From positions 110,298,001 through 110,362,000 of the forward strand of contig NC_082706.1 in NCBI RefSeq assembly GCF_030144855.1: a DNA stretch of 64,000 bases, given 5' to 3'. The notes below the pieces were generated by a model that did no database searches, had not been told where the DNA came from, and saw nothing but the letters and a program-made list of their open reading frames with translations. The translations under genes and the position numbers were made by a program. Numbering within the stretch: the first letter of the stretch is position 1; every line of letters starts with the position of its first letter. Positions 1-64,000 of this stretch are shown in pieces. Origin of the DNA: Hypanus sabinus. Taxonomy: Eukaryota.

Positions 1-592
1 TTACACTTATGACTGTGAGATTAAACACAGCTCCAATGCTATATTTAAGTTTGCTGATGGTGTCGCTGTCATTGGCCCTCAAATGTGGTTATGAATCACA
101 GGAAAGTACCATCCATCATCAGCAACCCCCACCACCAGGTCATACTCTCTTCTCACTGCTACCATCAGGGAGCAGGTACAGGAACCTCAGGACCCACAGC
201 ACCAGTTTCAGGTACAGTTATTACCCCTCCACATCAGGCTCTTGAACCAGAAAGGCTAACTTTAATCCACTTACTCACCCCCTCACTGAAGTGTTCCCAC
301 AACCTATGGACTCACTTTCAAGGACTCTTCATTTCATGTTCCTGATATTTATTGCTTATTTATTATTTATTATTATTGTTTTATTTAGTTTTTTTCTTTC
401 TTTTTGTATGTGCACAGTTTGTTGTCTTTTGCGCATTAGTTGTTTGCCTGTCCTTTTGGCTGGGATCCTGCATTAACTCTATAGTGTTTCTTGCATTTAC
501 TGTGAATGCCTGCAAGAAAATGAATCTTGGGTTTGTATATGGTGATGTATACGTACTTTGATAATAAATTTACTTCGAAGTTTTGAACTTTG
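1..592 (+). mobile_element. Rex1/Babar-like LINE 3' fragment
   Basis: Decayed RT (IFKFAD) and HPGHTLFSLLPSGSRYR tail. The 3' UTR ends AATAAA followed by (CTTTGAA)-like repeats. Confidence 0.65.
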
Positions 593-594
593 AG

Positions 595-1500
595 GAGGGG
601 ATGGATTAAGTAATATAGGTTGCTCGACAAAGTTAGTAAGGATAATGCAATTGATGTGGTGTACTTGGACTGCCAGATCACTTTTAATAAGGTGCCATTT
701 AATAAGTTTAGCAAAAAAGTTGAGGCACATATTTAAAATGAACATTGTGAGCATAGATACACAGATGTTAGGTAACAGACAAAGAAGCACGATGAATGAA
801 TGTTTCTCAGACTGGGGGAAGAAGGTGTATTGATTTTTCTTTGATCTACAGTACATTTATGATTAAAGTTTGGGAGTTCAAAGCATAATTTATAACTTTG
901 TGGATGAGACAATAATTACAACATTGTGAATTGCAAAGAGGATAGTGTTAGAGTGTATCAAGACATAAACTGGCTGGTGCAACGGGTTGAAACATTGTAG
1001 ATAAACTTTACTGTGAAGAAATGTGAGCATCTTGTAGCAAGATTGAAGAAAGGCAGCAAAGAATGAAGGATACTTTTCTAAAAGGAGTAAAAAGATCTGT
1101 GGTGATGTATACAATACATTAGAAACATCCAAATCTTGACTATCCTTGATCTACATGTTCCACTTGAGTCAAGGCTGCAGGTAAATTATTAAATAGGCAT
1201 ACACAGTTCTGGGCTTTAATCAGCAGTGGTATGGGCTATACAAATGGGGAAATCATAGTGAATCTTTATAAATGTTGTTCCACCTCAAAATGTTCAATTC
1301 ACTACATTTTAAGAGGGATGTGGAGGCACTAGAGAAGATCCAGAAAAGATTTATGAGAATGACTTCTGGGATGAGGGTCTACAGTCACAAGGATAGATTA
1401 GAAAAGTTGCACCTGTTTTCAAGAAGGAAAAGAAAGCTGAGGGGAGGTGAAAGTATCTAAACTGATGAGGGGTCTAGACAGAGGTGTGAGTGGTAGCTTC
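595..1500 (+). mobile_element. Old CR1 LINE ORF2 fragments
   Basis: DVVYLD and KRDVEALEKIQKRFMRM motifs, heavily frameshifted. Confidence 0.65.
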
Positions 1501-3443
1501 GTTACAGTGACTGAGAGTTCCAGGTCACAAATAGACAGCTTGGGGAGGATTGACACCTCAAGCATACAAAAGAGCCTTGAATTTCACTGACAGTGACTGA
1601 GATCCTGATAGAGGGGAATAATCTGCATACTGAGGGGGGCTACAAAAAGAAATAAAAGCCAAAGAGAACCTGTTACCACAGGCACGTTCAAGGAGTAGCA
1701 GATTGGGAAAGAAGTGCTGATTTGTATCAGGATTTTCAGTGGTTCCGGGAATATTTAAATAGGCTTCTGGTAAATTAAAGGTTTTGTTAAGAAAAATGTT
1801 TTAAACAAATTAATTTGTTGTTAAGTAACTAAATTAAGTAAACAGAAAACCATCTAATTGAATACATAAAATGAGATTTGTATGGCACTTGATGTGTTAT
1901 AGCTGCAGTGTTTGGATTTTATGAAGACCAGTGAAACCCCAGCAATACATCTTAAATATCTGAACTTTGAGGAGCCTTTGTCTACCTGTTGTGCTGGAGG
2001 CAGAGAGGAGAGAAGTTGCCTGCACGTGGGCATCCTGGATTTGGTTAGTGGCCAAAACGGAAAGATAATGTGGCACAGGGATTCAGGTGACAGAGATGGA
2101 GACGTTTTGGAATTTCACCTTGCAAAAACAAGCCAAAACACTTACTACATTACTGAATGTGGACAAAGACTGCTGGGTGGACATGCAGTCTTTGTTTACG
2201 TTCATGAATGTGACCACAGACTACATGTCCACCCTGACCATAGCACAAAGCTTTTCAAAAGGAGGGATCATTATAGTGAGGGAGAACAGGGGAAGATAAA
2301 ACTCTCTGCAGCCATGACTGATAACTGCCTTGTCTGCTCACTCCTAGGATTAAGAGCATTTCCAGATCTGAAGGAGAATTTGGGAATGGTGGAGAACAGT
2401 TAATTAGAATAAGGTTCTGCTGAAAGACTTTTCAGAGTTAGGTTTCAAAATAAGGAGAAGCAATGGTAAAATATTCAGAAATACAAGCAGAAAGTGCTGG
2501 TGATGCTCAACAGATTAAGCAGCATCTGAGCAGAGAGGAAAACAAAGGTAATATTTCAGATTAATAACTCTGCGAGAAAATGAGGATGTCTTAAATTGCA
2601 GAGATGGGTGTTTCTGATGGAGGAAACAAAGCAACTGCCTATGTCTTGATGACAGACATTTTGTTGGTGACCTCAGAAAGTGTGATGAATGCTTGTTCAT
2701 CGCAGCTCATCTGTGTGGAGGAGTGTAAACAGAGGGCGGTGAGTAAAGGGGAAAGAAGTCCAAAACTGCGAAATGTAGAACAGAAGAACTGCTGGAAATG
2801 TGAACTGAAACAAAGTGCAGAATAGAATCAGCATCTCCAGTGGCACTGATGGAGGGGAAACTAAAGCTGACTAAGTTAGTGCATGACCTGGCATCAGTAA
2901 TGGCCAGTTCTGACACAATCTGGAAATGCTGCTTTACTAAAACTGTCGAAGTTGACGGCAGATGAGTTGCTGTTCGAAGAGCTTATGTTAGGTTTCTGGG
3001 AACACTGGGAGAGGCTATGGATACAGAGGTCAGAATGGAAGTTGGTTTGGAGAATTAAAGTGACAGACAGCAAAAGCAGAGTCACCCTTGCAGACAAAAT
3101 GGAAGATATTTGTTTTCTCCAAATTAGATCAGGCTATGTCACGAGCACTGAATGCAATAGACTGAATCAGAAGTTGGTTGAACTATTGCATAACCTGGTG
3201 GGGCTGTTTAGATCCATAGACAGTGGAGTGATGGATTTTCACTGTCCAGGAGGCTTTTATATTTTTGCCAAGCTCAGCTTTTAAACACTAGCGGCTGAGC
3301 AGATTGTGAACAACAGGTGTTAAGCTGAAGATTAAGAAATACCTGAGGCATTAAAGGAATATCTTACCATAACTATTCTTCACTGCTGAAGGAAATCAAT
3401 GGATATACTGTATGTGAAAGAGAACCATTTTTATAGGCACAGA

Positions 3444-4069
3444 CAAGGGGAGTTGAGCATAGGAGCAAAGAGGTCCTTCTGCAGTTGTACAGGGCCCTGG
3501 TGAGACCTCACCTAGAGTACTGTGTTCAGTTTTGGTCTCCAAATTTGAGGAAGGACATTCTTATTATTGAGGGAGTGCAGCGTAGGTTCACGAGGCTGAT
3601 TGCTGGGATGGTGGGACTGTCATATGTTGAAAGATTGGAGCGACTGGAATTGTATACACTGGAATTTAGAAGGATGAGAGGGGATCTGATTGAAACATAT
3701 AAGATTATTAAGGGATTGGAGACGCTAGAGGCAGGAAGTATGTTCCTGATGTAGGGGGAGTCCAGAACCAGAGGCCACAGTTTAAGAATAAGGGGTTGGC
3801 CATTTAGAACGGAGTTCAGGAAAAACTTTTTCACCCAGAGAGTTGTGGATCTATGGAATGCTCTGCCTCAGAAGGCAGTGGAGGCCAATTCTCTGGATGC
3901 TTTCAAGAAAGAGTTAGATAGAGCTCTTAAAGATAGTGAAGTCAAGGGATATGGGAAGAAGGCAGGAACGGGGTACTGATTGTGGATGATCATCCATCAT
4001 CACATTGAAAGGCAGTGCTGGCTCGAAGGGCTGAATAGCCTACTCCTGCACCTATTGTCTATTGTCTAT
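3444..4069 (+). mobile_element. Young CR1 LINE 3' end
   Basis: YRALVRPHLEYCVQFWSP...RGDLIETYKI; 3' tail (ATTGTCT)n; near-identical to 24900-25247. Confidence 0.9.
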
Positions 4070-7000
4070 GAAGAGAGAAGAAATGGGGCTACTGGGATTG
4101 CTGCTGGAAGCCAATAAGAGCTCAACCAATAAAATGTCCTCTTGTGTCATGACAAGATAAACGCAATAAAAATGGAGCTTTGATTTTTGTAGCCAAAGCT
4201 TTCTACATTTCCTTCAGATTTAGTGCTCCTATGCACTCAGAGATTTAATTTCAGTGTAGGTTCAAACACAGATAGAAGAGTTGAAAACAAGTGGTGCAAT
4301 GAAAACAAAAGTTTTAACAAGTGCAGCATCGAGGAGCCAAAAATTACAATAGTCAATGTGAATTAAGGCTAAGCTCCATCATTAACCAATGAACACTATT
4401 ACCATTGTCAAAAGACAACCATCTCACTCCTCAAGACATTATTACAGGAAATCCCAAGGGTTTTGAACCCAGGTACAATCAACTTCAGTTTCTTCATCAA
4501 TTAAAGTAGGAAAGTTCCCTGATGACTACAGGCCATTTATATCCATTAAAAGTTATTCAATTATGTAATGAATTAGTCCAACCCTGCAAACAGGGATGGT
4601 AAGGCCTAAGTAACATTCACGTACCTATAAATGACATGTAATGTCTATCTCCAAAAAACATTTGTATGACACAAAAACAGAAAATGCTGGAAGAATTCAT
4701 CAAAGCAAATAATATCTATGGAAAGGAGAAACAGACTTCAAGACAGGGTATCTTACCAAAATGTTAACTGCCTGACTAAGCTCTTGCAGTGTTTTTGTTT
4801 AATTTTCAAAATTTGCATTCTTACTTGTTTTAATTTTTGATGACATTAACTGGCATTTACCATAATCAACAAGGGCAGTACAGTGAAACTGCTATTATTT
4901 GACAGTCTCTGGCTTTAATGGTGCCAGACTAGGTGATTTTCTGATCCATACAATTAATGATTAGATAGTTAAAGGGACAAGCAACATAAATTATTACTTT
5001 AAAATTCACTTGCTCCCACAAAGAAATGTTAAAACATGACCCAGGTTACTAAAAGGTTCTATTAAAATTTCTGTTTTCAGTTGTGACATCATTGCAACAC
5101 AACTGGCACATCTCTCTCCTTAACATCTTCTTTTAGTCAACACCTACGTCAGTTCATCAAATATGCTTTGTACCTGTCCTAGAAACCATCAGATTATTAA
5201 CGCAAGACAAATAAAACCTGTAAGTTTGGAAAATCTGATATCATTTTGTTGGAAAATATATATAGAAGTAAAGTGTCAATGTTACAAGTTGGACTCCTCA
5301 AGGACAAAGTACCTCAACTATAAGAGGAGAAGACTGAGTGGAGCTGAGAGCAGAGTAAAATGCTATATCTTGACACTAGAGAGCATGAAAAAGCAATTTC
5401 CTGGCTATGCTATTTAATTAAGTGGTACACATACATTGGACTTATTTCTATTGGCCATTGAATCAGAAATAAAGGACACAAGTTTGTAAAATATCTGGAA
5501 TTTTCTTCCAGGAAAGGATGCTGGAAGAAAGCTTCTGAAATGTAAAAAAAAGTTTAAATTAAAGGGAAATAGCTAAATTAAAGAAGGGAAATGAAAAGCA
5601 GCAGGTTTTAGAAAGGACAGTGGGAGTGGAACTATCCAAATAGCAATTGAAGAACTAACATGAAAACATGAACTTTGGGGGCACATGAAGTGTATAGTTA
5701 GTTGAAGTTAATAACAAAGGCAATGGTTACTGCCAACTGAGAGAGAAAGTAATGAATAAATGATTCAGTCACTGACAAAAGAAAATAATAAAGCAGATAG
5801 AAATTATGTGAAGGTTACCTCGCTGATGCAGTGAAAAGTTAATTGAAATTGGAAAATAGCATACTTGTTCATTAAGTGGATTGGGAGAGAATGAGACTAG
5901 TAAGACAAAGAGAATTAATTTATCAGCTTTAACTTAAAGTATCCCATGTGAACAAATCTACTCACATCCAAACAAGTAAATCTGGCAAATAAATAAATAT
6001 TATAACATTTCAACAAATTTCACGACATGTGCTAATGATAAAAAACCTGATTCTGATATAATCACAATCTACAAAATATTAAGTCCTCTTAAACAGAAAT
6101 TCAAAAGCTTCTGCAGATACTGGAAACCTTGAGCAACACAAACAAAATGCTGGAGGAACTCGGCAAGTCAAGCAGAACCTATGGTGGTGGGTAGCAGGAT
6201 GAGACTGTTTGGGTCTGCTTAACTCAATCAAGTTAACTTGCATTATTCAGCTTTATCTGTGACAATAAAATTAAAATTGGGTCTTGTGCAAATCAGGAGA
6301 AAAGCAGAAGCTGTACTTTGTGATTGCAATCTGGTTGCTTGGATTATGAGGAACAGATTGTGTAACTTTTAAAACATAAAACATTATGTTCACTTAACAC
6401 TTCAAATAACTATTTTTGCTGCTCCTATGTTGTTCCTCATAACTTTTAAAAATGAGCTCTCAAAAAGAATTCAAACAATTCTGTGATCAGTTGATGCCAA
6501 TGGAGCATTCTAGGTGATTTGGGAAAACTTCCAAAATGTTTCAGCAACTAAAACACTGAAATATGGTTATTTGCAATGTAATGAACACAACAATCAATTT
6601 ATTATAGCATAGCCCCAAATGAGCAATGTGATTATAACTTTATGGTTGAGTGTTGATGGTCAAAATACAAAACTGGATTCCCCCTTACCTCTGAAGTAGC
6701 TAGTTTAAGTGTACCTTTAAAGCAGGGAGGTGTTCTTTCACCAGTGCCATACTTACTCCGAGCTGCACTGAAATATTAGCCTTGGCTTCTTGCTTCGATA
6801 TCTGGAGATTGCGGTTCTTCCCCAAACTAAAGCTATGATGACAGTTCATTCTACCTGTTTGTGCTCCAGTAAAATTTTTCCACTCCAGGAAAAAGAGGGC
6901 CGTATTCATGCTTTGGAAAATATCAGCAAATAATTCTAATGTGGTGCAGGTCAAAAGGAAATCCCTTATTCAAGAGAAATTACTTTTCCTTCTGATTCCA

Positions 7001-8084
7001 TTTGCTAGTAGTAGGAGCCAAACATTATGTCCATACATTTTTGAGCAAAGTACACTTACACTGAGCAGTTTGCCAATTCTGGGGATTATGCCAGGAATTC
7101 CCACTGCTGCTGGTTGCAATCCAACATCTTGCCGCCATGCTAAATTATGTGCTTAATACAACTTTGCGTGTTTCTTACAAAAAAGGTCAAATGTAATTGC
7201 CGGGCACAATCTCTTATTTCTATGGATTATGGGATAGGTAAAAATTGAGATATTTTCGAAGAGTTATTGAAGAAAGGAGAGTGTGTGGGAATTTCATCAG
7301 CACTAAGGCAAGGACGTCGGTTTCCTCCTACTCTAATTTTATCCCGTAGTCAGCAATGCTAGTTTGCATTTCTCTGTCAGTGTACAGATTTCTTATACAA
7401 GTCTTGATTGTTTCAGTTCAACTATTAAGAAAGAGAGAGAAACCAAACAAAACCAGAAGGCTGATTTAGCAGTAAAGTGGTGTTTGTCACTGACAGATTA
7501 TCCAAGCAATTGAAAGACACAGCTCAGGAAAACAAAACAGCACTTGTTATAACACGCCAAATTGGCATGACAGAGAATTTTCTTAAATAAAACAACCGTC
7601 AAGGGATTAACTTCTTCAAAATAAAACTAATTATATCTTTGAAAAGCAAAAAGTTCTTGCAGGAAACATTTACTCTACAGCAACAACAGAACTTATAAGC
7701 AAACCAAGTGCATTTGTCTTACCTATAGTTGCAATGATGCTTAGATTGTCCTGAATGGACTGATGTTTCACATCTGCCTGCACTAACACTGCAAGCTTGT
7801 GATACCAAGAATATTCCACTGTAGTATAAACTGTCTCAATAAGGAAGTATAGTTCAGCAAACAAGCTCCTCCTTCCCATGTTGCTTTGCATAAATTCCAA
7901 GTAACCATAGAGATGACTGGCGCACCTTTCCAGACTCAATACCTCCCTCTAGCCAATTAATTTTTAAGAGTCAAATACAGAAATCCCATCAAATTTACCT
8001 TGCTTTACATATATTGAAATGTGGATTATATGCATCCACATTCACAGGAATAAATTAGATGCAAAAGTACAAGACAAAATTACT

Positions 8085-9635
8085 CATAGAAACATAAAAA
8101 AATAGAAAACCGACTGTACAATACAGGCCCTTCGGCCCACAAGGCTGTGGCGAACATGTCCTTACCTTAGAAATTACCTACGTTTACCCATAGCCTTCTA
8201 TTTTTCTAAGCTCCACCACCAGTAGCCTATTCCATGCACTCACTACTCTCTGCATAAAAAAAACTTACCCCTGACATCTCCTCTGTATTTACTTCCAAGC
8301 ACCTTAAAACTATGTCCTCTCATGCTAGCCATTTCAGCCCTGGGAAAAAGCCTCTGACTATCCACACAATCAAGGCCTCTCATTATCTTATACACCTCTA
8401 TCAGGTCACCTCTCATCTTCCGTCACTCCAAGGAGAAAAGGTCAAGTTCACTCAACCTATTCAGGCACATCCTTGTAAATCTCCTCTGCACCCTTTCTCT
8501 GGTTTCCATGTCCTTCCTGTAGTGAGGTGACCAGAAGTGAGCACAGTACTCCAAGTTGGACAGTACTCCAAGTGGGGTCTGACCAGGTTCATATAAAGCT
8601 GCAGCATTAACTCTCAGCTCTTAAACTCAGTCCTACAATTGTTGAAGGGCAATGCACTATATGCCTTCTTATCTACAGAGTCAACCTGCATAGCTGCTTT
8701 GAGTGTCCTATCAAGATCTCTCTGATCCTCCACACTGCCAAGAGTCGTGGTATTAATGCTATATTCTGCCATGACAATTGACCTACCAAAATGAACCACC
8801 TCACACTTACCTGGGTTGAACTCCATCTGCCGCTTCTCAGTCCAGTTTTGTATCCTATTAATGTCCTCCGACAGCAAATTTACACACTATCCACAACACC
8901 CCCAACCTTTGTGTCATCAGCAAATTTACTAACCCATCCCTCCATTTCCTCATCCAGGTCATTTATAAAAATCACATAGAGTAGGGATCCCAGAACAGAT
9001 CCCTGAGGCACACCACTGGTCATCGACCTCCATGCAGAATATGACCCGTCTACAACCACTCTTTGCCTTCTGTGGGCAAGCCAGTTCTGGATCCACAAAG
9101 CAATGTCCCCTTGGATCCCATGCCTCCTTACTTTCTCAATAAGCTTTGCTTGGAGTACCTTATCAAATGCCTTGCTCAAATCCACATACACTACATCTAC
9201 AGCTCTACCTTCATCAATGTGTTTAGTCACATCCTCAAAATATTCAATTGGGCTCATACAGCATGACTTGCCTTTGACAAAGCCATGTTGACTATTCCTA
9301 ATCATATTATGCCTCTCCAAATATTCATAAACCCTGTCTCTCAGGATCTTGTCCAGCAACTTAACAACCACTGAAGTAAAACTCACTGGTCGATAATTTC
9401 CTGGGCTATCTCTGCTCCCTTTCTTGAATAAGTAAACAACATCTGCAACCCTCCAATCCTCCGTAACCTCTACCATCCTCATTGACAATGCAAAGATCAT
9501 CACCAGAGTGTCAGCAGTCTCCTCCCTCACCTCCTACAGTAGCCTGGGATACATCTCGTCCAGTCCCGGTGACTTATCCAATTTGTTGCTTTCCAAAAGC
9601 TCCAGCACATCATCTTCGTTAAATCTACATGCTCA
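8085..9635 (-). mobile_element. CR1 LINE, 5'-truncated
   Basis: ORF 8880-9530 carries [30 protein letters not shown] and KFADD; 3' tail repeat near 8085-8110. Confidence 0.92.
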
Positions 9636-10039
9636 AACTTTTCAGTCATCCCTACATGAGCACACGGCATACAGTAGCACAAAGGGCTGTAAGGGCCTAC
9701 GCCATGCTGCACCACTAAATAAATGAACAAATAAGTAAATAAACAAAGACAAACAAATAAATAGATAAGTAACAGCAACAGCTTTCAACTGAGAATTGAA
9801 ACATTGTAGGAGAAGATATTACGGCTTTTCTGCCAATAGAATGGCTCAGTGTATGAATTGTCATTGGCAGGAGTACACACAGTTCATTGTCAATAGGCTA
9901 ATGAGTTCTAGCTAAAGTGCCAAATAAATGTGAAAAAACATTTTTTTTATTGACACATCCAATAATCTGATGTTGAGAATTCCTATTAATACAGCGTCTA
10001 CAGCATTTGGGAAGCTGTGTTGCAAATTTATAAAGAAGC

Positions 10040-10332
10040 AAAAAGTATTTAATGGTATTCCATCGTTCACCACTCAGGACATATCCTGTTCCATCAGGAA
10101 GGAGACACAGGAGCCTGAAGACCCACACTCAGTGTTTTAGGAATAACTTCTTCTGAATGGTCCATGGACACATGAACAACACTTTACTATTCCTCTTTTT
10201 CACTAGTTATTTACATTTCTTATTATTTTAACGTAGAATAATTTTGTTTCTGTCTTGCATTGTACAGCTGCCACAAAGCAGAGTATTTCACAACATATAT
10301 CTGATAATAAACCCAATTCTGATCTGATTCTG
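10040..10332 (+). mobile_element. Rex1/Babar-like LINE 3' fragment
   Basis: CCATCAGGAAGGAGA tail motif and terminal AATAAA plus GATTCT-like repeats. Confidence 0.55.
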
Positions 10333-10624
10333 GTTTCTTGAATACTTTTCTTTTCAACATAAGATCATAAGACCATAAGACATAGAAGCAGAATTAGGCC
10401 ATTTGGCCAATTGAGTCTGCTCCGCCATTCCAATCTTGTCAACCGCACTGCCCTGTCTTCGCCACGTAATGGAAATATCCAGTTCCACTAAACACAGTCA
10501 CCTGCTTCCTTCAGCAGCTGTTCCTTTTGACTTATGTGTGGAGCAGGCAGAAGGAAAATAGCCCACATCCATGTTCTCTGGTCTCTGCTTTTTGTAGGAA
10601 CATATGCTAACAGCTGCTGTTGAC

Positions 10625-10836
10625 CAACAACACACACAAAATGCTGGTGGAACACAGCAGGCCAGGCAGCATCTATAAGGAGAAGCACTGTCAACGTTTC
10701 AGGCCAAGACCCTTCATCAGGACTCGGCCCAAAATGTCGACAGTGCTTCTCACTATAGATGTTGCCTGCCCTGCTGTGCTCCACCAGCATTTTGTGTGTG
10801 TTGTGCGAATTTCCAGCATCTGCAGATTTCCTCATG
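10625..10836. mobile_element. Penelope-derived palindromic element with hammerhead-like motif on - strand
   Basis: Inverted arms CACACACAAAATGCTGG.../...CCAGCATTTTGTGTGTG. The - strand reads GAGTC-CTGATGA-AGGGTCTTGGCCT-GAAAC-GTT-GAC at about 10688-10725. Confidence 0.7.
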
Positions 10837-12016
10837 TTAGCTACTGTTGACCTGCGGATGACATCTTCTGGTCGAGGGGTAGTGTGAGTATCTGAATATT
10901 TTGGGGGTAGTACCATGAAGTAATTGAGCTCTGGGGCTTTAGACTCAGAGGACGCTGTCCCTACGTAAACATTTACCCTGCAACACTAAGGGTAACCCTA
11001 TGCATGCCATGGGCTACCAGTAGTCCAAGTGGATTAACGCATCAGTACTTCTGGATTGAATAGGCTCAGCTCTCGGCCATGTGGACTACAGAATGACCTG
11101 GCAGGCAAAGTGGTGCTGCATCAAGTTAAGTTTTCTACCATGAGAGCAGGCCACTCTGCATGCAGTCTAGCTGACCACTGAAAGGATCAGCTGTGGTTGG
11201 TGTCTGCACTTCACTGAACAAGTTGCTTCTCTTCCTTTGGGTCTGCACCTCAACACAGGCCATGGAGCTGTTGTCATCTCCCAAGCTGACAGAGATTTCG
11301 GCCCTATGTTGCATTCAGAAACAATACACTGGTTGATGGCCACTATGGCTCCTGCAGCGAGTTGAACCAGTGTCACAAAGCCAGTCACTTTACCCTGAGA
11401 GGGATACTTCTGGGCACACTTGCTAAGCTCTCTTCACCCTTCCCTTGCAACTTTCAGGAGCCATTGAGCAAGGCCATGGCTTAACAACCACTGTTTACTC
11501 TTTCTATGCTCCTCACTGAAGCAGCTTACAAATACAGAAACCAAGACCTCAAAAGATAAGGAGTGGTTTTAGAGCCTGGCCAAGCCACACCTTGAAAACC
11601 ACAGTTCTGAGTTTATTCATTAACAACCTAAACAAAGGTTTTTGGTGCTGTGCCTTCAAGGCTGATGTCATCAGCCAACAGGAAGGCTGGTTATTCCTCG
11701 CATGCCAGTGATTCTCAAGTTGTGAGGAACCCACTTTAGGATCAATCTCCTGAATTCGGTGCATGGTTCAAAGGTCAAAGTTAACTGAGCCACATCGAGC
11801 ATGGATGAAGAATGGATATCATGTCAGATGATCTGGCCCATTAGTTGGAGTGACTGGCAGGCTGGCAGCAGGAGATGTACATTAAAGGAGGAGGAAGGAT
11901 ATCTACAAGCAGCATTACACAGGCTGCTTTGAGGAGAAACTGTATAAAAAAGGGGCACTTTTTCCACAAGCAGTTAGGCAGTTAATGGAGATGAGGACAG
12001 AATATCTAACTTCATA

Positions 12017-12530
12017 CACCTCACATTCTGTCTGGGTAGCCCCCAACCTGATGGCACGAACATCTTTAATTCCCCCTCCTCCTTTCTTCTTCTTCGATTC
12101 CCTCTTCTCTTCTCACCTGACTATCATCTCCTTCTGGTGCCCCTCTCCTTCCCTTTCTCCCATTGTCCACCCTCCTCTCCTATCAGATTCCTTCTTCTCC
12201 AGCCCATTGCCTTTTCTATCTATCACCTCCCAGCTTCTCACTTCATCCTCCCTCCTCCACCCACCTGGCTTCTCCTCTCAGCTTCTAGCTTGTACTCCAT
12301 CCCCTCACCCACCTTCTTATTCCGGCTCCTTCCCCCTTCTTTTCCAATCCTATTAAGGGTCTTGGCTGGAAATATTTATTCATTTCCATAAATGCTGCCT
12401 GACCTTCTGAATTCCTCCAGCGTTTTGTATGTGCTACACGACAGGGGCTGTGCCACACCTGCCCATTCACCTTCTCCCTCATCTCCATTCTGAGCTCCAA
12501 ACAGCTCTTCCAGGTGAGGCAAACTCCTCC
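12017..12530 (+). mobile_element. Penelope-like (Neptune-type) element remnant
   Basis: HLTFCLGSPQPDGTNI (end of GIY-YIG ORF), a pyrimidine tract, a degenerate hammerhead/pLTR, then a CHTCPF Cys-linker fragment. Confidence 0.6.
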
Positions 12531-12965
12531 TAGCAAGGAGACAAGCTGTGCTGCAAGAAAGGGAGGAGTTTCTGAAGAGATCTGTGTGGATGATTAGATC
12601 TTTAATCCAATGACAGAGACAACCTTGCTACAATTAACTCGTAGAATCATAGAATTATGCAGCACAAAAATAGGCTCTTGGAGAATTCCTGAAAAAGATC
12701 CAGGCCAAGTGGTTCATGTATTAGTGGGGAACATCCAGGAAATAGCACTTAAAATATCTTTAAAACAAGATTAAAGTATCTAAGATAAAGATACATTTCT
12801 CTAAGTTAAAAGCCGTCAATGTCAAAAGGATAAATGCGAAAGCCTGACAGGCAAACCTGTAATTGGTCATTGGTGACTTTTAGTCATAGGACTCAGGAAG
12901 AAGCCTTTCAACCTGCCAATTCTGCACAAACCATCAATCACGCCGTTTCCACTCATCCTACACAG

Positions 12966-13252
12966 TGGGCGCTACAGCAGTGCAGCGATTAATGCAATGT
13001 TCTGGGGTTCGGAGTTCAATTCCAGCACTGCTCGTAAGGAGTGCGTATGTTCTCCCTGTGACTGCATGGCTTTCCTTTGGGTGCTCTGATTTCCCCCACA
13101 GTCCAAGGATGTAGCAGTTAGTAGGCTCATTGGTCATTGTAAATTGTTCTGTGGTTAGGCTTGTGTTAAATAGGTGGATTGGTGGCCGGTGTGGCTTGTA
13201 GGGCTGGAAGGAACTGTTCTGCATGCTATCCCTAAATAAAATAAATAAATAA
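12966..13252 (+). mobile_element. tRNA-derived V-SINE (HE1-like)
   Basis: B-box-like GGAGTTCAATTCC, V-domain-like GTTCTCCCTGTGACTGCATGG...TTTCCCCCAC, (TAAA)n tail. Confidence 0.65.
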
Positions 13253-14929
13253 TAACTGCATTAACTCCATTTTTTATTCTACCCACATACGCTCTTCAAT
13301 CCCACCCCTTCCACCACATTGATTCTACCACGTACCTACACAGCAGGGGCAATTTAGCCTACCGAATGATTCATTTCACTGTCTGCTTCAATATACACAT
13401 GGTAAATAAACTTGAATCTTGAATTGCATGTCTCTGGGGTGAGCGTAAAAGCCTATGCTGCCACAGGGAATTCATTCTCAGAATTGAACCCAGCTCACTG
13501 GCGTTCTGTGGTAGTGGCTCTACCCACTGTGCTTGTCTGCCATCTTGAGGTGGCAGTGCCTCAGCTACTATCTAAATACAGTCTGATGAGATTAAAGGGT
13601 AGGAATATTAAAGGCAAAGTTTCACAGGTAACTAAAGTAAAACAGACGTCAGGTGTTTTAGGAAAAAAGTGAAAATCATCCTGATAACAGGAAATTCAGA
13701 ATGGAAGAAAAATGGAACATGGAGAGACAAAGGGAAAGCACATCAAACGTAAAGAGAAATCCTACAATATTCAATAACGATATGAATAGGAAAGGGGACG
13801 AAGCAAAAGGTGAGTCTAATCAGAGGAAATATGTTCCTGGAGGCAGAGAACATGGCTGATGTACTAGATAAAATAAAAGAGAAAAATTATGGAGATAATC
13901 AACAGGTAAAGTAACATCAGTGAAGAGAGAAACAGCTAAATTTTCAGGTCAATGAACTTGCAGCAGAAGAGTGCTTTAGGGAAGATATATTGAGATTTTT
14001 GAATGGGTTAAAATTTGAGCAGGGAAGATAGTAGGAAGGTTGGCTGCATTTAACAATTAATTAATCATTTTCAGGTGGGATACCTCATAAGTTGCTGAAA
14101 GAAATAAGGGAGGAAGTTTGAAAGGTACTGGCCTCAAGAAAGGTGCAGAGAGAACAGAGGGGCACAATATTGTCAATCATGTGGATTTGTGTATAGATTT
14201 ATTAGAGGCAAATCATGTCTAACAAACTTAATAGCTCTTGATTGTTTGTAGAATCTTGCCTAGCTTGCTAATATTATTACCTTATAGTTTATGTTCTGTC
14301 CTGAAGACTGCACAATTTTCTTACATATACTGAAAGTTCAATTTCCACAATGCAGTTCTGGATGAATATTACTCCAGTAACCTAGTAAGATGTAGCACCG
14401 AAGCAAGTCTACAAAGATTGGTCCAGCCTAACCCTGGGTGCAAATGAAGTTTCATAGCAATTCTATAATCACAGATCAAAGATGCTAAGATGAACACATG
14501 AGTTATCATTTCAAGTGTTTGTATAAACACAAAGCATTTGACTACATACCAAGTGTACAGAGTTCATCAGTATGAAAGCAAATGCCACGAATTGTGTACA
14601 TTGGTCAATCATTAACTTGTGTGCAAAGTTTGTCGACAATGCAGAGCAATACCTCCTCGGACACCACTACTATAGTTAAATTTACAGGAAAAATAATGAA
14701 AAAATTAAGTCTGTACTGATTTCGTACAATTATAAAAGGTATTTGCTTTTTCCTCATCACAGAGAGGAAGTAATGGATGACAGTGTCTTTATACATCACT
14801 TTGTAAATTGGTTATGAGATTAAAATACAATGTAGAAACCACATTTTGTGTTGTTAATTAGAATCGATATCTTTGTTCAAAGCCATGTCCTGTCCCTATT
14901 AGCAATGACCCTACTGGGAATATTTCATA

Positions 14930-15735
14930 GATGCCCCTGCCCCATTGCAACAGGGACATTGAGGTGCAGATCGAGAGGCAAATTTTTGAAAGATACAAAA
15001 ATAACATGGTTGTTGTCATGAGTAACTTCAGCTTCCCTGATATTAATTTGGCACCTTGTCAATACAAAACTTTTAGATGGCAGATAATTTGTTCAGTGTC
15101 GACTGAGAAGTGACTTACCCATAGAAGTCAAAGGGTAGATATAGATGGAGCATATTCTGTCTGCAGATGAATAACCAATGGTCTGTGACTCCTGCTCTTT
15201 GTGGTGTTGGATGAGGAAGTTGGATAAGGAAGTGGAAAGGTGGGTTAGTAAGTTGGCAAATGACATGAAGATCACTGGTGTTGTGGATAGTGTAGAAGAT
15301 TGCCATGGGTTACAGAAGGACAACGAAAGGACACAGAACTGGGCTGGGATGTGGTAGTTAGAGGTCAATCCGGAAAAGTGTGAAGCGATTCACTTTGGAA
15401 GTTCAAACTTAAAGGCAGAATACAGGATTAATGGCAGGATTCTTAGCAATGTAGGATGACAGAGTGATCTTGGTATTCATGCCTATAAGTCATTCAAAGT
15501 TGCAGTGAAAGTTGATAACATTGTTAAGAAAGTGTATGGTGTCTTAGTGTTCTTTAGTTGGGGATTAAGTTCAAGAGCCACAAGGCAATGCTGCAGCTCC
15601 ATATAACCCATGTTAGACCACACTTGGCCTACGGTGCTCAGCTTTGGTTGCCTCATTATAGGAAGGATGTGGACATTTAAGGAGGGTGCAGAGGGGAAGA
15701 TAGGTTGAGTGGCTAGAGCTTTTCTCCTTGGAGAG
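14930..15735 (+). mobile_element. Decayed, internally deleted CR1 LINE
   Basis: EN fragment VVVMSNFSFPDIN and RT fragments. Confidence 0.7.
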
Positions 15736-15889
15736 AAGGAGGATGAATTATTTGGTGAATATGAATTACAGGACAATGAGCAGCTTTTGGACATTGTTAT
15801 TGCTTTTTTTTGCATTATTTATTATATTTTTATTGTAATTTATAGTGATTTTTTATGCCTTACACGATGTGATTCTGATTGTGATGGAT

Positions 15890-16330
15890 AGCACTGCACA
15901 CACTCAATGGAAGAGTGCAGGGATGCAAGCAAGTGGCTTCTGTTGTTTTTCATTGTTGTCCACACCAGTGATTAACACATTTCAAAGAAGGTGATAAGGA
16001 TCTTTCATCTTGAAGAGGCCATCGTCAACTTGTGAGCACACCACTGAGGTCTGCCTCCCATTGCAATCAGTCACCGTGGCAAATAACATACACCCAGCTA
16101 CCAATTGACATAGAGGTATTTAGGTGTTCCTCCCTATCTCTGTCCCAACAGCAAGCTAGGGTTAAAGTAAGTGTCCTATGGTACTGGGATGCTTACATTA
16201 ACCCCAGTGCTACAGTCTCCTGGTCATATTACCACATTTCCCTGTGTTCACGTTTTCCACATAGAAGTTCCAGTACAACTTCAGGCATTTGATTATATCA
16301 TTCACTGCTCTCTGCGTGGCTATTATTGGA
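15890..16330 (+). mobile_element. Decayed Penelope-like element fragment
   Basis: YIIHCSLRG resembles the Neptune GIY-YIG start (IYCIxCxxC); a Cys-linker remnant lies upstream. Confidence 0.45.
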
Positions 16331-16368
16331 GTATAAAAGTTTCATTGTTTGCTGTGTAACCAAAACTA

Positions 16369-16737
16369 TATCGTCAGCTTTGAACTTGCTATTTGCTATG
16401 CATGTATCCAATTTAGTAGGAGAATGAAATCTTAAGAATGTAGAAGACAATGGTGTGTTAATGAGAGGTAGCTAAGAGATGTAGATTAGAACAGGATTAA
16501 GTCAATGGGTAGAAACAATAGTGGCGGATGTACTTGTGATACGCAACTGTAGACCGATTGGATATGCTAATGCAACTAAACCAGGAGATTGCTATAAAAA
16601 ATGCTATATACAAGGATCGGTGGGCAATCGGCGACTAGCTCACTGTCTCAGCTTTGATTTGCAGATTAAAATTTAAACTCTTCTTAAAAAATCTTCTGTG
16701 TCTCCTGGTCGTTTGTGGGGCACGAGAAACCACGACA
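16369..16737 (+). mobile_element. Probable solo LTR
   Basis: Internal CTATAAAA and ATTAAA; ends ...CACGACA. The 5' boundary and TSD are not clean. Confidence 0.4.
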
Positions 16738-16850
16738 CTATTTGAAAAGCCAAGTCAAATGACATCAGAATGATATGACTGTGCTTGGTACGGTGGCCTT
16801 ATGAGATGCAGCTTTCCTTGGGTATCTCGTCGACTTCTTTTTGGAATTCC

Positions 16851-17374
16851 CTGTCGGCCCTCCTTATCCGCGGGTTCTGCATGAGCGGATTCAGCCAACC
16901 TCAGATCGGGAAAACCCGGAAGTTGAGCATTGTTTGCCTCACATCTCGTTCGTTCGCTAATTGTGTTGTGAGCGAGAGGAAGGAGTTTAAGGCTAGTAAG
17001 GAATGGCTGGCTAGCTACGTAAAGTGCTACAGCCTCAAGAACTTAAAGATTACAGGAGAATCGGGATTGGCTGATGCCAAGGCAGCATCAGCATTCCCNN
17101 NNNNNNNNNNNNNNNNNNNNNNNNNNNNNNNNNNNNNNNNNNNNNNNNNNNNNNNNNNNNNNNNNNNNNNNNNNNNNNNNNNNNNNNNNNNNNNNNNNNN
17201 NNNNNNNNNNNNNNNNNNNNNNNNNNNNNNNNNNNNNNNNNNNNNNNNNNNNNNNNNNNNNNNNNNNNNNNNNNNNNNNNNNNNNNNNNNNNNNNNNNNN
17301 NNNNNNNNNNNNNNNNNNNNNNNNCGGGGGGGGGGACCCAGAACCAATCCCCCACCAATGAGGAGGGCCAACTG
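16851..17374 (+). mobile_element. Tigger/pogo-like DNA transposon derivative spanning the assembly gap
   Basis: TIRs CTGTCGGCCCTCC.../...GGAGGGCCAACTG|TA. Transposase fragment FKASKEWLASYVKCYSLKNLKITGESGLADAKAA (CENP-B-type HTH end). Confidence 0.8.
17099..17324. other. Assembly gap (226 N)
   Basis: Run of N. Confidence 1.
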
Positions 17375-17599
17375 TAGTCAAACCAACATTGTATAACAGC
17401 AGGAAGCAGTTATTGATCAATGACTTGCAACCTTTCCAGGATCAAATTGCCAATTCAAGTTAATCATGCAATATATGAAATGTCCACAAGGAGGGGATGT
17501 AGAATACCACAGTTTCTGTAGGGACCAATCATCGATAAAAGTTCAAAATAAATTATCAGGATTAAAAGAGTATTTAATTCCATCACAAGTGGGATTTAC

Positions 17600-17878
17600 T
17601 GCCCATTATGCTGCTGAATCTAGAGCAGCAATGAAGCTCCTCCATCTCTTTCTGTGCATGTTTCCATAACAATGTTTTTGGGTTGTTAGTCCTAAGCTGA
17701 ACCCTCAAACCTGGAGAACTAGTGGACCTGTCTAAGTCTGGCTTCTACCCTTTGACAGGCTTGGCATGGGTGACCTGACCAAGAGCCAAAGCACAAGGTC
17801 TTGTCTCTAGCCAACATAACTCTCTATGTCTTTGAGACACACAAGCCTCCAAACCCCATGATAAGGTTGTGGTCCAAG
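17600..17878 (-). mobile_element. RTE-clade (Rex3/Expander-like) 5' UTR fragment or derived SINE
   Basis: The - strand reads CCTTATCATGGGGTTTGGAGGCTTGTGTGTCTCAA...GTCACCCATGCCAA, resembling recalled RTE 5' ends. Confidence 0.45.
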
Positions 17879-17914
17879 GGTTGCTATAAATTCCTCATTT
17901 GATCTACCAGTTTT

Positions 17915-19605
17915 ATCTATATGAAGAATAAAAGGGTGACTAGGGAGAGAGCATGCTCTGTTGGAGATCAGCAAGGTTGCCTAAGTCTTGAGCGCAAGGG
18001 ATGTGTGGGACTTTTAATAAATTTTCTCCTCAGTGTTTACCGAAGAGAACATTGTGATTGTTCAGGGATAAGTGAAACAAATGGTGCACACGCATATTTC
18101 CAGGGAGGAGGTACTTGCACTAAGGTGGATAAATCCGCAGGGCATTCCCGAGTGCTTCATTGGATTTTGTGAGAGGCTAGAGTGGAACTTGTAGAGGCCC
18201 CTGTAGAGATATTTGATTCATTGCTAGCCACAGGTGAAGTTCCCAAAGACCGGAATATGGCTAATGTTATTCCATTGTTTAAGAACTAAAGCAAGGAGGA
18301 GTCAGGGAACTACAGGTTAGTCAGCCTGAAATTGCTGGAGAGAATTCTCAGTGACAGGATCTACCAGCACTTGGGCAGAGTCTGATTAGGAATAGTCAGC
18401 ATGGCTTTGTGTGGAAAGTCACACTTGACAAACTTGTAGAGATTGCTGAAGATGTTACAGAAAATGTAAATGAGAAAAGGGCCATGAGTGTGTCCATGAA
18501 GCAAGACTCCTCATTGTAGGCTGGTCTGGAAGGTTAGGTCCCATAAAATCCAGGGAGAACTAGTTAGACAGATTCAAAATTGGCATTGAATTGGAGAAGG
18601 GAAGCAGATGTGTTGGTTGAAGGTTGTTTCTTTGAAAGGAGGTTGATGGTGTACCACAAGGGTCAGTTTTGGGACCTTTGTATTATATATACATATATAT
18701 ATAAATGATTTGGATGCGAATGCCCAATGCTTCATGCGAATGCTTCATTGGAAAGTTTGCAGATGACATGAAATTAAGAGGTCTTGTTGATAGTGAAGAA
18801 GGTTATTGTAGATTATAGGGGTATCTGAAGAGGCAGGTGGATTTCAATACAAATAAATGTGAGATGATGCATTTTAGAAAATCAAACCAGCATAGGACTT
18901 ATACCTTGAATGGTAGCTTATTAGGGATTTTAATGGAACGGAGAGACTTAGGACTGCAGGTGCATAATACATTGAAAGCAAAATCATAGGTAGACAGGGT
19001 TGTGAAAAAGGCATTTAGTACTCTGGCCTTCATTGGTTAGAGTGTTGTGTATCGGAGTTGGGTCATCATGTTGCAATTGTATAAGTCATTGGTGAGGCTG
19101 CCCTTGGGTTCGTACAGTTTGGTCATCCACTTATTGGAAAATCTTGGTTAAACTGGAAAGAGTGTGGTAAAGATTTACAAAGATTTTGCTAGGACTAGAG
19201 AGTCTGCATTATAGGTAAAAGCTGACCAGTTTATTTCTTGGAATGTAGGAGAATGAGGGACAACTTTACAGAGGTATTTAAAATTATGAGGTGGACAGTA
19301 ATAATCTTTTCCCCAGGGTAGCAACTAGATGGCATAGCTTTAGGGTGAGAGAGGAAAGACTTAAAAGGGACAGGAGGGGCAACATTTTTGCACAGAAGGT
19401 GGTGAATATATGGAACAGGCTGCCTAAAGAAGTGGTTAAGGCAGGTACAATAATATCATTTATGAAACACCTGGATGGGAACATTGAGAGACAAGCCTTC
19501 ATGTTATATGAGCTGAATGCAGGAAATTGGGAATAGTTAGATGGGCACTATGGTTAGCATGAACTCATTGGGCTCGATGGCCTGTATCCATGACTCTAGA
19601 CTCTA
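17915..19605 (+). mobile_element. Decayed CR1 LINE ORF2 and 3' end
   Basis: [17 protein letters not shown] and KFADD remnants; FAQKVVNIWNRLP; (GACTCTA) tail. Confidence 0.85.
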
Positions 19606-21179
19606 TAAATAAAACCAGCTTGATAAGCATTCAGCTAATGCTGCTGCTTTGAATCCACAATCAACCAAACACTAGAGAATGCTGGACAGGAATGACAAAC
19701 ACAAGAAAATGTGAGCAATTATCAGGTATTTATTCATACATTAACATGTAAAATTATATCCTGTGTTTTCCATGTTGCTGACATGACTGGCCAGAAGTTG
19801 GCCTGTTCCATTTTTAGAGTACCAGTGTCTGAATTAATTCTGGATTACACCATTCACCAACAATGATCATCTGATTTCTGAGAATTATTCTTGGCATACA
19901 CCTTCGGCCTAGCACCATTGCCAACTCTTCTGGTCTTCATGGTTACACATTTCTTTTCCCCAAACTGGCAGTCAATGCTTTTATTGCTTGTGCTTCATAT
20001 TGCCACCCCCACCCCACTCCCAGTGTTTTTCATGGTGAGGAATTTTCTCATTCTGTATACATTTTAAAGGTTTGTAGCATTATACAGTCAGTCTCAAAAC
20101 ATGGCCGTCAGGGAAGATGGAAGAGCTGAAAGGTTAAAATTTTTGATGGTCTTTGCTGCAGTGTGAGTCACTACACCTGCATCTAACTCTCAGACAGCGC
20201 CTGCGATAATCCATGTTCCTCGTGGACAAAGAGTTGCTGGCACATCAGCTAGCACAGAATTTAACAGTTAAACCTAATGTGAAGAAGCCTTGAGGGAAGC
20301 AATGTCACTTACTAGGAGAAAAAAACAGGATAAACGGCAGCTCAAATGCAGACCGCATTCATAGACAGCCGAGAAGTGCATAATCAAGCATTTGACTCTT
20401 ATACTCCAGACAGAATGTTATGTTCTTCATGGCAGACAACACATTAGTAAAACAGGATTCTACTGAAAATTTGCAAGCATTAGGTATTATCATCTGTAGA
20501 CCATAAAACATCATTCCGTCAATGGAAACTAGACCTGATGACTATAGGTACACCTTGAAGCCTTCTTCTGTTAGTTCTCAGTTCTTTGGAAAATAATTAG
20601 AAGCTTGCCCTCACCTTTTACCCCTCCTCCAGCTCCTCTTCATTTGCTTAGTATTGGTCCACCCTGGAGCTCCTGGTGTCTTGAATGTTGGTCAATTTGC
20701 TCTTGCAAGCGATCACCAGGCTTATCAGCTGGATAGATTATGCACAGCAGACGAACACAACATGCATAACTCTGGCTGCTGAACATTACAGAAAGCCAAC
20801 CAGTGTAGGCAAATAAAATGTATTTTGAGCAGCCCTGTTGCAGTCTCGATAAAGCTCGTGGTAGTGGTGTCAACATTCATTCTCTTTGGCTGTGTTTGGA
20901 GGTCTGAGCAGAGTAAACATCCACTTCAGCCCCTTTTGCCCAAAGTGCATCTTACAGGAAAAATGGGCACTGAACATGGGGCAGGGTGACTGGTGAAGAA
21001 TGCGTAAAGTGTAAGCATAGCTAGAATTGAGCATTAGAGAGGACTTCAATTGTCTAGCACCAGCTGGAGATTGTGAGATTGCATTCCCTTCTTGCTAATG
21101 TATATTTATTTGTTGTGATTGAGAACTATAATGCCTGTAGGTGGAGAACATGTGCGGCTACACTAATGGCAGTATACAA

Positions 21180-21333
21180 CAGAAGGTCTTTTAAGAGACT
21201 TTTAGATAGGTACATGGAGCTTAATAAAATAGAGGGCTATAGGTAAGCCTAGTAATTTCTAAGGTAGGGACATGTTTGGCTCAACTTTGTGGGCCGAAGG
21301 CCTTGTATTGTGCTGTAGGTTTTTTATGTTTCT
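21180..21333 (+). mobile_element. CR1 3' UTR fragment
   Basis: Same tail family as 8085-8210 and 26740-26890. Confidence 0.7.
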
Positions 21334-21647
21334 AAGCAAGTGCCTGTACCTGCTCCTGTGGACTGAAGAAACAGTAAATACTTCATTCACTATGACCTCC
21401 CTAGTGCAATGGGTTGTTTTCAAACATTGACATGTGAGTACAGCAGCCATCTAGAATGATCCTGAGATCAGGAAGATGAGAGTTATGGTAGGAGTGGTGC
21501 CTGGATGGAGCCATTGTTACAATGCCACGTCATCCACGAAGAGGAAGATTTTGGTTTAGAACATGGGTTTTGGAAGTTAATTGTCTGCAAGAGTGCCAGA
21601 AGGAGCAAAGAAGATTCAGTATGGAGAGTGACCATTGTACAGGGGAA

Positions 21648-21880
21648 GCACGGTTAAGGGAGGATATTGTCTCTCCATGCACGGTTAAGGGAGGATATTG
21701 TCTCTCCATGCACGGTTAAGAGAGGATATTGTCTCTCCATGCACGGTTCAGGGAGGATATTGTCTCTCCATGCACGGTTAAGGGAGGATATTGTCTCTCC
21801 ATGCACAGTTAAGGGAGGATATTGTCTCTCCATGCATGGTTAAGGGAGGATTTTGTCTCTCCATGCACAGTTAAGGGAGG
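21648..21880 (+). repeat. 31-bp minisatellite, about 7.5 copies
   Basis: Unit GCACGGTTAAGGGAGGATATTGTCTCTCCAT with few substitutions and no spacers. Confidence 0.97.
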
Positions 21881-22242
21881 CAACCCCTTAAATTGAGAAC
21901 ATAGCTGAAATAGCTTTGCTACTCTTCTAACTGTTCCATTGTAAAGCTTCACCCTTTTGAGCTATCCAGAGAACAGAGCAAGTGAATGGGGATGTTTTGG
22001 GAAATGAGATCTTGTTGAAAAGCTAATCTGATAAATTACAAAAGCTCAGTCCAACACTGGTAGTTAAGAGAGACAAATAGTTGAAATTACTGTGAAATGG
22101 TGCCAGCAAGAATCTGAAGAAGTTTGAGAGAACCATACACTGACTAAGGATTAGAATTACAAGTAGCAAGCTGCACAAGTAGCAATGAGTAATGAACCGA
22201 TGTTTGGAAGGTATGCAGAGAAATGTACAAAAAGCTGCCTTA

Positions 22243-23610
22243 CAGACAGACAGACAGACACATATACTTTATTGATCCTGATGGAAATTGGGTTTCATTA
22301 CAGTTACACCAACCAAGAATAGAGTAGAAATATAGCAAAATAAAACCAGAAATAATTAAATAATAGTAAGTAAATTATGCCAAGTGGAAATTAGTCCAGG
22401 ACCAGCCTATTGGCTCAGGGTGTCTGACACTCCGAGGGAGGAGTTGTAAAGTTTGATGGCCACAGGTAGGAATGACTTCCTATGACGCTTAGTGTTGCAT
22501 CTCGGTGGAATGAGTCTCTGGGCTGAATGTACTCCTGTGCCTGACCAGTACATTATGGAGAGGATAGGAGACATTGTCCAAGATGGCATGCAACTTGGAC
22601 AGCATCCTCTTTTCAGACACCACCGTCAAAGAGTCCAGTTCCACCCCCACAACATCACTGGCCTTATGAATGAGTTTGTTGATTCTGTTGGTGTCTGCTA
22701 CCCTTAGCCTGCTGCCCCAGCACGCAATAGTAAACATGATAGCACTGGCCACCACAGACTCGTAGAACATCCTCAGCATCATCCGGCAGATGTTAAAGGA
22801 CCTCAGGAAATAGAGACGGCTCTGACCCTTCTTGTAGACAGCCTCAGTGTTCTTTGACCAGTCCAGTTTATTGTCAATTCGTATCACCAGGTACTTATAA
22901 TCCTCCACCGTGTCCACACTGACCCCTTGGATGGAAACAGGAGTCACCGGTGCCTTAGCCCTCCTCAGGTCCACCACCAGCTCCTTAGTCTTTTTCCACA
23001 TTAAGCTGCAGATGAGTCTGCTCGCACCATGTGACAAAGTTTCCCACCGTAGCCCTGTACTCAGCCTCATCTCCCTTGCTGATGCGTCCAACTATGTCAG
23101 AGTCATCAGAAAACTTCTGAAGATGGCAAGACTCTGTGCAGTAGTTGATGCACCATCAATAACTCACACTGAGACGTAAGGCGAGATATCGGCTTTTATT
23201 GACTGGAAGAAGGAACCAGGAGTGAGTGTCCATCATACTATGTCCTGGAGACTGAGGCCGAGCATCAGGCCTCAGATCGCCTTTATACAGGGGCCTGTCC
23301 AGACAGGCACATAGTTCACCACAGTAGTTGAAGTCTGAGGTGTAGATGGTGAGGAGAAAGGGAGACAGGACAGTCCCCTGTGGAACCCTAGTGCTGCTGA
23401 CCACTCTGTCTGACACACAGTGTTGCAAGCACACGTACTGTGGTCTGCCAGTCAGGTAATCAATAATCCATGACACCAGGGAAGCATCCACCTGCATCAC
23501 TGTCAACTTCTCACCCAGCAGAGCAGGGTGGCTGGTGTTGAACGCACTGGAAAAGTAAAAAACATGACCTTCACAGTGCTAATCGGCTTGTCCAGGTGGG
23601 CGTAGACAGA
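22243..23610 (-). mobile_element. Rex1/Babar-clade LINE, interrupted by a solo LTR
   Basis: PQGTVLSPFL, KTKELVVDLRR, YKYL and QSRLYFLR motifs; 3' (CTGT)n tail. Confidence 0.88.
23146..23323 (-). mobile_element. 178-bp solo LTR
   Basis: TG...CA termini, 5-bp TSD GTAGT (23141-23145 / 23324-23328), TATAAA and AATAAA on the - strand. Confidence 0.85.
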
Positions 23611-23654
23611 GAATGAGTGGCATTGACTCCAGAGACCAACAGCTAAAGAAGAAA

Positions 23655-23921
23655 GCAACACACAAAAAATGCTGGAGGAACTCAGCAGGCCAGGCAGCAT
23701 CTACGGAAAAGAGTAAACAGTCGATGTCTTGGGCTAGGGCCCTTCTTCTGGACTCTGATTTCTTACTCTGACTTCTCATCTTTTTTTCCCAGTCCTGATG
23801 ACGGGTCTCAGCCTGAAACGTTGACTGTTTACCTTTTTCCATAGATGCTTCCCAGCCTGCTGAGTTCCTCCAACATTTTGTGTGTGTTGCTTGCATTTCC
23901 AGCCTCTGCAGATTTTCTCAT
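23655..23921 (+). mobile_element. Penelope-derived palindromic element
   Basis: Inverted arms flanking a hammerhead motif. Confidence 0.75.
23790..23827 (+). ncRNA. Minimal type I hammerhead ribozyme motif (Penelope pLTR-type)
   Basis: CAGUC-CUGAUGA-C-GGG(UCUCAG)CCU-GAAAC-GUU-GACUG: intact core, 5-bp stem I, short stem II, palindromic ACGU stem III. Confidence 0.6.
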
Positions 23922-24039
23922 CTTTGGGGAGCTAAGATCAAAGGAAAGCAAACAGAACAGTTGTGTAGTTAAACGAGTTGTGAATCTAAAGATTTAATGA
24001 ATCCTGTTTGAAACTACATAGAGAATATTTCAGTTGTTT

Positions 24040-26890
24040 CAATTTAGAGAAGTGCACAGACGCAGTAATTCACAATGCCGCTGGGAAGATTTTAAAAGCC
24101 CGGAGTTTCTTTCAGCAGGAGATTCGACTGGGAGAAGTGTGCAGTCGCAGTAGCTAGTCATCTTGCAAGACTGGTGAGAAGAATTAAAAAGCGCTGAGTT
24201 TCCTTCAGCAAGAGATTCAATTGGGAGAAGTGGGTAGATGCAGTAGCTCATCATCATGAAAGGCCGCTGAGAAGGTTCTGGGATAAAAGGAAGACACTGC
24301 TTAGCAGAGCGTTCAGTAGCGTAGCATGAGTCAGAGTAGTAGGCCTTTAGCTCATTGGCGCTTCGGCAAAGGCGGGCCTAGGTGAGGGAAGAAGGTAAGT
24401 TACTTTCATATCTCTCTTTTCCTCTAACTTAAGAATAGTAGCTATGACTGCAAGATCAGTTTTCTGCTCTGGGTGTCAGATGTAGGCTATCCGGGAGATT
24501 TCCAGCCTCCCTGATGGCAACATTTGCACCAAGTGCATCGAGATGCAGCTCCTTAGAGAATGAGTTAGGGAACTGGAGCTGCAGATCAATGACCTTCAGC
24601 TTGTTAGGGAAAGTGAGGCAGTGATCGATGGGAACTACTGGCAGGTCACACCAGGGCTACAGGACACAGGTAAGTAGGTGACTGTAGGAGAGGGAAGGGA
24701 GAGCATCTGTTAGTGGGCAGCACCCCTGTGGCTGTTCCCCTAAACATTAAGTACTCCATTTTGAGTACTGATGGTGCTGGGGAGATGACCTACCTGAGGC
24801 GAACAACAGTGACCATGCTTCTGTCACTGGAGCTGCCCTTGTGGCTCAGAAGGGTAGGGAACGGAAGAGGATGGAAGCAGTAATAGGGGACTTATTTAAT
24901 TGCTAGAGGCAGGAAACATGTTCCCAATGTTGGGGGAGTCCAGAACCAGAGGCCACAATTTAAGAATAAGGGGTAGGCCATTTAGAACGGAGTTCAAGAA
25001 AAACTTTTTCACCCAGAGAGTTGTGGATCTATGGAATGCTCTGCCTCAGAAGGCAGTGGAGACCAATTCTCTGGATGCTTTCAAGGAAGAGTTAGATAGA
25101 GCTCTTAAAGATAGTGGAGTCAAGGGATATGGGGAGAAGACAGGAACAGGGTACTGATTGTGGATGATCAGCCATGATCACATTGAATGGCAGTTCTGGC
25201 TCTAAGGGCCGAATGGCCTACTCCTGCACCTATTGTCTATTGTCTATTAATAAGGGTAGGAGGAAATATGATGCTATTAGGCAGAAACTTGGGAGCATAA
25301 ATTGGGAGCAGAAGTTCTCAGGGAAATGCATGGTGGAAATGTGGCAAATGTTCAGGGAACATTTACATGGCATTCTGCATAGGTATGTTCCACTGAGCTA
25401 GGGAAAAGATGGTAGGGTAAAAGAACCATGGTGTACAAAGGATTTAGTTAAGAAGAAAAGCTTACAAAAGGTTCAAGAAACTAGGTACCGACAGAGTTCT
25501 AGAAAATTACAAGATTGCCAGGAAGGAGTTTAAGAATGAAATTAGGAGAGCTAAAAGGGGCCATGAGAAGGCTTTGGCAAGCAGGATTAAGGAAAATCCC
25601 AAGGCATTCTATAAGTATGTGAAGATGAGCTGTGTGAGAATTGGATCAGGTGCGATGGTGGAAACATATGCAGGGAGTTGGATCCTGATTGAAATCTTTC
25701 AGGATGTAGCAAAACACATTGAAGGTAGAGCAGTGGATGTAGTATATATGGATTTCAGTAAGACATTTAATAAGGTTCCCCATGCAAGGCTCCTTCAGAA
25801 AGTAAGGAGGCATGGGATCCAAGGAGACCTTGCTTTGTGGATCCAGAATTTGCTTGTCCACAGAAGGTGGTTGTAGATGGTTCATTTTCTGCATGGAGGT
25901 CAGTGACCAGTGGTGTTCTGCAGGGATCTGTTCTGGGACCCCTCCTCTTTATTTTTTTTATAAATGACCTAGATGAAGAAGTAGAAGGGTGGGTCAGTAA
26001 GTTTGCTGATGACACAAAGATTGAAGGTGATGTGGATATTCTGGAGGGTTGTGAGAGGTTACAGTGGGACATCGATAGGATACAGAACTGGGCTGAGAAA
26101 TGGCAGATGGAGTTCAACCAAGATAAGTATGAAGTGGTTCATTTTGGTAGGTCAAATTTGAAGACAGAGTATAATATTAATAGTAAGATTCTTGGCAGTG
26201 TGGAGGATCAGAGAGATCTTGCACTCCATGTGCATTGAACACTTGAATCTGCTGCTCAGGTTGACAGTGTTATTAAGAAGGCATATGGTGTGTTGGCAGT
26301 CATCAACCATGGGATTGAGTTCAAGAGCTGTGAGGTAATGTCACAGCTAGATAAGACCTTGGTCAGATCCCACTTGGTATTCAGTTCTGGTCACCAAAGG
26401 ATGTGGATACTATAGAGAGAGTACAGAGGAGATTTACAAGGCTGTTGCCTGGATTGGAGGGTGTACCTTATGAGAATAGGTTGAGTGAATTTGGCCTTTT
26501 CTCCTTGGAGCGATGGAGAATGAAAAGTGACCTGATAGAGGTGTATAAGACAATGACAAGCATTGATTGTGTAAATAACCAGGTGCATTTTCCCAGGGCT
26601 GAAATAGCAAACGCAAGGGGGCATATTCTTGAGGTGCTTGGAAGTAGGTACAGACAGGATGTTGGGTTTTTCACACAGAGAGTGGTGGGTGTGTGGTTTG
26701 CACAGACAGCAACTGTGGTGGAGACAGATACAATAGGTTCTTTTTAGAGACTCTTAGATAGGTACGTGGAGCTTAGAAAATTAGAGGGCTCTGCATTAGG
26801 GGAATTCTAGGCAATTTCTAAAGTAGGTTACATGGTCGGCACATTGCAGCTGAAGGGCCTGTAACGTGCTATAGATTTCTATGTTCTATG
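24040..26890 (+). mobile_element. CR1 LINE retaining 5' UTR and ORF1 start, with large internal deletions
   Basis: ORF1 from about 24445 reads MTARSVFCSGCQM*...CTKCIEMQLLRE*VRELELQINDL (zinc finger + leucine zipper). ORF2 RT fragments 25574-26747; (TTCTATG) tail. Confidence 0.85.
24900..25247 (+). mobile_element. Young CR1 3' fragment nested in older CR1
   Basis: Near-identical to 3723-4069; (ATTGTCT)n tail. Confidence 0.88.
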
Positions 26891-26918
26891 TACCATATTC
26901 ACAGTTAATAAAGAAATA

Positions 26919-27483
26919 TACTCTCTTTGGCCACTTTATTAGAGACACCTGGATGCCTACTTTTAATGTAAACATTTAATCAGCCAATCATGTGGCTGCA
27001 ACTCAATGCATAAAAGCATGCAGACATGGTCAAGAGGTCAGCTGTTGTTCAGAGCAAACATCAGAATAGAGAGGAAATGCAATCTAAGTGACTTTGACTG
27101 TGAAATTATTGTTGATGTCAGACAGGTTGGTTTAAGTAGCTCAGCAACTGCTGATCTCCTGGGATTTTCGTGTACAACAGTCTCTGGAGTTTAGAGAATG
27201 GTGTGAAAAACAAAAATCATCCAGTGAGCAGCAGTTCTGTGGGGGGTGGGGGAAACGCCTTCTTAATAAGAGAGGTCAGAGGAGAATAGCCAGGCTATTT
27301 CATGCTGTCAGGAAAGTGACAGCAACTCTAATAACCATGTATTACCACAGTGGTGTGCAGAAGAACATCTCTGAATGCGCAATACATTGAACCCTTGAAG
27401 TGGATGAACTACATCAGCAGACACCCGTGAACATGGCCATTTCATTAGGTACAGGAGGTAGCCAATAAAGTGGCCACTGAGTC
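26919..27483 (+). mobile_element. Non-autonomous Tc1-like transposon
   Basis: TIRs TGGCCACTTTATT.../...AATAAAGTGGCCACTGAG; paired-HTH remnant LSDFDCEIIVDVRQVGLSSSATADLLGFSCTTVS. Confidence 0.85.
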
Positions 27484-28432
27484 TACATCACCTCTGAGTC
27501 CACAAGTCAACAAGGAAGATTGGTGACAGCGAAAGTAGATCTAGGAGGCAAGGGTAGATTAAATATACACAGTGAAGCTGAGGCAAGAGACAGTCATACA
27601 CGGATGTAAAACTGAGTGAACTGGAAGGTGCCACACCATCAGTCCACTCAAGTCTGTTTTTCAGTCTCATGGTTATAGCTGTCTAGACACTCTTTGGCCA
27701 TCAGCTCACTTCTTCAATGCCTGCTTCACTTGCTGACCCATTTTCAGAAAGACATTTGCTCAGCTTTTACAGTCAACACTGTAAATTTTCAAAGAACATA
27801 AAAGCATAGGAAGAGAAGCAGAAAGAGCCCATTCAGCACCTCATGCCTACTCTGTCACTTCAGCAGATCATGTCCAAATTTTACTTTACCACTACTTTCC
27901 TGCACAATTCCCCTGATTCAAATAATATCTAAAAATAAATCAATTCCTCAGTGGTCTCCTTAAATCAGAGTTGCTACACTCCAACTCTAGTGCATCATAT
28001 TCCAATTCACAATCTGCAGCTTCCCTGCAGCCTTGCACTCTGCATTATCTGATCTTTTCTCACCACCCTGAGCTGACAACATCTGCATACTTTGATTGAA
28101 TACCTGGCTTATTTCCTTCCAGGTCAGTGTGCTGAGCTTTTGCTTTCTGCCCGATCTATATGCTCCTCACTAGAAGGACCGTCACTAAACTTCAACATTA
28201 GAGCTTGGTCAGTACTATCTTGCCCTATAGCCAGGGCTACCTATATTCACTACACATTGACCTTGGTTACGCTTTCCCTCACTGGTAAAAGTTTTCCAGA
28301 GGTAACTTGTCAAAGGCGTTGTCAAATCCATAAAGATTCTTCTTGTTATTTTTCCTAAAAAAAAATCAGTTCACTCCAAGCTAAACACAGTCATTTGCAA
28401 AGCCTGAACAGTTGCTCAATTTAGATACAGTT

Positions 28433-28438
28433 TTTATT
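28433..28438 (-). terminator. Putative polyadenylation signal of the cathelicidin-like gene
   Basis: AATAAA on the - strand, 127 nt after the TAA stop. Confidence 0.55.
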
Positions 28439-28564
28439 TGAAGTAAGCATTATGGAAAAATTTGGAAGAATTTTCAAAGATGAAATTATTTTACTCAAGG
28501 GTCATCACTCTTTCCATATTCTTCCTTGGGACTTCCCCTTTCCAAATAAGTATCACAAAGGAAT

Positions 28565-28654
28565 TTAGCTTTTTTCTGTAGTATCAACTGTTCCAGGAGA
28601 AGATCCAAATGTGGAACTGGAAGTTTGTACTTGCCTTGCCAATACTGGCATATC
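28565..28654 (-). CDS. Cathelicidin/NGP-like protein, terminal coding exon 4
   Basis: Strong acceptor TTTTTTTTCTGTTTTATGTTGCAG|, phase 0, DMPVLARQVQTSSSTFGSSPGTVDTTEKS*. AATAAA lies about 130 nt downstream. It completes the canonical 4-exon cathelicidin layout, but is linked by position and splice signals rather than homology. Confidence 0.72.
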   Translation of the reverse strand, partial: DMPVLARQVQTSSSTFGSSPGTVDTTEKS

Positions 28655-29249
28655 CTGCAACATAAAACAGAAAAAAAAGCACTTATACCTCCTTAAAGCA
28701 AAGGAATTACAATGTTCAAATAACCATTCTACTGACTAGGATGTTGAAAACATCTAAACCCGGCACTGTGTGTTACATTAAATGATTTTAGCATCCATCC
28801 AGCACTAACTGCACTGCTTACTGTAAGGACATTGAAAGAAGACAATATTTTAGTCTCTAACTCCAGTTAAATCTTTTAATCACCATTTTATTTTTTTCCA
28901 TGGGAACTTACTACAGTAATTTGATTTATTTTCCTTCCAGATGCTCCCTGTGCTTCAAATTGTTCCCAGTATTCTTGCATGTGCAGTGCCTTATATCTCC
29001 TTCTATCAGGATCGGCCTTCTTTTCTTTTTCCTCTGTTTTCACTCAGCTCCCTTTACTTAATCTTTAGCGAGAAACAGTATGTTGTTTTATCCACTGGTT
29101 GTATCGTTCACTTTTCCTTGATCTCCATGTCATTACAGATACTCCCCACTCTTTCTCTCCTCCCCACTCTTTCTCTGCAACCTGAATTCTGTTTTTCCTT
29201 GTTCTAATGAAAGGTCTTCAACCTGAATTGTTAACTGAATTGTTAATTA

Positions 29250-29992
29250 TTAATCGCCAACAGGCTCTGGGACAGCTTCTTCCACCAGGCCATCAGACTG
29301 CTTAAATTGTGCTGACACAACTGTATTTTTATGTTATATTGACTGTCCTGTTGTACATACTATTTGTTATAAATTACTATAAATTGTACATTGCACATTT
29401 AGACAGAGATGTAACATAAAGATTTTTACTCCTCGTGTATATGAAGGACATAAGTAATAAAGTCAATTCAATTCCATTCAATTTTCTCTTGGCAGATGTT
29501 GATTCGCCTGATGGCTATTTCCAATATTTTCTGTTAATATTCCAGTTAAGATAAGAGGCATTACATAAAAGATAAGGCGCACTGTGGGTGATCAGATATT
29601 AGCAATCATAGAAAATTAGGCTGCAGAGGGTCGTAGTCTCGGACAGCTATACGATAGGCACAGCTCTCCCCACTGTCATTAAGAGGTGGTGCCTCAAGAA
29701 GACAAAATCGATTACTAAGGACCCCCACCATCCTGGACATGCTCTCTTCCCATTAGTATCATCAAGGAGGAGGAACGTGAGCCTGACTGACACTCAGCAA
29801 TTCAAAAACAGCCCCTTTGCAATCAGATATCTGAGTGCTCCAGAAACCCATGAACACTACCTTTTTACTCCTTTTTTGTACATTGTTTAATTTTGTAACT
29901 TATAATCATTTTAACGTTTTTTTTTCACTATACCCCTGCTGCAAAACAACAAATTTCACACCGCGTGAGTTATGATATCTGATTCTAGTTCT
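29250..29992 (+). mobile_element. Two Rex1/Babar-like 3' fragments
   Basis: SFFHQAIRLLK-type tail with (ATTCA)n, and an HHPGHALF tail. Confidence 0.55.
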
Positions 29993-30364
29993 GGCCAGGT
30001 AGACAATGAGAAATGACACATTTTGGGAGAGAGTGGGACCCAAATCATTTTAGAGATTGCAGTAGAGGTCTTGATTGAGGAGGCAGAAATAAGAAAGAAT
30101 CTTGTTTCCACAGGGAATGGTGGGGGGGGGGGGTGGAAGAGGGGTCGAGGCAGTATTTTCTCCAGAACATGAAAGCCCCTAAAAGCAAATACCCATGGTA
30201 ATAAATGCTAGCAAGCAATCCTGAGTGCTAAAAGTAGCTCCATGCCCTCAAGTGAGGACACACCCACATTGTTGCATATGCAGTCATTGCAATAGCTAAC
30301 TTTACTCTAAAATCAAAAACTGAGCTCATGAAAGGTCACAGACATGATGTCTGTTTCTCTCGCT

Positions 30365-30925
30365 GCTAAATAGTAAAGTGCAAGATCACAATGAGGTAGA
30401 TTGTGAGGCCAAGTGTCCAGCTTATCAAATAAGAGGTCCATCCGAGAGTCTGATAAGGGTGGGACAGAAGCTGCTTTTCAGCCTGGTGGTACATACTTCC
30501 AGGGTTTTGAAGCTATTGCCCGATGGAAAAGGGGAGATGGACGAATGTCCCGAGTGGGTGGCACTCTTAAATATGCTTGCTGTTTCACTGAGGCAGCGAG
30601 AAAAGAGTCCATAGATGGGAAGCTGGTTCCCGAGATGTACTGAGATACGTTCACAACTCTGCCGTTTCTTGCAGATCACATGTAGAGCAATTACCACAGC
30701 AAGCCACTATGCATCCAGTCAGAATGCTTTCTATAGCACAGCAATAGTAGGGTCAACAGGGAAATGCCAAATTAGTTTAGTATCCTGAGCAAATCCAGGT
30801 GTTGGTGACCAGGCTAGGCTGTTGCTGATGTTCGCATCAAGGAGTTTGAATCTCTTCACCCTCTCAAACTCAACACTATTGATGTAAACAGGAGCATGCG
30901 CACCAACTCCTTTTTGAAGTTAATG
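30365..30925 (-). mobile_element. Decayed Rex1/Babar-like LINE fragment
   Basis: RLKSSFCPTLIRL tail motif. Confidence 0.6.
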
Positions 30926-30943
30926 ACTAGTTCTTTTGGTTAG

Positions 30944-33040
30944 GTGACATTTATTAACCTGTTGTTGGTGGTGCACAAGAAGAATGTGGTAACCTGCCTC
31001 AAAGACTATTGTCCAGTAGCGCTTATATCCACTGTGATGAAATTCATTGAGAGGTTGGTCTTGAAATTTATCAACTCCTGCCTGTGCATCGATTTTGATC
31101 CGCTCCGTTGCCTACCATCACAACAAGCCAACAGCAGATACCATTTCATTGGCTCTTCACTCAACCCTAAAACGTCTGGACATTGAAGATGCATACATTT
31201 GACTTGCAGAGCTGCAGTCAATGTCATCATTTCCTCAAAACTAATCAATGAGCTCCAAGATCTCGGCCTCAATACCTCCTTCTGTAACTGGTCCTCAATT
31301 TCCTCACTTGTAGACCCCAGTCAGTTTGGATTAGCAACAATATATCCTCCACAATCACCATCAGCACAGGTACACCTCAAGGCTATGTGCTTGACACCTC
31401 TGCTCTATTCACTTTACACTTACAATTGTGAGGATAAGCACAACTCCAATGCCATATTCAAGTTTTCTGATAACACCATTGTTGTTGGCCAAATCAAAGG
31501 TGGTGATGAATCAGCATCCACAAGGGCAATTGGAAATCTGGCTGAGTTGTGTCTCTAAAAAACATCAGCAAAACCAAACAGCTGATTATTGACATCAGAC
31601 TGAGAAAACCAAAAGCCCATGAGCCAGTCCTCATTGGAGGATCAGAGGAGGAAAGGATCAGTAATTTCAAATTATCATTTCAGAGGATCTGCCCTGGGCC
31701 CAGCACATAAATGCCATTACAAAGAAGGCACAGCAGCACCTCTACTTTCTTACAAGTTTGCAAAGAGTCAACATGCCATCTACAACTTTGACAAACCTTT
31801 ACAGATGCACGTTGGAAAGTATACCAACTGGTTGCATCATGCCCTGGTATGGAAGCACCAATGCCTTTGACAGACAGACAGACATACCTTATTGATCCTG
31901 AGGGAAATTGGGTTTCGTTACAGTCGCACCAACCAAGAATAGTGCAGAAATCTAGCAATATAAAACCATAAATAACTAAATAATAATAAGTAAATAATGC
32001 CAAGTGGAAATTAGTCCAGGACCAACCTATTGGCTCAGGGTGTCTGACACTCCGAGGGAGGAGTGGTAAAGTTTGATGGCCACAGGTAGGAATGACTTCC
32101 TATGACGCTCAGTGTTGCATCTCGGTGGAATGAGTCTCTGGCTGAATGTACTCCTGTGCCTAACCAGTACATAATGGAGTGGATGGGAGACATTGTCCAA
32201 GATGGTATGCAACTTGGACAGCATCCTCTTTTCAGACACCACCATCAGAGAGTCCAGTTCCACCCCAACAACATCACTGGCCTTAGGAATGATTTTGTTG
32301 ATTCTGTTGGTGTCTGCTACCCTCAGCCTGCTGCCCCAGCACACAACAGCAAACATGATAGCACTGGCCACCACAGACTCGTAGAACATCCTCATCATCG
32401 TCCGGCAGATGTTAAAGGACCTCAGTCTCCTCAGGAAATAGAGACGGCTCTGACCCTTCTTGTAGACAGCCTCAGTGTTCTTTGACCAGTCCAGTTTATT
32501 GTCAATAACAGTAAATAGTAAAGCTTACAAAAAGTAGTAGATACAGCCTAATCCATCAACGGTAAAGCTCTCCCCACCACGGAGCTCATCTACTGTCACA
32601 GGAAAGCAGCACCCATCACCAAGGATTTCCACTATCCAGGTCATGCTCTATTCTTGCTGCTGCCATCAGGAAGGAGGCACAGGAGACTTAGGTCCCACAC
32701 CACCAGCTCCAGGAACAGTTATTACGCCTCAACCATTGAGCTCCTGAAACAGAGTGGATAACTTCACTCACTCCAACACTAATTTCACAACCTATGGACT
32801 CAATTTTAAGAACTCTACAACTCATGTTCTCAACATTTATTGTTTATTTAATTATTATTGTTCTGTATATTTTTGTATTGACACAATTTGTTGCCTTTTG
32901 CACGTTGGTTGTCTCGTGTGCAGTTTTGCATTGTTTCTATTGTGTTTCTTTGTATTTACTGTGACTGCCTGCAAGAAAGTGAATCTTAGGGTAGTGTATG
33001 GTGACATTTATGTAGTTCGATAACAAATCTACTTTGAACA
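30944..33040 (+). mobile_element. Decayed Rex1/Babar-like LINE with nested younger copy
   Basis: CLKDYCPVALISTVMKFIERLV and PLLYSLYT...KFSD; 3' tail as in 1-592. Confidence 0.8.
31870..32506 (-). mobile_element. Young Rex1-like 3' fragment (nested)
   Basis: Near-identical to 22243-22877; (CTGT)n tail. Confidence 0.9.
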
Positions 33041-34144
33041 CTGAGAGAATAGTTATTGTCACAAAACTCATTATCTCCCTGTACTCCAAATCATTGTTAT
33101 TTAAATATGGCCCTTTACGGTTGTATCATCTGCAAACTTGTTAGTAGAGTTGGAGCAGTATCTGGTCATGAAGGCTTGAGTGTACAGGGAGCAGATTAGG
33201 AGGCTCAGGATGGTACCTTGTGGGGCACCAATGTTTCAAATAATCATGGTGGAGGTGTTGCTATCTGTTCTTACTGATTGCAGTCTGGTGGTCAGAAAGT
33301 CAAGTTGAGATACTCTGTATTTCTTTCTGCTGACGCTGCCTGACTTTTTTAAGTGTTGGCATTCATGCAGATTTATGGCAAATGGGAATCCAAACCAAAA
33401 CTGTAGTTGCTGGAAACACTCAGCAGGTGAGGCAACATCAGTGAAAGAGAGGTTAGTGTTTAAAGTCAAAGGCCCTTCATCAGAACTGAGAAAGAGAGAA
33501 AATAACTCATGGGATTTTAACCTGAAATATTAACTCTGTTTCTCCTTCCATCGATGTTGCCTGACTGCTGTGTATTGCCAGCATCTTAAATTTCTTTTTC
33601 AGCTTTCTCAATACCTAGTTTTAATTTTTCTTCTGTTTATTATCGAAAATAATGATATTAACCAAGGTATCAAGGAATCCTTCTTATCAGTATTATTATG
33701 TTATCTTTTAACTTCAGCTGAGAGGACAGAGCTGCAGTTGGTTGTACATGAAAGGTGGCATCTTCCACAGTTTAGGGTCCCTTGGTGATACATTAGACTA
33801 TTTATGTTTGTGTTCAGGACCTTGAGTTGATCATAAACCCATACTCCTACTATTCAACGCTGAGTGTGCTACCAATGATAATGGGTCCTTAAAAGAGTTG
33901 ATGGGCTTGGTCCTTGAATATCTGACAAATGGCATGTTACACTTTTCTTTCTTGAATTACAAAATGCATCTCAAAGCCAGTTAAAACTCCATTGTTAAAC
34001 CGAATTATTTTCCTCTGAATTGCAACAATGCCCTTACTTCAAAATTACTTCATTGTTGGTGGAATACGTAATGATTTCCTGAAGGTGCGAAAAGTTCCAT
34101 AAAAATGTTAATTGTCTTTCTCTTCATTGGTGTATTTGTCTTAC

Positions 34145-34231
34145 CTGAAAAACTTTGCAACGGACAGGCTGGAATCTAAGGGACGTGGAGGGAGGTCTTT
34201 GAAAAGCCTTTACAGTACATGACTTCATAAT
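34145..34231 (-). CDS. Cathelicidin/NGP-like protein, coding exon 3
   Basis: Acceptor TTTTCTCCTCACCAG|, 87 nt, IMKSCTVKAFQRPPSTSLRFQPVRCKVFQ (second Cys pair; cf. cathelicidin LVKxC...C). Donor CAG|GTAAGA. Phase 0 is the only open frame. Confidence 0.88.
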
Positions 34232-35071
34232 CTGGTGAGGAGAAAATTATATTATTTTAACAGATTTCCCTAAGTGGCTGAAATTATTGTTACAGTGCAA
34301 ACTAAGATTTAGTAAGGAGTAGGCAATGGCTATGTGCATTACAAAACAGCCCAGCATACCAAATACTTGCTCTTATTCTACATTCTTAGCTGTATTAATA
34401 TGTTTCAGCTCCCCTCCATCAAGATTGGAGATAAAATTGTCCGAGATTCCTCTCCAAATATTATTCAGTTAACTAAGTCACAGATTTGACATTTCTAATC
34501 AAATTTTGGTGACCATGCAATTATCTTTTTTTCAGTTTCCAAACTGTGGAAGTTTATTGTCTATCTCTACTGTCATGAGAAGATGAAGCGTGTGACATTT
34601 TCAACTCCTAAGCTCTTTGGTCAAGTACTACTACTTTGCTGTGATGGAAGAGCTTACAAGAACTTGGGTGCAACATGGTTGAAGGATGATAAATTATGAT
34701 ATATATACAAATCAGAATAGTGTGTATGTTGGAGAGGAACTTCAGGCTGAAGGTGAACATGCTGATTTTACTTTTCTAGATGTTATGTGACAGGACTGGA
34801 ATGTGTTGTCAAAGAGCTATGGTGAGTTGCTTCACTGCCTCCTGAGGTTGCATACACTACGGAACAGGAACAGGCACAGATGTAAAAGCTCAAGTAACTA
34901 GAAAATTGGAGACACACTTGCTGATTGTATGGAGGCAGACTCCCCTCTACATTTGACTTAACTGGGGCTAAGCTTCACAAGAAGTTTATTAAATTTAAAT
35001 ACCCATCACAATTTTATGATTGGAGGTAGATAAGCTAACAAAACTTGGAAGACTGTAGCAAATGCATTTAC

Positions 35072-35182
35072 CCCACCAGCCATGAAAGAACAATCAGCTG
35101 CATCATTGCTTGTCACATTATGATTACAGACGGTCTCCTGCATATGGAAGCTAACGTCATAGATGGTCCATTGAACTCCATT
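35072..35182 (-). CDS. Cathelicidin/NGP-like protein, coding exon 2
   Basis: Acceptor TTTGTTTCATTTCATCTGCAG|, 111 nt, NGVQWTIYDVSFHMQETVCNHNVTSNDAADCSFMAGG. It matches the cathelin SFxVKETxC...DCxF motif. Donor GGG|GTAAAT, phase 0. Confidence 0.9.
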
Positions 35183-35346
35183 CTGCAGATGAAATGAAAC
35201 AAACAAAGAATTACTCTGAGTAAGAATTAGTGCATGAGGATAGGTCCAGAAAAGACCATTATAAAACCTGGAAAGGTCAGGGTCGTACCACCATAAAGCT
35301 TTGAATATTGTCTGCATTAATCAATGCTTCATCTTGCATAATCTTT

Positions 35347-38300
35347 TTTTTAAATTCTCTTATTAAATTTTCAAATAGGTTACAGAAAGAAAAAAGAAAA
35401 TTATCGACCCTTCCCCCCCTCCCCTTAACCCCTCCCCCCTAACATATCCCTATAGAGAAAAAAAAGAAGAAAAAAGAAAGAAAGAAAGAATGCCTGGATT
35501 TCGGAAGATCCCCACACGCTCCATGGAGTTCATAATAGCTTTAATATGTATATTTATTTCTTTCCCCAGATAACCAATAATTTTATCTTTGGAGCACCTA
35601 TATATTTAATCCTATATTTTGTAAATAAGAGCACCAAATTTTCAGGAATATTTCATATTTATCTCTTAAATTATGTAATTTTTTCAAGTGGAATGCAGCT
35701 AAAAATTTCATTCTTCCAACGATCTATACTTAAGTATGAATCCGATTTCCAAGTAACTGCAATAGCCTTTTTGGCCACTGCCAATGCAATTTTTATGAAT
35801 TCTTTCTGATAATTATTCAATTTGGATTTTGATTTTATCCCTTCAATATTGCCTAGTAAAAATAATATTGGATTGTGTGGAAGTTGTATTCCAATAATTT
35901 GTTCCAATAAACCTCTTAAATTTGTCCAAAAAGGTTGAATTTTAGAACATGACCAAGTAGAGTGTAAAAAGTATCAATTTCTTGATTACATTGAAAACAT
36001 TGATCAGATAAATTTGAGTTTAGTCTATTTATTTTTTGTGGTGTAATATATATTTAATGTAAAAAGTTATATTGTACTAACCTTAGTCGAACATTTATTG
36101 TATTTGTCATACTGTCAAGACATAACCTTGACCAACTTGTTTCATCAATTTTAATATTCAAATCAGTTTACCATTTTTGTCTTGACTTATGAATTCCTTG
36201 TTTAATTGCTTGTTTTTGAATCAAATTATACATACCAGAAATATTTTTTAAATTTTTCCTTTATGAATTAAGGTTTCTATTTCATTAGGTTTCAGCAATA
36301 ACATTGTTTGACCCAGTTTATCTCTTAAATAAGCCCTTAATTGGAAATAACAGAAAAGAGTGTTATTTGATATTTTATATTTATTCTTTAATTGGTCAAC
36401 TGACATTAATATACCTCCTTCAAAACGGTCTCCTATATAACTAATCCCTTTGTGAAACCAGTTATATAAAAGTTGATTATCCATTGTAAAAGGGATGTTT
36501 ATTTTGAATTAAAGGTCTCTTTGCTAATAAAGGTTTCTTTATCTCATCATCAACATTTATCTTATTCCATAAATCAATCAAATATTTTAGCATAGGAGAT
36601 TCTTTCTTTTCCCGTATCCATTTAGATTCCCATTTATATATAAACTTCTGGTATATTTTCTCCTATTTCGTCTAATTCTATTCTAATCCATGCCGGGTTT
36701 ATCTTCATCAAAAAAAGATACAATAAATCGAAGTTGATTTGCTTTGTAATAATTCTTAAAATTTGGTAATTGTAACCCTCCTAGGTCAAATTTCCATGTC
36801 AATTTTCCCAACGATATTCCTGACATCTTACCTTTCTAAAGGAATTTCCTCATACATTTATTTAAATCTCGAAAAAATTTCTGTGGTAATTGTATTGGTA
36901 ATGTTTGGAATAAATATTGTAATCTAGGGAATATATTCATTTTTACAGCATTGACTCTACCTATTAGTGTTATTGGTAACATCATCCATTTATCAAGATC
37001 CTCTTGAATTTTTTTCAATAATGGCAAATAATTTATTTTATATAAATTCTTTATGTCATTATCAACTCTTATACCTAAATACTTTATACCGTTTATCAGC
37101 CATCTAATTTGAGTTATTAATCGACATTGACTATAATCGTAAGGGATAGAATTTCACTTTTATCCCAATTTATTTTGTACCCTGATATTTTCCCATATTC
37201 TTCCAATCTGGAAGATAATTTACGCAACGATTGTAATGGGTTAGTTAGATAAATCAGAACACCATCAGCAAATAAGTTAATCTTATATTCCTCCTGATTA
37301 ACTCTGAAACCCATAATATCTGAGTCAGTTCTAATTAATTCAGCTAATGGTTCTATCACCAACACAAGTAAAGCAGGTGATAATGGACAACCTTGTCTAG
37401 TTGACCTTGTTAACTGAAATGATGTTGAAATTTGGCCATTTGTCGCCACTTTAGCTTTGGGGTTAGTATTTAAGGTTTTAATCCATTTTATAAAAGATAC
37501 TCCTAATCCATATTTTTCCAATACCTTAAATAAAAAATCCCATTCCAATCTATCAAGTGCTTTTACTGTATCCAAAGCAACTGCTGCACTCATTTCTTCC
37601 CTCTTCTGTGCCAAATGAATTATGCTAAGTAACCGAGTTACATTATCTGCCGATTGTCTATTTTTAATAAATCCTGTTTGGTCCATGTGTATTAATTTTG
37701 GTAAGTATTTAGATAATCTGTTAGATAAAATCTTTGCTATTATTTTATAATCCATGTTCAACAAAGAAATAGGTCTATATGATGTTGGTTTTAAAAGATA
37801 GGAATAGGTCTATATGATGTTGGTCTTTTTTTGTCAATACTATTAAAATAGCTGTCAAAAAAGATTCTGGAAGTTTATGCATTCTTTCCGCTTGGTGTAT
37901 TAGCTCCATAAAAGGAGGAATTAATAAATCTTTAAACTTTTTGTAAAATTCAGGTGGAAAACCATCTTCTCCTGGAGATTTATTACTCTGAAGTGATCCT
38001 AGAGCTTCTTTGACCTCTTTTAATGTAAAAGGCACATCTAATCCCTTCTGTTCTTCCAAATTCAATTTTGGGAGAGTTATTTGTGATAAAAACCTTTCTA
38101 TCTCAACAATATCATTTCGTGATTCTGATTGATACAATTCAGAATAAAAATTTTTAAAGGTTTCATTAATTTCTAAAGGTTTATAACTAATTTTATTTAC
38201 ACTTGTTCTAATTGCATTTATCGTTTTGGAAGCCTGGTCTGTTTTTATCTGCAAGCAAGAATCTTGTGTGATCTTTCACCTAGTTCATAATATCTCTGTT

Positions 38301-40509
38301 CAGTTCTCATAATTGCTTTTTTCTGTTCGGTATGTCTGAAGTGTATTATGTTGTAGTTTCTTTGTTTTTCTTCTCTCATATATCTTTGAGATTCTTTTTC
38401 TAATTTTGTAATCTCTTTTTCCAATTGATCTATTTCTACCATATATTCCTTCTTAATTTTAGAAGTATAACTTATTATCTTGCATCTCAAATATGCCTTC
38501 ATCGCTTCCCATAATATAAATTTAACATCAACTGAATGTGAGTTTGTATCTAAAAAAAACTGAATGTTTTTTCATAAAATCACAAAAATCTTGACATTTT
38601 AATAATATTGAATTAAATCTCCATCTGTAAATCAATTCCTCCTTATCCATCATTATCATTGTCATTATCAAGGGGGAATGATCTGACAATATTCTTGCTT
38701 TATGTTCCATATTTTTCACTCTGACCTAAATATTCGCTGATAGTAAAAAAAAATCTATTCTTGAATAAGTTTTATGTCTATTTGAATAAAATGAATAATC
38801 TCTCTTGGGTTAATTCTCCATATATCAATCAAATTTAAATCTTTCATCAATGATAAAGTTAATTTTGCTACTTTTGGTTTTGTGACAACCTTTGTTGACC
38901 TATCTAAAACTGGGTCTAGACAAAAGTTAAAGTCTCCACCTATTAATATTTTATTGTGTGCGTCAGCCAAATTCAAAAAAGCCTCCTGTATAAATTTTAC
39001 ATCTTTTCATTTGGTGCATAAATATTCATAGGAGTCCATAGTTCTGAAAAGATTTGACAATGTATAATTACATATCTTCCTGCAGAATCAATTAATACAT
39101 TTTGTATTTTAATTGGTAAAGTTTTGTTGACCAAAATTGGAACTCCCCTTGCTTTTGAATTAAATGAAGCTGCTCTAACATTTCCGACCCAATCTCTCTT
39201 TAATTTCTGATGTTCTATCTCTGTTAAATGTGTTTCTTGTATAAAAGCTATATCTATTTTCATTTTCTTAATGCATGTTAAAATTCTTTTTCTTTTCACC
39301 AGTCCATTAAGCCTATTAACATTAAAACTTTAAAAATTCAGTAAATTAGTCATTATTTTTAACGGGGTTACTCTAGTCTATAATAATACGTAATATTTCA
39401 ACTCTCATAGTACCTTGGAGAATTATTGTAAAATTCTCCATGTTGCTATGTGTCTCCCCTCCGATCATCCAGGCAAAGAAAGAAGGATAGATTATAAAGA
39501 AAAAAAAAACAAAAAAAAACCCTGCTAATGTTGTGAATGAAAAAAAACACAACATTACCCCTCTCTGTTGTGCAGTTCATGGCAATTGCCATGATTACAC
39601 ACGTGAATCCCGTAGCGATCGATCCGAAGTTTCCCCAGCTGCCCCGTAACATGAAAAAAGTATATATAAAATAAGAAAAAATAATATCACTACTCTCATT
39701 TAATATTTCTCAAATTTTTACCTTTCTCCCCCTGTATTATACAATTAAAAGTATATTTAAATATTCTTGTCTTTAATTTCCATCAGCTCACTTCAGTGTC
39801 CCCGTCTTTATCTTTAATCTGTTTCACTTTTAAATCTTTACTGTGACTAGTGAATATTTGGGAGTTCTTGTGCAAACTGCTCTGCATCCCAATGATCAGT
39901 AAAAAATCTTCTTTTTCTGTCATCCAAAAAAATTGTCAGTGTTGTCGGGTGGCGCAATATAAATTTATAACCCTTTTCCCATAAAACATTTTTCGCTGAG
40001 TTAAATTCCTTCTTTCTCTTCAAAAGGTCATAACTTATATCAGGATAGAAAAGAACTGCTTTCCCTTCTATCATCAATGGCTCATTTCTCTTTCTGGCAT
40101 ACTGGGCAGCCGCCTTCAGGATCTTTTCTTTATCTTGATATCTTAAGCATTTTATCAAGATTGGTCGTGGTTTTGGATCAGGTTGGGGTTTTAACCTTAA
40201 GGCTCTGTGGACCCTTTTGATTTCAATCAACTGGGTTCCTTCTTCCATTTCCAAATTTACCGGGATCCATTTTTGAAAAAATTTTATTGGATCCTCGCCC
40301 TCTGTCCCTTCTTTAAGACCAACAATTTTAATGTTATTTCATCTATTAAAAATTTCAAGCACGTCTATTTTTTCCAACAGTCGTTTTCTTTCTGATGTCC
40401 AGGCAAGAACATTATCTTCCATTTTATTCACTCTCTCAATAGTGTCTCCCGTTATTTCTTCCAGGTTTTTAACTTTCTTGTCCATTTTCTCCTGTTTTTT
40501 CACCATTTT
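35347..40509 (-). mobile_element. L1-clade LINE, about 5.2 kb, 5'-truncated in ORF1, frameshifted
   Basis: ORF1 (RVHRALR...PRPILI...FYPDIS), APE endonuclease (IAFIQETH, NIYAPN, GGDFN, SDHSP), RT (TRQGCPLSP, LFADG), A-tail. 16-bp TSD ATCTTGCATAATCTTT at 35331-35346 / 40510-40525. Confidence 0.95.
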
Positions 40510-41644
40510 ATCTTGCATAATCTTTGTCCTATATTCTTATTGGTAGTTTGAGAAAATGCTGGGGAATGTCCTGAATCTATTCTGAGTATCTCCCCTGTTG
40601 TCTTTATTTGTTGGGTCTAGTTTTCTCGTCCATAAAATTAAATAGGGTGAAAATTCACACAATGAGGTAAATGGACAGCTAATTTAATAGTCAATAGTCC
40701 TACTATTGCCCAAAGGTAAAATCAACCCTGATATCTTCCTAGATAACACTTCCATGATGCCGATACCTATATTTGACACAGGTCCTCCTGAAAGACTAAC
40801 TCGAGTACATGGCACATGAGCTGTAAAAGGCAAGCATATCCATGCAGTTGCAAAGTACTGCTTCTATCAGAAAAAACTGCTAAAAGTTTTAGTACATGGT
40901 ACCAATTGCTTCAGCAGTACACACATCAATTTGCTTCCAAATTTATACATCAATGGAAAATATATACTTTTGTGCTACTCCTGACATCTGGCAAATTAGT
41001 TAGAACAGTGGGGCCTAAGTCACAGGCTCATACTAGAATGAGGCATGAGAGGCAGATTGTGATGTCCCGATTCACACAAAATTGTTTTGAGAGAAGCATC
41101 GTTAAATTTGAAATTGGACCATGAAATTCTTGGTAACACTATGTTAATTGCACTCTGGCAAATTTGAAGTTTAGCAGCGTGAAAATAACAGTGCTTAATA
41201 ATACCAGATTAATTTAAATGGATCTTGGCTGATTTGTACTTAATCAGAGGCAGGTTTAACTGTATACATATCTTCAATTCTTATTAGTAGTATCAAACGG
41301 AGTTTCAGAGTGGATGGAGGAGATACAAAATACCAGAATCTGAAATTAGCTGAAAATTGAACAATGGTTCCAGCTTCGTTGCCTTCTTGTTGCTCAGTAT
41401 TGCTGGCTGGCCAGAAGAATGGCATAAGGGGAAAGTGCAAACTACCCGGGCATTGAATATGGGATGACGGTCTCTGGCTTACACTTATCCAGAGTGGCTT
41501 CCTACACTTATTTGATCAAGAATTTCCAACTTCAGTGTAGATGAAGTAAAATTTATGAGATTGAATTTTGCTTTGTTTTCCATTAGCCAACCATATTTGC
41601 TAGGTTATTACTCTTTTGCAATGCAGTGTAAGTATTTCATTGCA

Positions 41645-42603
41645 TGGCAGAATTAAACAAGACTGGGAAAAAGAGCTTCAATATACTATATCAACAGAAA
41701 AATGGGAAAAAATTCTACAAATGGTTAATTCTTCTTCTATATGTGCTAAACATACTTTAATACAATTTAAGGTCGTACATAGAGCTCATATGTCTAAAGA
41801 TAAGCTTGCTCAATTTTACTCCCATATTAACCCTCAATGTGACAGATGTCACTCAGAAGTTGCTTCATTGACCCACATGTTTTGGTCATGTCCCACCTTA
41901 TATAACTATTGGAAGGACATATTTGCTATCATTTCCTCAGTTTGGAATATTGATTTACAACCCCATTTTATTACTGCAATTTTTGGTATACCAAATGAGG
42001 ATAGTAGTCGACTTTCCCCTTCAATTAGACGAATGATTGCTTTTACAACTCTAATGGCTAGGAGGTCTATATTACAAAATTGGAAAGAAGTAAACCCTCC
42101 TACCACGTTTCAGTGGTTCTCTCAAACTATTTCTTGTTTGAGCTTAGAAAAAATTAGAAGTACTATTTTTGATCCATCAATTAAGTTTGAAGAAACTTGG
42201 GGACCGTTTATTCGACATTTTCATGTGAGTTAATTTGACCTCTTCCGGACCTTTTCTCTTTTTATCCTTGTTCTGGTATGGAGTTCCGGAGTTCTTGACA
42301 CTATCATGTACATATAAACTTTTATTATTGCCCATGTTAGTCTAGGTTTATTTTTTTTTCAATATATATTTTTTTATTGTATTTTTTATATATTTTTTTT
42401 CTTTTCTTTCTTTTAGTGATTATCCTTTTTCATGTATAATCAATATAGGTTTGACTGATTATTATATGATGTTTTTTTACTAACATTTTAATAAGATATT
42501 GATATCTTATCACTATTTCAATTTCAAGCCTAATGTATTTACAATCTATTTAATATTATGTTATGTTATTTTTTATATATGAAAATCAATAAAAAGATTG
42601 AAA
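41645..42603 (+). mobile_element. L1-clade LINE 3' fragment (different lineage)
   Basis: CDRC...HMFWSC zinc knuckle, AATAAA and A-tail. 15-bp TSD AAG(T/A)ATTTCATTGCA at 41630-41644 / 42604-42618. Confidence 0.92.
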
Positions 42604-42862
42604 AAGAATTTCATTGCAATCTTTTCATAATGCCACTGGGAGACTTCTTGGCCCTTTTGGGCAGAGAAATTCTAACACCAGTCACAAAACAGCCCTCATT
42701 AAGGAGATGCTTCTGTGCTGGTTAGGTCAACACTGTTTTAACGGGAACAGGCTGCCGATAGAATTGGGCCCCACACATTACTTTGATTGCTTTGATTCAT
42801 TGGCAGAGAATATAAGACTTGCCCAGCCATTAAATACCTATTTATTGAGACCCACACATTAC

Positions 42863-43039
42863 CTTAAGTCTAGCAGAAGTAACCTGAAGCAGCTTAAATA
42901 GGTTGACTGGTGACCAGCGCTTGTTGTACCGTGCAACAGCTGCAGAAGCCACCTGTCTACCAGTGAAAGTGGAAGAAGGAACACTGGCAGTCAAAGTAAG
43001 GAATCCAACAAGCAAAATAATCTTCTGCAACATCTTCAT
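42863..43039 (-). CDS. Cathelicidin/NGP-like secreted protein, coding exon 1 (signal peptide + cathelin/cystatin helix)
   Basis: ATG at 43039 gives MKMLQKIILLVGFLTLTASVPSSTFTGRQVASAAVARYNKRWSPVNLFKLLQVTSARLK (59 aa). It has a hydrophobic signal peptide, then AVARYN...NLFKLL resembling cathelin AVxxxN...NLYRLL. Donor AAG|GTAATG, phase 0. Confidence 0.88.
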
Positions 43040-43210
43040 AATACCTTTCACGAACAACCAGAAGGTATGTACTCTGATGCAAGCAAAGCAAATGAGTGAC
43101 TTAACTCACAAAAAAGGCAAATGTCATTGAAAATGGTTAATTATTAATACTTCAGTTTGCTGATATTTTTGTTGTCAACCTGGTCATTCCTCAGATTGCA
43201 AAATTTGTTT
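43040..43210 (-). promoter_or_regulatory. Putative proximal promoter of the cathelicidin-like gene (HNF1 and C/EBP motifs)
   Basis: GGTTAATTATTAAT (43135-43148, HNF1-like), TGATGCAA (43075-43082, C/EBP-ATF-like) and ATTGCAAAAT (43195-43204, C/EBP-like), all within 170 nt of the ATG. Confidence 0.45.
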
Positions 43211-43639
43211 TTCTGAACTTTTTGTGCCTCTTAAATCCTAACATTTGCAACTGTATTTGTAAATAGTTGCTTTCATACTTTCCAGTGTGGAAATGATTCT
43301 CAAGCTAAAGTCTGGACTAGTAACATGAAAGTGATTTCAAACCCCATCTACTATAGTTTGAGAACTTAAATTCTGCTGAAATATGTAAATTAAAAAGACA
43401 GCATCAGTAAAAGCTACTGGAGTAATTTCAAATAGCTTGTTCACCAATCTCTTTTGGAAAGGAAACCTACTTTTTATGCAATACAACATTCTGTAGCCTT
43501 GCGACTTATACTTGTTTCCCTGAAAAAACAGGCTGTTGACTTAGATGTCTGTGCCCCAGCATTACCGACTTCTTCCCTGACAATCACATATTCTGACAGA
43601 CTTGAAGTCACCGAGGAAGATCAGTTTGCATCATGACAG

Positions 43640-44520
43640 AGATCGCTTAAGGGCAACGGGAATAAAGGGAGCCTTTTTATGTTTGGTTGCCGGTGACTAG
43701 TGATATTCCATAGGGGTCTTTGTTGGGACCGATGCTTCTTACATTATATGTCAATGATTTGGATCAATTGATGGCTTTGTTGCAATGTTTGAAGATAGTA
43801 TGAAGACAGGTGGAGGGCCAGATACAATTGAGGAAATAGAGAGACTACATAAGGACTTAGGCAGATTAGGAGCATGGGCAAAGAAATGGCAGATGGAATA
43901 AAGTATCAGGAAGTATCAGGATGTGCAAGATTCCCGAAAGGTTAACTTGCAGGTTGAATCTGTGGTGAGGAAGGGAAATGGGATGTTAGTATTCATTTCA
44001 AGAGGACTAGAATATAAGAGCAAGGATGTAATGTTATAAAGCACTGGTGAGACCTCACTTAGAGTAATGTGAATAGTCTGGGGCCCCTTACCTTAGAAAG
44101 CATATGCTGAAATCAAAGGAAGTTCACAAAAATAATTCCAGGATTGAATGGCTTGTCATACGAAGAGTGTTTGATGGCTCTGGGCCTGGATTCACTGGAA
44201 TTCAGAAGAATGAGGGGTGACCTCATTGAAACCTATTGATGGTGAAACGCCTTGATAGAGTAGATGTGGAGAGGATGTTTCCTATGGTGGGAGTGTCTAA
44301 GACCAGAGGACACAGTCTTAGAATAGATGGGTGTCCATTTAGAATGGAGATAAGGAGGAATTTCTTTAGGCAGAGAGTGGTGAATCTGTTGAACTCTTTG
44401 CCACAGGTAGCTGTGGAGGCCAAGTGTTTATATATATTGAAGGCAGAGGCTGATAGATTTATTATTGGTCAGGGCATGAAGGGATATGGGTAGAAGGCAG
44501 GAGATTGGAGCTGAGAGGAA
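43640..44520 (+). mobile_element. Decayed CR1 LINE
   Basis: RT remnants and TRGHSLRI...RNFFRQRVVNL. Confidence 0.85.
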
Positions 44521-45097
44521 AATTTTATAAAATGGCTTATAAAATTTATTGTTATTTATTTGTTATCTGCATTTGCAGAGTTTGTTTACAGTTTACAGTT
44601 ACTTTTCTATAGATTTGATGTATGCCTGCGGAAAAGGAGTCTCAGGGTTTTATGCAGTGACACGTCTGTACTCTGATAATAAATGTTGCTTTTAAGTTTG
44701 AACTTTGAACAGTTGAGACATATGCACTGATAATCCTAACGTGCTGGTTCTCCATTAGAGGGAGCCAGATTTGTGATGCATTTACTAAAGCTGTTTTTGA
44801 TGGCAAAACCAACCCCAAGGAGGTGGTGTTTTCCTTCTTGTTTACTTCATCATGTGCTGGCCATCACTGAACTGAGTGACACTCACAGTCTGTAAAAGCA
44901 TAGAACAATAGGACAAGGGAGAAATATCAGACCATTCAGCCCATTGAGTCTACTCTGCCATTCCATCATGCCTCGTTTAAATTCCTCTTTCACCCCCATT
45001 CTCCTTCCTTCTCCGTATACCCTTTGTCGCCCAAACTAATCATGTACCCATCAATCTCTACTTCAATACCCAACGATTTGTATTCTGATCCTGTGCC

Positions 45098-45350
45098 TGT
45101 TGTGTATTTAATATTTCTGTAATATTTGACTAATATGGTAAATTATTGTTTTGATTAAGCATTCTTTGTTGTTTAAATAATTTATTAGGTTTATGCTGCT
45201 TGTAAAGGTACATAAATGGCATATGGCACTACACCACGTCACATGTATGACCTCCTTAAAAGTAAAACAAAACTAAAGTAGACATGTGTTACTTCCTGAC
45301 TGAGTTTTTCTTTCAATTAGAGTTATGTTTTGAATTTACAAAACATAACA
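45098..45350 (+). mobile_element. Probable Gypsy-type LTR remnant
   Basis: TGTTG...CATAACA termini followed by PBS-like GTGGTGA; no TSD. Confidence 0.45.
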
Positions 45351-45859
45351 GTGGTGATTTATGTGTGTAGGATTTCTTACTCTTGTAGAATAATGACTTT
45401 CCTGACAAAGGGGGTCATTCTGCTTGGCAGGAGAGACTTGCTTCTGGTATCAACAACATCCTGATGTTACATTGCAGCCAGCTCCTGTTAAAACTGTATT
45501 GATCTAACTGAAGATTAGAAGTACCATTGTTTTGTGACTGGAGTTTGACATCCTGATGAACCTCTTCTGCTCCCTCTCCAATGCCTCCACATCCTTCCTC
45601 TAACTTACTGACCAGAATTGCATAAAATATTTCATGTGCCATCTTACCAAAGTTTTATACAGCTGCAAGTTCATTGTTTATAGAACAAGCACAAACAGTC
45701 TAACATAAAACAATACTCACAATGGCTGTGTCAATTTAAACTAATCCCATCTGATGATGCACGGTCTATATCCTCCAGTCCCTGAACTTTTTGAATTTAA
45801 TACTTCGCACTTTGTATCTTTATACTCACCTGACACCAGCAGGTAAGTGCCTTCACAAA

Positions 45860-46505
45860 AGGTGTACAACAGCACCTCTACTTGCTTCAAAGTTTGTGTA
45901 AATTGGGTATGTCACCTAAAACTTTGACAAAGTTCTATTGACACACAGTGGAGAGTATCCTATCTGGTTGCATCACAGTATGAGTACAGCAATGCCCAGC
46001 AAAGGAAGAGCCTTCAGAACAGGAAAAGCCCTCTCCAGCACTGAGCACATTTACATAGAATGCTGCCACAAGAAAGCAGCATCCACCATCGGGGTTCCCT
46101 ACCATCCAGGCCAAGCTCTCTTCCCACTACTATCACTGGGCAGGAGGAACGGAAGCCTTACGTCCCATAGCACCAGGTTCAAAACCAATTATTACCCTAC
46201 CACCATCTGGCACCTGAACCTGGAGAACTTCACCTGACACATCTCTGAACTGATTCCACAACCTACAGGCTCACTTTTAATGATATTTTTGCAATTCCAA
46301 AGAATTGAAAAGAGATATTTTTATTTCTCCAAGTCATCCTCGTTTGCACATTGTTTGTCAGTGTTCATGTACCGGTCATCATAAGTTCTGTTGTATTTCT
46401 TTATTTTCCTGCAAATGCCTGCAAGAAAATGATTCTCAAGGTAGTATATGGTGAAATATATGTACGTTAATAATAAATTTACTTTGACCTTTGACTTGAC
46501 TTTGA
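45860..46505 (+). mobile_element. Rex1/Babar-like 3' fragment
   Basis: HPGQALFPLLSLGRR...RFKTNYYP; (CTTTGA) tail. Confidence 0.7.
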
Positions 46506-46677
46506 TCACCATAGCTACTTGTGCTGCCTAGAGAATTATTCAGACCCGACACAGGAAGATGACCTGAGACAAGCTCTTGAGTTAGAAGCGGGTACTGAAA
46601 ATACATTGGCATTAATAATGTACTGGACCAACATAAAAAGGAATATTATTTATAGAAATGGATTCCAATTCATGTCG

Positions 46678-46916
46678 ACGAGGAGGAATTTCTTTAGCCA
46701 GAGGGTAGTGAATCTGTGTAATTTATTCCCACAGATGCCTGTGCAGGCCAAGTCATTGGCTTTGTTTAATGCAGAGGTTGATTAGTCAGGTTGGAGAAGG
46801 CTATAGGAGAAGGCCAAACAAAGGGGTTATGAGGGATGATAAATTATCCATGATGGAATGGCAGAGCAGACTCAATGGGCCAAGTGACCTAACTTTGCTC
46901 CTATTTCTTTTGGTCT
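46678..46916 (+). mobile_element. CR1 3' fragment
   Basis: RRNFFSQRVVNL and 3' UTR. Confidence 0.75.
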
Positions 46917-47294
46917 TAAATATATTGCACTTCCATAAAACAGGCAATGGATGCATCATATACCACACATCCCATGGGCCAAAGCCAATCATGAGCATTG
47001 TACTAGACAAGCCTAGCTTGGTGAGTGCTATTCAAAATCCCCATATTTCCCTGCAGCACCCTCTGGATTGGAGTATTCCCAGAGTGGATACTGTTGACTG
47101 ACAGTGGACTTTGTGACAAAGAGACAGTCAAATAAACTCACTTTTAAGTCACTGACAGTTTGGAAGATGCAATGTTATCACTTTTCAGTTGCTCTCCAAG
47201 GCTTTTATTATATCTCCAACTTTTTTGAGTGTTGACATATACTGTAAAATTTGCATCCCTTCGATTTAAAGGAACTAATATGCAAGATTACTTA

Positions 47295-47690
47295 GAATCA
47301 GATTTAATATCACCAGCATATGTTGTGAGATTTGTTGTTATGTGGAAGCAGTACATTACAATACATAATAATAAAAATTGTAAATTACAATAAAGATATA
47401 TATTTATATTTAAAAAGTTAACTTAAATAAATAGTGCAAAAAGAGAGAAAAAGTAGTGAGGTAGTTTTCATATGTTCAATGTCCATTCAGAAACCTGACA
47501 GCGGAGGGGAAGAAGGTAGCTGTTCCTGGCTCGTTGTGTGTGCCTTCAGGCTCCTGTACCTCCTTCCTGACGGGAGCAAATGAGAAGAGGGCATGTCCTG
47601 GTGGAGCGACGCCACCTCTTTGAGGCACCGTTCCTGGACGCTGGGGAGGATGAAGTCGACTGGTGTTCACAACTTTCTGCAGCTTATTTC
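47295..47690 (-). mobile_element. Rex1/Babar-like 3' fragment
   Basis: KLQKVVNT, PPGHALFS and FFPSAVRFLN motifs. Confidence 0.7.
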
Positions 47691-48089
47691 GATCCTGACC
47701 GACGACCCCCCCCCCCCTTCCTCTGGGGGAAGACCATACAGCACAATCATGTTGGGAGAAAGTCAGGAATTTTGCCGAGTGCATAATGAAGCAGCCTTAA
47801 GTTTTGTTACGAATAAAAATCAGGTGAATTAGGTAGAAGTTTGAAAGTATGGCTAAAGGGCTGAGACAGCCGGCAAATTGTCCTGCGCTGGATGAGTGTT
47901 TCATGTCAATGATTTCTATCAAAAATATGTTTCTGAAATGTTAACACATATACTGGTTACGGTTTGAGCATGGAGGTTGTCATGGTTTACACAACGCGGA
48001 AAACTGAATGGTTGGGGATTGGACTGAAGGTGCTGAAAATCAGTCAGCAGTTCCTTGTTTACATGATATATATAAAAAACTATAACTCG

Positions 48090-48365
48090 GGACACATTTT
48101 AACCTCACGAGCACTTCAACGCTTAAAATTAAAATACGCCGTCAATCACCCCGCAGGACGGCCACATGCTTGCGCTTCCACGACACGTTTCACGCATGGA
48201 ATTCCGTCACTCGGCGCCATTGGTCGTTGAGGTTACGTCAGCTCGCTGATTGGATACATTGATGGGATCACGTGAGACCATTGAGCTGTTACCTGTCAGG
48301 CTGATGTATGTGTACATTGGATGGTGTAGTTTGCAGTTGAAGTTACGAGTCCGGTCGCTTTAAAG
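48090..48365 (+). promoter_or_regulatory. CpG-rich ELP6 promoter
   Basis: Local CpG enrichment in an otherwise CpG-poor window. ATTGG (reverse CCAAT) at 48219, 48249 and 48316; CRE-like TTACGTCA 48233-48240; E-box TCACGTGA 48268-48275. Confidence 0.75.
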
Positions 48366-48419
48366 ATGTTTCAAGAACTGAATAATATTCTTAATACAAC
48401 TCCCGAAACGTGTGAGCAG
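48366..48419 (+). CDS. ELP6: Elongator complex protein 6, coding exon 1
   Basis: MFQELNNILNTTPETCEQ matches the recalled human ELP6 N-terminus MFVELNNLLNTTPDRAEQ. Donor CAG|GTAATG, phase 0. It lies in a CpG-rich promoter region. Confidence 0.95.
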
Positions 48420-48719
48420 GTAATGAGCTCTCTTACCGTTCCAGGCTTCCTGCAGAATGTGTCGGGGTGTGGGGAATGCACTGATTAAACCGGGATTGGC
48501 GGCAGAATTGAGCTTTTCTAGGGCCGCGGTGGGAATGAGAGAAAGCATACCCTTCTCTAAGTCAGTCGCTCCTCTAGTAGTGGAAACTAGAGTTGTGCTC
48601 AAGACTGCAGGAAATTGTAGACGCAGCCCAGCACGTCACATAAAGCAGCTTCTCTCTGTGGACTGCTTTTGCTGCCTTGATAAAGCAGCCAATATAATCA
48701 AAAGCCCCACTTTTCCTAG

Positions 48720-48880
48720 ACACACACAAAATGCTGGAGGATCTCAGCAGGCCAGGCAGCATCAATGGAAAAGAGTATAGCCGACGTTTCGGGACGAAAC
48801 CCTTCGGCCTACTGAGCTGCTCCAGCATTTTGTGTGTGTTTCTCGGATTTCCAGCGTCTGCAGATTTTTTGTTGTTTGTG
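48720..48880. mobile_element. Penelope-derived palindromic element in ELP6 intron 1
   Basis: Same inverted-arm family as 10625 and 23655. Confidence 0.7.
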
Positions 48881-49729
48881 ATTGAATTACTACTCTTCCT
48901 AGACATTCTCTCTCCTTCCATCAGGCAGAACATATTAAAAAACCTGAAAATACATCTTTCCAGTCTCAAGGACAGCATCTAATACGACTGAACGGCCCTC
49001 CAGTACAATAACATGGACTTTTGACCTCACATTCTAACTCATTAAGGTCTTGCCCTTATTGTCTACCTGCATTGCACTTTCTCTGTATGTGTAACACTTT
49101 ATTCTGCTTTTTGTTGTTCTCCCATGTACTATCTCCATGAACTGATCTGTATGGACGGATAACTAAGCTAGTTTTTCCCCTGTGGCTTAATATGTTTCAA
49201 TTTACTATTGAAATATTTGTTCCCCTACCTGTAGCTAATTTTCTTTACTTTGTGATTGGTGCTTGTGCTTTCAGCTACCTTGATCTCAAAAATCTTAAAC
49301 TGTATTCACACTTTACCTAATTCTCTTTTATACAGCTGTGCTTAAAGTTCTTGCATTTGACCAAGATATTTATTGGCCACTTGTCCAATATTTGCTGTGA
49401 TTTTGTCAAAATTAATTAATACTGCATTTCTAGGATGCCATAGTATCGTGTGCGCTATATGAATATTATTTCTACAGCTGGTCACAATGAGACAAACTGT
49501 GAGCCTCATTTAAGATTAGGAGATCCTAAAATACAAAATATTACAATACAGAAAATTATTAGAAAATTCAAGACTATTTCCTGTTGTCATTCTGATATCT
49601 TGGCATCCTTCTCTGCTTTAGAACTATAGCATACAGGCAGCCATTAAGTCCACAGTAGATCATTTCAAATGTACAATGGTGTTTTCCTCAAGACTCTCCA
49701 TTGCAGTACATCTTCTGCTTTGACTCTGC

Positions 49730-49990
49730 ACTATTTTATTTTAGTGAGGAACAGGCCCTTCCAACCCAGTGAGCCACACCACTCAGCAACCAACCTAGTT
49801 AACGCTGGCCTAATTACAGGACAATTTACAATGTCCAGTTAAACTACTAACAGGGGTACGTCTTTGTGAATGAAGCCAGAGCACCCAGAGGAAACTCACA
49901 CATTCACGGGAGGAACGTACAAACTGGACAGGAAATCGCGGAATTGAACTCTGAACTCCAGTGTCCCCAGTCGCACTAACTGGTGCACTA
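49730..49990 (-). mobile_element. V-SINE
   Basis: Reverse complement of the 12966 family (GGAGTTCAGAGTTCAATTCC, V-domain). Confidence 0.6.
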
Positions 49991-51379
49991 CTATTATGAA
50001 GTTGCTCCATATCTTCCTAGTCACAATCTTGACAGGAATTTAAATTGATCTTTGTAACTAGCCTACAGACTACACAAAATAACTATTTGCATTTTCTTTA
50101 CCTCTTCCTACTTAGTATCATAAGTTAAATTTAATGTATACTACTTTTTGGTTATGTAGTCGTGGTCTTCTGACCAAATTTAATTGCTTATCAGTCTATT
50201 CTGAATGTAGAGATATTCTCTATGTTCCCTATGGCTTTTATATGTGGAAGGTCTAAAATCATTTAACTGATGAAACAGAAAATGCTGCAAGTATTCAGCA
50301 GATTTGGCATCACCTTGAAGACAGTTAATGTTAAAGAAAGAGAGAGCTGGAGGAAATCAGAAGGTTGGGCAGAACCTGTGGAAGAAGAGGAATGGTTGAT
50401 GATTTGGATCAAGTCCTGATCCTGCATGCATTTATTACTGTAAACTTCCCTATCCAGAATTACTGTGAAGATTAAAGATAGTCAGTGTCCTTTCTTGAAT
50501 TGTCATCGGCATTCCTCAAATCTGCTCAGTTATCTCCATCTTAGTGTTTTGTTTCTGTGTCAAATCTGGGATATTGGGATTTTTTCACACCAATAACATC
50601 ACAACTGCACCCCACCCACCTTACCAATCGACCATCTCTTCCTAGATCATTAAATACTGGTTCACGTTGACCCTTTCTTATACTTGTAGTGAATTCTTTT
50701 CCTTCCTTCCACCATTCCTTTGATGTCTATTTTTATTTTGTTTGAGATACAGTGCTGAGCGGGTCCTTTGGTCCAACGAGCCGAACTGTCCAGCAACCGC
50801 TATGCTACAATGGCATTTTTGTTACACGTTGGCTCTTATTGCATCCAGGTATATTGCCTCAAAATGTCTCGATCTTGTTAAAGAAGAACATAACTTGTAA
50901 TACTCTTCTTCAAGTAAAGAAATAAAATAAAATCAGTAAACACAAGATCAATTGAGAAAACTGGAGCTAATGCTTCAGATACATTGCTCATTGTCAGTTA
51001 TGAAAAAATTATGAATCAACTGCGAGGGTTTAAAGATGGAGCAGGAGATATATGAGGTGATTGATAGAAAAGTTCAAGACTAATGAAAGCTCACCAAGAT
51101 GAATTTGAGAAGTTACCAAAAAACTCCGTAAGCGCAATATATATATATCTTGTTTTGTATTCACTTCCTCCTAATCCTACTCTATGTAACTTGGTTGGTT
51201 TTCAGCTTTTGTCTTGGCTTCCGAGGCTACACAATATTTTTCAATACTGATTTTTGTTGTGACATTCAAATCTGGCCACTTGGTGCTGCTGTAGATAGCT
51301 CCACAAACTTGTTTCGCAATATAGAAAGAAATCAAAGAGAATTTAGAACTTTGAAGAATATTCATGATGTCCAGGCTTT

Positions 51380-51835
51380 TAAAGTTCAAAGTAAAGGTAT
51401 TATCAAAGTATGCACGTATTACCATATACTACCTTGGCTTTCTTTTCTTGGAAGCATATACAGGAAAAAGGAAATGTAATGGAATTTTATGAAGAAACTA
51501 TATGTGCAGATAAAGACTGACAAACAGTTAATGTGCAAAAGAAGACAAACTGTCCAAATTAAAAAAAAAAGCATGAGTTGCAAAAGAGTTCTTTAAAGTG
51601 AGTCTGTAGGTCATAGAATCAGTGCAAAGTAGTGATAAATTCTGCTATTCATGCCATTTCAAGGCTCCTGTTTCTCCTGCCCGATAGTAGTAGCGAGAAG
51701 AGGGTATGGTCTGAATAGTGGGGTTGGCTGATCATAGACACAGATTTCCTGTGGCCATGCTCCATGTGAATGTACTCACTGGTAGAGAGGACTTCATGAT
51801 GGGCTGGGCTGTATCCACCATTTTCTGTAGGATTT
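51380..51835 (-). mobile_element. Rex1/Babar-like 3' fragment
   Basis: HTLFSLLLSGRR tail. Confidence 0.6.
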
Positions 51836-52657
51836 TCCATTTGATGTTGGTCACTTGATCAGAAAGAAGTTACTGTGCTACGTTTACCACTTACTGGTTT
51901 GTGTGTCATGTGATAAATTTAATTTCAAAGCCTACTCAATACCTTCCAAATTTCTACTCTTAGACTTTTTCAGGGCTCCATGATTTCTTCATTTCCTGAT
52001 GGTCAGAAATTAGCTGCGTCCTCTCAGTGCAGTCTTAGCCTGGCTCTTTCACCTGGCTGGTTAGTTTTTGTTAAATGCTAATCTCCTTGCTGTTGTTGTA
52101 ATTTTCAATCAGTGCTTGTCACAATGTCAGTCTTATGAGCAAGATCTTTCGGATAAGAAAATGGCGTAGAATGTTACAGTGGTGACCTACTATATTCTGT
52201 TGTCTTTAATTTCTTTCATCCCACTTCCCTTGATGTGCACTATTGAAGTTCCTTCTTCAAAAAAGACAAGTCATTTTTAAAATCATTTGTTGTTATCAAA
52301 TTTTGATGGAATCTTTCTTTGTCTCTTTTTTCTGGAACTTTGAGGGAGGAGTGTTTTAGCTTTTTTTAAAACTTAATATCCTAAAGGTGAATTAATTGAA
52401 GCACATGTTTACAACCTGTATTTTTTTATATATAAATGATGATGAAACTTGTATACTGCCCTGAGGATGTTTGTATGTAGATTAGCTTTGGCTTGTTACA
52501 GGTGTGTTTAAGGTAAATGGGATGATTGTAATATTTATGGCAGGTGGATAGGGCATGAGAAGATAAGGAGAATGATTATAAATCTGTTTGCCAGTAGGCA
52601 ATGTGTAATTAGCATTGTAAAATAGCATTCCTGCAGAAAGTGGGCTGCTCACTTTAT

Positions 52658-52820
52658 CAGCACACACAAAATGCTGATGGAACACAGCAGGCCAGGCAGC
52701 ACCTATAGGAAGAATGCGACAGTGCTTCTTCCTATAGGTGCTGCCTGGCCTGCTGTGTTCCACCAGCATTTTGTGTGTGCTGTTTGAATTTCCAGCATCT
52801 GCAGATTTCCCCATGTTTGC
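52658..52820. repeat. Near-perfect 57-bp inverted repeat (Penelope-derived)
   Basis: Arms 52658-52714 and 52726-52782, 56/57 complementary, 11-nt loop. Confidence 0.9.
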
Positions 52821-53029
52821 ACACTTTATCACTTCACAGTTATAATGTATTACTTTAGACATTATAGTCACTTAAGGTGTTGGGAATGGGAGTAGCTGTT
52901 TACGCATGGAAAAGTTACACAGGTAACACCATTCATATTGAAATGTGCTCTTTGCTTCACATGACCAGGGCGCAGCTTAATAGCTCATGAAAGATCTTCA
53001 ACCGGTAAAATAATGTTTTTCTTTCTCCA

Positions 53030-53550
53030 TGGATTTGGTAGTTGTCCATCGTGTGCGACAATGACAGAAAAGATGTGCAGGAGAGTTGTTAAAATGGAAA
53101 AGCCATTGCACTGGGGCATTTCTGCTCTCTTGACCTCAGAAGTTCGGGTCAAGTAACACAAAGGGCATCACAAACTGGGGTCTTTCTCGGTTACACTGGG
53201 CAACTGTGATGCCTTCTGTGCCTTGTCGTGTTCTTCTGTCTCTACGGAGCGTTGCGGTACTGCCTTCCGTGCTGTTGGATCTCACTGTAGATCTCATCCG
53301 CCCAGTCTGCCAGAGGTGACTTCACGTGCTGGGACAGGCATGTCCCTATCTCACTGGGGTATGAGGCCTCCGGCTACCCTCACCTGGTTTAGCCTGCCTG
53401 TCGAAGCGTTGTACCAGGGTGTAGCCGCAGTCGCAGGTAAGCAGCTGACTGGAGCTGAGTGTCCAGTGGGGACCAAAAGTGAGTGATCTGCCCCAGAATG
53501 GACACAGCAAGCCCCTTCACCAGAGGTGCTGCACCTTCCTGGACACCTCA
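53030..53550 (-). mobile_element. Probable RTE-clade 5' UTR fragment
   Basis: GGCTAAACCAGGTGAGGGTAGCCG-type segment on the - strand, recalled from RTE 5' regions; no ORF. Confidence 0.35.
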
Positions 53551-53972
53551 TACTCCCCTCTCCATGGTGAAATCTTGATGTACAGTATTTTTGGTTCTTT
53601 TCCTATTGAGACTGGAGACTAAGGATAAATCTGACTGAGGGTTTCTGTGGGGGGGGGAGTGGGGGTATCATGAACTGGGGACCCAACATTAAAGATGGCC
53701 ATTCATGAATAAAACTGGTCACCGCATTTATCACATGTAGTTGGTGTAAAAAGAGGCTTGAAATGGAGGAAAATGATGCTGATCTGGGCAAATGGGGTTT
53801 TTAGAACTTAGATCGATTCTCTTAACTTAAGAATGCCATAAAGAATATGGAGTTAGGTGAAGGATCATGGTGTAAACAAAGAGAAGGGAATGCCTCGGAT
53901 GTTTAGTGAAATCCATAATCTCGAAAGCTGTCATATACAACTTTGCAAGATGAAACAATTGTAAAAATGAGA

Positions 53973-55476
53973 AAGAAGGAAGGCAGCAGAAAGGAAAATA
54001 TAGACTAGTTAGTCTGACCTCAGTGGTTGGGAAGATGTTGGAGTCAATTGTTAAGGATGAGTTTATGGAGTACTTGGTGACAAATGACAAGATAGGACAA
54101 AGTCAGCATGGTTTCTTTACTGGAAAATCTTGTCTAACGAGCTTGTTGGAATTCTTTGAGGAGAATACAGGTAGGGTAGATAAAGAGGATGTAGTGCATG
54201 TTGTATATTTGGACTTTCAGAAGGCCTTTGACAAGACACCATACATGAGGCTGCTTACCAAGTTAAGAGCCCATGGTACTACAGGAAAGTTACTAGCATG
54301 ATTAGAGCATTGGCTGATTGGTAGGGGGCAGCGAGTGGGAATAAAAGGATCCTTATCTGATTGGCTGCCAGTGACTAGTGGTGTTCCGCAGGGTTTGGTG
54401 ATGGGACCACTTCTTTTTATGCTGTATATCAATGATTTAAATGATGGAATAGATGACTGTGGCCAAGTTTGCAGATGATATGAAGATTGGTGGAGGGGCT
54501 GGTAGTGTTGAGGAAGCGGGTAGGCTGCAGAAGGACTTAAACAGATTAGGAGAATGGGCAAGAAAGTGGGAAATAAAATACACTGTTGGTAAATGCATGG
54601 TCATGTACTTTGGTAGAAGAAATAAACATGTAAATGATTTTCTAAATGGGGAGAAAATCCAAAAATCTGCGATACAAAGGGATTTGGGAGTCCTTGTGCA
54701 GAACACCCTAAAGGTTAACTTGCAGATTGAGTTGGTGGTGAGGAAGGCAAATGCCATGTCAGCATTCATTTCTAGAATACAAGAGCAAGGATCTGATGCT
54801 AAGGCTCTATAAGGTACTGGTGAGGCTTCATTTTGAGTATTGTAAAGAATGCTGGGCTCTTCAACTTAAAAAAAGATGTATTAGAGGGGTTCAGAGGAGG
54901 CTCACAAGGATGATACCAGGAATGAAAGGGTTATCATATGAGGAACGTTTGATGGCTCTGGGTCTTTACTCATTGGAATTTAGATGGATGAGAAAGGGTC
55001 TCATTGAAACCTTTTGAATGTTATGTTACGTACCCCGTAACTGTGTGTCCAACCAGCAAAAATAGAAGTATCCGTTGGAGTCTGGTACTATTTTCAAAAC
55101 AGTGTTTATTAGTAAAATATACAAATCAATATCAACAATGCAAATATACAGATAATACACGTTAGCAATACTAAACCTAAAAGTGTGGGTATAATAATAA
55201 CCAATAATAAACAAGTTCTATCGTCTGGGGATAAGGAATTATCATGGGAAAGTATAAAGTTCAGTTCATGTAGGCTGAGGTAGTTGTTGGTCGACGTGTT
55301 GTAATTGTTGGAGAGAGAGAGAGAGAGCAAGCGAGCAAACAGTGACAGCTATTGACTTGCAAACCTTCCTTTACGATCTTGATCTGCCGATGTGTTGTTG
55401 TGGCCATTCATGTATGACCCCTCTGTCCTTTAGCTAGACCGTTCTTCTATGGTGGACTTGTCACCCAGGCAAGGGT

Positions 55477-55507
<31 letters not shown>

Positions 55508-56385
55508 AGCCCCCACCGGCCTCGCTATAAATACTGGGAGTTAAAATTGACCGATCCTTCGTTCGGTCTCCGATGCCCCACACTTTACTCATGGGTTCCA
55601 ACACTTAAGCAGTGCTCACCAGTGTGTCTCTTGGTGCGTCTCCTGGTGTGTCTGAGGGGTGTCTCCCCAGACCTCACTTTTATGCCTACTCACGGGGTCT
55701 CAGGTGTCAAATAGTTTTGAATGGCTTAGTCCATCAAACCAGCCCACTCCGGCTGTCCACTGAGGAATCTTAATGAACAGAATAGTACCAAGTAAACAGC
55801 CCTCTCCAAAAGACATAACAGTAAATCAATGGCTCCTCTCCTCTCTTATCAGCAGCAGATGTTCCAACTTGTTTTCCTCTTATCTGTGTCTCTCTCTTAT
55901 TCTTTCTCATGAGCAGCGTGGTAACAGTAAAAGTTTGTTATTCTCCCAGGGGAGGGGGAAACATGGGCAACTCTGTACCCTTCTGCCCATCAGAGTTGTT
56001 CATTCTTCATAACAGTTAAAAGGCCTAGACGGAGTAGATGTGGAAAGAATGTTTCCCATGGTGGGGGAGTCTGGATAAGAGGGCACAGCCTCAAGAGAGA
56101 GGAGCTTACATTTAAAACAGAAGTGGAGAAATTTCATTTGCCAGAAGATGGTGAAGTTGTGGAATTTATTACCACAGGCAGCTGTGAAGGCCACGTCGTC
56201 GGGTGTATTTAAGGCAGAGCTTGATAGGTCCTTGACTGGACATGGCATCAAAGGTTACGAAAAAGTTTAGGAAAAAGGCTGGGGAGTGGGGCTGACGAGG
56301 GGGATAAAAAAATGATCAGCCATGTTTAAATGGCAGAACAGACTTGGTGGGTGAAATGGCCTAATTTTACTGTCTTATGGTCTAA
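53973..56385 (+). mobile_element. CR1 LINE split by an LTR insertion
   Basis: QHGF...YLDFQKAFDK and KFADD. Coding continuity (LIETF*M|LKGLDGVDVERMF) resumes after 56014. Confidence 0.9.
55024..56014 (-). mobile_element. 991-bp solo LTR (Gypsy-like)
   Basis: TGTTACG...CATAACA termini; 4-bp TSD GTTA (55020-55023 / 56015-56018); internal (GA)n and (CA)n. Confidence 0.88.
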
Positions 56386-56555
56386 ATCCTTATCCCCTCT
56401 CAGGCCCTGCTCTTCCTCACCTGCCGGCCAACCCTTTGGTTTCTCCATTACACTGATGTGAACTTCCCTCTGATGGTGAGATATCGCAGAGTGTGTGGAA
56501 GGTAACTCATATAGGAATCTTGCTCTTAATGTTTTCCTTTTATTTTCTGAAACAG

Positions 56556-56634
56556 GGAATAAGTGTACTCCTTTGTGACAAGCAGACTGATGGAGGTTTC
56601 CTTGTGCATCATTTCCTTTCTTTTTATCTCAAAG
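56556..56634 (+). CDS. ELP6: Elongator complex protein 6, coding exon 2 (gene continues beyond window)
   Basis: Acceptor TTTTCCTTTTATTTTCTGAAACAG|, GISVLLCDKQTDGGFLVHHFLSFYLK(G) versus human GKLTLLCDAKTDGSFLVHHFLSFYLK. Donor AAG|GTGAGT, phase 1. Exon 3 was not found before 64000. Confidence 0.96.
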
Positions 56635-56789
56635 GTGAGTGGTGTTTCCGACTTGGGTGCAACTTTGTATTTGGTGTGTGCAGAATGCCAGAAGTCCTAT
56701 GCTCCTGAACACATTAAGCTTTCTGAGGTTGTACAGGTTCTTTTAGTGGAATAAGTATCTCGCTGATTTCAAGAGCTCATGTCATTATT

Positions 56790-56965
56790 CTGACCCACCT
56801 TTTTATTCTGGTATCTTCCCACTTCCTTCTCAGTCCTGAAGAGGGTCTCAGCCCAATACATTGACTGGTTGCACTTTTTATAGATGCTGCCTGGCCTGCT
56901 GAGTTACTCTGGCATTTTGTGTGCGTTGCTTTGGATTTCCAGCATCTGCCGACTCTCTTGTGTTT
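56790..56965 (+). mobile_element. Penelope pLTR fragment with mutated hammerhead
   Basis: CAGTCCTGAAGAGGGTCTCAGCCCAATACATTGACTG (GAAA core lost). Confidence 0.6.
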
Positions 56966-57477
56966 ACGATTGGACACATCATTATTGTGTGTTGTGATGG
57001 ATGGATGGAGGCTGGTTTATCATGGAATATCCAAGGTCAATTGAGATAACATACATACATTATAGCCGCCTCTGTTTATTCTGACAAGAATATATAATGT
57101 TGACTGTTTATTTATGATTAAAATTTAAGTTCTGGAAATACCTATCAGGTTCCATGCTATCTGTATGCAGATGTCTACTTTCAGGTCAATGGCCTTTCAT
57201 TAGAAGTGAGAATAATTGGAATTAAGTTTTATGATTAAGAAAGCAAGATAAGATAACAGGAAAGAAAGATGACTTGCTGTAAGGTAGAATTAACGCAAGG
57301 AGAAATGAATTGATAAAAGGTATGATCTTGCAAGATTAAAGAGACTTCTCCTTGAACATATTTAAAGATTTTTCCTCAACTGCTGTCTGTGGTAGAGAAT
57401 TTCGCTGGTTCACCAATCTGAAGAAGTTTCTCCTTATTTGAAAAAGGATCTACTGATTTTCACGGCATACATGATGA

Positions 57478-58072
57478 ATAAACTGTTCTTTGGCTTCCAG
57501 CCAGGTACAGATATCAATTTTAACTGAAGCTACAGTGACAAACTCTGCCAACTTCATCGGGAATGATGCCTGGGCTTGTCTAGTCCAGAAGCATTAAAAC
57601 CCCTGTCGTCTGTCCCTCTGGATTGGTCAGTCCTCTTCCAACCAGGTTTCCGCTGTCCCACCTTGCTTATATTTGAATTCCAGTTCTTACTTGGATCAAG
57701 ACCTTCGTCTTTGTTAAAATTCTTTTCCTCCAATTTTATCTCAATGGCTTCCTTCACCAGGCGGTCCCAAAAGCCATTGGTGCAGCAGAGTAGTTTTGTG
57801 CTTTCGTAGTCAGTCCCGTGGCCGTTATGTGTTCTGCTACTACCAATTTCTCCAGGTAAGCCAAATGATTAATCCAATTAAAGTCAAGGTGGGACAGCAG
57901 AAACTGATTGGATGTGGACTAACCAATCTGGAGGGATGAATGACTGGGATATAAATACCACGGGACTAGACATGCCCAGTCATCATTCCTCATGAAGATG
58001 GCAGAGTTTGTTATCGAAACATCTGTTAAAATCAATACCTGCACCCAGCTGGAAACCTGAGAAGAGTTTATT
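57478..58072 (-). mobile_element. Penelope-like element 3' fragment with inverted pLTRs
   Basis: KEAIEIKLEEKNFNKDEG (GIY-YIG C-terminus). About 190-bp inverted repeats at 57478-57665 / 57885-58072, each with a degenerate hammerhead. Confidence 0.8.
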
Positions 58073-58079
58073 TCAACTT

Positions 58080-59960
58080 ATTAAATTCCTAAATTCCTAC
58101 CTTCTATACTTAGGCTGTAACTCTTAGTTTTGGACTAGCCTACCAAAGGAACTTCCTTACTACATTTACTCTGTTCTGTCTGTCTAGATTTTCTAAGCTT
58201 CAATGAGTTCCTCTGTAATTTCTTGAAACTCTAGTGGATATAAGCTCAAACATCCCAATCCTTCATTCTCTGTCAGTCTTGGAATTTTTGGAATCACTCT
58301 AGTAAACCTCGTTGTATTCCCTCTATAGCAGGAGTTCCTAACCTTTTTTATGCCATGGACCAATACCATTAAGCAAGGGGTCCATGGATGCCAAGTTGGG
58401 AACCCCTGCCCTATAGCAAGAATATCCTTCCTCTGATGAGGACAAAATCACAATACTCAGGGTATAGTGTCATCAAAGCCAGACGCAGTTGATGAAAGAC
58501 ATTCCTGCTCCTGTACTCAAATCCTCCTGCTATGAAGAACAACATATCATATTCTTCCTTCAACAGCTGCTGCAAATGCATGCTTATTTTCATTTATTAG
58601 TGTACCATGACACCCAGTACATGTTGTACTTCTTCCTTGACTAATCTACCACTTTTTTGATAATAATCTGCTCCTTTGTTTTTTGCTATCAAAGTGGATT
58701 TTCTCTCAAGTCAAGTTCATTGCCATTTAGCTGTATCCATTTGTTTACATGTCGTCATATCTGTCAGACATTTGCCTGTCCAAACCGCACTCCAGCCTTT
58801 CGACATACTCATCAAAGCTCGAATCCCCACCCACATTTGTGTCATCACAAACCTGGAGATAATACATCTACATTTAATCCTCTCATCTTAATTTTTGGTG
58901 GATATTTTTAAAAGCTGCACTACCACATCATTCACTGTCTACCTTTTGGAAAAAGACCCATTTATACCTATGGATTACTTATTGTTTGCTAATCTGTTCT
59001 CTGCTTCTAATATCTTGGTCTCAAAATAACATGCTTTAATTTTGTACACCAATCTCTTAAAGTCCATATATCTATTCTTCCTCCCCTCCCTCCCCCCCCA
59101 TCCATTCAACCAAATGCATATTCAAGAAATGCCAGGAAACGTCAAGTACATCTTCCTTTTCATAAATGCATGCTGACTTTGAGAGTTGCTATCACTGTCT
59201 TCCAATACTCAGCTATTACAGAATTTTCCCACTACCAATGTCAGTGTAAATGTTCAATAATTCCATTTTCTTTCCTTCTTTATAAATAGTGATGTTATAT
59301 TAATTGCCCTCCAATCTACAGAAACTGATTCATTTTCAAATCTACTATTTCTATAGTCATTCCCTTAATCACCATGGGAATGTTCAATTCCATAGGGATT
59401 TATTGTCCTTCAATCCTTCCAGTTTCCTTCACTGCATTTCTCTACTAAAAATGCTTTCCTCAGTTCCTCCCCTCACAACATGCTAAATTTCCTCACGTTT
59501 CCTGTGGTTTCTTCATTTGTGAAAACAGAGCCAGAAAACCCTTCATTTTTCTCCTCTTCCCACCAACGCTCCTCATGTTCTGAGCAAGAATTGCTAACCC
59601 AATACATTGACGTTTCTCCTTGCATGGATATTGTTCGGTTAGTTGTGTTCTTTCAGCATTTGCTTTTATTTGTTTGGTTTGTGTGACATTTCTTTCCTGT
59701 TATAAATTCCCCTTCTGATTGCCTTCACAATTTCTGTTCCTCAGTGTACCTACATAATCTTTTACAGTCACGTTTTATGTTCTGTGTAAGCTTGTTTTCG
59801 TACTCTACCTTCCTCCTCTCAATTAATCCTTTGATGCTCCTTTTATTCAGTTCCCATCTGCTCCCTGTCCTCAGCTCTGTTGCTTTTTCAGGGCAGTTTA
59901 TACATTCTCTCTCTTGAATTCTGTACAAATCCAGTTGAAGTTCAACCATTCTGATCCTGC
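58080..59960 (-). mobile_element. Old CR1 LINE remnants
   Basis: FIAGGFEYRSRNV and KVEYENKLTQNIKRDCKRL fragments. Confidence 0.6.
58329..58408. mobile_element. 80-bp hAT (Charlie-like) MITE
   Basis: TIRs CAGGAGTTCCTAAC / GTTGGGAACCCCTG; 8-bp TSD CTCTATAG / CCCTATAG. Confidence 0.85.
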
Positions 59961-60167
59961 AGTGGCTGGTCCAACATTAACCCTTAAATATGATTTCTGA
60001 TCTCTCCCAACCCCGGTTTCATATTATTGTAATTTCCTTCACTTAGACTCAGAATTTTCAACATAAATCAACAACGTATGTTTCCATCTTAATGAAGTAT
60101 TCTTTCGTATGATGGTGCAAAGCCACCTCGAGAAAAGCTTTCAGATTGCTAATTCATCCATTTTCTG

Positions 60168-60402
60168 AGGGCAGCAGGATATCGTAGCAGTTGGCAAAAT
60201 GTATTACAGTACCAGTGACACAATTCCTGCTGCTCTCTGTAAGGAGTTTGTACATTCTCCCCATGAATGCATGGGGTTCCTTTGGATGTTCCAGTTTTCT
60301 AACACATTCCAAAGCTGTGCAGTGATTTGGTCACATGGATGTAATTTGGCAGCGCTTGCTCATTGGACTGGGAGGGCCTGTTACTATGCTGTATCTCTAA
60401 AT
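60168..60402 (+). mobile_element. V-SINE
   Basis: TGTAAGGAGTTTGTACATTCTCCC V-domain. Confidence 0.6.
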
Positions 60403-61149
60403 TACTCACTGACGAGTTTAGGATGGCCTGCTTGCTTTCTGATTGGTTCCTCTATCTATAGGCCTAGAAAAGCCACTATTATTTCTAATATGCTGTACGT
60501 GTGGATTCAAGAGGACCATGATTACTGACGTTACCTTTTGTAAGTGCCTCTAATTTTATATTTAATGTCATCCCCAGCATCACTACTGAGTCCCGATGAA
60601 TGGTCTCGGCCTGAAACATTGACTGTTTACTCTTTTCCACTGATGCTGCCTGACCTGCTGCGTTTCTCCAGCATCTTTTGTGCTTTGCTTAGACTTCCAG
60701 CATCTGCAGATTTTCTCGTGTTTGTGATTGGACGACCACTGTTTAAAGGTCCAAGTAAAATTCCCACTAGTACTTTCTGCCCCTTGGTATTTTTAGCTCT
60801 AGCCATACGGGTTTGATATGATCCAAATCAGTATCCTTCCAGTGTTGTGCTTTAACTCCTCTTTAACCAGCCAAGGTGCATTACTGCCTTTTCCTTTTTT
60901 TGCCTGAATTTCCTAAGTAGTAAACACCCTTTTATATTCTGCACAATTGTTTTGTTTTGTCATAAGCACAAGTGCATGTATGCGCAGGTGAAATGAAAAA
61001 CTGACTTGCAGCAGTTCTAATCCTAATTCAGCTCTAGCCATGTCTCTCTCTCTCTCTCTCTCTCTCCTAAATTCCAATTATTATACCCATTTTTGTTCAT
61101 AATTCATCCACATTATTGCAAATGCTCTGCACATTAAACACAAGGCCTG

Positions 61150-61545
61150 AGAATCAGAATCAGATTTATCGTCACTGACATATGTTGTGAAATTTGTTAT
61201 TTTGCTACAGCAGTGCAGTGCGAATTCATGAGAATTACTGTAAGTTAATAAATAAATGGTGCAAAAGGTGAATAACAAGGTAGTATTCATGGGCCATTCA
61301 GGAATCTGTTGGTAGAGGGAAGAAGCTGTTCTTAGATCTTGGACTGTGGGTCTTCAGGCTCCTGTACCAACCCCCCGATGTGAAGAGGGCATGCATCAGA
61401 AGATGAGGGTCTGTAATGATGGATGCCACCTTGATACCTCTTGGAGGTGGTGGGGCAGTATGTGCCAGTGATGGGACTGGTAGAACTACAACCCTCTGCA
61501 ACCTTTTTGTGATTCTGTGCACTGGAGACTCCATAGCAGACTGTG
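61150..61545 (-). mobile_element. Rex1/Babar-like 3' fragment
   Basis: KRLQRVV...KNSFFP; (GATTCT)n tail. Confidence 0.7.
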
Positions 61546-63659
61546 ATATAACTAATCAGATTGCTGTCCACTGTGGATTTGCACTTAAGACTTTTTGTCT
61601 GCTTGGCATCATTTTGCACTGTGTTCCACTTGATTTTCATCCTCCATTTCTGTCTTCCACTTGTGCTTTTACTCTCCTGTTCTTTGTTTTTCTTTCCTCT
61701 GCCTCAAATATCATAGGTTTCCTTTCTTCTGCCTTCTTGCCTAATCCCTTCTTGACAGCACAAGAAAACATTCCCCCAGGATGTTGGCCCTGTTTCTGCC
61801 CAAGTGCAAACTTTCCAACTTTTACTGGTCCAACCTTTCCAGAACTATGTCCCATTGTTGGAGGAGTCTGAGCCTCTGCACTTTACACAATTCCTCTAGC
61901 CACGTACTAAGCTGATGTTTCATCCTCTTTTTGCTAACTAGCATGTGGCACTAGTAGGGATCCTGAAAATACTACCTTTTTCTAGCTTTTAATTTACTTT
62001 GTTTCCTTAATTTCAGCTTGAAAAACCTCATCTTTTTTAACTGCCATTAGTATGGATATATACATAAAATTGACTGTTCACCCCCTCCCCTACAGAATGT
62101 CCTGCAGCCACTCATAACATCCTTGACCCTGCCACCAAAGTTACAACATACTATCTTAGAATCTTGCATCTGGCCACAGAAATTCCTGTTCTTCCTCTTT
62201 GCAGTTGACTATGCCATCTTAATCCCTGTAATTTTAGATGTCTTCTCACTGTCCTTTATACCATCAATATTAGTGTCATCTGCAAGCCTTGTGGATTGTG
62301 AGCTTGCTGCCTCGGATTCCTGGTAATCCTCGGATTTTTATATACTGTGCATTGACTATGGAATACATTTTGCAAACACATCCGAGACTAATCTTCTGCT
62401 CACTTTACTTTCTTTCATTCACTCATTCATATTTCTCTTACTTCTCCAAGGAAATCAGCTGTAAGTATTAGACCTGCTCAGTGTGGCATACTTAAAGATT
62501 TGTTGATGATTTCATCCCTTCTATTTGGAGATTGGATATAATATGGGCCTAAGTTTGTTTAGGCTCTTCAGATTTTCCATGAGTCATATTTTAAAATAAA
62601 CATTCCTGTGGAGTATAGTTTCTCCTTGTAAAGAATCCAGCATTAGAATAAAGCAACTGTATTGGGGGGGGGGGGGGGGGTAATTGTAGCTGAGGTCTCT
62701 TCACTTGCAACCGGAAAGACTAAATTTGCCATGTGAAGGGTGTGATCCTCAAGTTCAAGTTCACAAGCTTATTGTTATTCAACTGGATACATATGCACAG
62801 CCAAATGAAGTAATGTTCCTCCGGACTAAATGCACAATACTGTACATATAACACGTAAAGTAATATTACCATAAGTTAACAGATAATAAAATAAGTTTTA
62901 TTCTCCATGTGCTCATCAAAATGTATTTCAGGTCAGGTCTATTGGCATCTACCTGTATATATGTGTATATTTCACATATATAACCATATAATGTATACAG
63001 AAACGAGATGTTTCTCTTTTAAAGCACTGCAGTACACATAACCCACATACCTTATCATAGCTTATAAAGGTAAGGATAAAATCTACATAGGAATCACACC
63101 TAAATACTAAAGTGTATTTGAGTTTTCCATTGAACCAGCTAGTGAATAGAAACATTTTTGAAGGTTTTCGTTGCTCCCTTCCTCTCTAGCTCCTTTTGTT
63201 CTCACTCACATGATTGTGGCATGCAAGCCTTTCATCCTTTTCTTCAAAGAACAAGAATTGTAAGTTGTATATTGTATACATTCTCTGATATAAAATGGAA
63301 CAAGTGAATTAAGATGATAGAGAACAGAATACATAAGAATTTGCAGGACCTTTGAAAAAGGCAAATATGTAAAGGAAAAGAATTTGATTAGTGGAGCTAA
63401 TATTGGCACTAGTGGAATGGTGGGAGTGGAAGGTATGAGTGGCAGATAAAGTGAAGATGTGGGGCTCTCAACAAATCAGAGGCCAAAGTAAAGGTTCTTT
63501 GTCAAAAGTAAAGTTAACTTGCAGTCAGACTGTCAGGAAGGGCGGGTAGTGATGGGACTTTGCAGCCAACAGGCTGAGTTTTAAAATATCAGGGATGCAG
63601 AATGAGAAAGGATGGCAAATAATGGTACTCAAGGTGTTATACCTGAATGTGTGTAGTAT

Positions 63660-64000
63660 AAGGAAGGGTAAGACAAAGGAAAACATGCCAATCCTTATAG
63701 AGGGATCAGAAGTGGAGAGAGTGAGCAGCTTGAAGTTCCTGGATGTCCAGGTTTCTGAGGATCTAACCTGGTCCCAACATATTGATGTAGTCATAAAGAA
63801 GGCAAGGCAGCGGCTATACTTCATTCGGAGTTTGAAGAGGTTTGGCATATCAACAAATACACAAAAAAACTTCTATAGTTGTATCGTGGAGAGCATTCTG
63901 ACAGGATGTATCACTGTCTAGTATGGAGGGGCTACTGCACAGGACTGAAAGAAGCTGCAGAGGGTTGTAAATCTAGTCAGCTCTGTCTTGGGCACTAGCC
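63660..64000 (+). mobile_element. Rex1/Babar-like LINE fragment inserted in a CR1 remnant
   Basis: EVERVSSLKFL...KARQRLYFIRSLKRFG...ESILTGCITV, preceded by the CR1 ORF2 start LKVLYLNVCSIR. Confidence 0.85.

Follow-up and report, generated by a model that had tools for sequence, protein, structure and literature searches.

The question raised by this locus is whether a gene with both the layout and the pro-domain of a cathelicidin also encodes an antimicrobial peptide. Cathelicidins are a main vertebrate family of host-defence peptides. They are defined by a four-exon gene in which exons 1–3 encode the signal peptide and the cathelin domain, while exon 4 encodes the C-terminal peptide (PMC3487008). 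The gene considered here lies on the minus strand of a 64,000-nucleotide stretch of the Hypanus sabinus genome (contig NC_082706.1, positions 110,298,001 to 110,362,000), referred to below as the window, whose own numbering is used throughout. Exon 1 (42863..43039, 177 nt, residues 1–59), which has a GT donor at its internal border, contains the start codon, a hydrophobic putative signal peptide and the first helix of the cathelin-like domain (YNKR..NLFKLL). At the N-terminus of the spliced protein, MKMLQK is followed by the 12-residue hydrophobic core of the putative signal peptide. Exon 2 (35072..35182, minus strand, 111 nt, residues 60–96) encodes beta strands and the ETVC and DCxF..G motifs, which include Cys78 and Cys90. 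Exon 3 (34145..34231, minus strand, 87 nt, residues 97–125) supplies Cys101 and Cys121 and ends the cathelin-like domain. The coding part of exon 4 (28565..28654, minus strand, 90 nt) consists of 29 codons and a TAA stop; it contains the conserved motif DMPVLAR, followed by a 22-residue Ser/Thr-rich, slightly acidic tail with no cationic peptide.

The internal exon borders all have canonical GT donors and polypyrimidine-AG acceptors, and since the exons are 177, 111, 87 and 90 nt long, all three introns are in phase 0. The preliminary description had proposed four minus-strand GT-AG exons with phase-0 introns, a 154-residue product with four cysteines and a downstream AATAAA. Exact splicing reproduces its product, and the polyadenylation signal is read from the sequence at 28433..28438 on the minus strand, about 127 nt past the stop codon. 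The product is letter for letter that of RefSeq XP_059801055.1 from Hypanus sabinus, automatically named “cathelicidin-related antimicrobial peptide Na_CRAMP-like”. Since this model exists, the gene, which had been called hidden, is hidden only from a naive open-reading-frame track. Exon 1 is 100% identical to residues 1–59 of the public protein and matches positions 1–59 of the family HMM (E 8e-26). Exon 2 matches positions 56–103 of the same HMM (E 1e-13) and positions 46–73 of Pfam Cathelicidins, and exon 3 matches the family HMM with an E of 2e-5. Single Pfam and PDB searches with each exon give sub-threshold matches only, yet these are collinear. In the window, as in five further elasmobranch loci, the family HMM recovers all four exons, ordered and on the same strand. 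Six species, mapped with exact splicing, have four exons separated by phase-0 introns, with an exon 2 of 108–111 nt and an exon 3 of 87–96 nt. Because the product matches a public protein letter for letter, the exon matches are in order and the spliced mapping holds in six species, the gene is beyond chance.

The gene is conserved among elasmobranchs: at least ten further sharks, rays and skates each have a single orthologue that shares the layout of four exons and phase-0 introns. The recovered species number 11 (eight sharks and three batoids), each with one family member, and all orthologues are recorded on genome contigs only. Searches for homologues by word index, run with the single protein and two profiles to E values as high as 10, return elasmobranch proteins only. 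Since orthologues are already annotated in many sharks and rays, and cathelicidin is marked as present in Chondrichthyes in the table of Kordis & Turk (2009), the gene is not new as a gene. In a search of the literature for cathelicidins described from sharks or rays, that presence/absence table was the only entry and no functional study was found, in keeping with the preliminary description, which knew of no characterised example and allowed for an automated annotation. With the family HMM, no tandem paralogue is found in the DNA examined around the stingray gene, which appears to be single-copy. A much more divergent paralogue bearing an antimicrobial peptide may lie elsewhere in the genome.

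The domain encoded by exons 1–3 is cathelin-like. For the stingray protein, the Pfam Cathelicidins model (PF00666) scores 42.5 bits (cut-off 21), against 25.9 for Cystatin and 14.1 for Spp-24, and Cathelicidins is the top-scoring model in all six orthologues scanned. When the family profile is compared with the PDB, the cathelin domains of human CAMP and pig protegrin (4eyc, 1n5h and 1kwi) are the best-scoring solved structures. The human cathelin-like domain 4eyc is found at 3.8e-9 and the protegrin cathelin at about 1e-7, followed by cystatin C at 4e-5; fetuin-B scores 0.015 in a 10-sequence profile search of the PDB. Four cysteines (C78, C90, C101 and C121) are invariant in an 11-sequence alignment, and the first three align with cathelin cysteines of 4eyc and protegrin. 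The domain is basic, with a pI of 7.6–10, which sets it apart from the cathelicidin precursors of mammals, birds and reptiles. The AlphaFold model has a cystatin/cathelin fold, in which a helix is combined with a four-strand sheet. Its block-mean pLDDT is about 80–94 over residues 21–120, except for one loop at about 72, and falls below 50 in the exon-4 tail, which is predicted to be disordered. In a Foldseek search of the PDB, 4eyc_B ranks first, and among the Swiss-Prot models cathelicidins, SPP24, NGP and rabbit p15 are at the top. CAMP/LL-37, the protegrins and Naja atra Na_CRAMP have the same arrangement of a signal peptide and a four-Cys cathelin-like domain of about 100 residues. The YN..S..NL[FY]+LL, KETxC and DCxFKxxG motifs of cathelicidin precursors align residue by residue with the elasmobranch proteins, which share with them the four-exon gene, the domain in exons 1–3 and a PF00666 score above the cut-off.

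A neighbouring gene may also bear on this assignment. ELP6 is on the plus strand, head-to-head with the stingray gene and 5.3 kb from its start codon. Exon 1 of ELP6 (48366..48419), which reads MFQELNNILNTTPETCEQ and is then followed by GT, begins a called gene of 268 residues with PF09807 ELP6. Exon 2, with approximate borders at 56562..56639, scores 41 bits with Pfam ELP6 against a cut-off of 31.6. The head-to-head arrangement is also found in Pristis. Upstream of the orthologue, the skate has a weak candidate for ELP6, the bamboo shark has none within 10 kb, and the catshark has a kinase gene instead. Human ELP6 is, we presume, inside the CDC25A-KLHL18 block. Tetrapod cathelicidin clusters are located in this conserved block (flanking genes from PMC12006171 and PMC4571063). 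The profile scores, the motifs, the exon layout and this one neighbouring gene place the protein in the cystatin superfamily as an intact chondrichthyan member of the cathelicidin/NGP lineage, as the preliminary description had it.

Exon 4 is the distinctive feature of this family. Codons P128-V-L-A-R132 (28634..28648, minus strand) form a [V/I][L/I/M]AR motif, which is common to all elasmobranch orthologues aligned and is tandemly duplicated in catsharks; V129, L130, A131 and R132 are invariant or almost so. In the elasmobranch proteins, 3–24 residues, neutral or acidic, extend past the [P/A/T][V/I][L/I/M]AR motif, and the net charge of the tail is between −2 and +2 in 12 sequences. Since a conserved motif and a neutral or acidic tail stand in place of a cationic peptide, this single-copy cathelicidin-family gene of Hypanus sabinus most likely encodes a cathelin protein without an antimicrobial peptide, like mouse NGP and rabbit p15. 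The product, of about 15 kDa, would be secreted and made up of a signal peptide, a basic cathelin-like domain of cystatin fold from exons 1–3 and a short disordered tail from exon 4. Its cysteines would probably pair in disulphide bonds within the cathelin-like domain. The folded domain would be the functional unit, perhaps in host defence or protease regulation, while the conserved motif may be a retained C-terminal site of processing or recognition.

In mouse NGP and rabbit p15, too, the cathelin-like domain is not accompanied by a classical antimicrobial peptide at the C-terminus. Among the Swiss-Prot fold matches, NGP (O08692) has rank 9, with 25% identity, and rabbit p15 (P26202) has rank 26. 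Mammalian NGP and NGP-like genes form the KLHL18-flanked cluster B, in the same syntenic block. The likeness shown lies in the domain and the type of tail, and the [V/I][L/I/M]AR motif was seen in this analysis in elasmobranch sequences only. The stingray gene itself is thus an ordinary one that has already been annotated; what is added is that, in the 11 species recovered, the one family member combines a cathelicidin pro-domain and layout with a conserved C-terminal motif and leaves no space for a cationic peptide. If this reading is confirmed, a name assigned automatically, such as “cathelicidin antimicrobial peptide-like”, is misleading for the shark and ray lineage, which would then be an old, natural test case for what cathelin-like domains do alone.

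The conserved motif raises the alternative of signalling of the chemerin or anaphylatoxin type, in which a cystatin-fold carrier is trimmed at its tail so that ...VLAR becomes a receptor-binding C-terminus. Chemerin (RARRES2) is likewise a secreted cystatin-fold protein of about 160 residues whose function depends on trimming of a short C-terminal tail. As in prochemerin, a short variable stretch comes after a conserved motif near the C-terminus; this motif has Arg as its last residue and has its tandem duplicate in catsharks. The C-terminus of C3a is LGLAR, a resemblance that serves as a lead only. Human chemerin (8xgm_D) is among the Foldseek matches in the PDB, and clusters named RARRES2 rank first in a language-model look-alike search, but their Atlas scores of 0.93–0.94 are reached by chance in 4–10% of shuffled queries. 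The family profile finds no PDB chemerin chain at E <= 10 while it finds cathelin domains at 4e-9. Chemerin, for which Pfam has no model, has six cysteines, against four here, and on the human map the ELP6 neighbourhood suits the cathelicidin block and not the RARRES2 locus. Signalling of this type is therefore unlikely. A wider version, by analogy with these systems, is that elasmobranch cathelicidins have ceased to be antimicrobial peptide precursors, or never served as such, and would act as protease-activated mediators, cut after the invariant [V/I][L/I/M]A-R so as to expose a receptor-binding C-terminus. Such a role, which we consider a long shot, would connect cathelicidins functionally with chemerin; it would also suggest a complete lack of classical cathelicidin antimicrobial peptides in cartilaginous fishes.

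A cathelin protein without an antimicrobial peptide, the reading preferred here, also has to be set against the classical cathelicidin precursor, from which a granule protease would free exon 4 as a membrane-active antimicrobial peptide. The four-exon layout and the cathelin pro-domain match the textbook definition, and the automated RefSeq name agrees. In mammalian cathelicidins, elastase and proteinase 3 cut after residues of the Val/Ala type, and the conserved motif contains both Val and Ala. However, the definition also calls for a cationic, variable peptide of 12–100 residues, proteolytically released from exon 4, and nothing of that kind is encoded. The stingray tail has a charge of 0 overall and −1 for the segment past the motif, a segment that is Ser/Thr-rich and predicted to be disordered. 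In Pristis, Leucoraja, Chiloscyllium and Heptranchias, just 3–5 residues follow the motif, a stretch that is too short to form an antimicrobial peptide of any kind. No alternative phase-0 cationic exon, only repeat-derived junk, turns up in intron 3 or in 10 kb of downstream DNA. In cathelicidin precursors the antimicrobial exon 4 is hypervariable, whereas in elasmobranchs it is short, non-cationic and motif-bearing, and its motif is conserved. The “variable peptide” of the preliminary description is thus not what exon 4 encodes, and since that exon is non-cationic and has a conserved motif, the earlier label is more apt in its NGP-like half than in its antimicrobial-peptide half. A classical precursor is quite improbable.

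There is similarly little likelihood that the protein is an active inhibitor of cysteine proteases like the type-2 cystatins. The Pfam Cystatin model is above its cut-off of 22.2 in the stingray protein, and the fold matches include cystatin E/M and cystatin C, with a TM score of about 0.55 by model length and 0.72–0.76 by target length. Most orthologues, though not the stingray, retain a Gln at the position of the Q in QxVxG. The inhibitory wedge of type-2 cystatins consists of an N-terminal Gly, QxVxG in the first hairpin and PW in the second, but of these only the Gln is retained, and the alignments have no VxG and no PW. The QxVxG loop is not preserved, being K-N-G-V-Q in the stingray and Q-[ND]-L-[SNR]-E in sharks, the second hairpin is without Pro-Trp, and cathelin domains outscore cystatins by far.

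Least credible of all is membership in the SPP2 (secreted phosphoprotein 24) family, which is expanded in elasmobranchs, with a role in mineralisation: one Pristis isoform is automatically named “secreted phosphoprotein 24-like”, Spp-24 gives weak Pfam matches and SPP24 models are among the fold matches, but the Spp-24 scores of 14–24 bits are under the cut-off of 26 and under those of Cathelicidins in every orthologue, the 2026 Spp2 inventory of H. sabinus and S. canicula (PMC13188829) lists neither the stingray gene nor LOC119972334, its orthologue in the catshark, and the Spp2 proteins published there differ in their signal peptide and in having an acidic, SxE-rich tail. The elasmobranch SPP2 family (Debiais-Thibaud et al. 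2026, PMC13188829) likewise has a four-Cys cystatin-like domain with KETxC and has been expanded or kept by cartilaginous fishes too, but differs in its locus, its signal peptide and its acidic SxE/serine-rich tails. The gene named spp2.L3 in the catshark of that study is LOC119971934, a different sequence from the family described here.

The cathelicidin-like gene of the Atlantic stingray (Hypanus sabinus) lies on the minus strand and consists of exon 1 (43039-42863, 177 nt), which opens with ATG, exon 2 (35182-35072, 111 nt), exon 3 (34231-34145, 87 nt) and the coding part of exon 4 (28654-28565, 90 nt including the TAA stop), with an AATAAA read in the sequence at 28438-28433 on the same strand. 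Direct reading of that strand gives the splice donors GTAATG, GTAAAT and GTAAGA for the three introns, and an AG and a pyrimidine-rich tract before the exon at all three acceptors. When spliced by script, the four exons form a 465-nt frame that encodes 154 amino acids and ends in TAA; given the exon sizes, all introns are in phase 0. The preliminary description had read the GT-AG exons, the phases, the downstream AATAAA and the protein correctly, and the spliced translation matches its 154-residue protein exactly. The gene is not hidden, as had been supposed, since RefSeq already predicts an identical protein under the proposed family name. A phmmer search with exon 1 as query against 1.84 billion representative proteins finds a 154-aa protein with 100% identity across the exon, together with five relatives of similar length. 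The full sequence of XP_059801055.1, named cathelicidin-related antimicrobial peptide Na_CRAMP-like in RefSeq, is that of the spliced model, and its gene is recorded on CM057972.1 (GCA_030144855.1, 110.32-110.35 Mb). Automated annotations, which had been left possible, exist in the stingray and its relatives; the names of the relatives, all automated, include cathelicidin-1-like, cathelicidin-2-like, secreted phosphoprotein 24-like and uncharacterized. Kordis & Turk (2009, Table 2) record cathelicidin in Chondrichthyes, and the open literature searched yielded no paper, functional or descriptive, on cathelicidins of sharks or rays. The stingray gene is an uncharacterised member of a known family, whose presence in the group and RefSeq prediction predate this analysis; the sole unreported feature is a conserved non-cationic tail. 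The window has a G+C content of 39.7%, and a run of 226 N at 17099-17324 is an assembly gap or masked stretch.

Membership of the cathelicidin/NGP lineage, as originally proposed, agrees with Pfam and PDB profile matches, which favour cathelin domains over cystatin C, fetuin-B and chemerin. The full stingray protein scores highest with the Pfam Cathelicidins model (PF00666; 42.5 bits, curated cut-off 21), compared with 25.9 bits for Cystatin (cut-off 22.2) and 14.1 bits for Spp-24 (cut-off 26). Cathelicidins is the best model in all six orthologues scanned, and the remaining ones carry a precomputed Cathelicidins assignment. Two family profiles, of 10 and 11 sequences, were each run against all PDB sequences; the human cathelin-like domain (4eyc) is matched at E 3.8e-9, protegrin cathelin domains at about 1e-7 and cystatin C at 4e-5, while fetuin-B is matched at 0.015 by the 10-sequence profile only and chemerin chains give no match at E ≤ 10. 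The motifs N-x-R/Q-S-x-x-x-N-L-[FY]-[KR]-L-L, K-E-T-x-C and D-C-x-F-K-x-x-G-x-x-x-x-C are common to the family and its aligned cathelin relatives in the PDB. The family does not retain the QxVxG and PW loops through which cystatins inhibit. The AlphaFold2 model, built with an 11-sequence alignment, has one helix packed against a four-stranded sheet, with pLDDT block means of about 80-94 for residues 21-120, except for a loop near 81-90 (about 72); the tail is predicted to be disordered (pLDDT <50). In the suggested structural comparison with Foldseek, the human cathelin-like domain is the best PDB match, with cystatins E/M and C and fetuin-B close behind; among Swiss-Prot models, bovine, ovine and porcine cathelicidins, SPP24, mouse NGP and rabbit p15 rank highest. 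The sister cystatin-fold families are separable by sequence profiles and not by fold alone.

Identity as an SPP2-family member was considered and rejected. A large elasmobranch SPP2 family has been described, with members listed for S. canicula and H. sabinus (Debiais-Thibaud et al., 2026, PMC13188829); the studied gene and its catshark orthologue, LOC119972334, are missing from that inventory. The off-cluster 'spp2.L3' is LOC119971934, a different gene with a different sequence, which has published expression in denticles and dental lamina of S. canicula (PMC13188829). The two genes have accession numbers that lie close together, so they may be on one chromosome.

Relatives were recovered from Pristis pectinata, Leucoraja erinacea, two Chiloscyllium species, Cetorhinus maximus, Heterodontus francisci, Heptranchias perlo, Mustelus asterias and two Scyliorhinus species, with one gene per species and isoforms in some; all records are on genome contigs only, and no holocephalan sequence is among the homologues recovered. 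Exact spliced mapping gives four exons and three phase-0 introns in six of six species with DNA examined, with exons of 177-192, 108-111, 87-96 and 42-90 nt and introns of 0.3 to 25 kb. An HMM from the family alignment, run on the DNA of each locus, detects all four exons in collinear order, and finds no second gene copy in the 64-kb window. This conservation of exons and frame across sharks and batoids shows purifying selection on the reading frame. Because all introns are in phase 0, exon 3 can be skipped in frame; predicted X2 isoforms of Heterodontus (P0005) and Pristis (P0002) skip it or end early inside the domain, losing two of the four Cys. In Leucoraja erinacea, a 483-bp stretch with exon 3 has a duplicate of 96% identity some 7 kb before exon 1 (2839-3320 and 17646-18126 of locus L002). 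The 1.9-Mb record ends nearby, and the duplicate may reflect either a recent segmental duplication or an artefact of assembly.

Cathelicidins, as usually defined, have a mature peptide of 12-100 aa, encoded by exon 4, that is cationic and highly variable between genes (PMC3487008). The elasmobranch proteins differ on both counts, and the variable peptide expected in exon 4 is not borne out. The net charge after the fourth Cys is -2 to +2 in 12 elasmobranch sequences, and the tail motif [P/A/T][V/I][L/I/M]AR shows roughly the conservation of the domain core. In the 11-sequence alignment A131 and R132 do not vary and V129 reaches 90% conservation or more, a level that L130 reaches in the 10-sequence alignment. 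In S. canicula and S. torazame (P0018, P0019, P0020), the motif occurs twice in tandem (PVIAR...PV[L/M]AR). It is followed by 22 Ser/Thr-rich residues of charge -1 in the stingray and by 3-5 residues only in Pristis, Leucoraja, Chiloscyllium and Heptranchias; N-x-S/T sequons are frequent in shark tails. A scan of intron 3 and 10 kb downstream gives no credible alternative cationic exon. The cathelin-like domain itself is basic (+8, pI 10.0 in the stingray; pI 7.6-9.3 in other species). The best-supported reading, by analogy with NGP and p15 proteins, is a secreted cathelin-like protein that would act through its folded domain, and the tail motif may have been kept as a site of processing or recognition; any mechanism beyond a secreted cystatin-fold protein is one that we infer. 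Activation by C-terminal trimming at the motif, as in chemerin or C3a, would suit a motif near the C-terminus that ends in Arg, and chemerin clusters nearby in a language-model search, but it is unlikely, because chemerin has no sequence-profile match and language-model atlas scores of such size also arise by chance.

Upstream, ELP6 (elongator subunit 6) lies head-to-head with the cathelicidin-like gene, 5.3 kb from its start codon, with exon 1 at 48366-48419 (plus strand), the start of a 268-aa gene with an ELP6 domain, and exon 2 at about 56562-56639 after an intron of about 8 kb. The same pairing is found in the sawfish Pristis pectinata, and the skate has a candidate ELP6 first exon (a weak match) upstream; the upstream neighbour in the catshark is instead a 537-aa protein-kinase gene. 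Human ELP6 lies between KLHL18 and CDC25A at 3p21.31, a position that would support orthology of the locus. Mammalian cathelicidin cluster A adjoins CDC25A, and the NGP/NGP-like cluster B and the avian cluster adjoin KLHL18 in one syntenic block (PMC12006171, PMC4571063). Non-LTR retrotransposon fragments are located at 8880-9530 (minus), 25837-26238 (plus) and 22489-23091 (minus), comprising reverse-transcriptase ORFs that match Pfam RVT_1 at 85 and 41 bits, and an ORF carrying an ALKBH8_N-type motif; repeats have given rise to much of the sequence in the introns of the gene and in the 28 kb downstream of it.

Follow-up and report, generated by a model that had tools for sequence, protein, structure and literature searches.

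A cathelicidin-family gene of the stingray Hypanus sabinus and other elasmobranchs whose product carries no cationic C-terminal peptide

Results

Gene model and genomic neighbourhood

The window analysed here is a 64-kb stretch of Hypanus sabinus DNA. On its minus strand lies a gene whose coding sequence runs from 43039 to 28565, in four exons that yield a 154-aa protein (Table 1). The spliced product is identical to RefSeq XP_059801055.1 and the annotated RefSeq CDS range is 14,475 bp, equal to 28565-43039; the gene is thus already modelled in RefSeq. All introns are bounded by AG/GT and all are phase 0. The N-terminus is signal-like: two Lys precede a hydrophobic stretch of about 12 residues, after which comes T-A-S. 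The protein is probably secreted and probably adopts a cathelin fold with two disulfides, both the signal peptide and the cysteine pairing being predicted.

The neighbour in head-to-head orientation is ELP6 in Hypanus and Pristis, and in catshark and basking shark the upstream neighbour is a protein kinase. In human, ELP6 and CAMP both map to 3p21.31. A second paralogue was searched for in the 64-kb window and none was found.

Table 1. Coordinates of the gene, its conserved elements and its neighbour (positions in the window)
Feature	Position	Strand	Description
ELP6 exon 1	48366..48419	+	head-to-head, 5.3 kb away; annotated ELP6 (PF09807); translation MFQELNNILNTTPETCEQ then GT
ELP6 exon 2	56556..56634	+	AG/GT-bounded ORF piece GISVLLCDKQTDGGFLVHHFLSFYLK
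Conserved proximal promoter block, upstream of start codon	43110..43222	-	blastn to Leucoraja and Chiloscyllium; five-species alignment
GTTCAGAAAAACAA and TTTTGCAAT, forkhead-like and C/EBP-like	43195..43218	-	near-invariant in five-species alignment
Invariant TATTAATAATTAAC, predicted HNF1-type site	43136..43149	-	12/13 match to HNF1 palindrome GTTAATNATTAAC
Exon 1 CDS	42863..43039	-	59 aa; predicted signal peptide (~residues 1-19), N-terminal helix, first cathelin-domain strand
Exon 2 CDS	35072..35182	-	37 aa; strand 65-77 (second of first strand pair), acidic loop, C78, C90, NVT sequon
Exon 3 CDS	34145..34231	-	29 aa; basic strands, C101, C121
Exon 4 CDS, including TAA stop (28565-28567)	28565..28654	-	29 aa; sole in-window match to the family's exon 4
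Codons for P-V-L-A-R, conserved [VI/M][LIM]AR motif	28634..28648	-	A131 and R132 invariant in ten species
Lineage-specific 22-aa Ser/Thr-rich tail	28568..28633	-	net -1; 11-nt loss and 5-nt gain
CDS end and 3'UTR conserved with Leucoraja	28407..28584	-	blastn, 69% identity over 182 nt
AATAAA	28433-28438	-	within conserved 3'UTR block

Family membership and predicted fold

The Pfam family PF00666 (Cathelicidins) matches the stingray protein with 42.5 bits (curated cut-off 21; E 8.5e-11), and is passed by all six family members scanned, one of them a partial isoform, with 33-53 bits. Taken alone, exon 1 gives a weak collinear Pfam match to profile positions 6-33, and exon 2 matches positions 46-73 of the Cathelicidins profile. 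Single exons searched against solved structures returned weak matches only. Among solved structures, the family profile reached the human cathelin-like domain at 4.4e-9, protegrin at 1e-7 and cystatins at 4e-5 or weaker. The Pfam Cystatin match (25.9, cut-off 22.2) is weaker than the Cathelicidins match, and a type-2 cystatin inhibitor was rejected, with the QxVxG and PW loops, through which such inhibitors contact papain-like proteases, absent from all 11 sequences checked.

Four cysteines (C78, C90, C101 and C121) are invariant in the family alignment, as in cathelicidins. The predicted model is a cathelin fold with one helix and four strands in all, among them helix 27-42 and strands 48-60 and 65-77. 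In five species, coding exons 1-3 measure 177-180, 108-111 and 87-96 nt, and the introns are phase-0 GT-AG. This four-exon layout, in which exon 4 codes for the part after the domain, is that of cathelicidins as defined in PMC3978490. By sequence, then, the stingray gene is a cathelicidin-family member.

Orthologues and rate of evolution

Word-based searches for homologues found only the protein itself, whether queried with the exon-1 ORF or the full-length protein. Orthologues were found by exhaustive phmmer with exon 1 plus a profile search, each as a single copy, in nine other elasmobranch species (ten with Hypanus). In their tree the split between rays and sharks is fully supported, which fits one copy per species; the skate branch is as long as the Hypanus branch. 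For the catshark orthologue, LOC119972334, no expression entry was found in the supplementary tables searched.

Pairwise dN/dS in the family ranges from 0.41 to 1.13, the highest value being that of Hypanus-Pristis, and three-taxon estimates derived from pairwise distances give the Hypanus branch a value of about 1.2-1.4. The pairwise values point to weak constraint on the domain, and a decaying or shifting function is therefore possible. A near-invariant CDFKxDG-type loop reads CSFMAGG in Hypanus. All 22 family-invariant residues are kept in Hypanus, including the four Cys, A131 and R132.

Charge pattern

The earlier note described an inverted charge architecture, with a cationic domain followed by an acidic Ser/Thr-rich tail, and we reproduced its residue counts exactly. 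Mature exon 1 has 7 K/R and no D/E (net +7, with signal cleavage anywhere between residues 17 and 26), exon 2 has no K/R and 4 D/E (net -4), and exon 3 has 6 K/R and no D/E (net +6). The domain, taken as residues 20-125 or 20-132, is net +9 with a pI of 10.05. The exon-4 peptide, of 29 residues, contains 1 K, 1 R, 2 D and 1 E besides 11 S/T; it is indeed rich in Ser/Thr, but with a net charge of only -1 the word acidic was an overstatement. All 14 basic residues lie outside exon 2 (p about 0.004; Fisher p 0.0013), a segregation by exon beyond chance, and the signs +/-/+ along exons 1-3 are found in all ten species.

The pattern of signs is thus conserved, but the strong cationic charge is not. 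The domain is net positive in 10/10 species, with +1 to +5 in the orthologues versus +9 in Hypanus. Basic residues number 14 in Hypanus and 14-18 in the orthologues, and at 9 of the 14 basic positions of Hypanus five or more of the nine orthologues also have K or R. Acidic residues number 5 in Hypanus and 11-14 in the orthologues. Hypanus has lost 8 of 11 acidic and 5 of 14 basic consensus sites, a skew that is not significant (p = 0.11). Its charge excess arises because about eight consensus acidic sites were lost, and not through gains of basic ones. Judged from these alignments, the +9 charge reflects acidic residues lost in the Hypanus lineage, in a gene that evolves fast, and is not the mode of action of the family. 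It lends no support to the suggestion of an ancestral inverted mode.

The PVLAR motif and the tail

PVLAR, proposed before as a processing site, proved to be a real element, with A131 and R132 unchanged throughout the ten species. The wider conserved motif, [DE]xx[VI/M][LIM]AR, lies in a disordered linker; pLDDT in the model is below 50 from residue 128, which marks a low-confidence and probably flexible stretch.

What follows the motif is far more variable, its length and sequence changing in nearly every lineage. The tail after LAR measures 3-24 aa in the ten species, with a net charge of -2 to +1, and is unalignable between lineages; skate, sawfish, sevengill and bamboo shark have just 3-5 residues. 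Compared with Pristis, Leucoraja and Heptranchias, the tail DNA of Hypanus lacks 11 nt and has 5 extra nt. The stop codon stands 3-5 codons past the motif in sawfish, skate and sevengill-shark DNA, and the indels shift the frame over DNA that lies after the stop in these three species, which would account for the S/T-rich stretch in Hypanus. The idea of the tail as a conserved acidic regulator does not survive this comparison. Phosphorylation of the tail is not supported either, the Hypanus protein having no SxE phosphorylation motif. Tails rich in S/T/N recur in sharks, namely in five species, and in four of these the tail includes an N-glycosylation sequon; this recurrence makes some benefit of the tail possible.

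A cationic C-terminal peptide is absent in 10/10 species, so the peptide-less architecture is family-wide. In this respect the exon-4 product, at -1 in Hypanus, departs from the cationic antimicrobial peptide that cathelicidins encode in exon 4 and release by cleavage.

Promoter

The sequence TATTAATAATTAAC is identical in all five species aligned (Hypanus, Pristis, Leucoraja, Chiloscyllium and Heptranchias). Matches to the HNF1 palindrome with at most one mismatch number 3 in the 64 kb, versus 0.41 expected, the consensus GTTAATNATTAAC being taken from PMC12647356. From this match and its conservation, HNF1 may bind at the TATTAATAATTAAC site. Upstream, GTTCAGAAAAACAA and TTTTGCAAT resemble forkhead and C/EBP sites. 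Such a combination of HNF1-type, C/EBP-like and forkhead-like matches points to predicted expression in liver, kidney or gut. This predicted pattern in turn suggests a plasma or epithelial protein, and not a granule propeptide.

Discussion

Interpretation and alternatives

The reading that we favour, with a probability of roughly 60%, is that this gene is the single cathelicidin-family member of elasmobranchs and encodes a secreted cathelin-fold protein that has no cationic antimicrobial peptide and whose domain is the working part. By analogy with NGP and rabbit p15, the folded domain itself would act. The LAR motif would be a site for trimming by a trypsin-type protease or, alternatively, form the functional C-terminus, and the tail a tolerated, losable extension, probably made in Hypanus by frame-shifting indels. 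The promoter block may direct expression in liver, kidney or gut, and would thereby give a plasma or epithelial protein.

The charge pattern might instead be a functional design, in which the cationic cystatin-fold domain is the part that attaches to LPS, heparin or membranes, while an acidic tail, glycosylated or phosphorylated, keeps it masked up to cleavage at PVLAR. The residue counts are correct, the domain is net positive in every species and the tail cationic in none, and the LAR motif is conserved inside a disordered stretch. We nevertheless consider this design improbable, given that the orthologue domains reach just +1 to +5, that the tails are 3-24 aa long with -2 to +1, and that four species keep only 3-5 residues after LAR. 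Moreover, the Hypanus tail probably comes from frame-shifting indels, has no SxE, and with a net -1 is unable to mask a domain of +9. Relaxed-constraint drift in the stingray lineage would make both the charge shift and the new tail neutral, in a protein that may be losing its function. It has in its favour the Hypanus-Pristis dN/dS of 1.13 and about 1.2-1.4 on the Hypanus branch, the CSFMAGG loop, the loss of acidic (8/11) and basic (5/14) consensus sites alike, and the frame-shifted tail. Yet the ORF and the promoter block are intact, splice sites are canonical and 22/22 invariant residues are kept; the skate branch is equally long and high dN/dS is common to the whole family. Drift as the explanation is unlikely.

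Another possibility, quite unlikely in our judgement, is that elasmobranchs converted the cathelicidin-locus gene into, or retained it as, one for a liver-type secreted pro-protein comparable to chemerin, and not for the precursor of an antimicrobial peptide. The protein would be made in the liver and be inactive in the circulation until cleavage by plasma serine proteases behind the conserved Arg exposes the ...[VI/M][LIM]AR end, a chemerin- or anaphylatoxin-like switch. The ...VLAR end would then bind a receptor or partner, and carboxypeptidases would switch it off. Among named language-model-feature clusters, those of 'Retinoic acid receptor responder protein 2' come nearest, at 0.94 and 0.93, the chemerin-GPR1 complex is a fold match at rank 23, the HNF1-type site is conserved, and in four species a mere 3-5 residues separate the conserved motif from the C-terminus. 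Against this, the family profile, searched up to E 10, matches none of the chemerin chains but finds cathelin domains at 1e-9 to 1e-7, and the stingray protein has four Cys versus six. A classical cathelicidin with a true cationic terminal exon, unannotated or in another frame, is very improbable. The repeat-rich intron 3, of 5.5 kb, could hold such an exon, and an AG-preceded phase-0 ORF at 32968 has net +7, but this ORF is not conserved, and with an alternative acceptor 10 nt inside exon 4 the tail becomes 49 aa long and has net 0. The earlier note had allowed for transcripts with a different, cationic terminal exon; in DNA and annotated isoforms, no other conserved or convincing one appeared in intron 3 or downstream, and no orthologue isoform has a cationic end. 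The species share an orthologous exon 4 and 3'UTR, and on these sequence grounds a hidden cationic exon is nearly refuted.

Comparison with known systems

What defines cathelicidins is a variable cationic peptide borne by a conserved pro-domain. The classical members (CAMP/LL-37 precursor, protegrins, avian CATH1-3) share with the elasmobranch proteins PF00666, the four Cys, the cathelin fold and four coding exons, as well as a basic residue soon after the domain, a candidate cleavage site. The cationic exon-4 peptide is theirs, and is seen in 0/10 elasmobranch species. By manual count, the core of the human and pig cathelin domain is -1 versus a net 0 to +6 in elasmobranchs. Two further differences are that the elasmobranch domain itself is fast-evolving and that its promoter has an HNF1-type site. 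The stand-alone activity of the human cathelin domain is disputed. A 2009 survey marks cartilaginous fish as having the cathelicidin family (PMC2784779), and we found in the literature no description of what their genes encode.

NGP and rabbit p15A/B, like the stingray protein, have a cathelin fold without a separate antimicrobial peptide, and appear among the fold matches at ranks 11, 12 and 18. Both kinds are stored in neutrophil granules. NGP and rabbit p15 are active unprocessed, without cleavage (PMC3978490). The same source describes NGP by conservation over its whole length, whereas the elasmobranch tail after LAR is unalignable. Any likeness to NGP is convergent, because NGPs arose within mammals.

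Chemerin (RARRES2) is C-terminally processed and has six cysteines. The likeness lies in a small, secreted, basic cystatin-fold protein in which the few C-terminal residues matter. Orthology was rejected on the lack of profile similarity at E up to 10, on four Cys instead of six, and on ELP6 as neighbour. As for SPP2 (secreted phosphoprotein 24), expanded in cartilaginous fish, one sawfish isoform is labelled 'secreted phosphoprotein 24-like'. Membership was rejected, as PF07448 scores 14.1 bits versus a cut-off of 26 and there is no SxE motif. The locus also differs, the gene adjoining ELP6 and not nme9/vps8/sh3bp4 (PMC13188829), and the spp2 genes of that study do not include LOC119972334, the orthologue in catshark.

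Significance

All ten species have a single orthologue without a cationic peptide, with a short Arg motif and probably with a liver-type promoter. This raises the questions of whether cathelicidin peptides are missing in sharks and rays, and whether the cathelin domain is able to act alone. If the switch resembling chemerin were true, sharks and rays would be without any cathelicidin peptides, and the cleavable linker would predate the peptide released from it in other vertebrates. The extra charge of the stingray domain, +4 to +8, is a natural variant for asking whether domain charge matters.

Gene structure and family membership

The four-exon gene that the earlier note rebuilt from raw sequence is correct. 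Its spliced translation is identical to XP_059801055.1 of Hypanus sabinus (154 aa; exhaustive phmmer search, exon 1 as query), publicly labelled "cathelicidin-related antimicrobial peptide Na_CRAMP-like". The annotated range of that protein (14,475 bp) is the same as the span 28565-43039, so the stingray gene is already publicly annotated. The window holds one cathelicidin gene copy. Long LINE-like endonuclease/reverse-transcriptase ORF fragments fill introns 1 and 3 (36839-39329 and 32027-32524, minus strand), similar fragments are dispersed over the remaining window, and positions 17099-17324 are 226 consecutive N (masked or gap).

Exons of the stingray cathelicidin-family gene (window positions)
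Feature	Position	Strand	Borders and phase
Exon 1	43039-42863	minus	canonical AG/GT border, phase 0
Exon 2	35182-35072	minus	canonical AG/GT borders, phase 0
Exon 3	34231-34145	minus	canonical AG/GT borders, phase 0
Exon 4	28654-28565	minus	canonical AG/GT border, phase 0

Cathelicidins have been described with this same layout (PMC3978490), which also holds for skate, sawfish, bamboo shark and sevengill shark. In terms of Pfam domains, single-exon queries matched Cathelicidins weakly but collinearly, and the whole Hypanus protein scored 42.5 bits (cut-off 21), with Cystatin at 25.9 (cut-off 22.2). Spp-24 was rejected, at 14.1 against a cut-off of 26. Among solved structures, the family profile matched the human cathelin-like domain (4EYC) at 4.4e-9, protegrin domains at ~1e-7 and cystatins at 4e-5 or weaker. 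The AlphaFold model of the stingray protein (mean pLDDT 73.7, 65 residues >= 90) has a helix at 27-42 and strands at 48-60, 65-77, 98-107 and 120-123. Its top matches in the PDB are 4EYC and cystatins, and among Swiss-Prot models ruminant and pig cathelicidins, followed by rabbit p15A/B, mouse NGP and Spp24. Unlike type-2 cystatins, the stingray sequence contains neither of the inhibitory motifs looked for, QxVxG and PW.

Single orthologues were found in Pristis, Leucoraja, two Chiloscyllium, Heterodontus, Heptranchias, Mustelus, two Scyliorhinus and Cetorhinus, and the gene tree splits rays from sharks with full support. The Spp2 genes of a catshark study (PMC13188829) belong to a distinct family and locus from the catshark orthologue, which that study does not include. 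In Leucoraja erinacea, exon 3 occurs again ~7 kb upstream of the start codon (L001:3093-3194, 88% identical as protein), perhaps through partial duplication or misassembly. Two putative isoforms, both annotated as X2, from Pristis (P0002) and Heterodontus (P0005), end within exon 3 or skip it, with loss of two of the four cysteines.

Charge of the folded domain

The exon charges first read from the sequence were all recovered. With the signal cut anywhere between residues 17 and 26, mature exon 1 carries 7 K/R but no D/E. Exon 2 is the reverse, with 4 D/E and no K/R, exon 3 again carries only basic charges (6 K/R, no D/E), and the Hypanus domain comes to a net charge of +9 and a pI of ~10. Such segregation by exon is improbable by chance (p ~0.004; Fisher 0.0013).

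The claim of a cationic domain stands in part: net charge is positive in all species, but just +1 to +5 outside Hypanus, and the strong charge is mostly peculiar to the stingray. Basic residues number 14 in Hypanus against 14-18 in orthologues, and acidic residues 5 against 11-14, with Hypanus uncharged at eight majority-D/E positions (29, 60, 63, 81, 88, 91, 94 and 95). Five consensus basic sites are lost too and other basic residues gained; the bias of losses toward acidic sites falls short of significance (p = 0.11). Within the core that aligns with solved cathelin domains, human and pig have a net charge of -1 (our own count), other elasmobranchs 0 to +3 and Hypanus +6. Pairwise dN/dS ranges from 0.41 to 1.13, and the gene evolves fast in elasmobranchs.

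LAR motif and C-terminal tail

A [DE]xx[VI/M][LIM]AR motif is conserved across orthologues, with A131 and R132 invariant. In both the stingray and horn-shark models, LAR lies past the last strand, in a low-confidence stretch. The two Scyliorhinus proteins P0018 and P0019 carry the motif twice in tandem at residues ~130-145 (PVIAR...PVLAR or PVMAR), as though by duplication of the linker.

Of the 29 residues encoded by exon 4, 11 are S/T, 2 are basic and 3 acidic; a net charge of -1 makes "acidic", the term first used, too strong. Stingray and skate have orthologous sequence in exon 4 and the 3'UTR behind it (69% identity, 182 nt). At the codon level, the reading frames of Pristis and Heptranchias end at a homologous TAA, five codons past LAR; the Chiloscyllium stop is likewise five codons past it, and that of Leucoraja is a TGA three codons past. 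Compared with these, Hypanus has 11 nt missing directly after the motif and 5 nt extra ~40 nt further on, and its Ser/Thr-rich stretch is therefore conserved TCC/ACA-rich DNA read in a different frame. The sole return to the skate ...STDTT frame is in the last Hypanus residues, and in skate that frame follows the stop codon.

In long-tailed sharks (proteins only), a Ser-Ser pair is as far from LAR as in stingray, so tail change could have run in either direction. In both cases the tail has been lost or replaced repeatedly. Tails of 3-24 residues with net charges of -2 to +1, as in the orthologue alignment, are not those of a conserved acidic regulator. Since a cationic C-terminal peptide is absent from every orthologue and isoform found, the "peptide-less" architecture is a property of the entire elasmobranch clade.

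With respect to the 11-nt difference, stingray (28568-28633) and galeomorph sharks (from proteins alone) seem alike, and sawfish, skate and sevengill are without it (L003:16079-16200, L001:20196-20320 and L004:15860-15985, DNA of other species), at odds with the species tree. Recurrent deletion or an old polymorphism could account for this.

Promoter and neighbourhood

A promoter block of ~110 bp, conserved in five species, contains an invariant TATTAATAATTAAC at 43136-43149, a predicted site matching the HNF1 palindrome consensus GTTAATNATTAAC (PMC12647356) at 12/13 positions. Three such matches occur in the 64 kb, against 0.41 expected. Adjacent conserved blocks are similar to C/EBP and forkhead sites. 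The HNF1-type, C/EBP-like and forkhead-like block points, by inference only, to expression in liver, kidney or gut.

Upstream, ELP6 lies head-to-head at 5.3 kb in Hypanus and 7.5 kb in Pristis. In the catshark Scyliorhinus canicula (P0020) and the basking shark Cetorhinus maximus (P0014), the upstream neighbour, in divergent orientation, is instead a protein kinase of 509-537 aa, which indicates a rearrangement beside the gene.

Proposed mode of action

We favour, with a probability of about 0.6, a secreted cathelin-fold protein whose entire domain would be the working unit, with an Arg-containing end that is conserved and a tail open to loss. NGP and p15 work without cleavage (PMC3978490) and are the nearest functional precedents; chemerin is a more speculative one. 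Neutral drift of the gene in stingray would agree with the dN/dS of 1.13 between Hypanus and Pristis, and we consider it unlikely. A chemerin-like switch is suggested by the ESM Atlas, where chemerin clusters are nearest by features (0.94), but the family profile found no chemerin chain among solved structures at E up to 10, and we consider such a switch rather improbable. Chemerin orthology itself is denied by sequence profiles.

A masking role for the tail, which the earlier note proposed as a regulator, is very unlikely, as tail charge is not conserved and the stingray protein has no SxE motif. A hidden cationic exon is hardly credible: intron 3 has no further conserved block between stingray and skate, and the 49-codon open frame overlapping the tail (exon 4 frame +1, 28498-28644, minus strand), reachable through an AG that lies 10 nt into exon 4, gives a product of net charge 0, hence no hidden cationic peptide.
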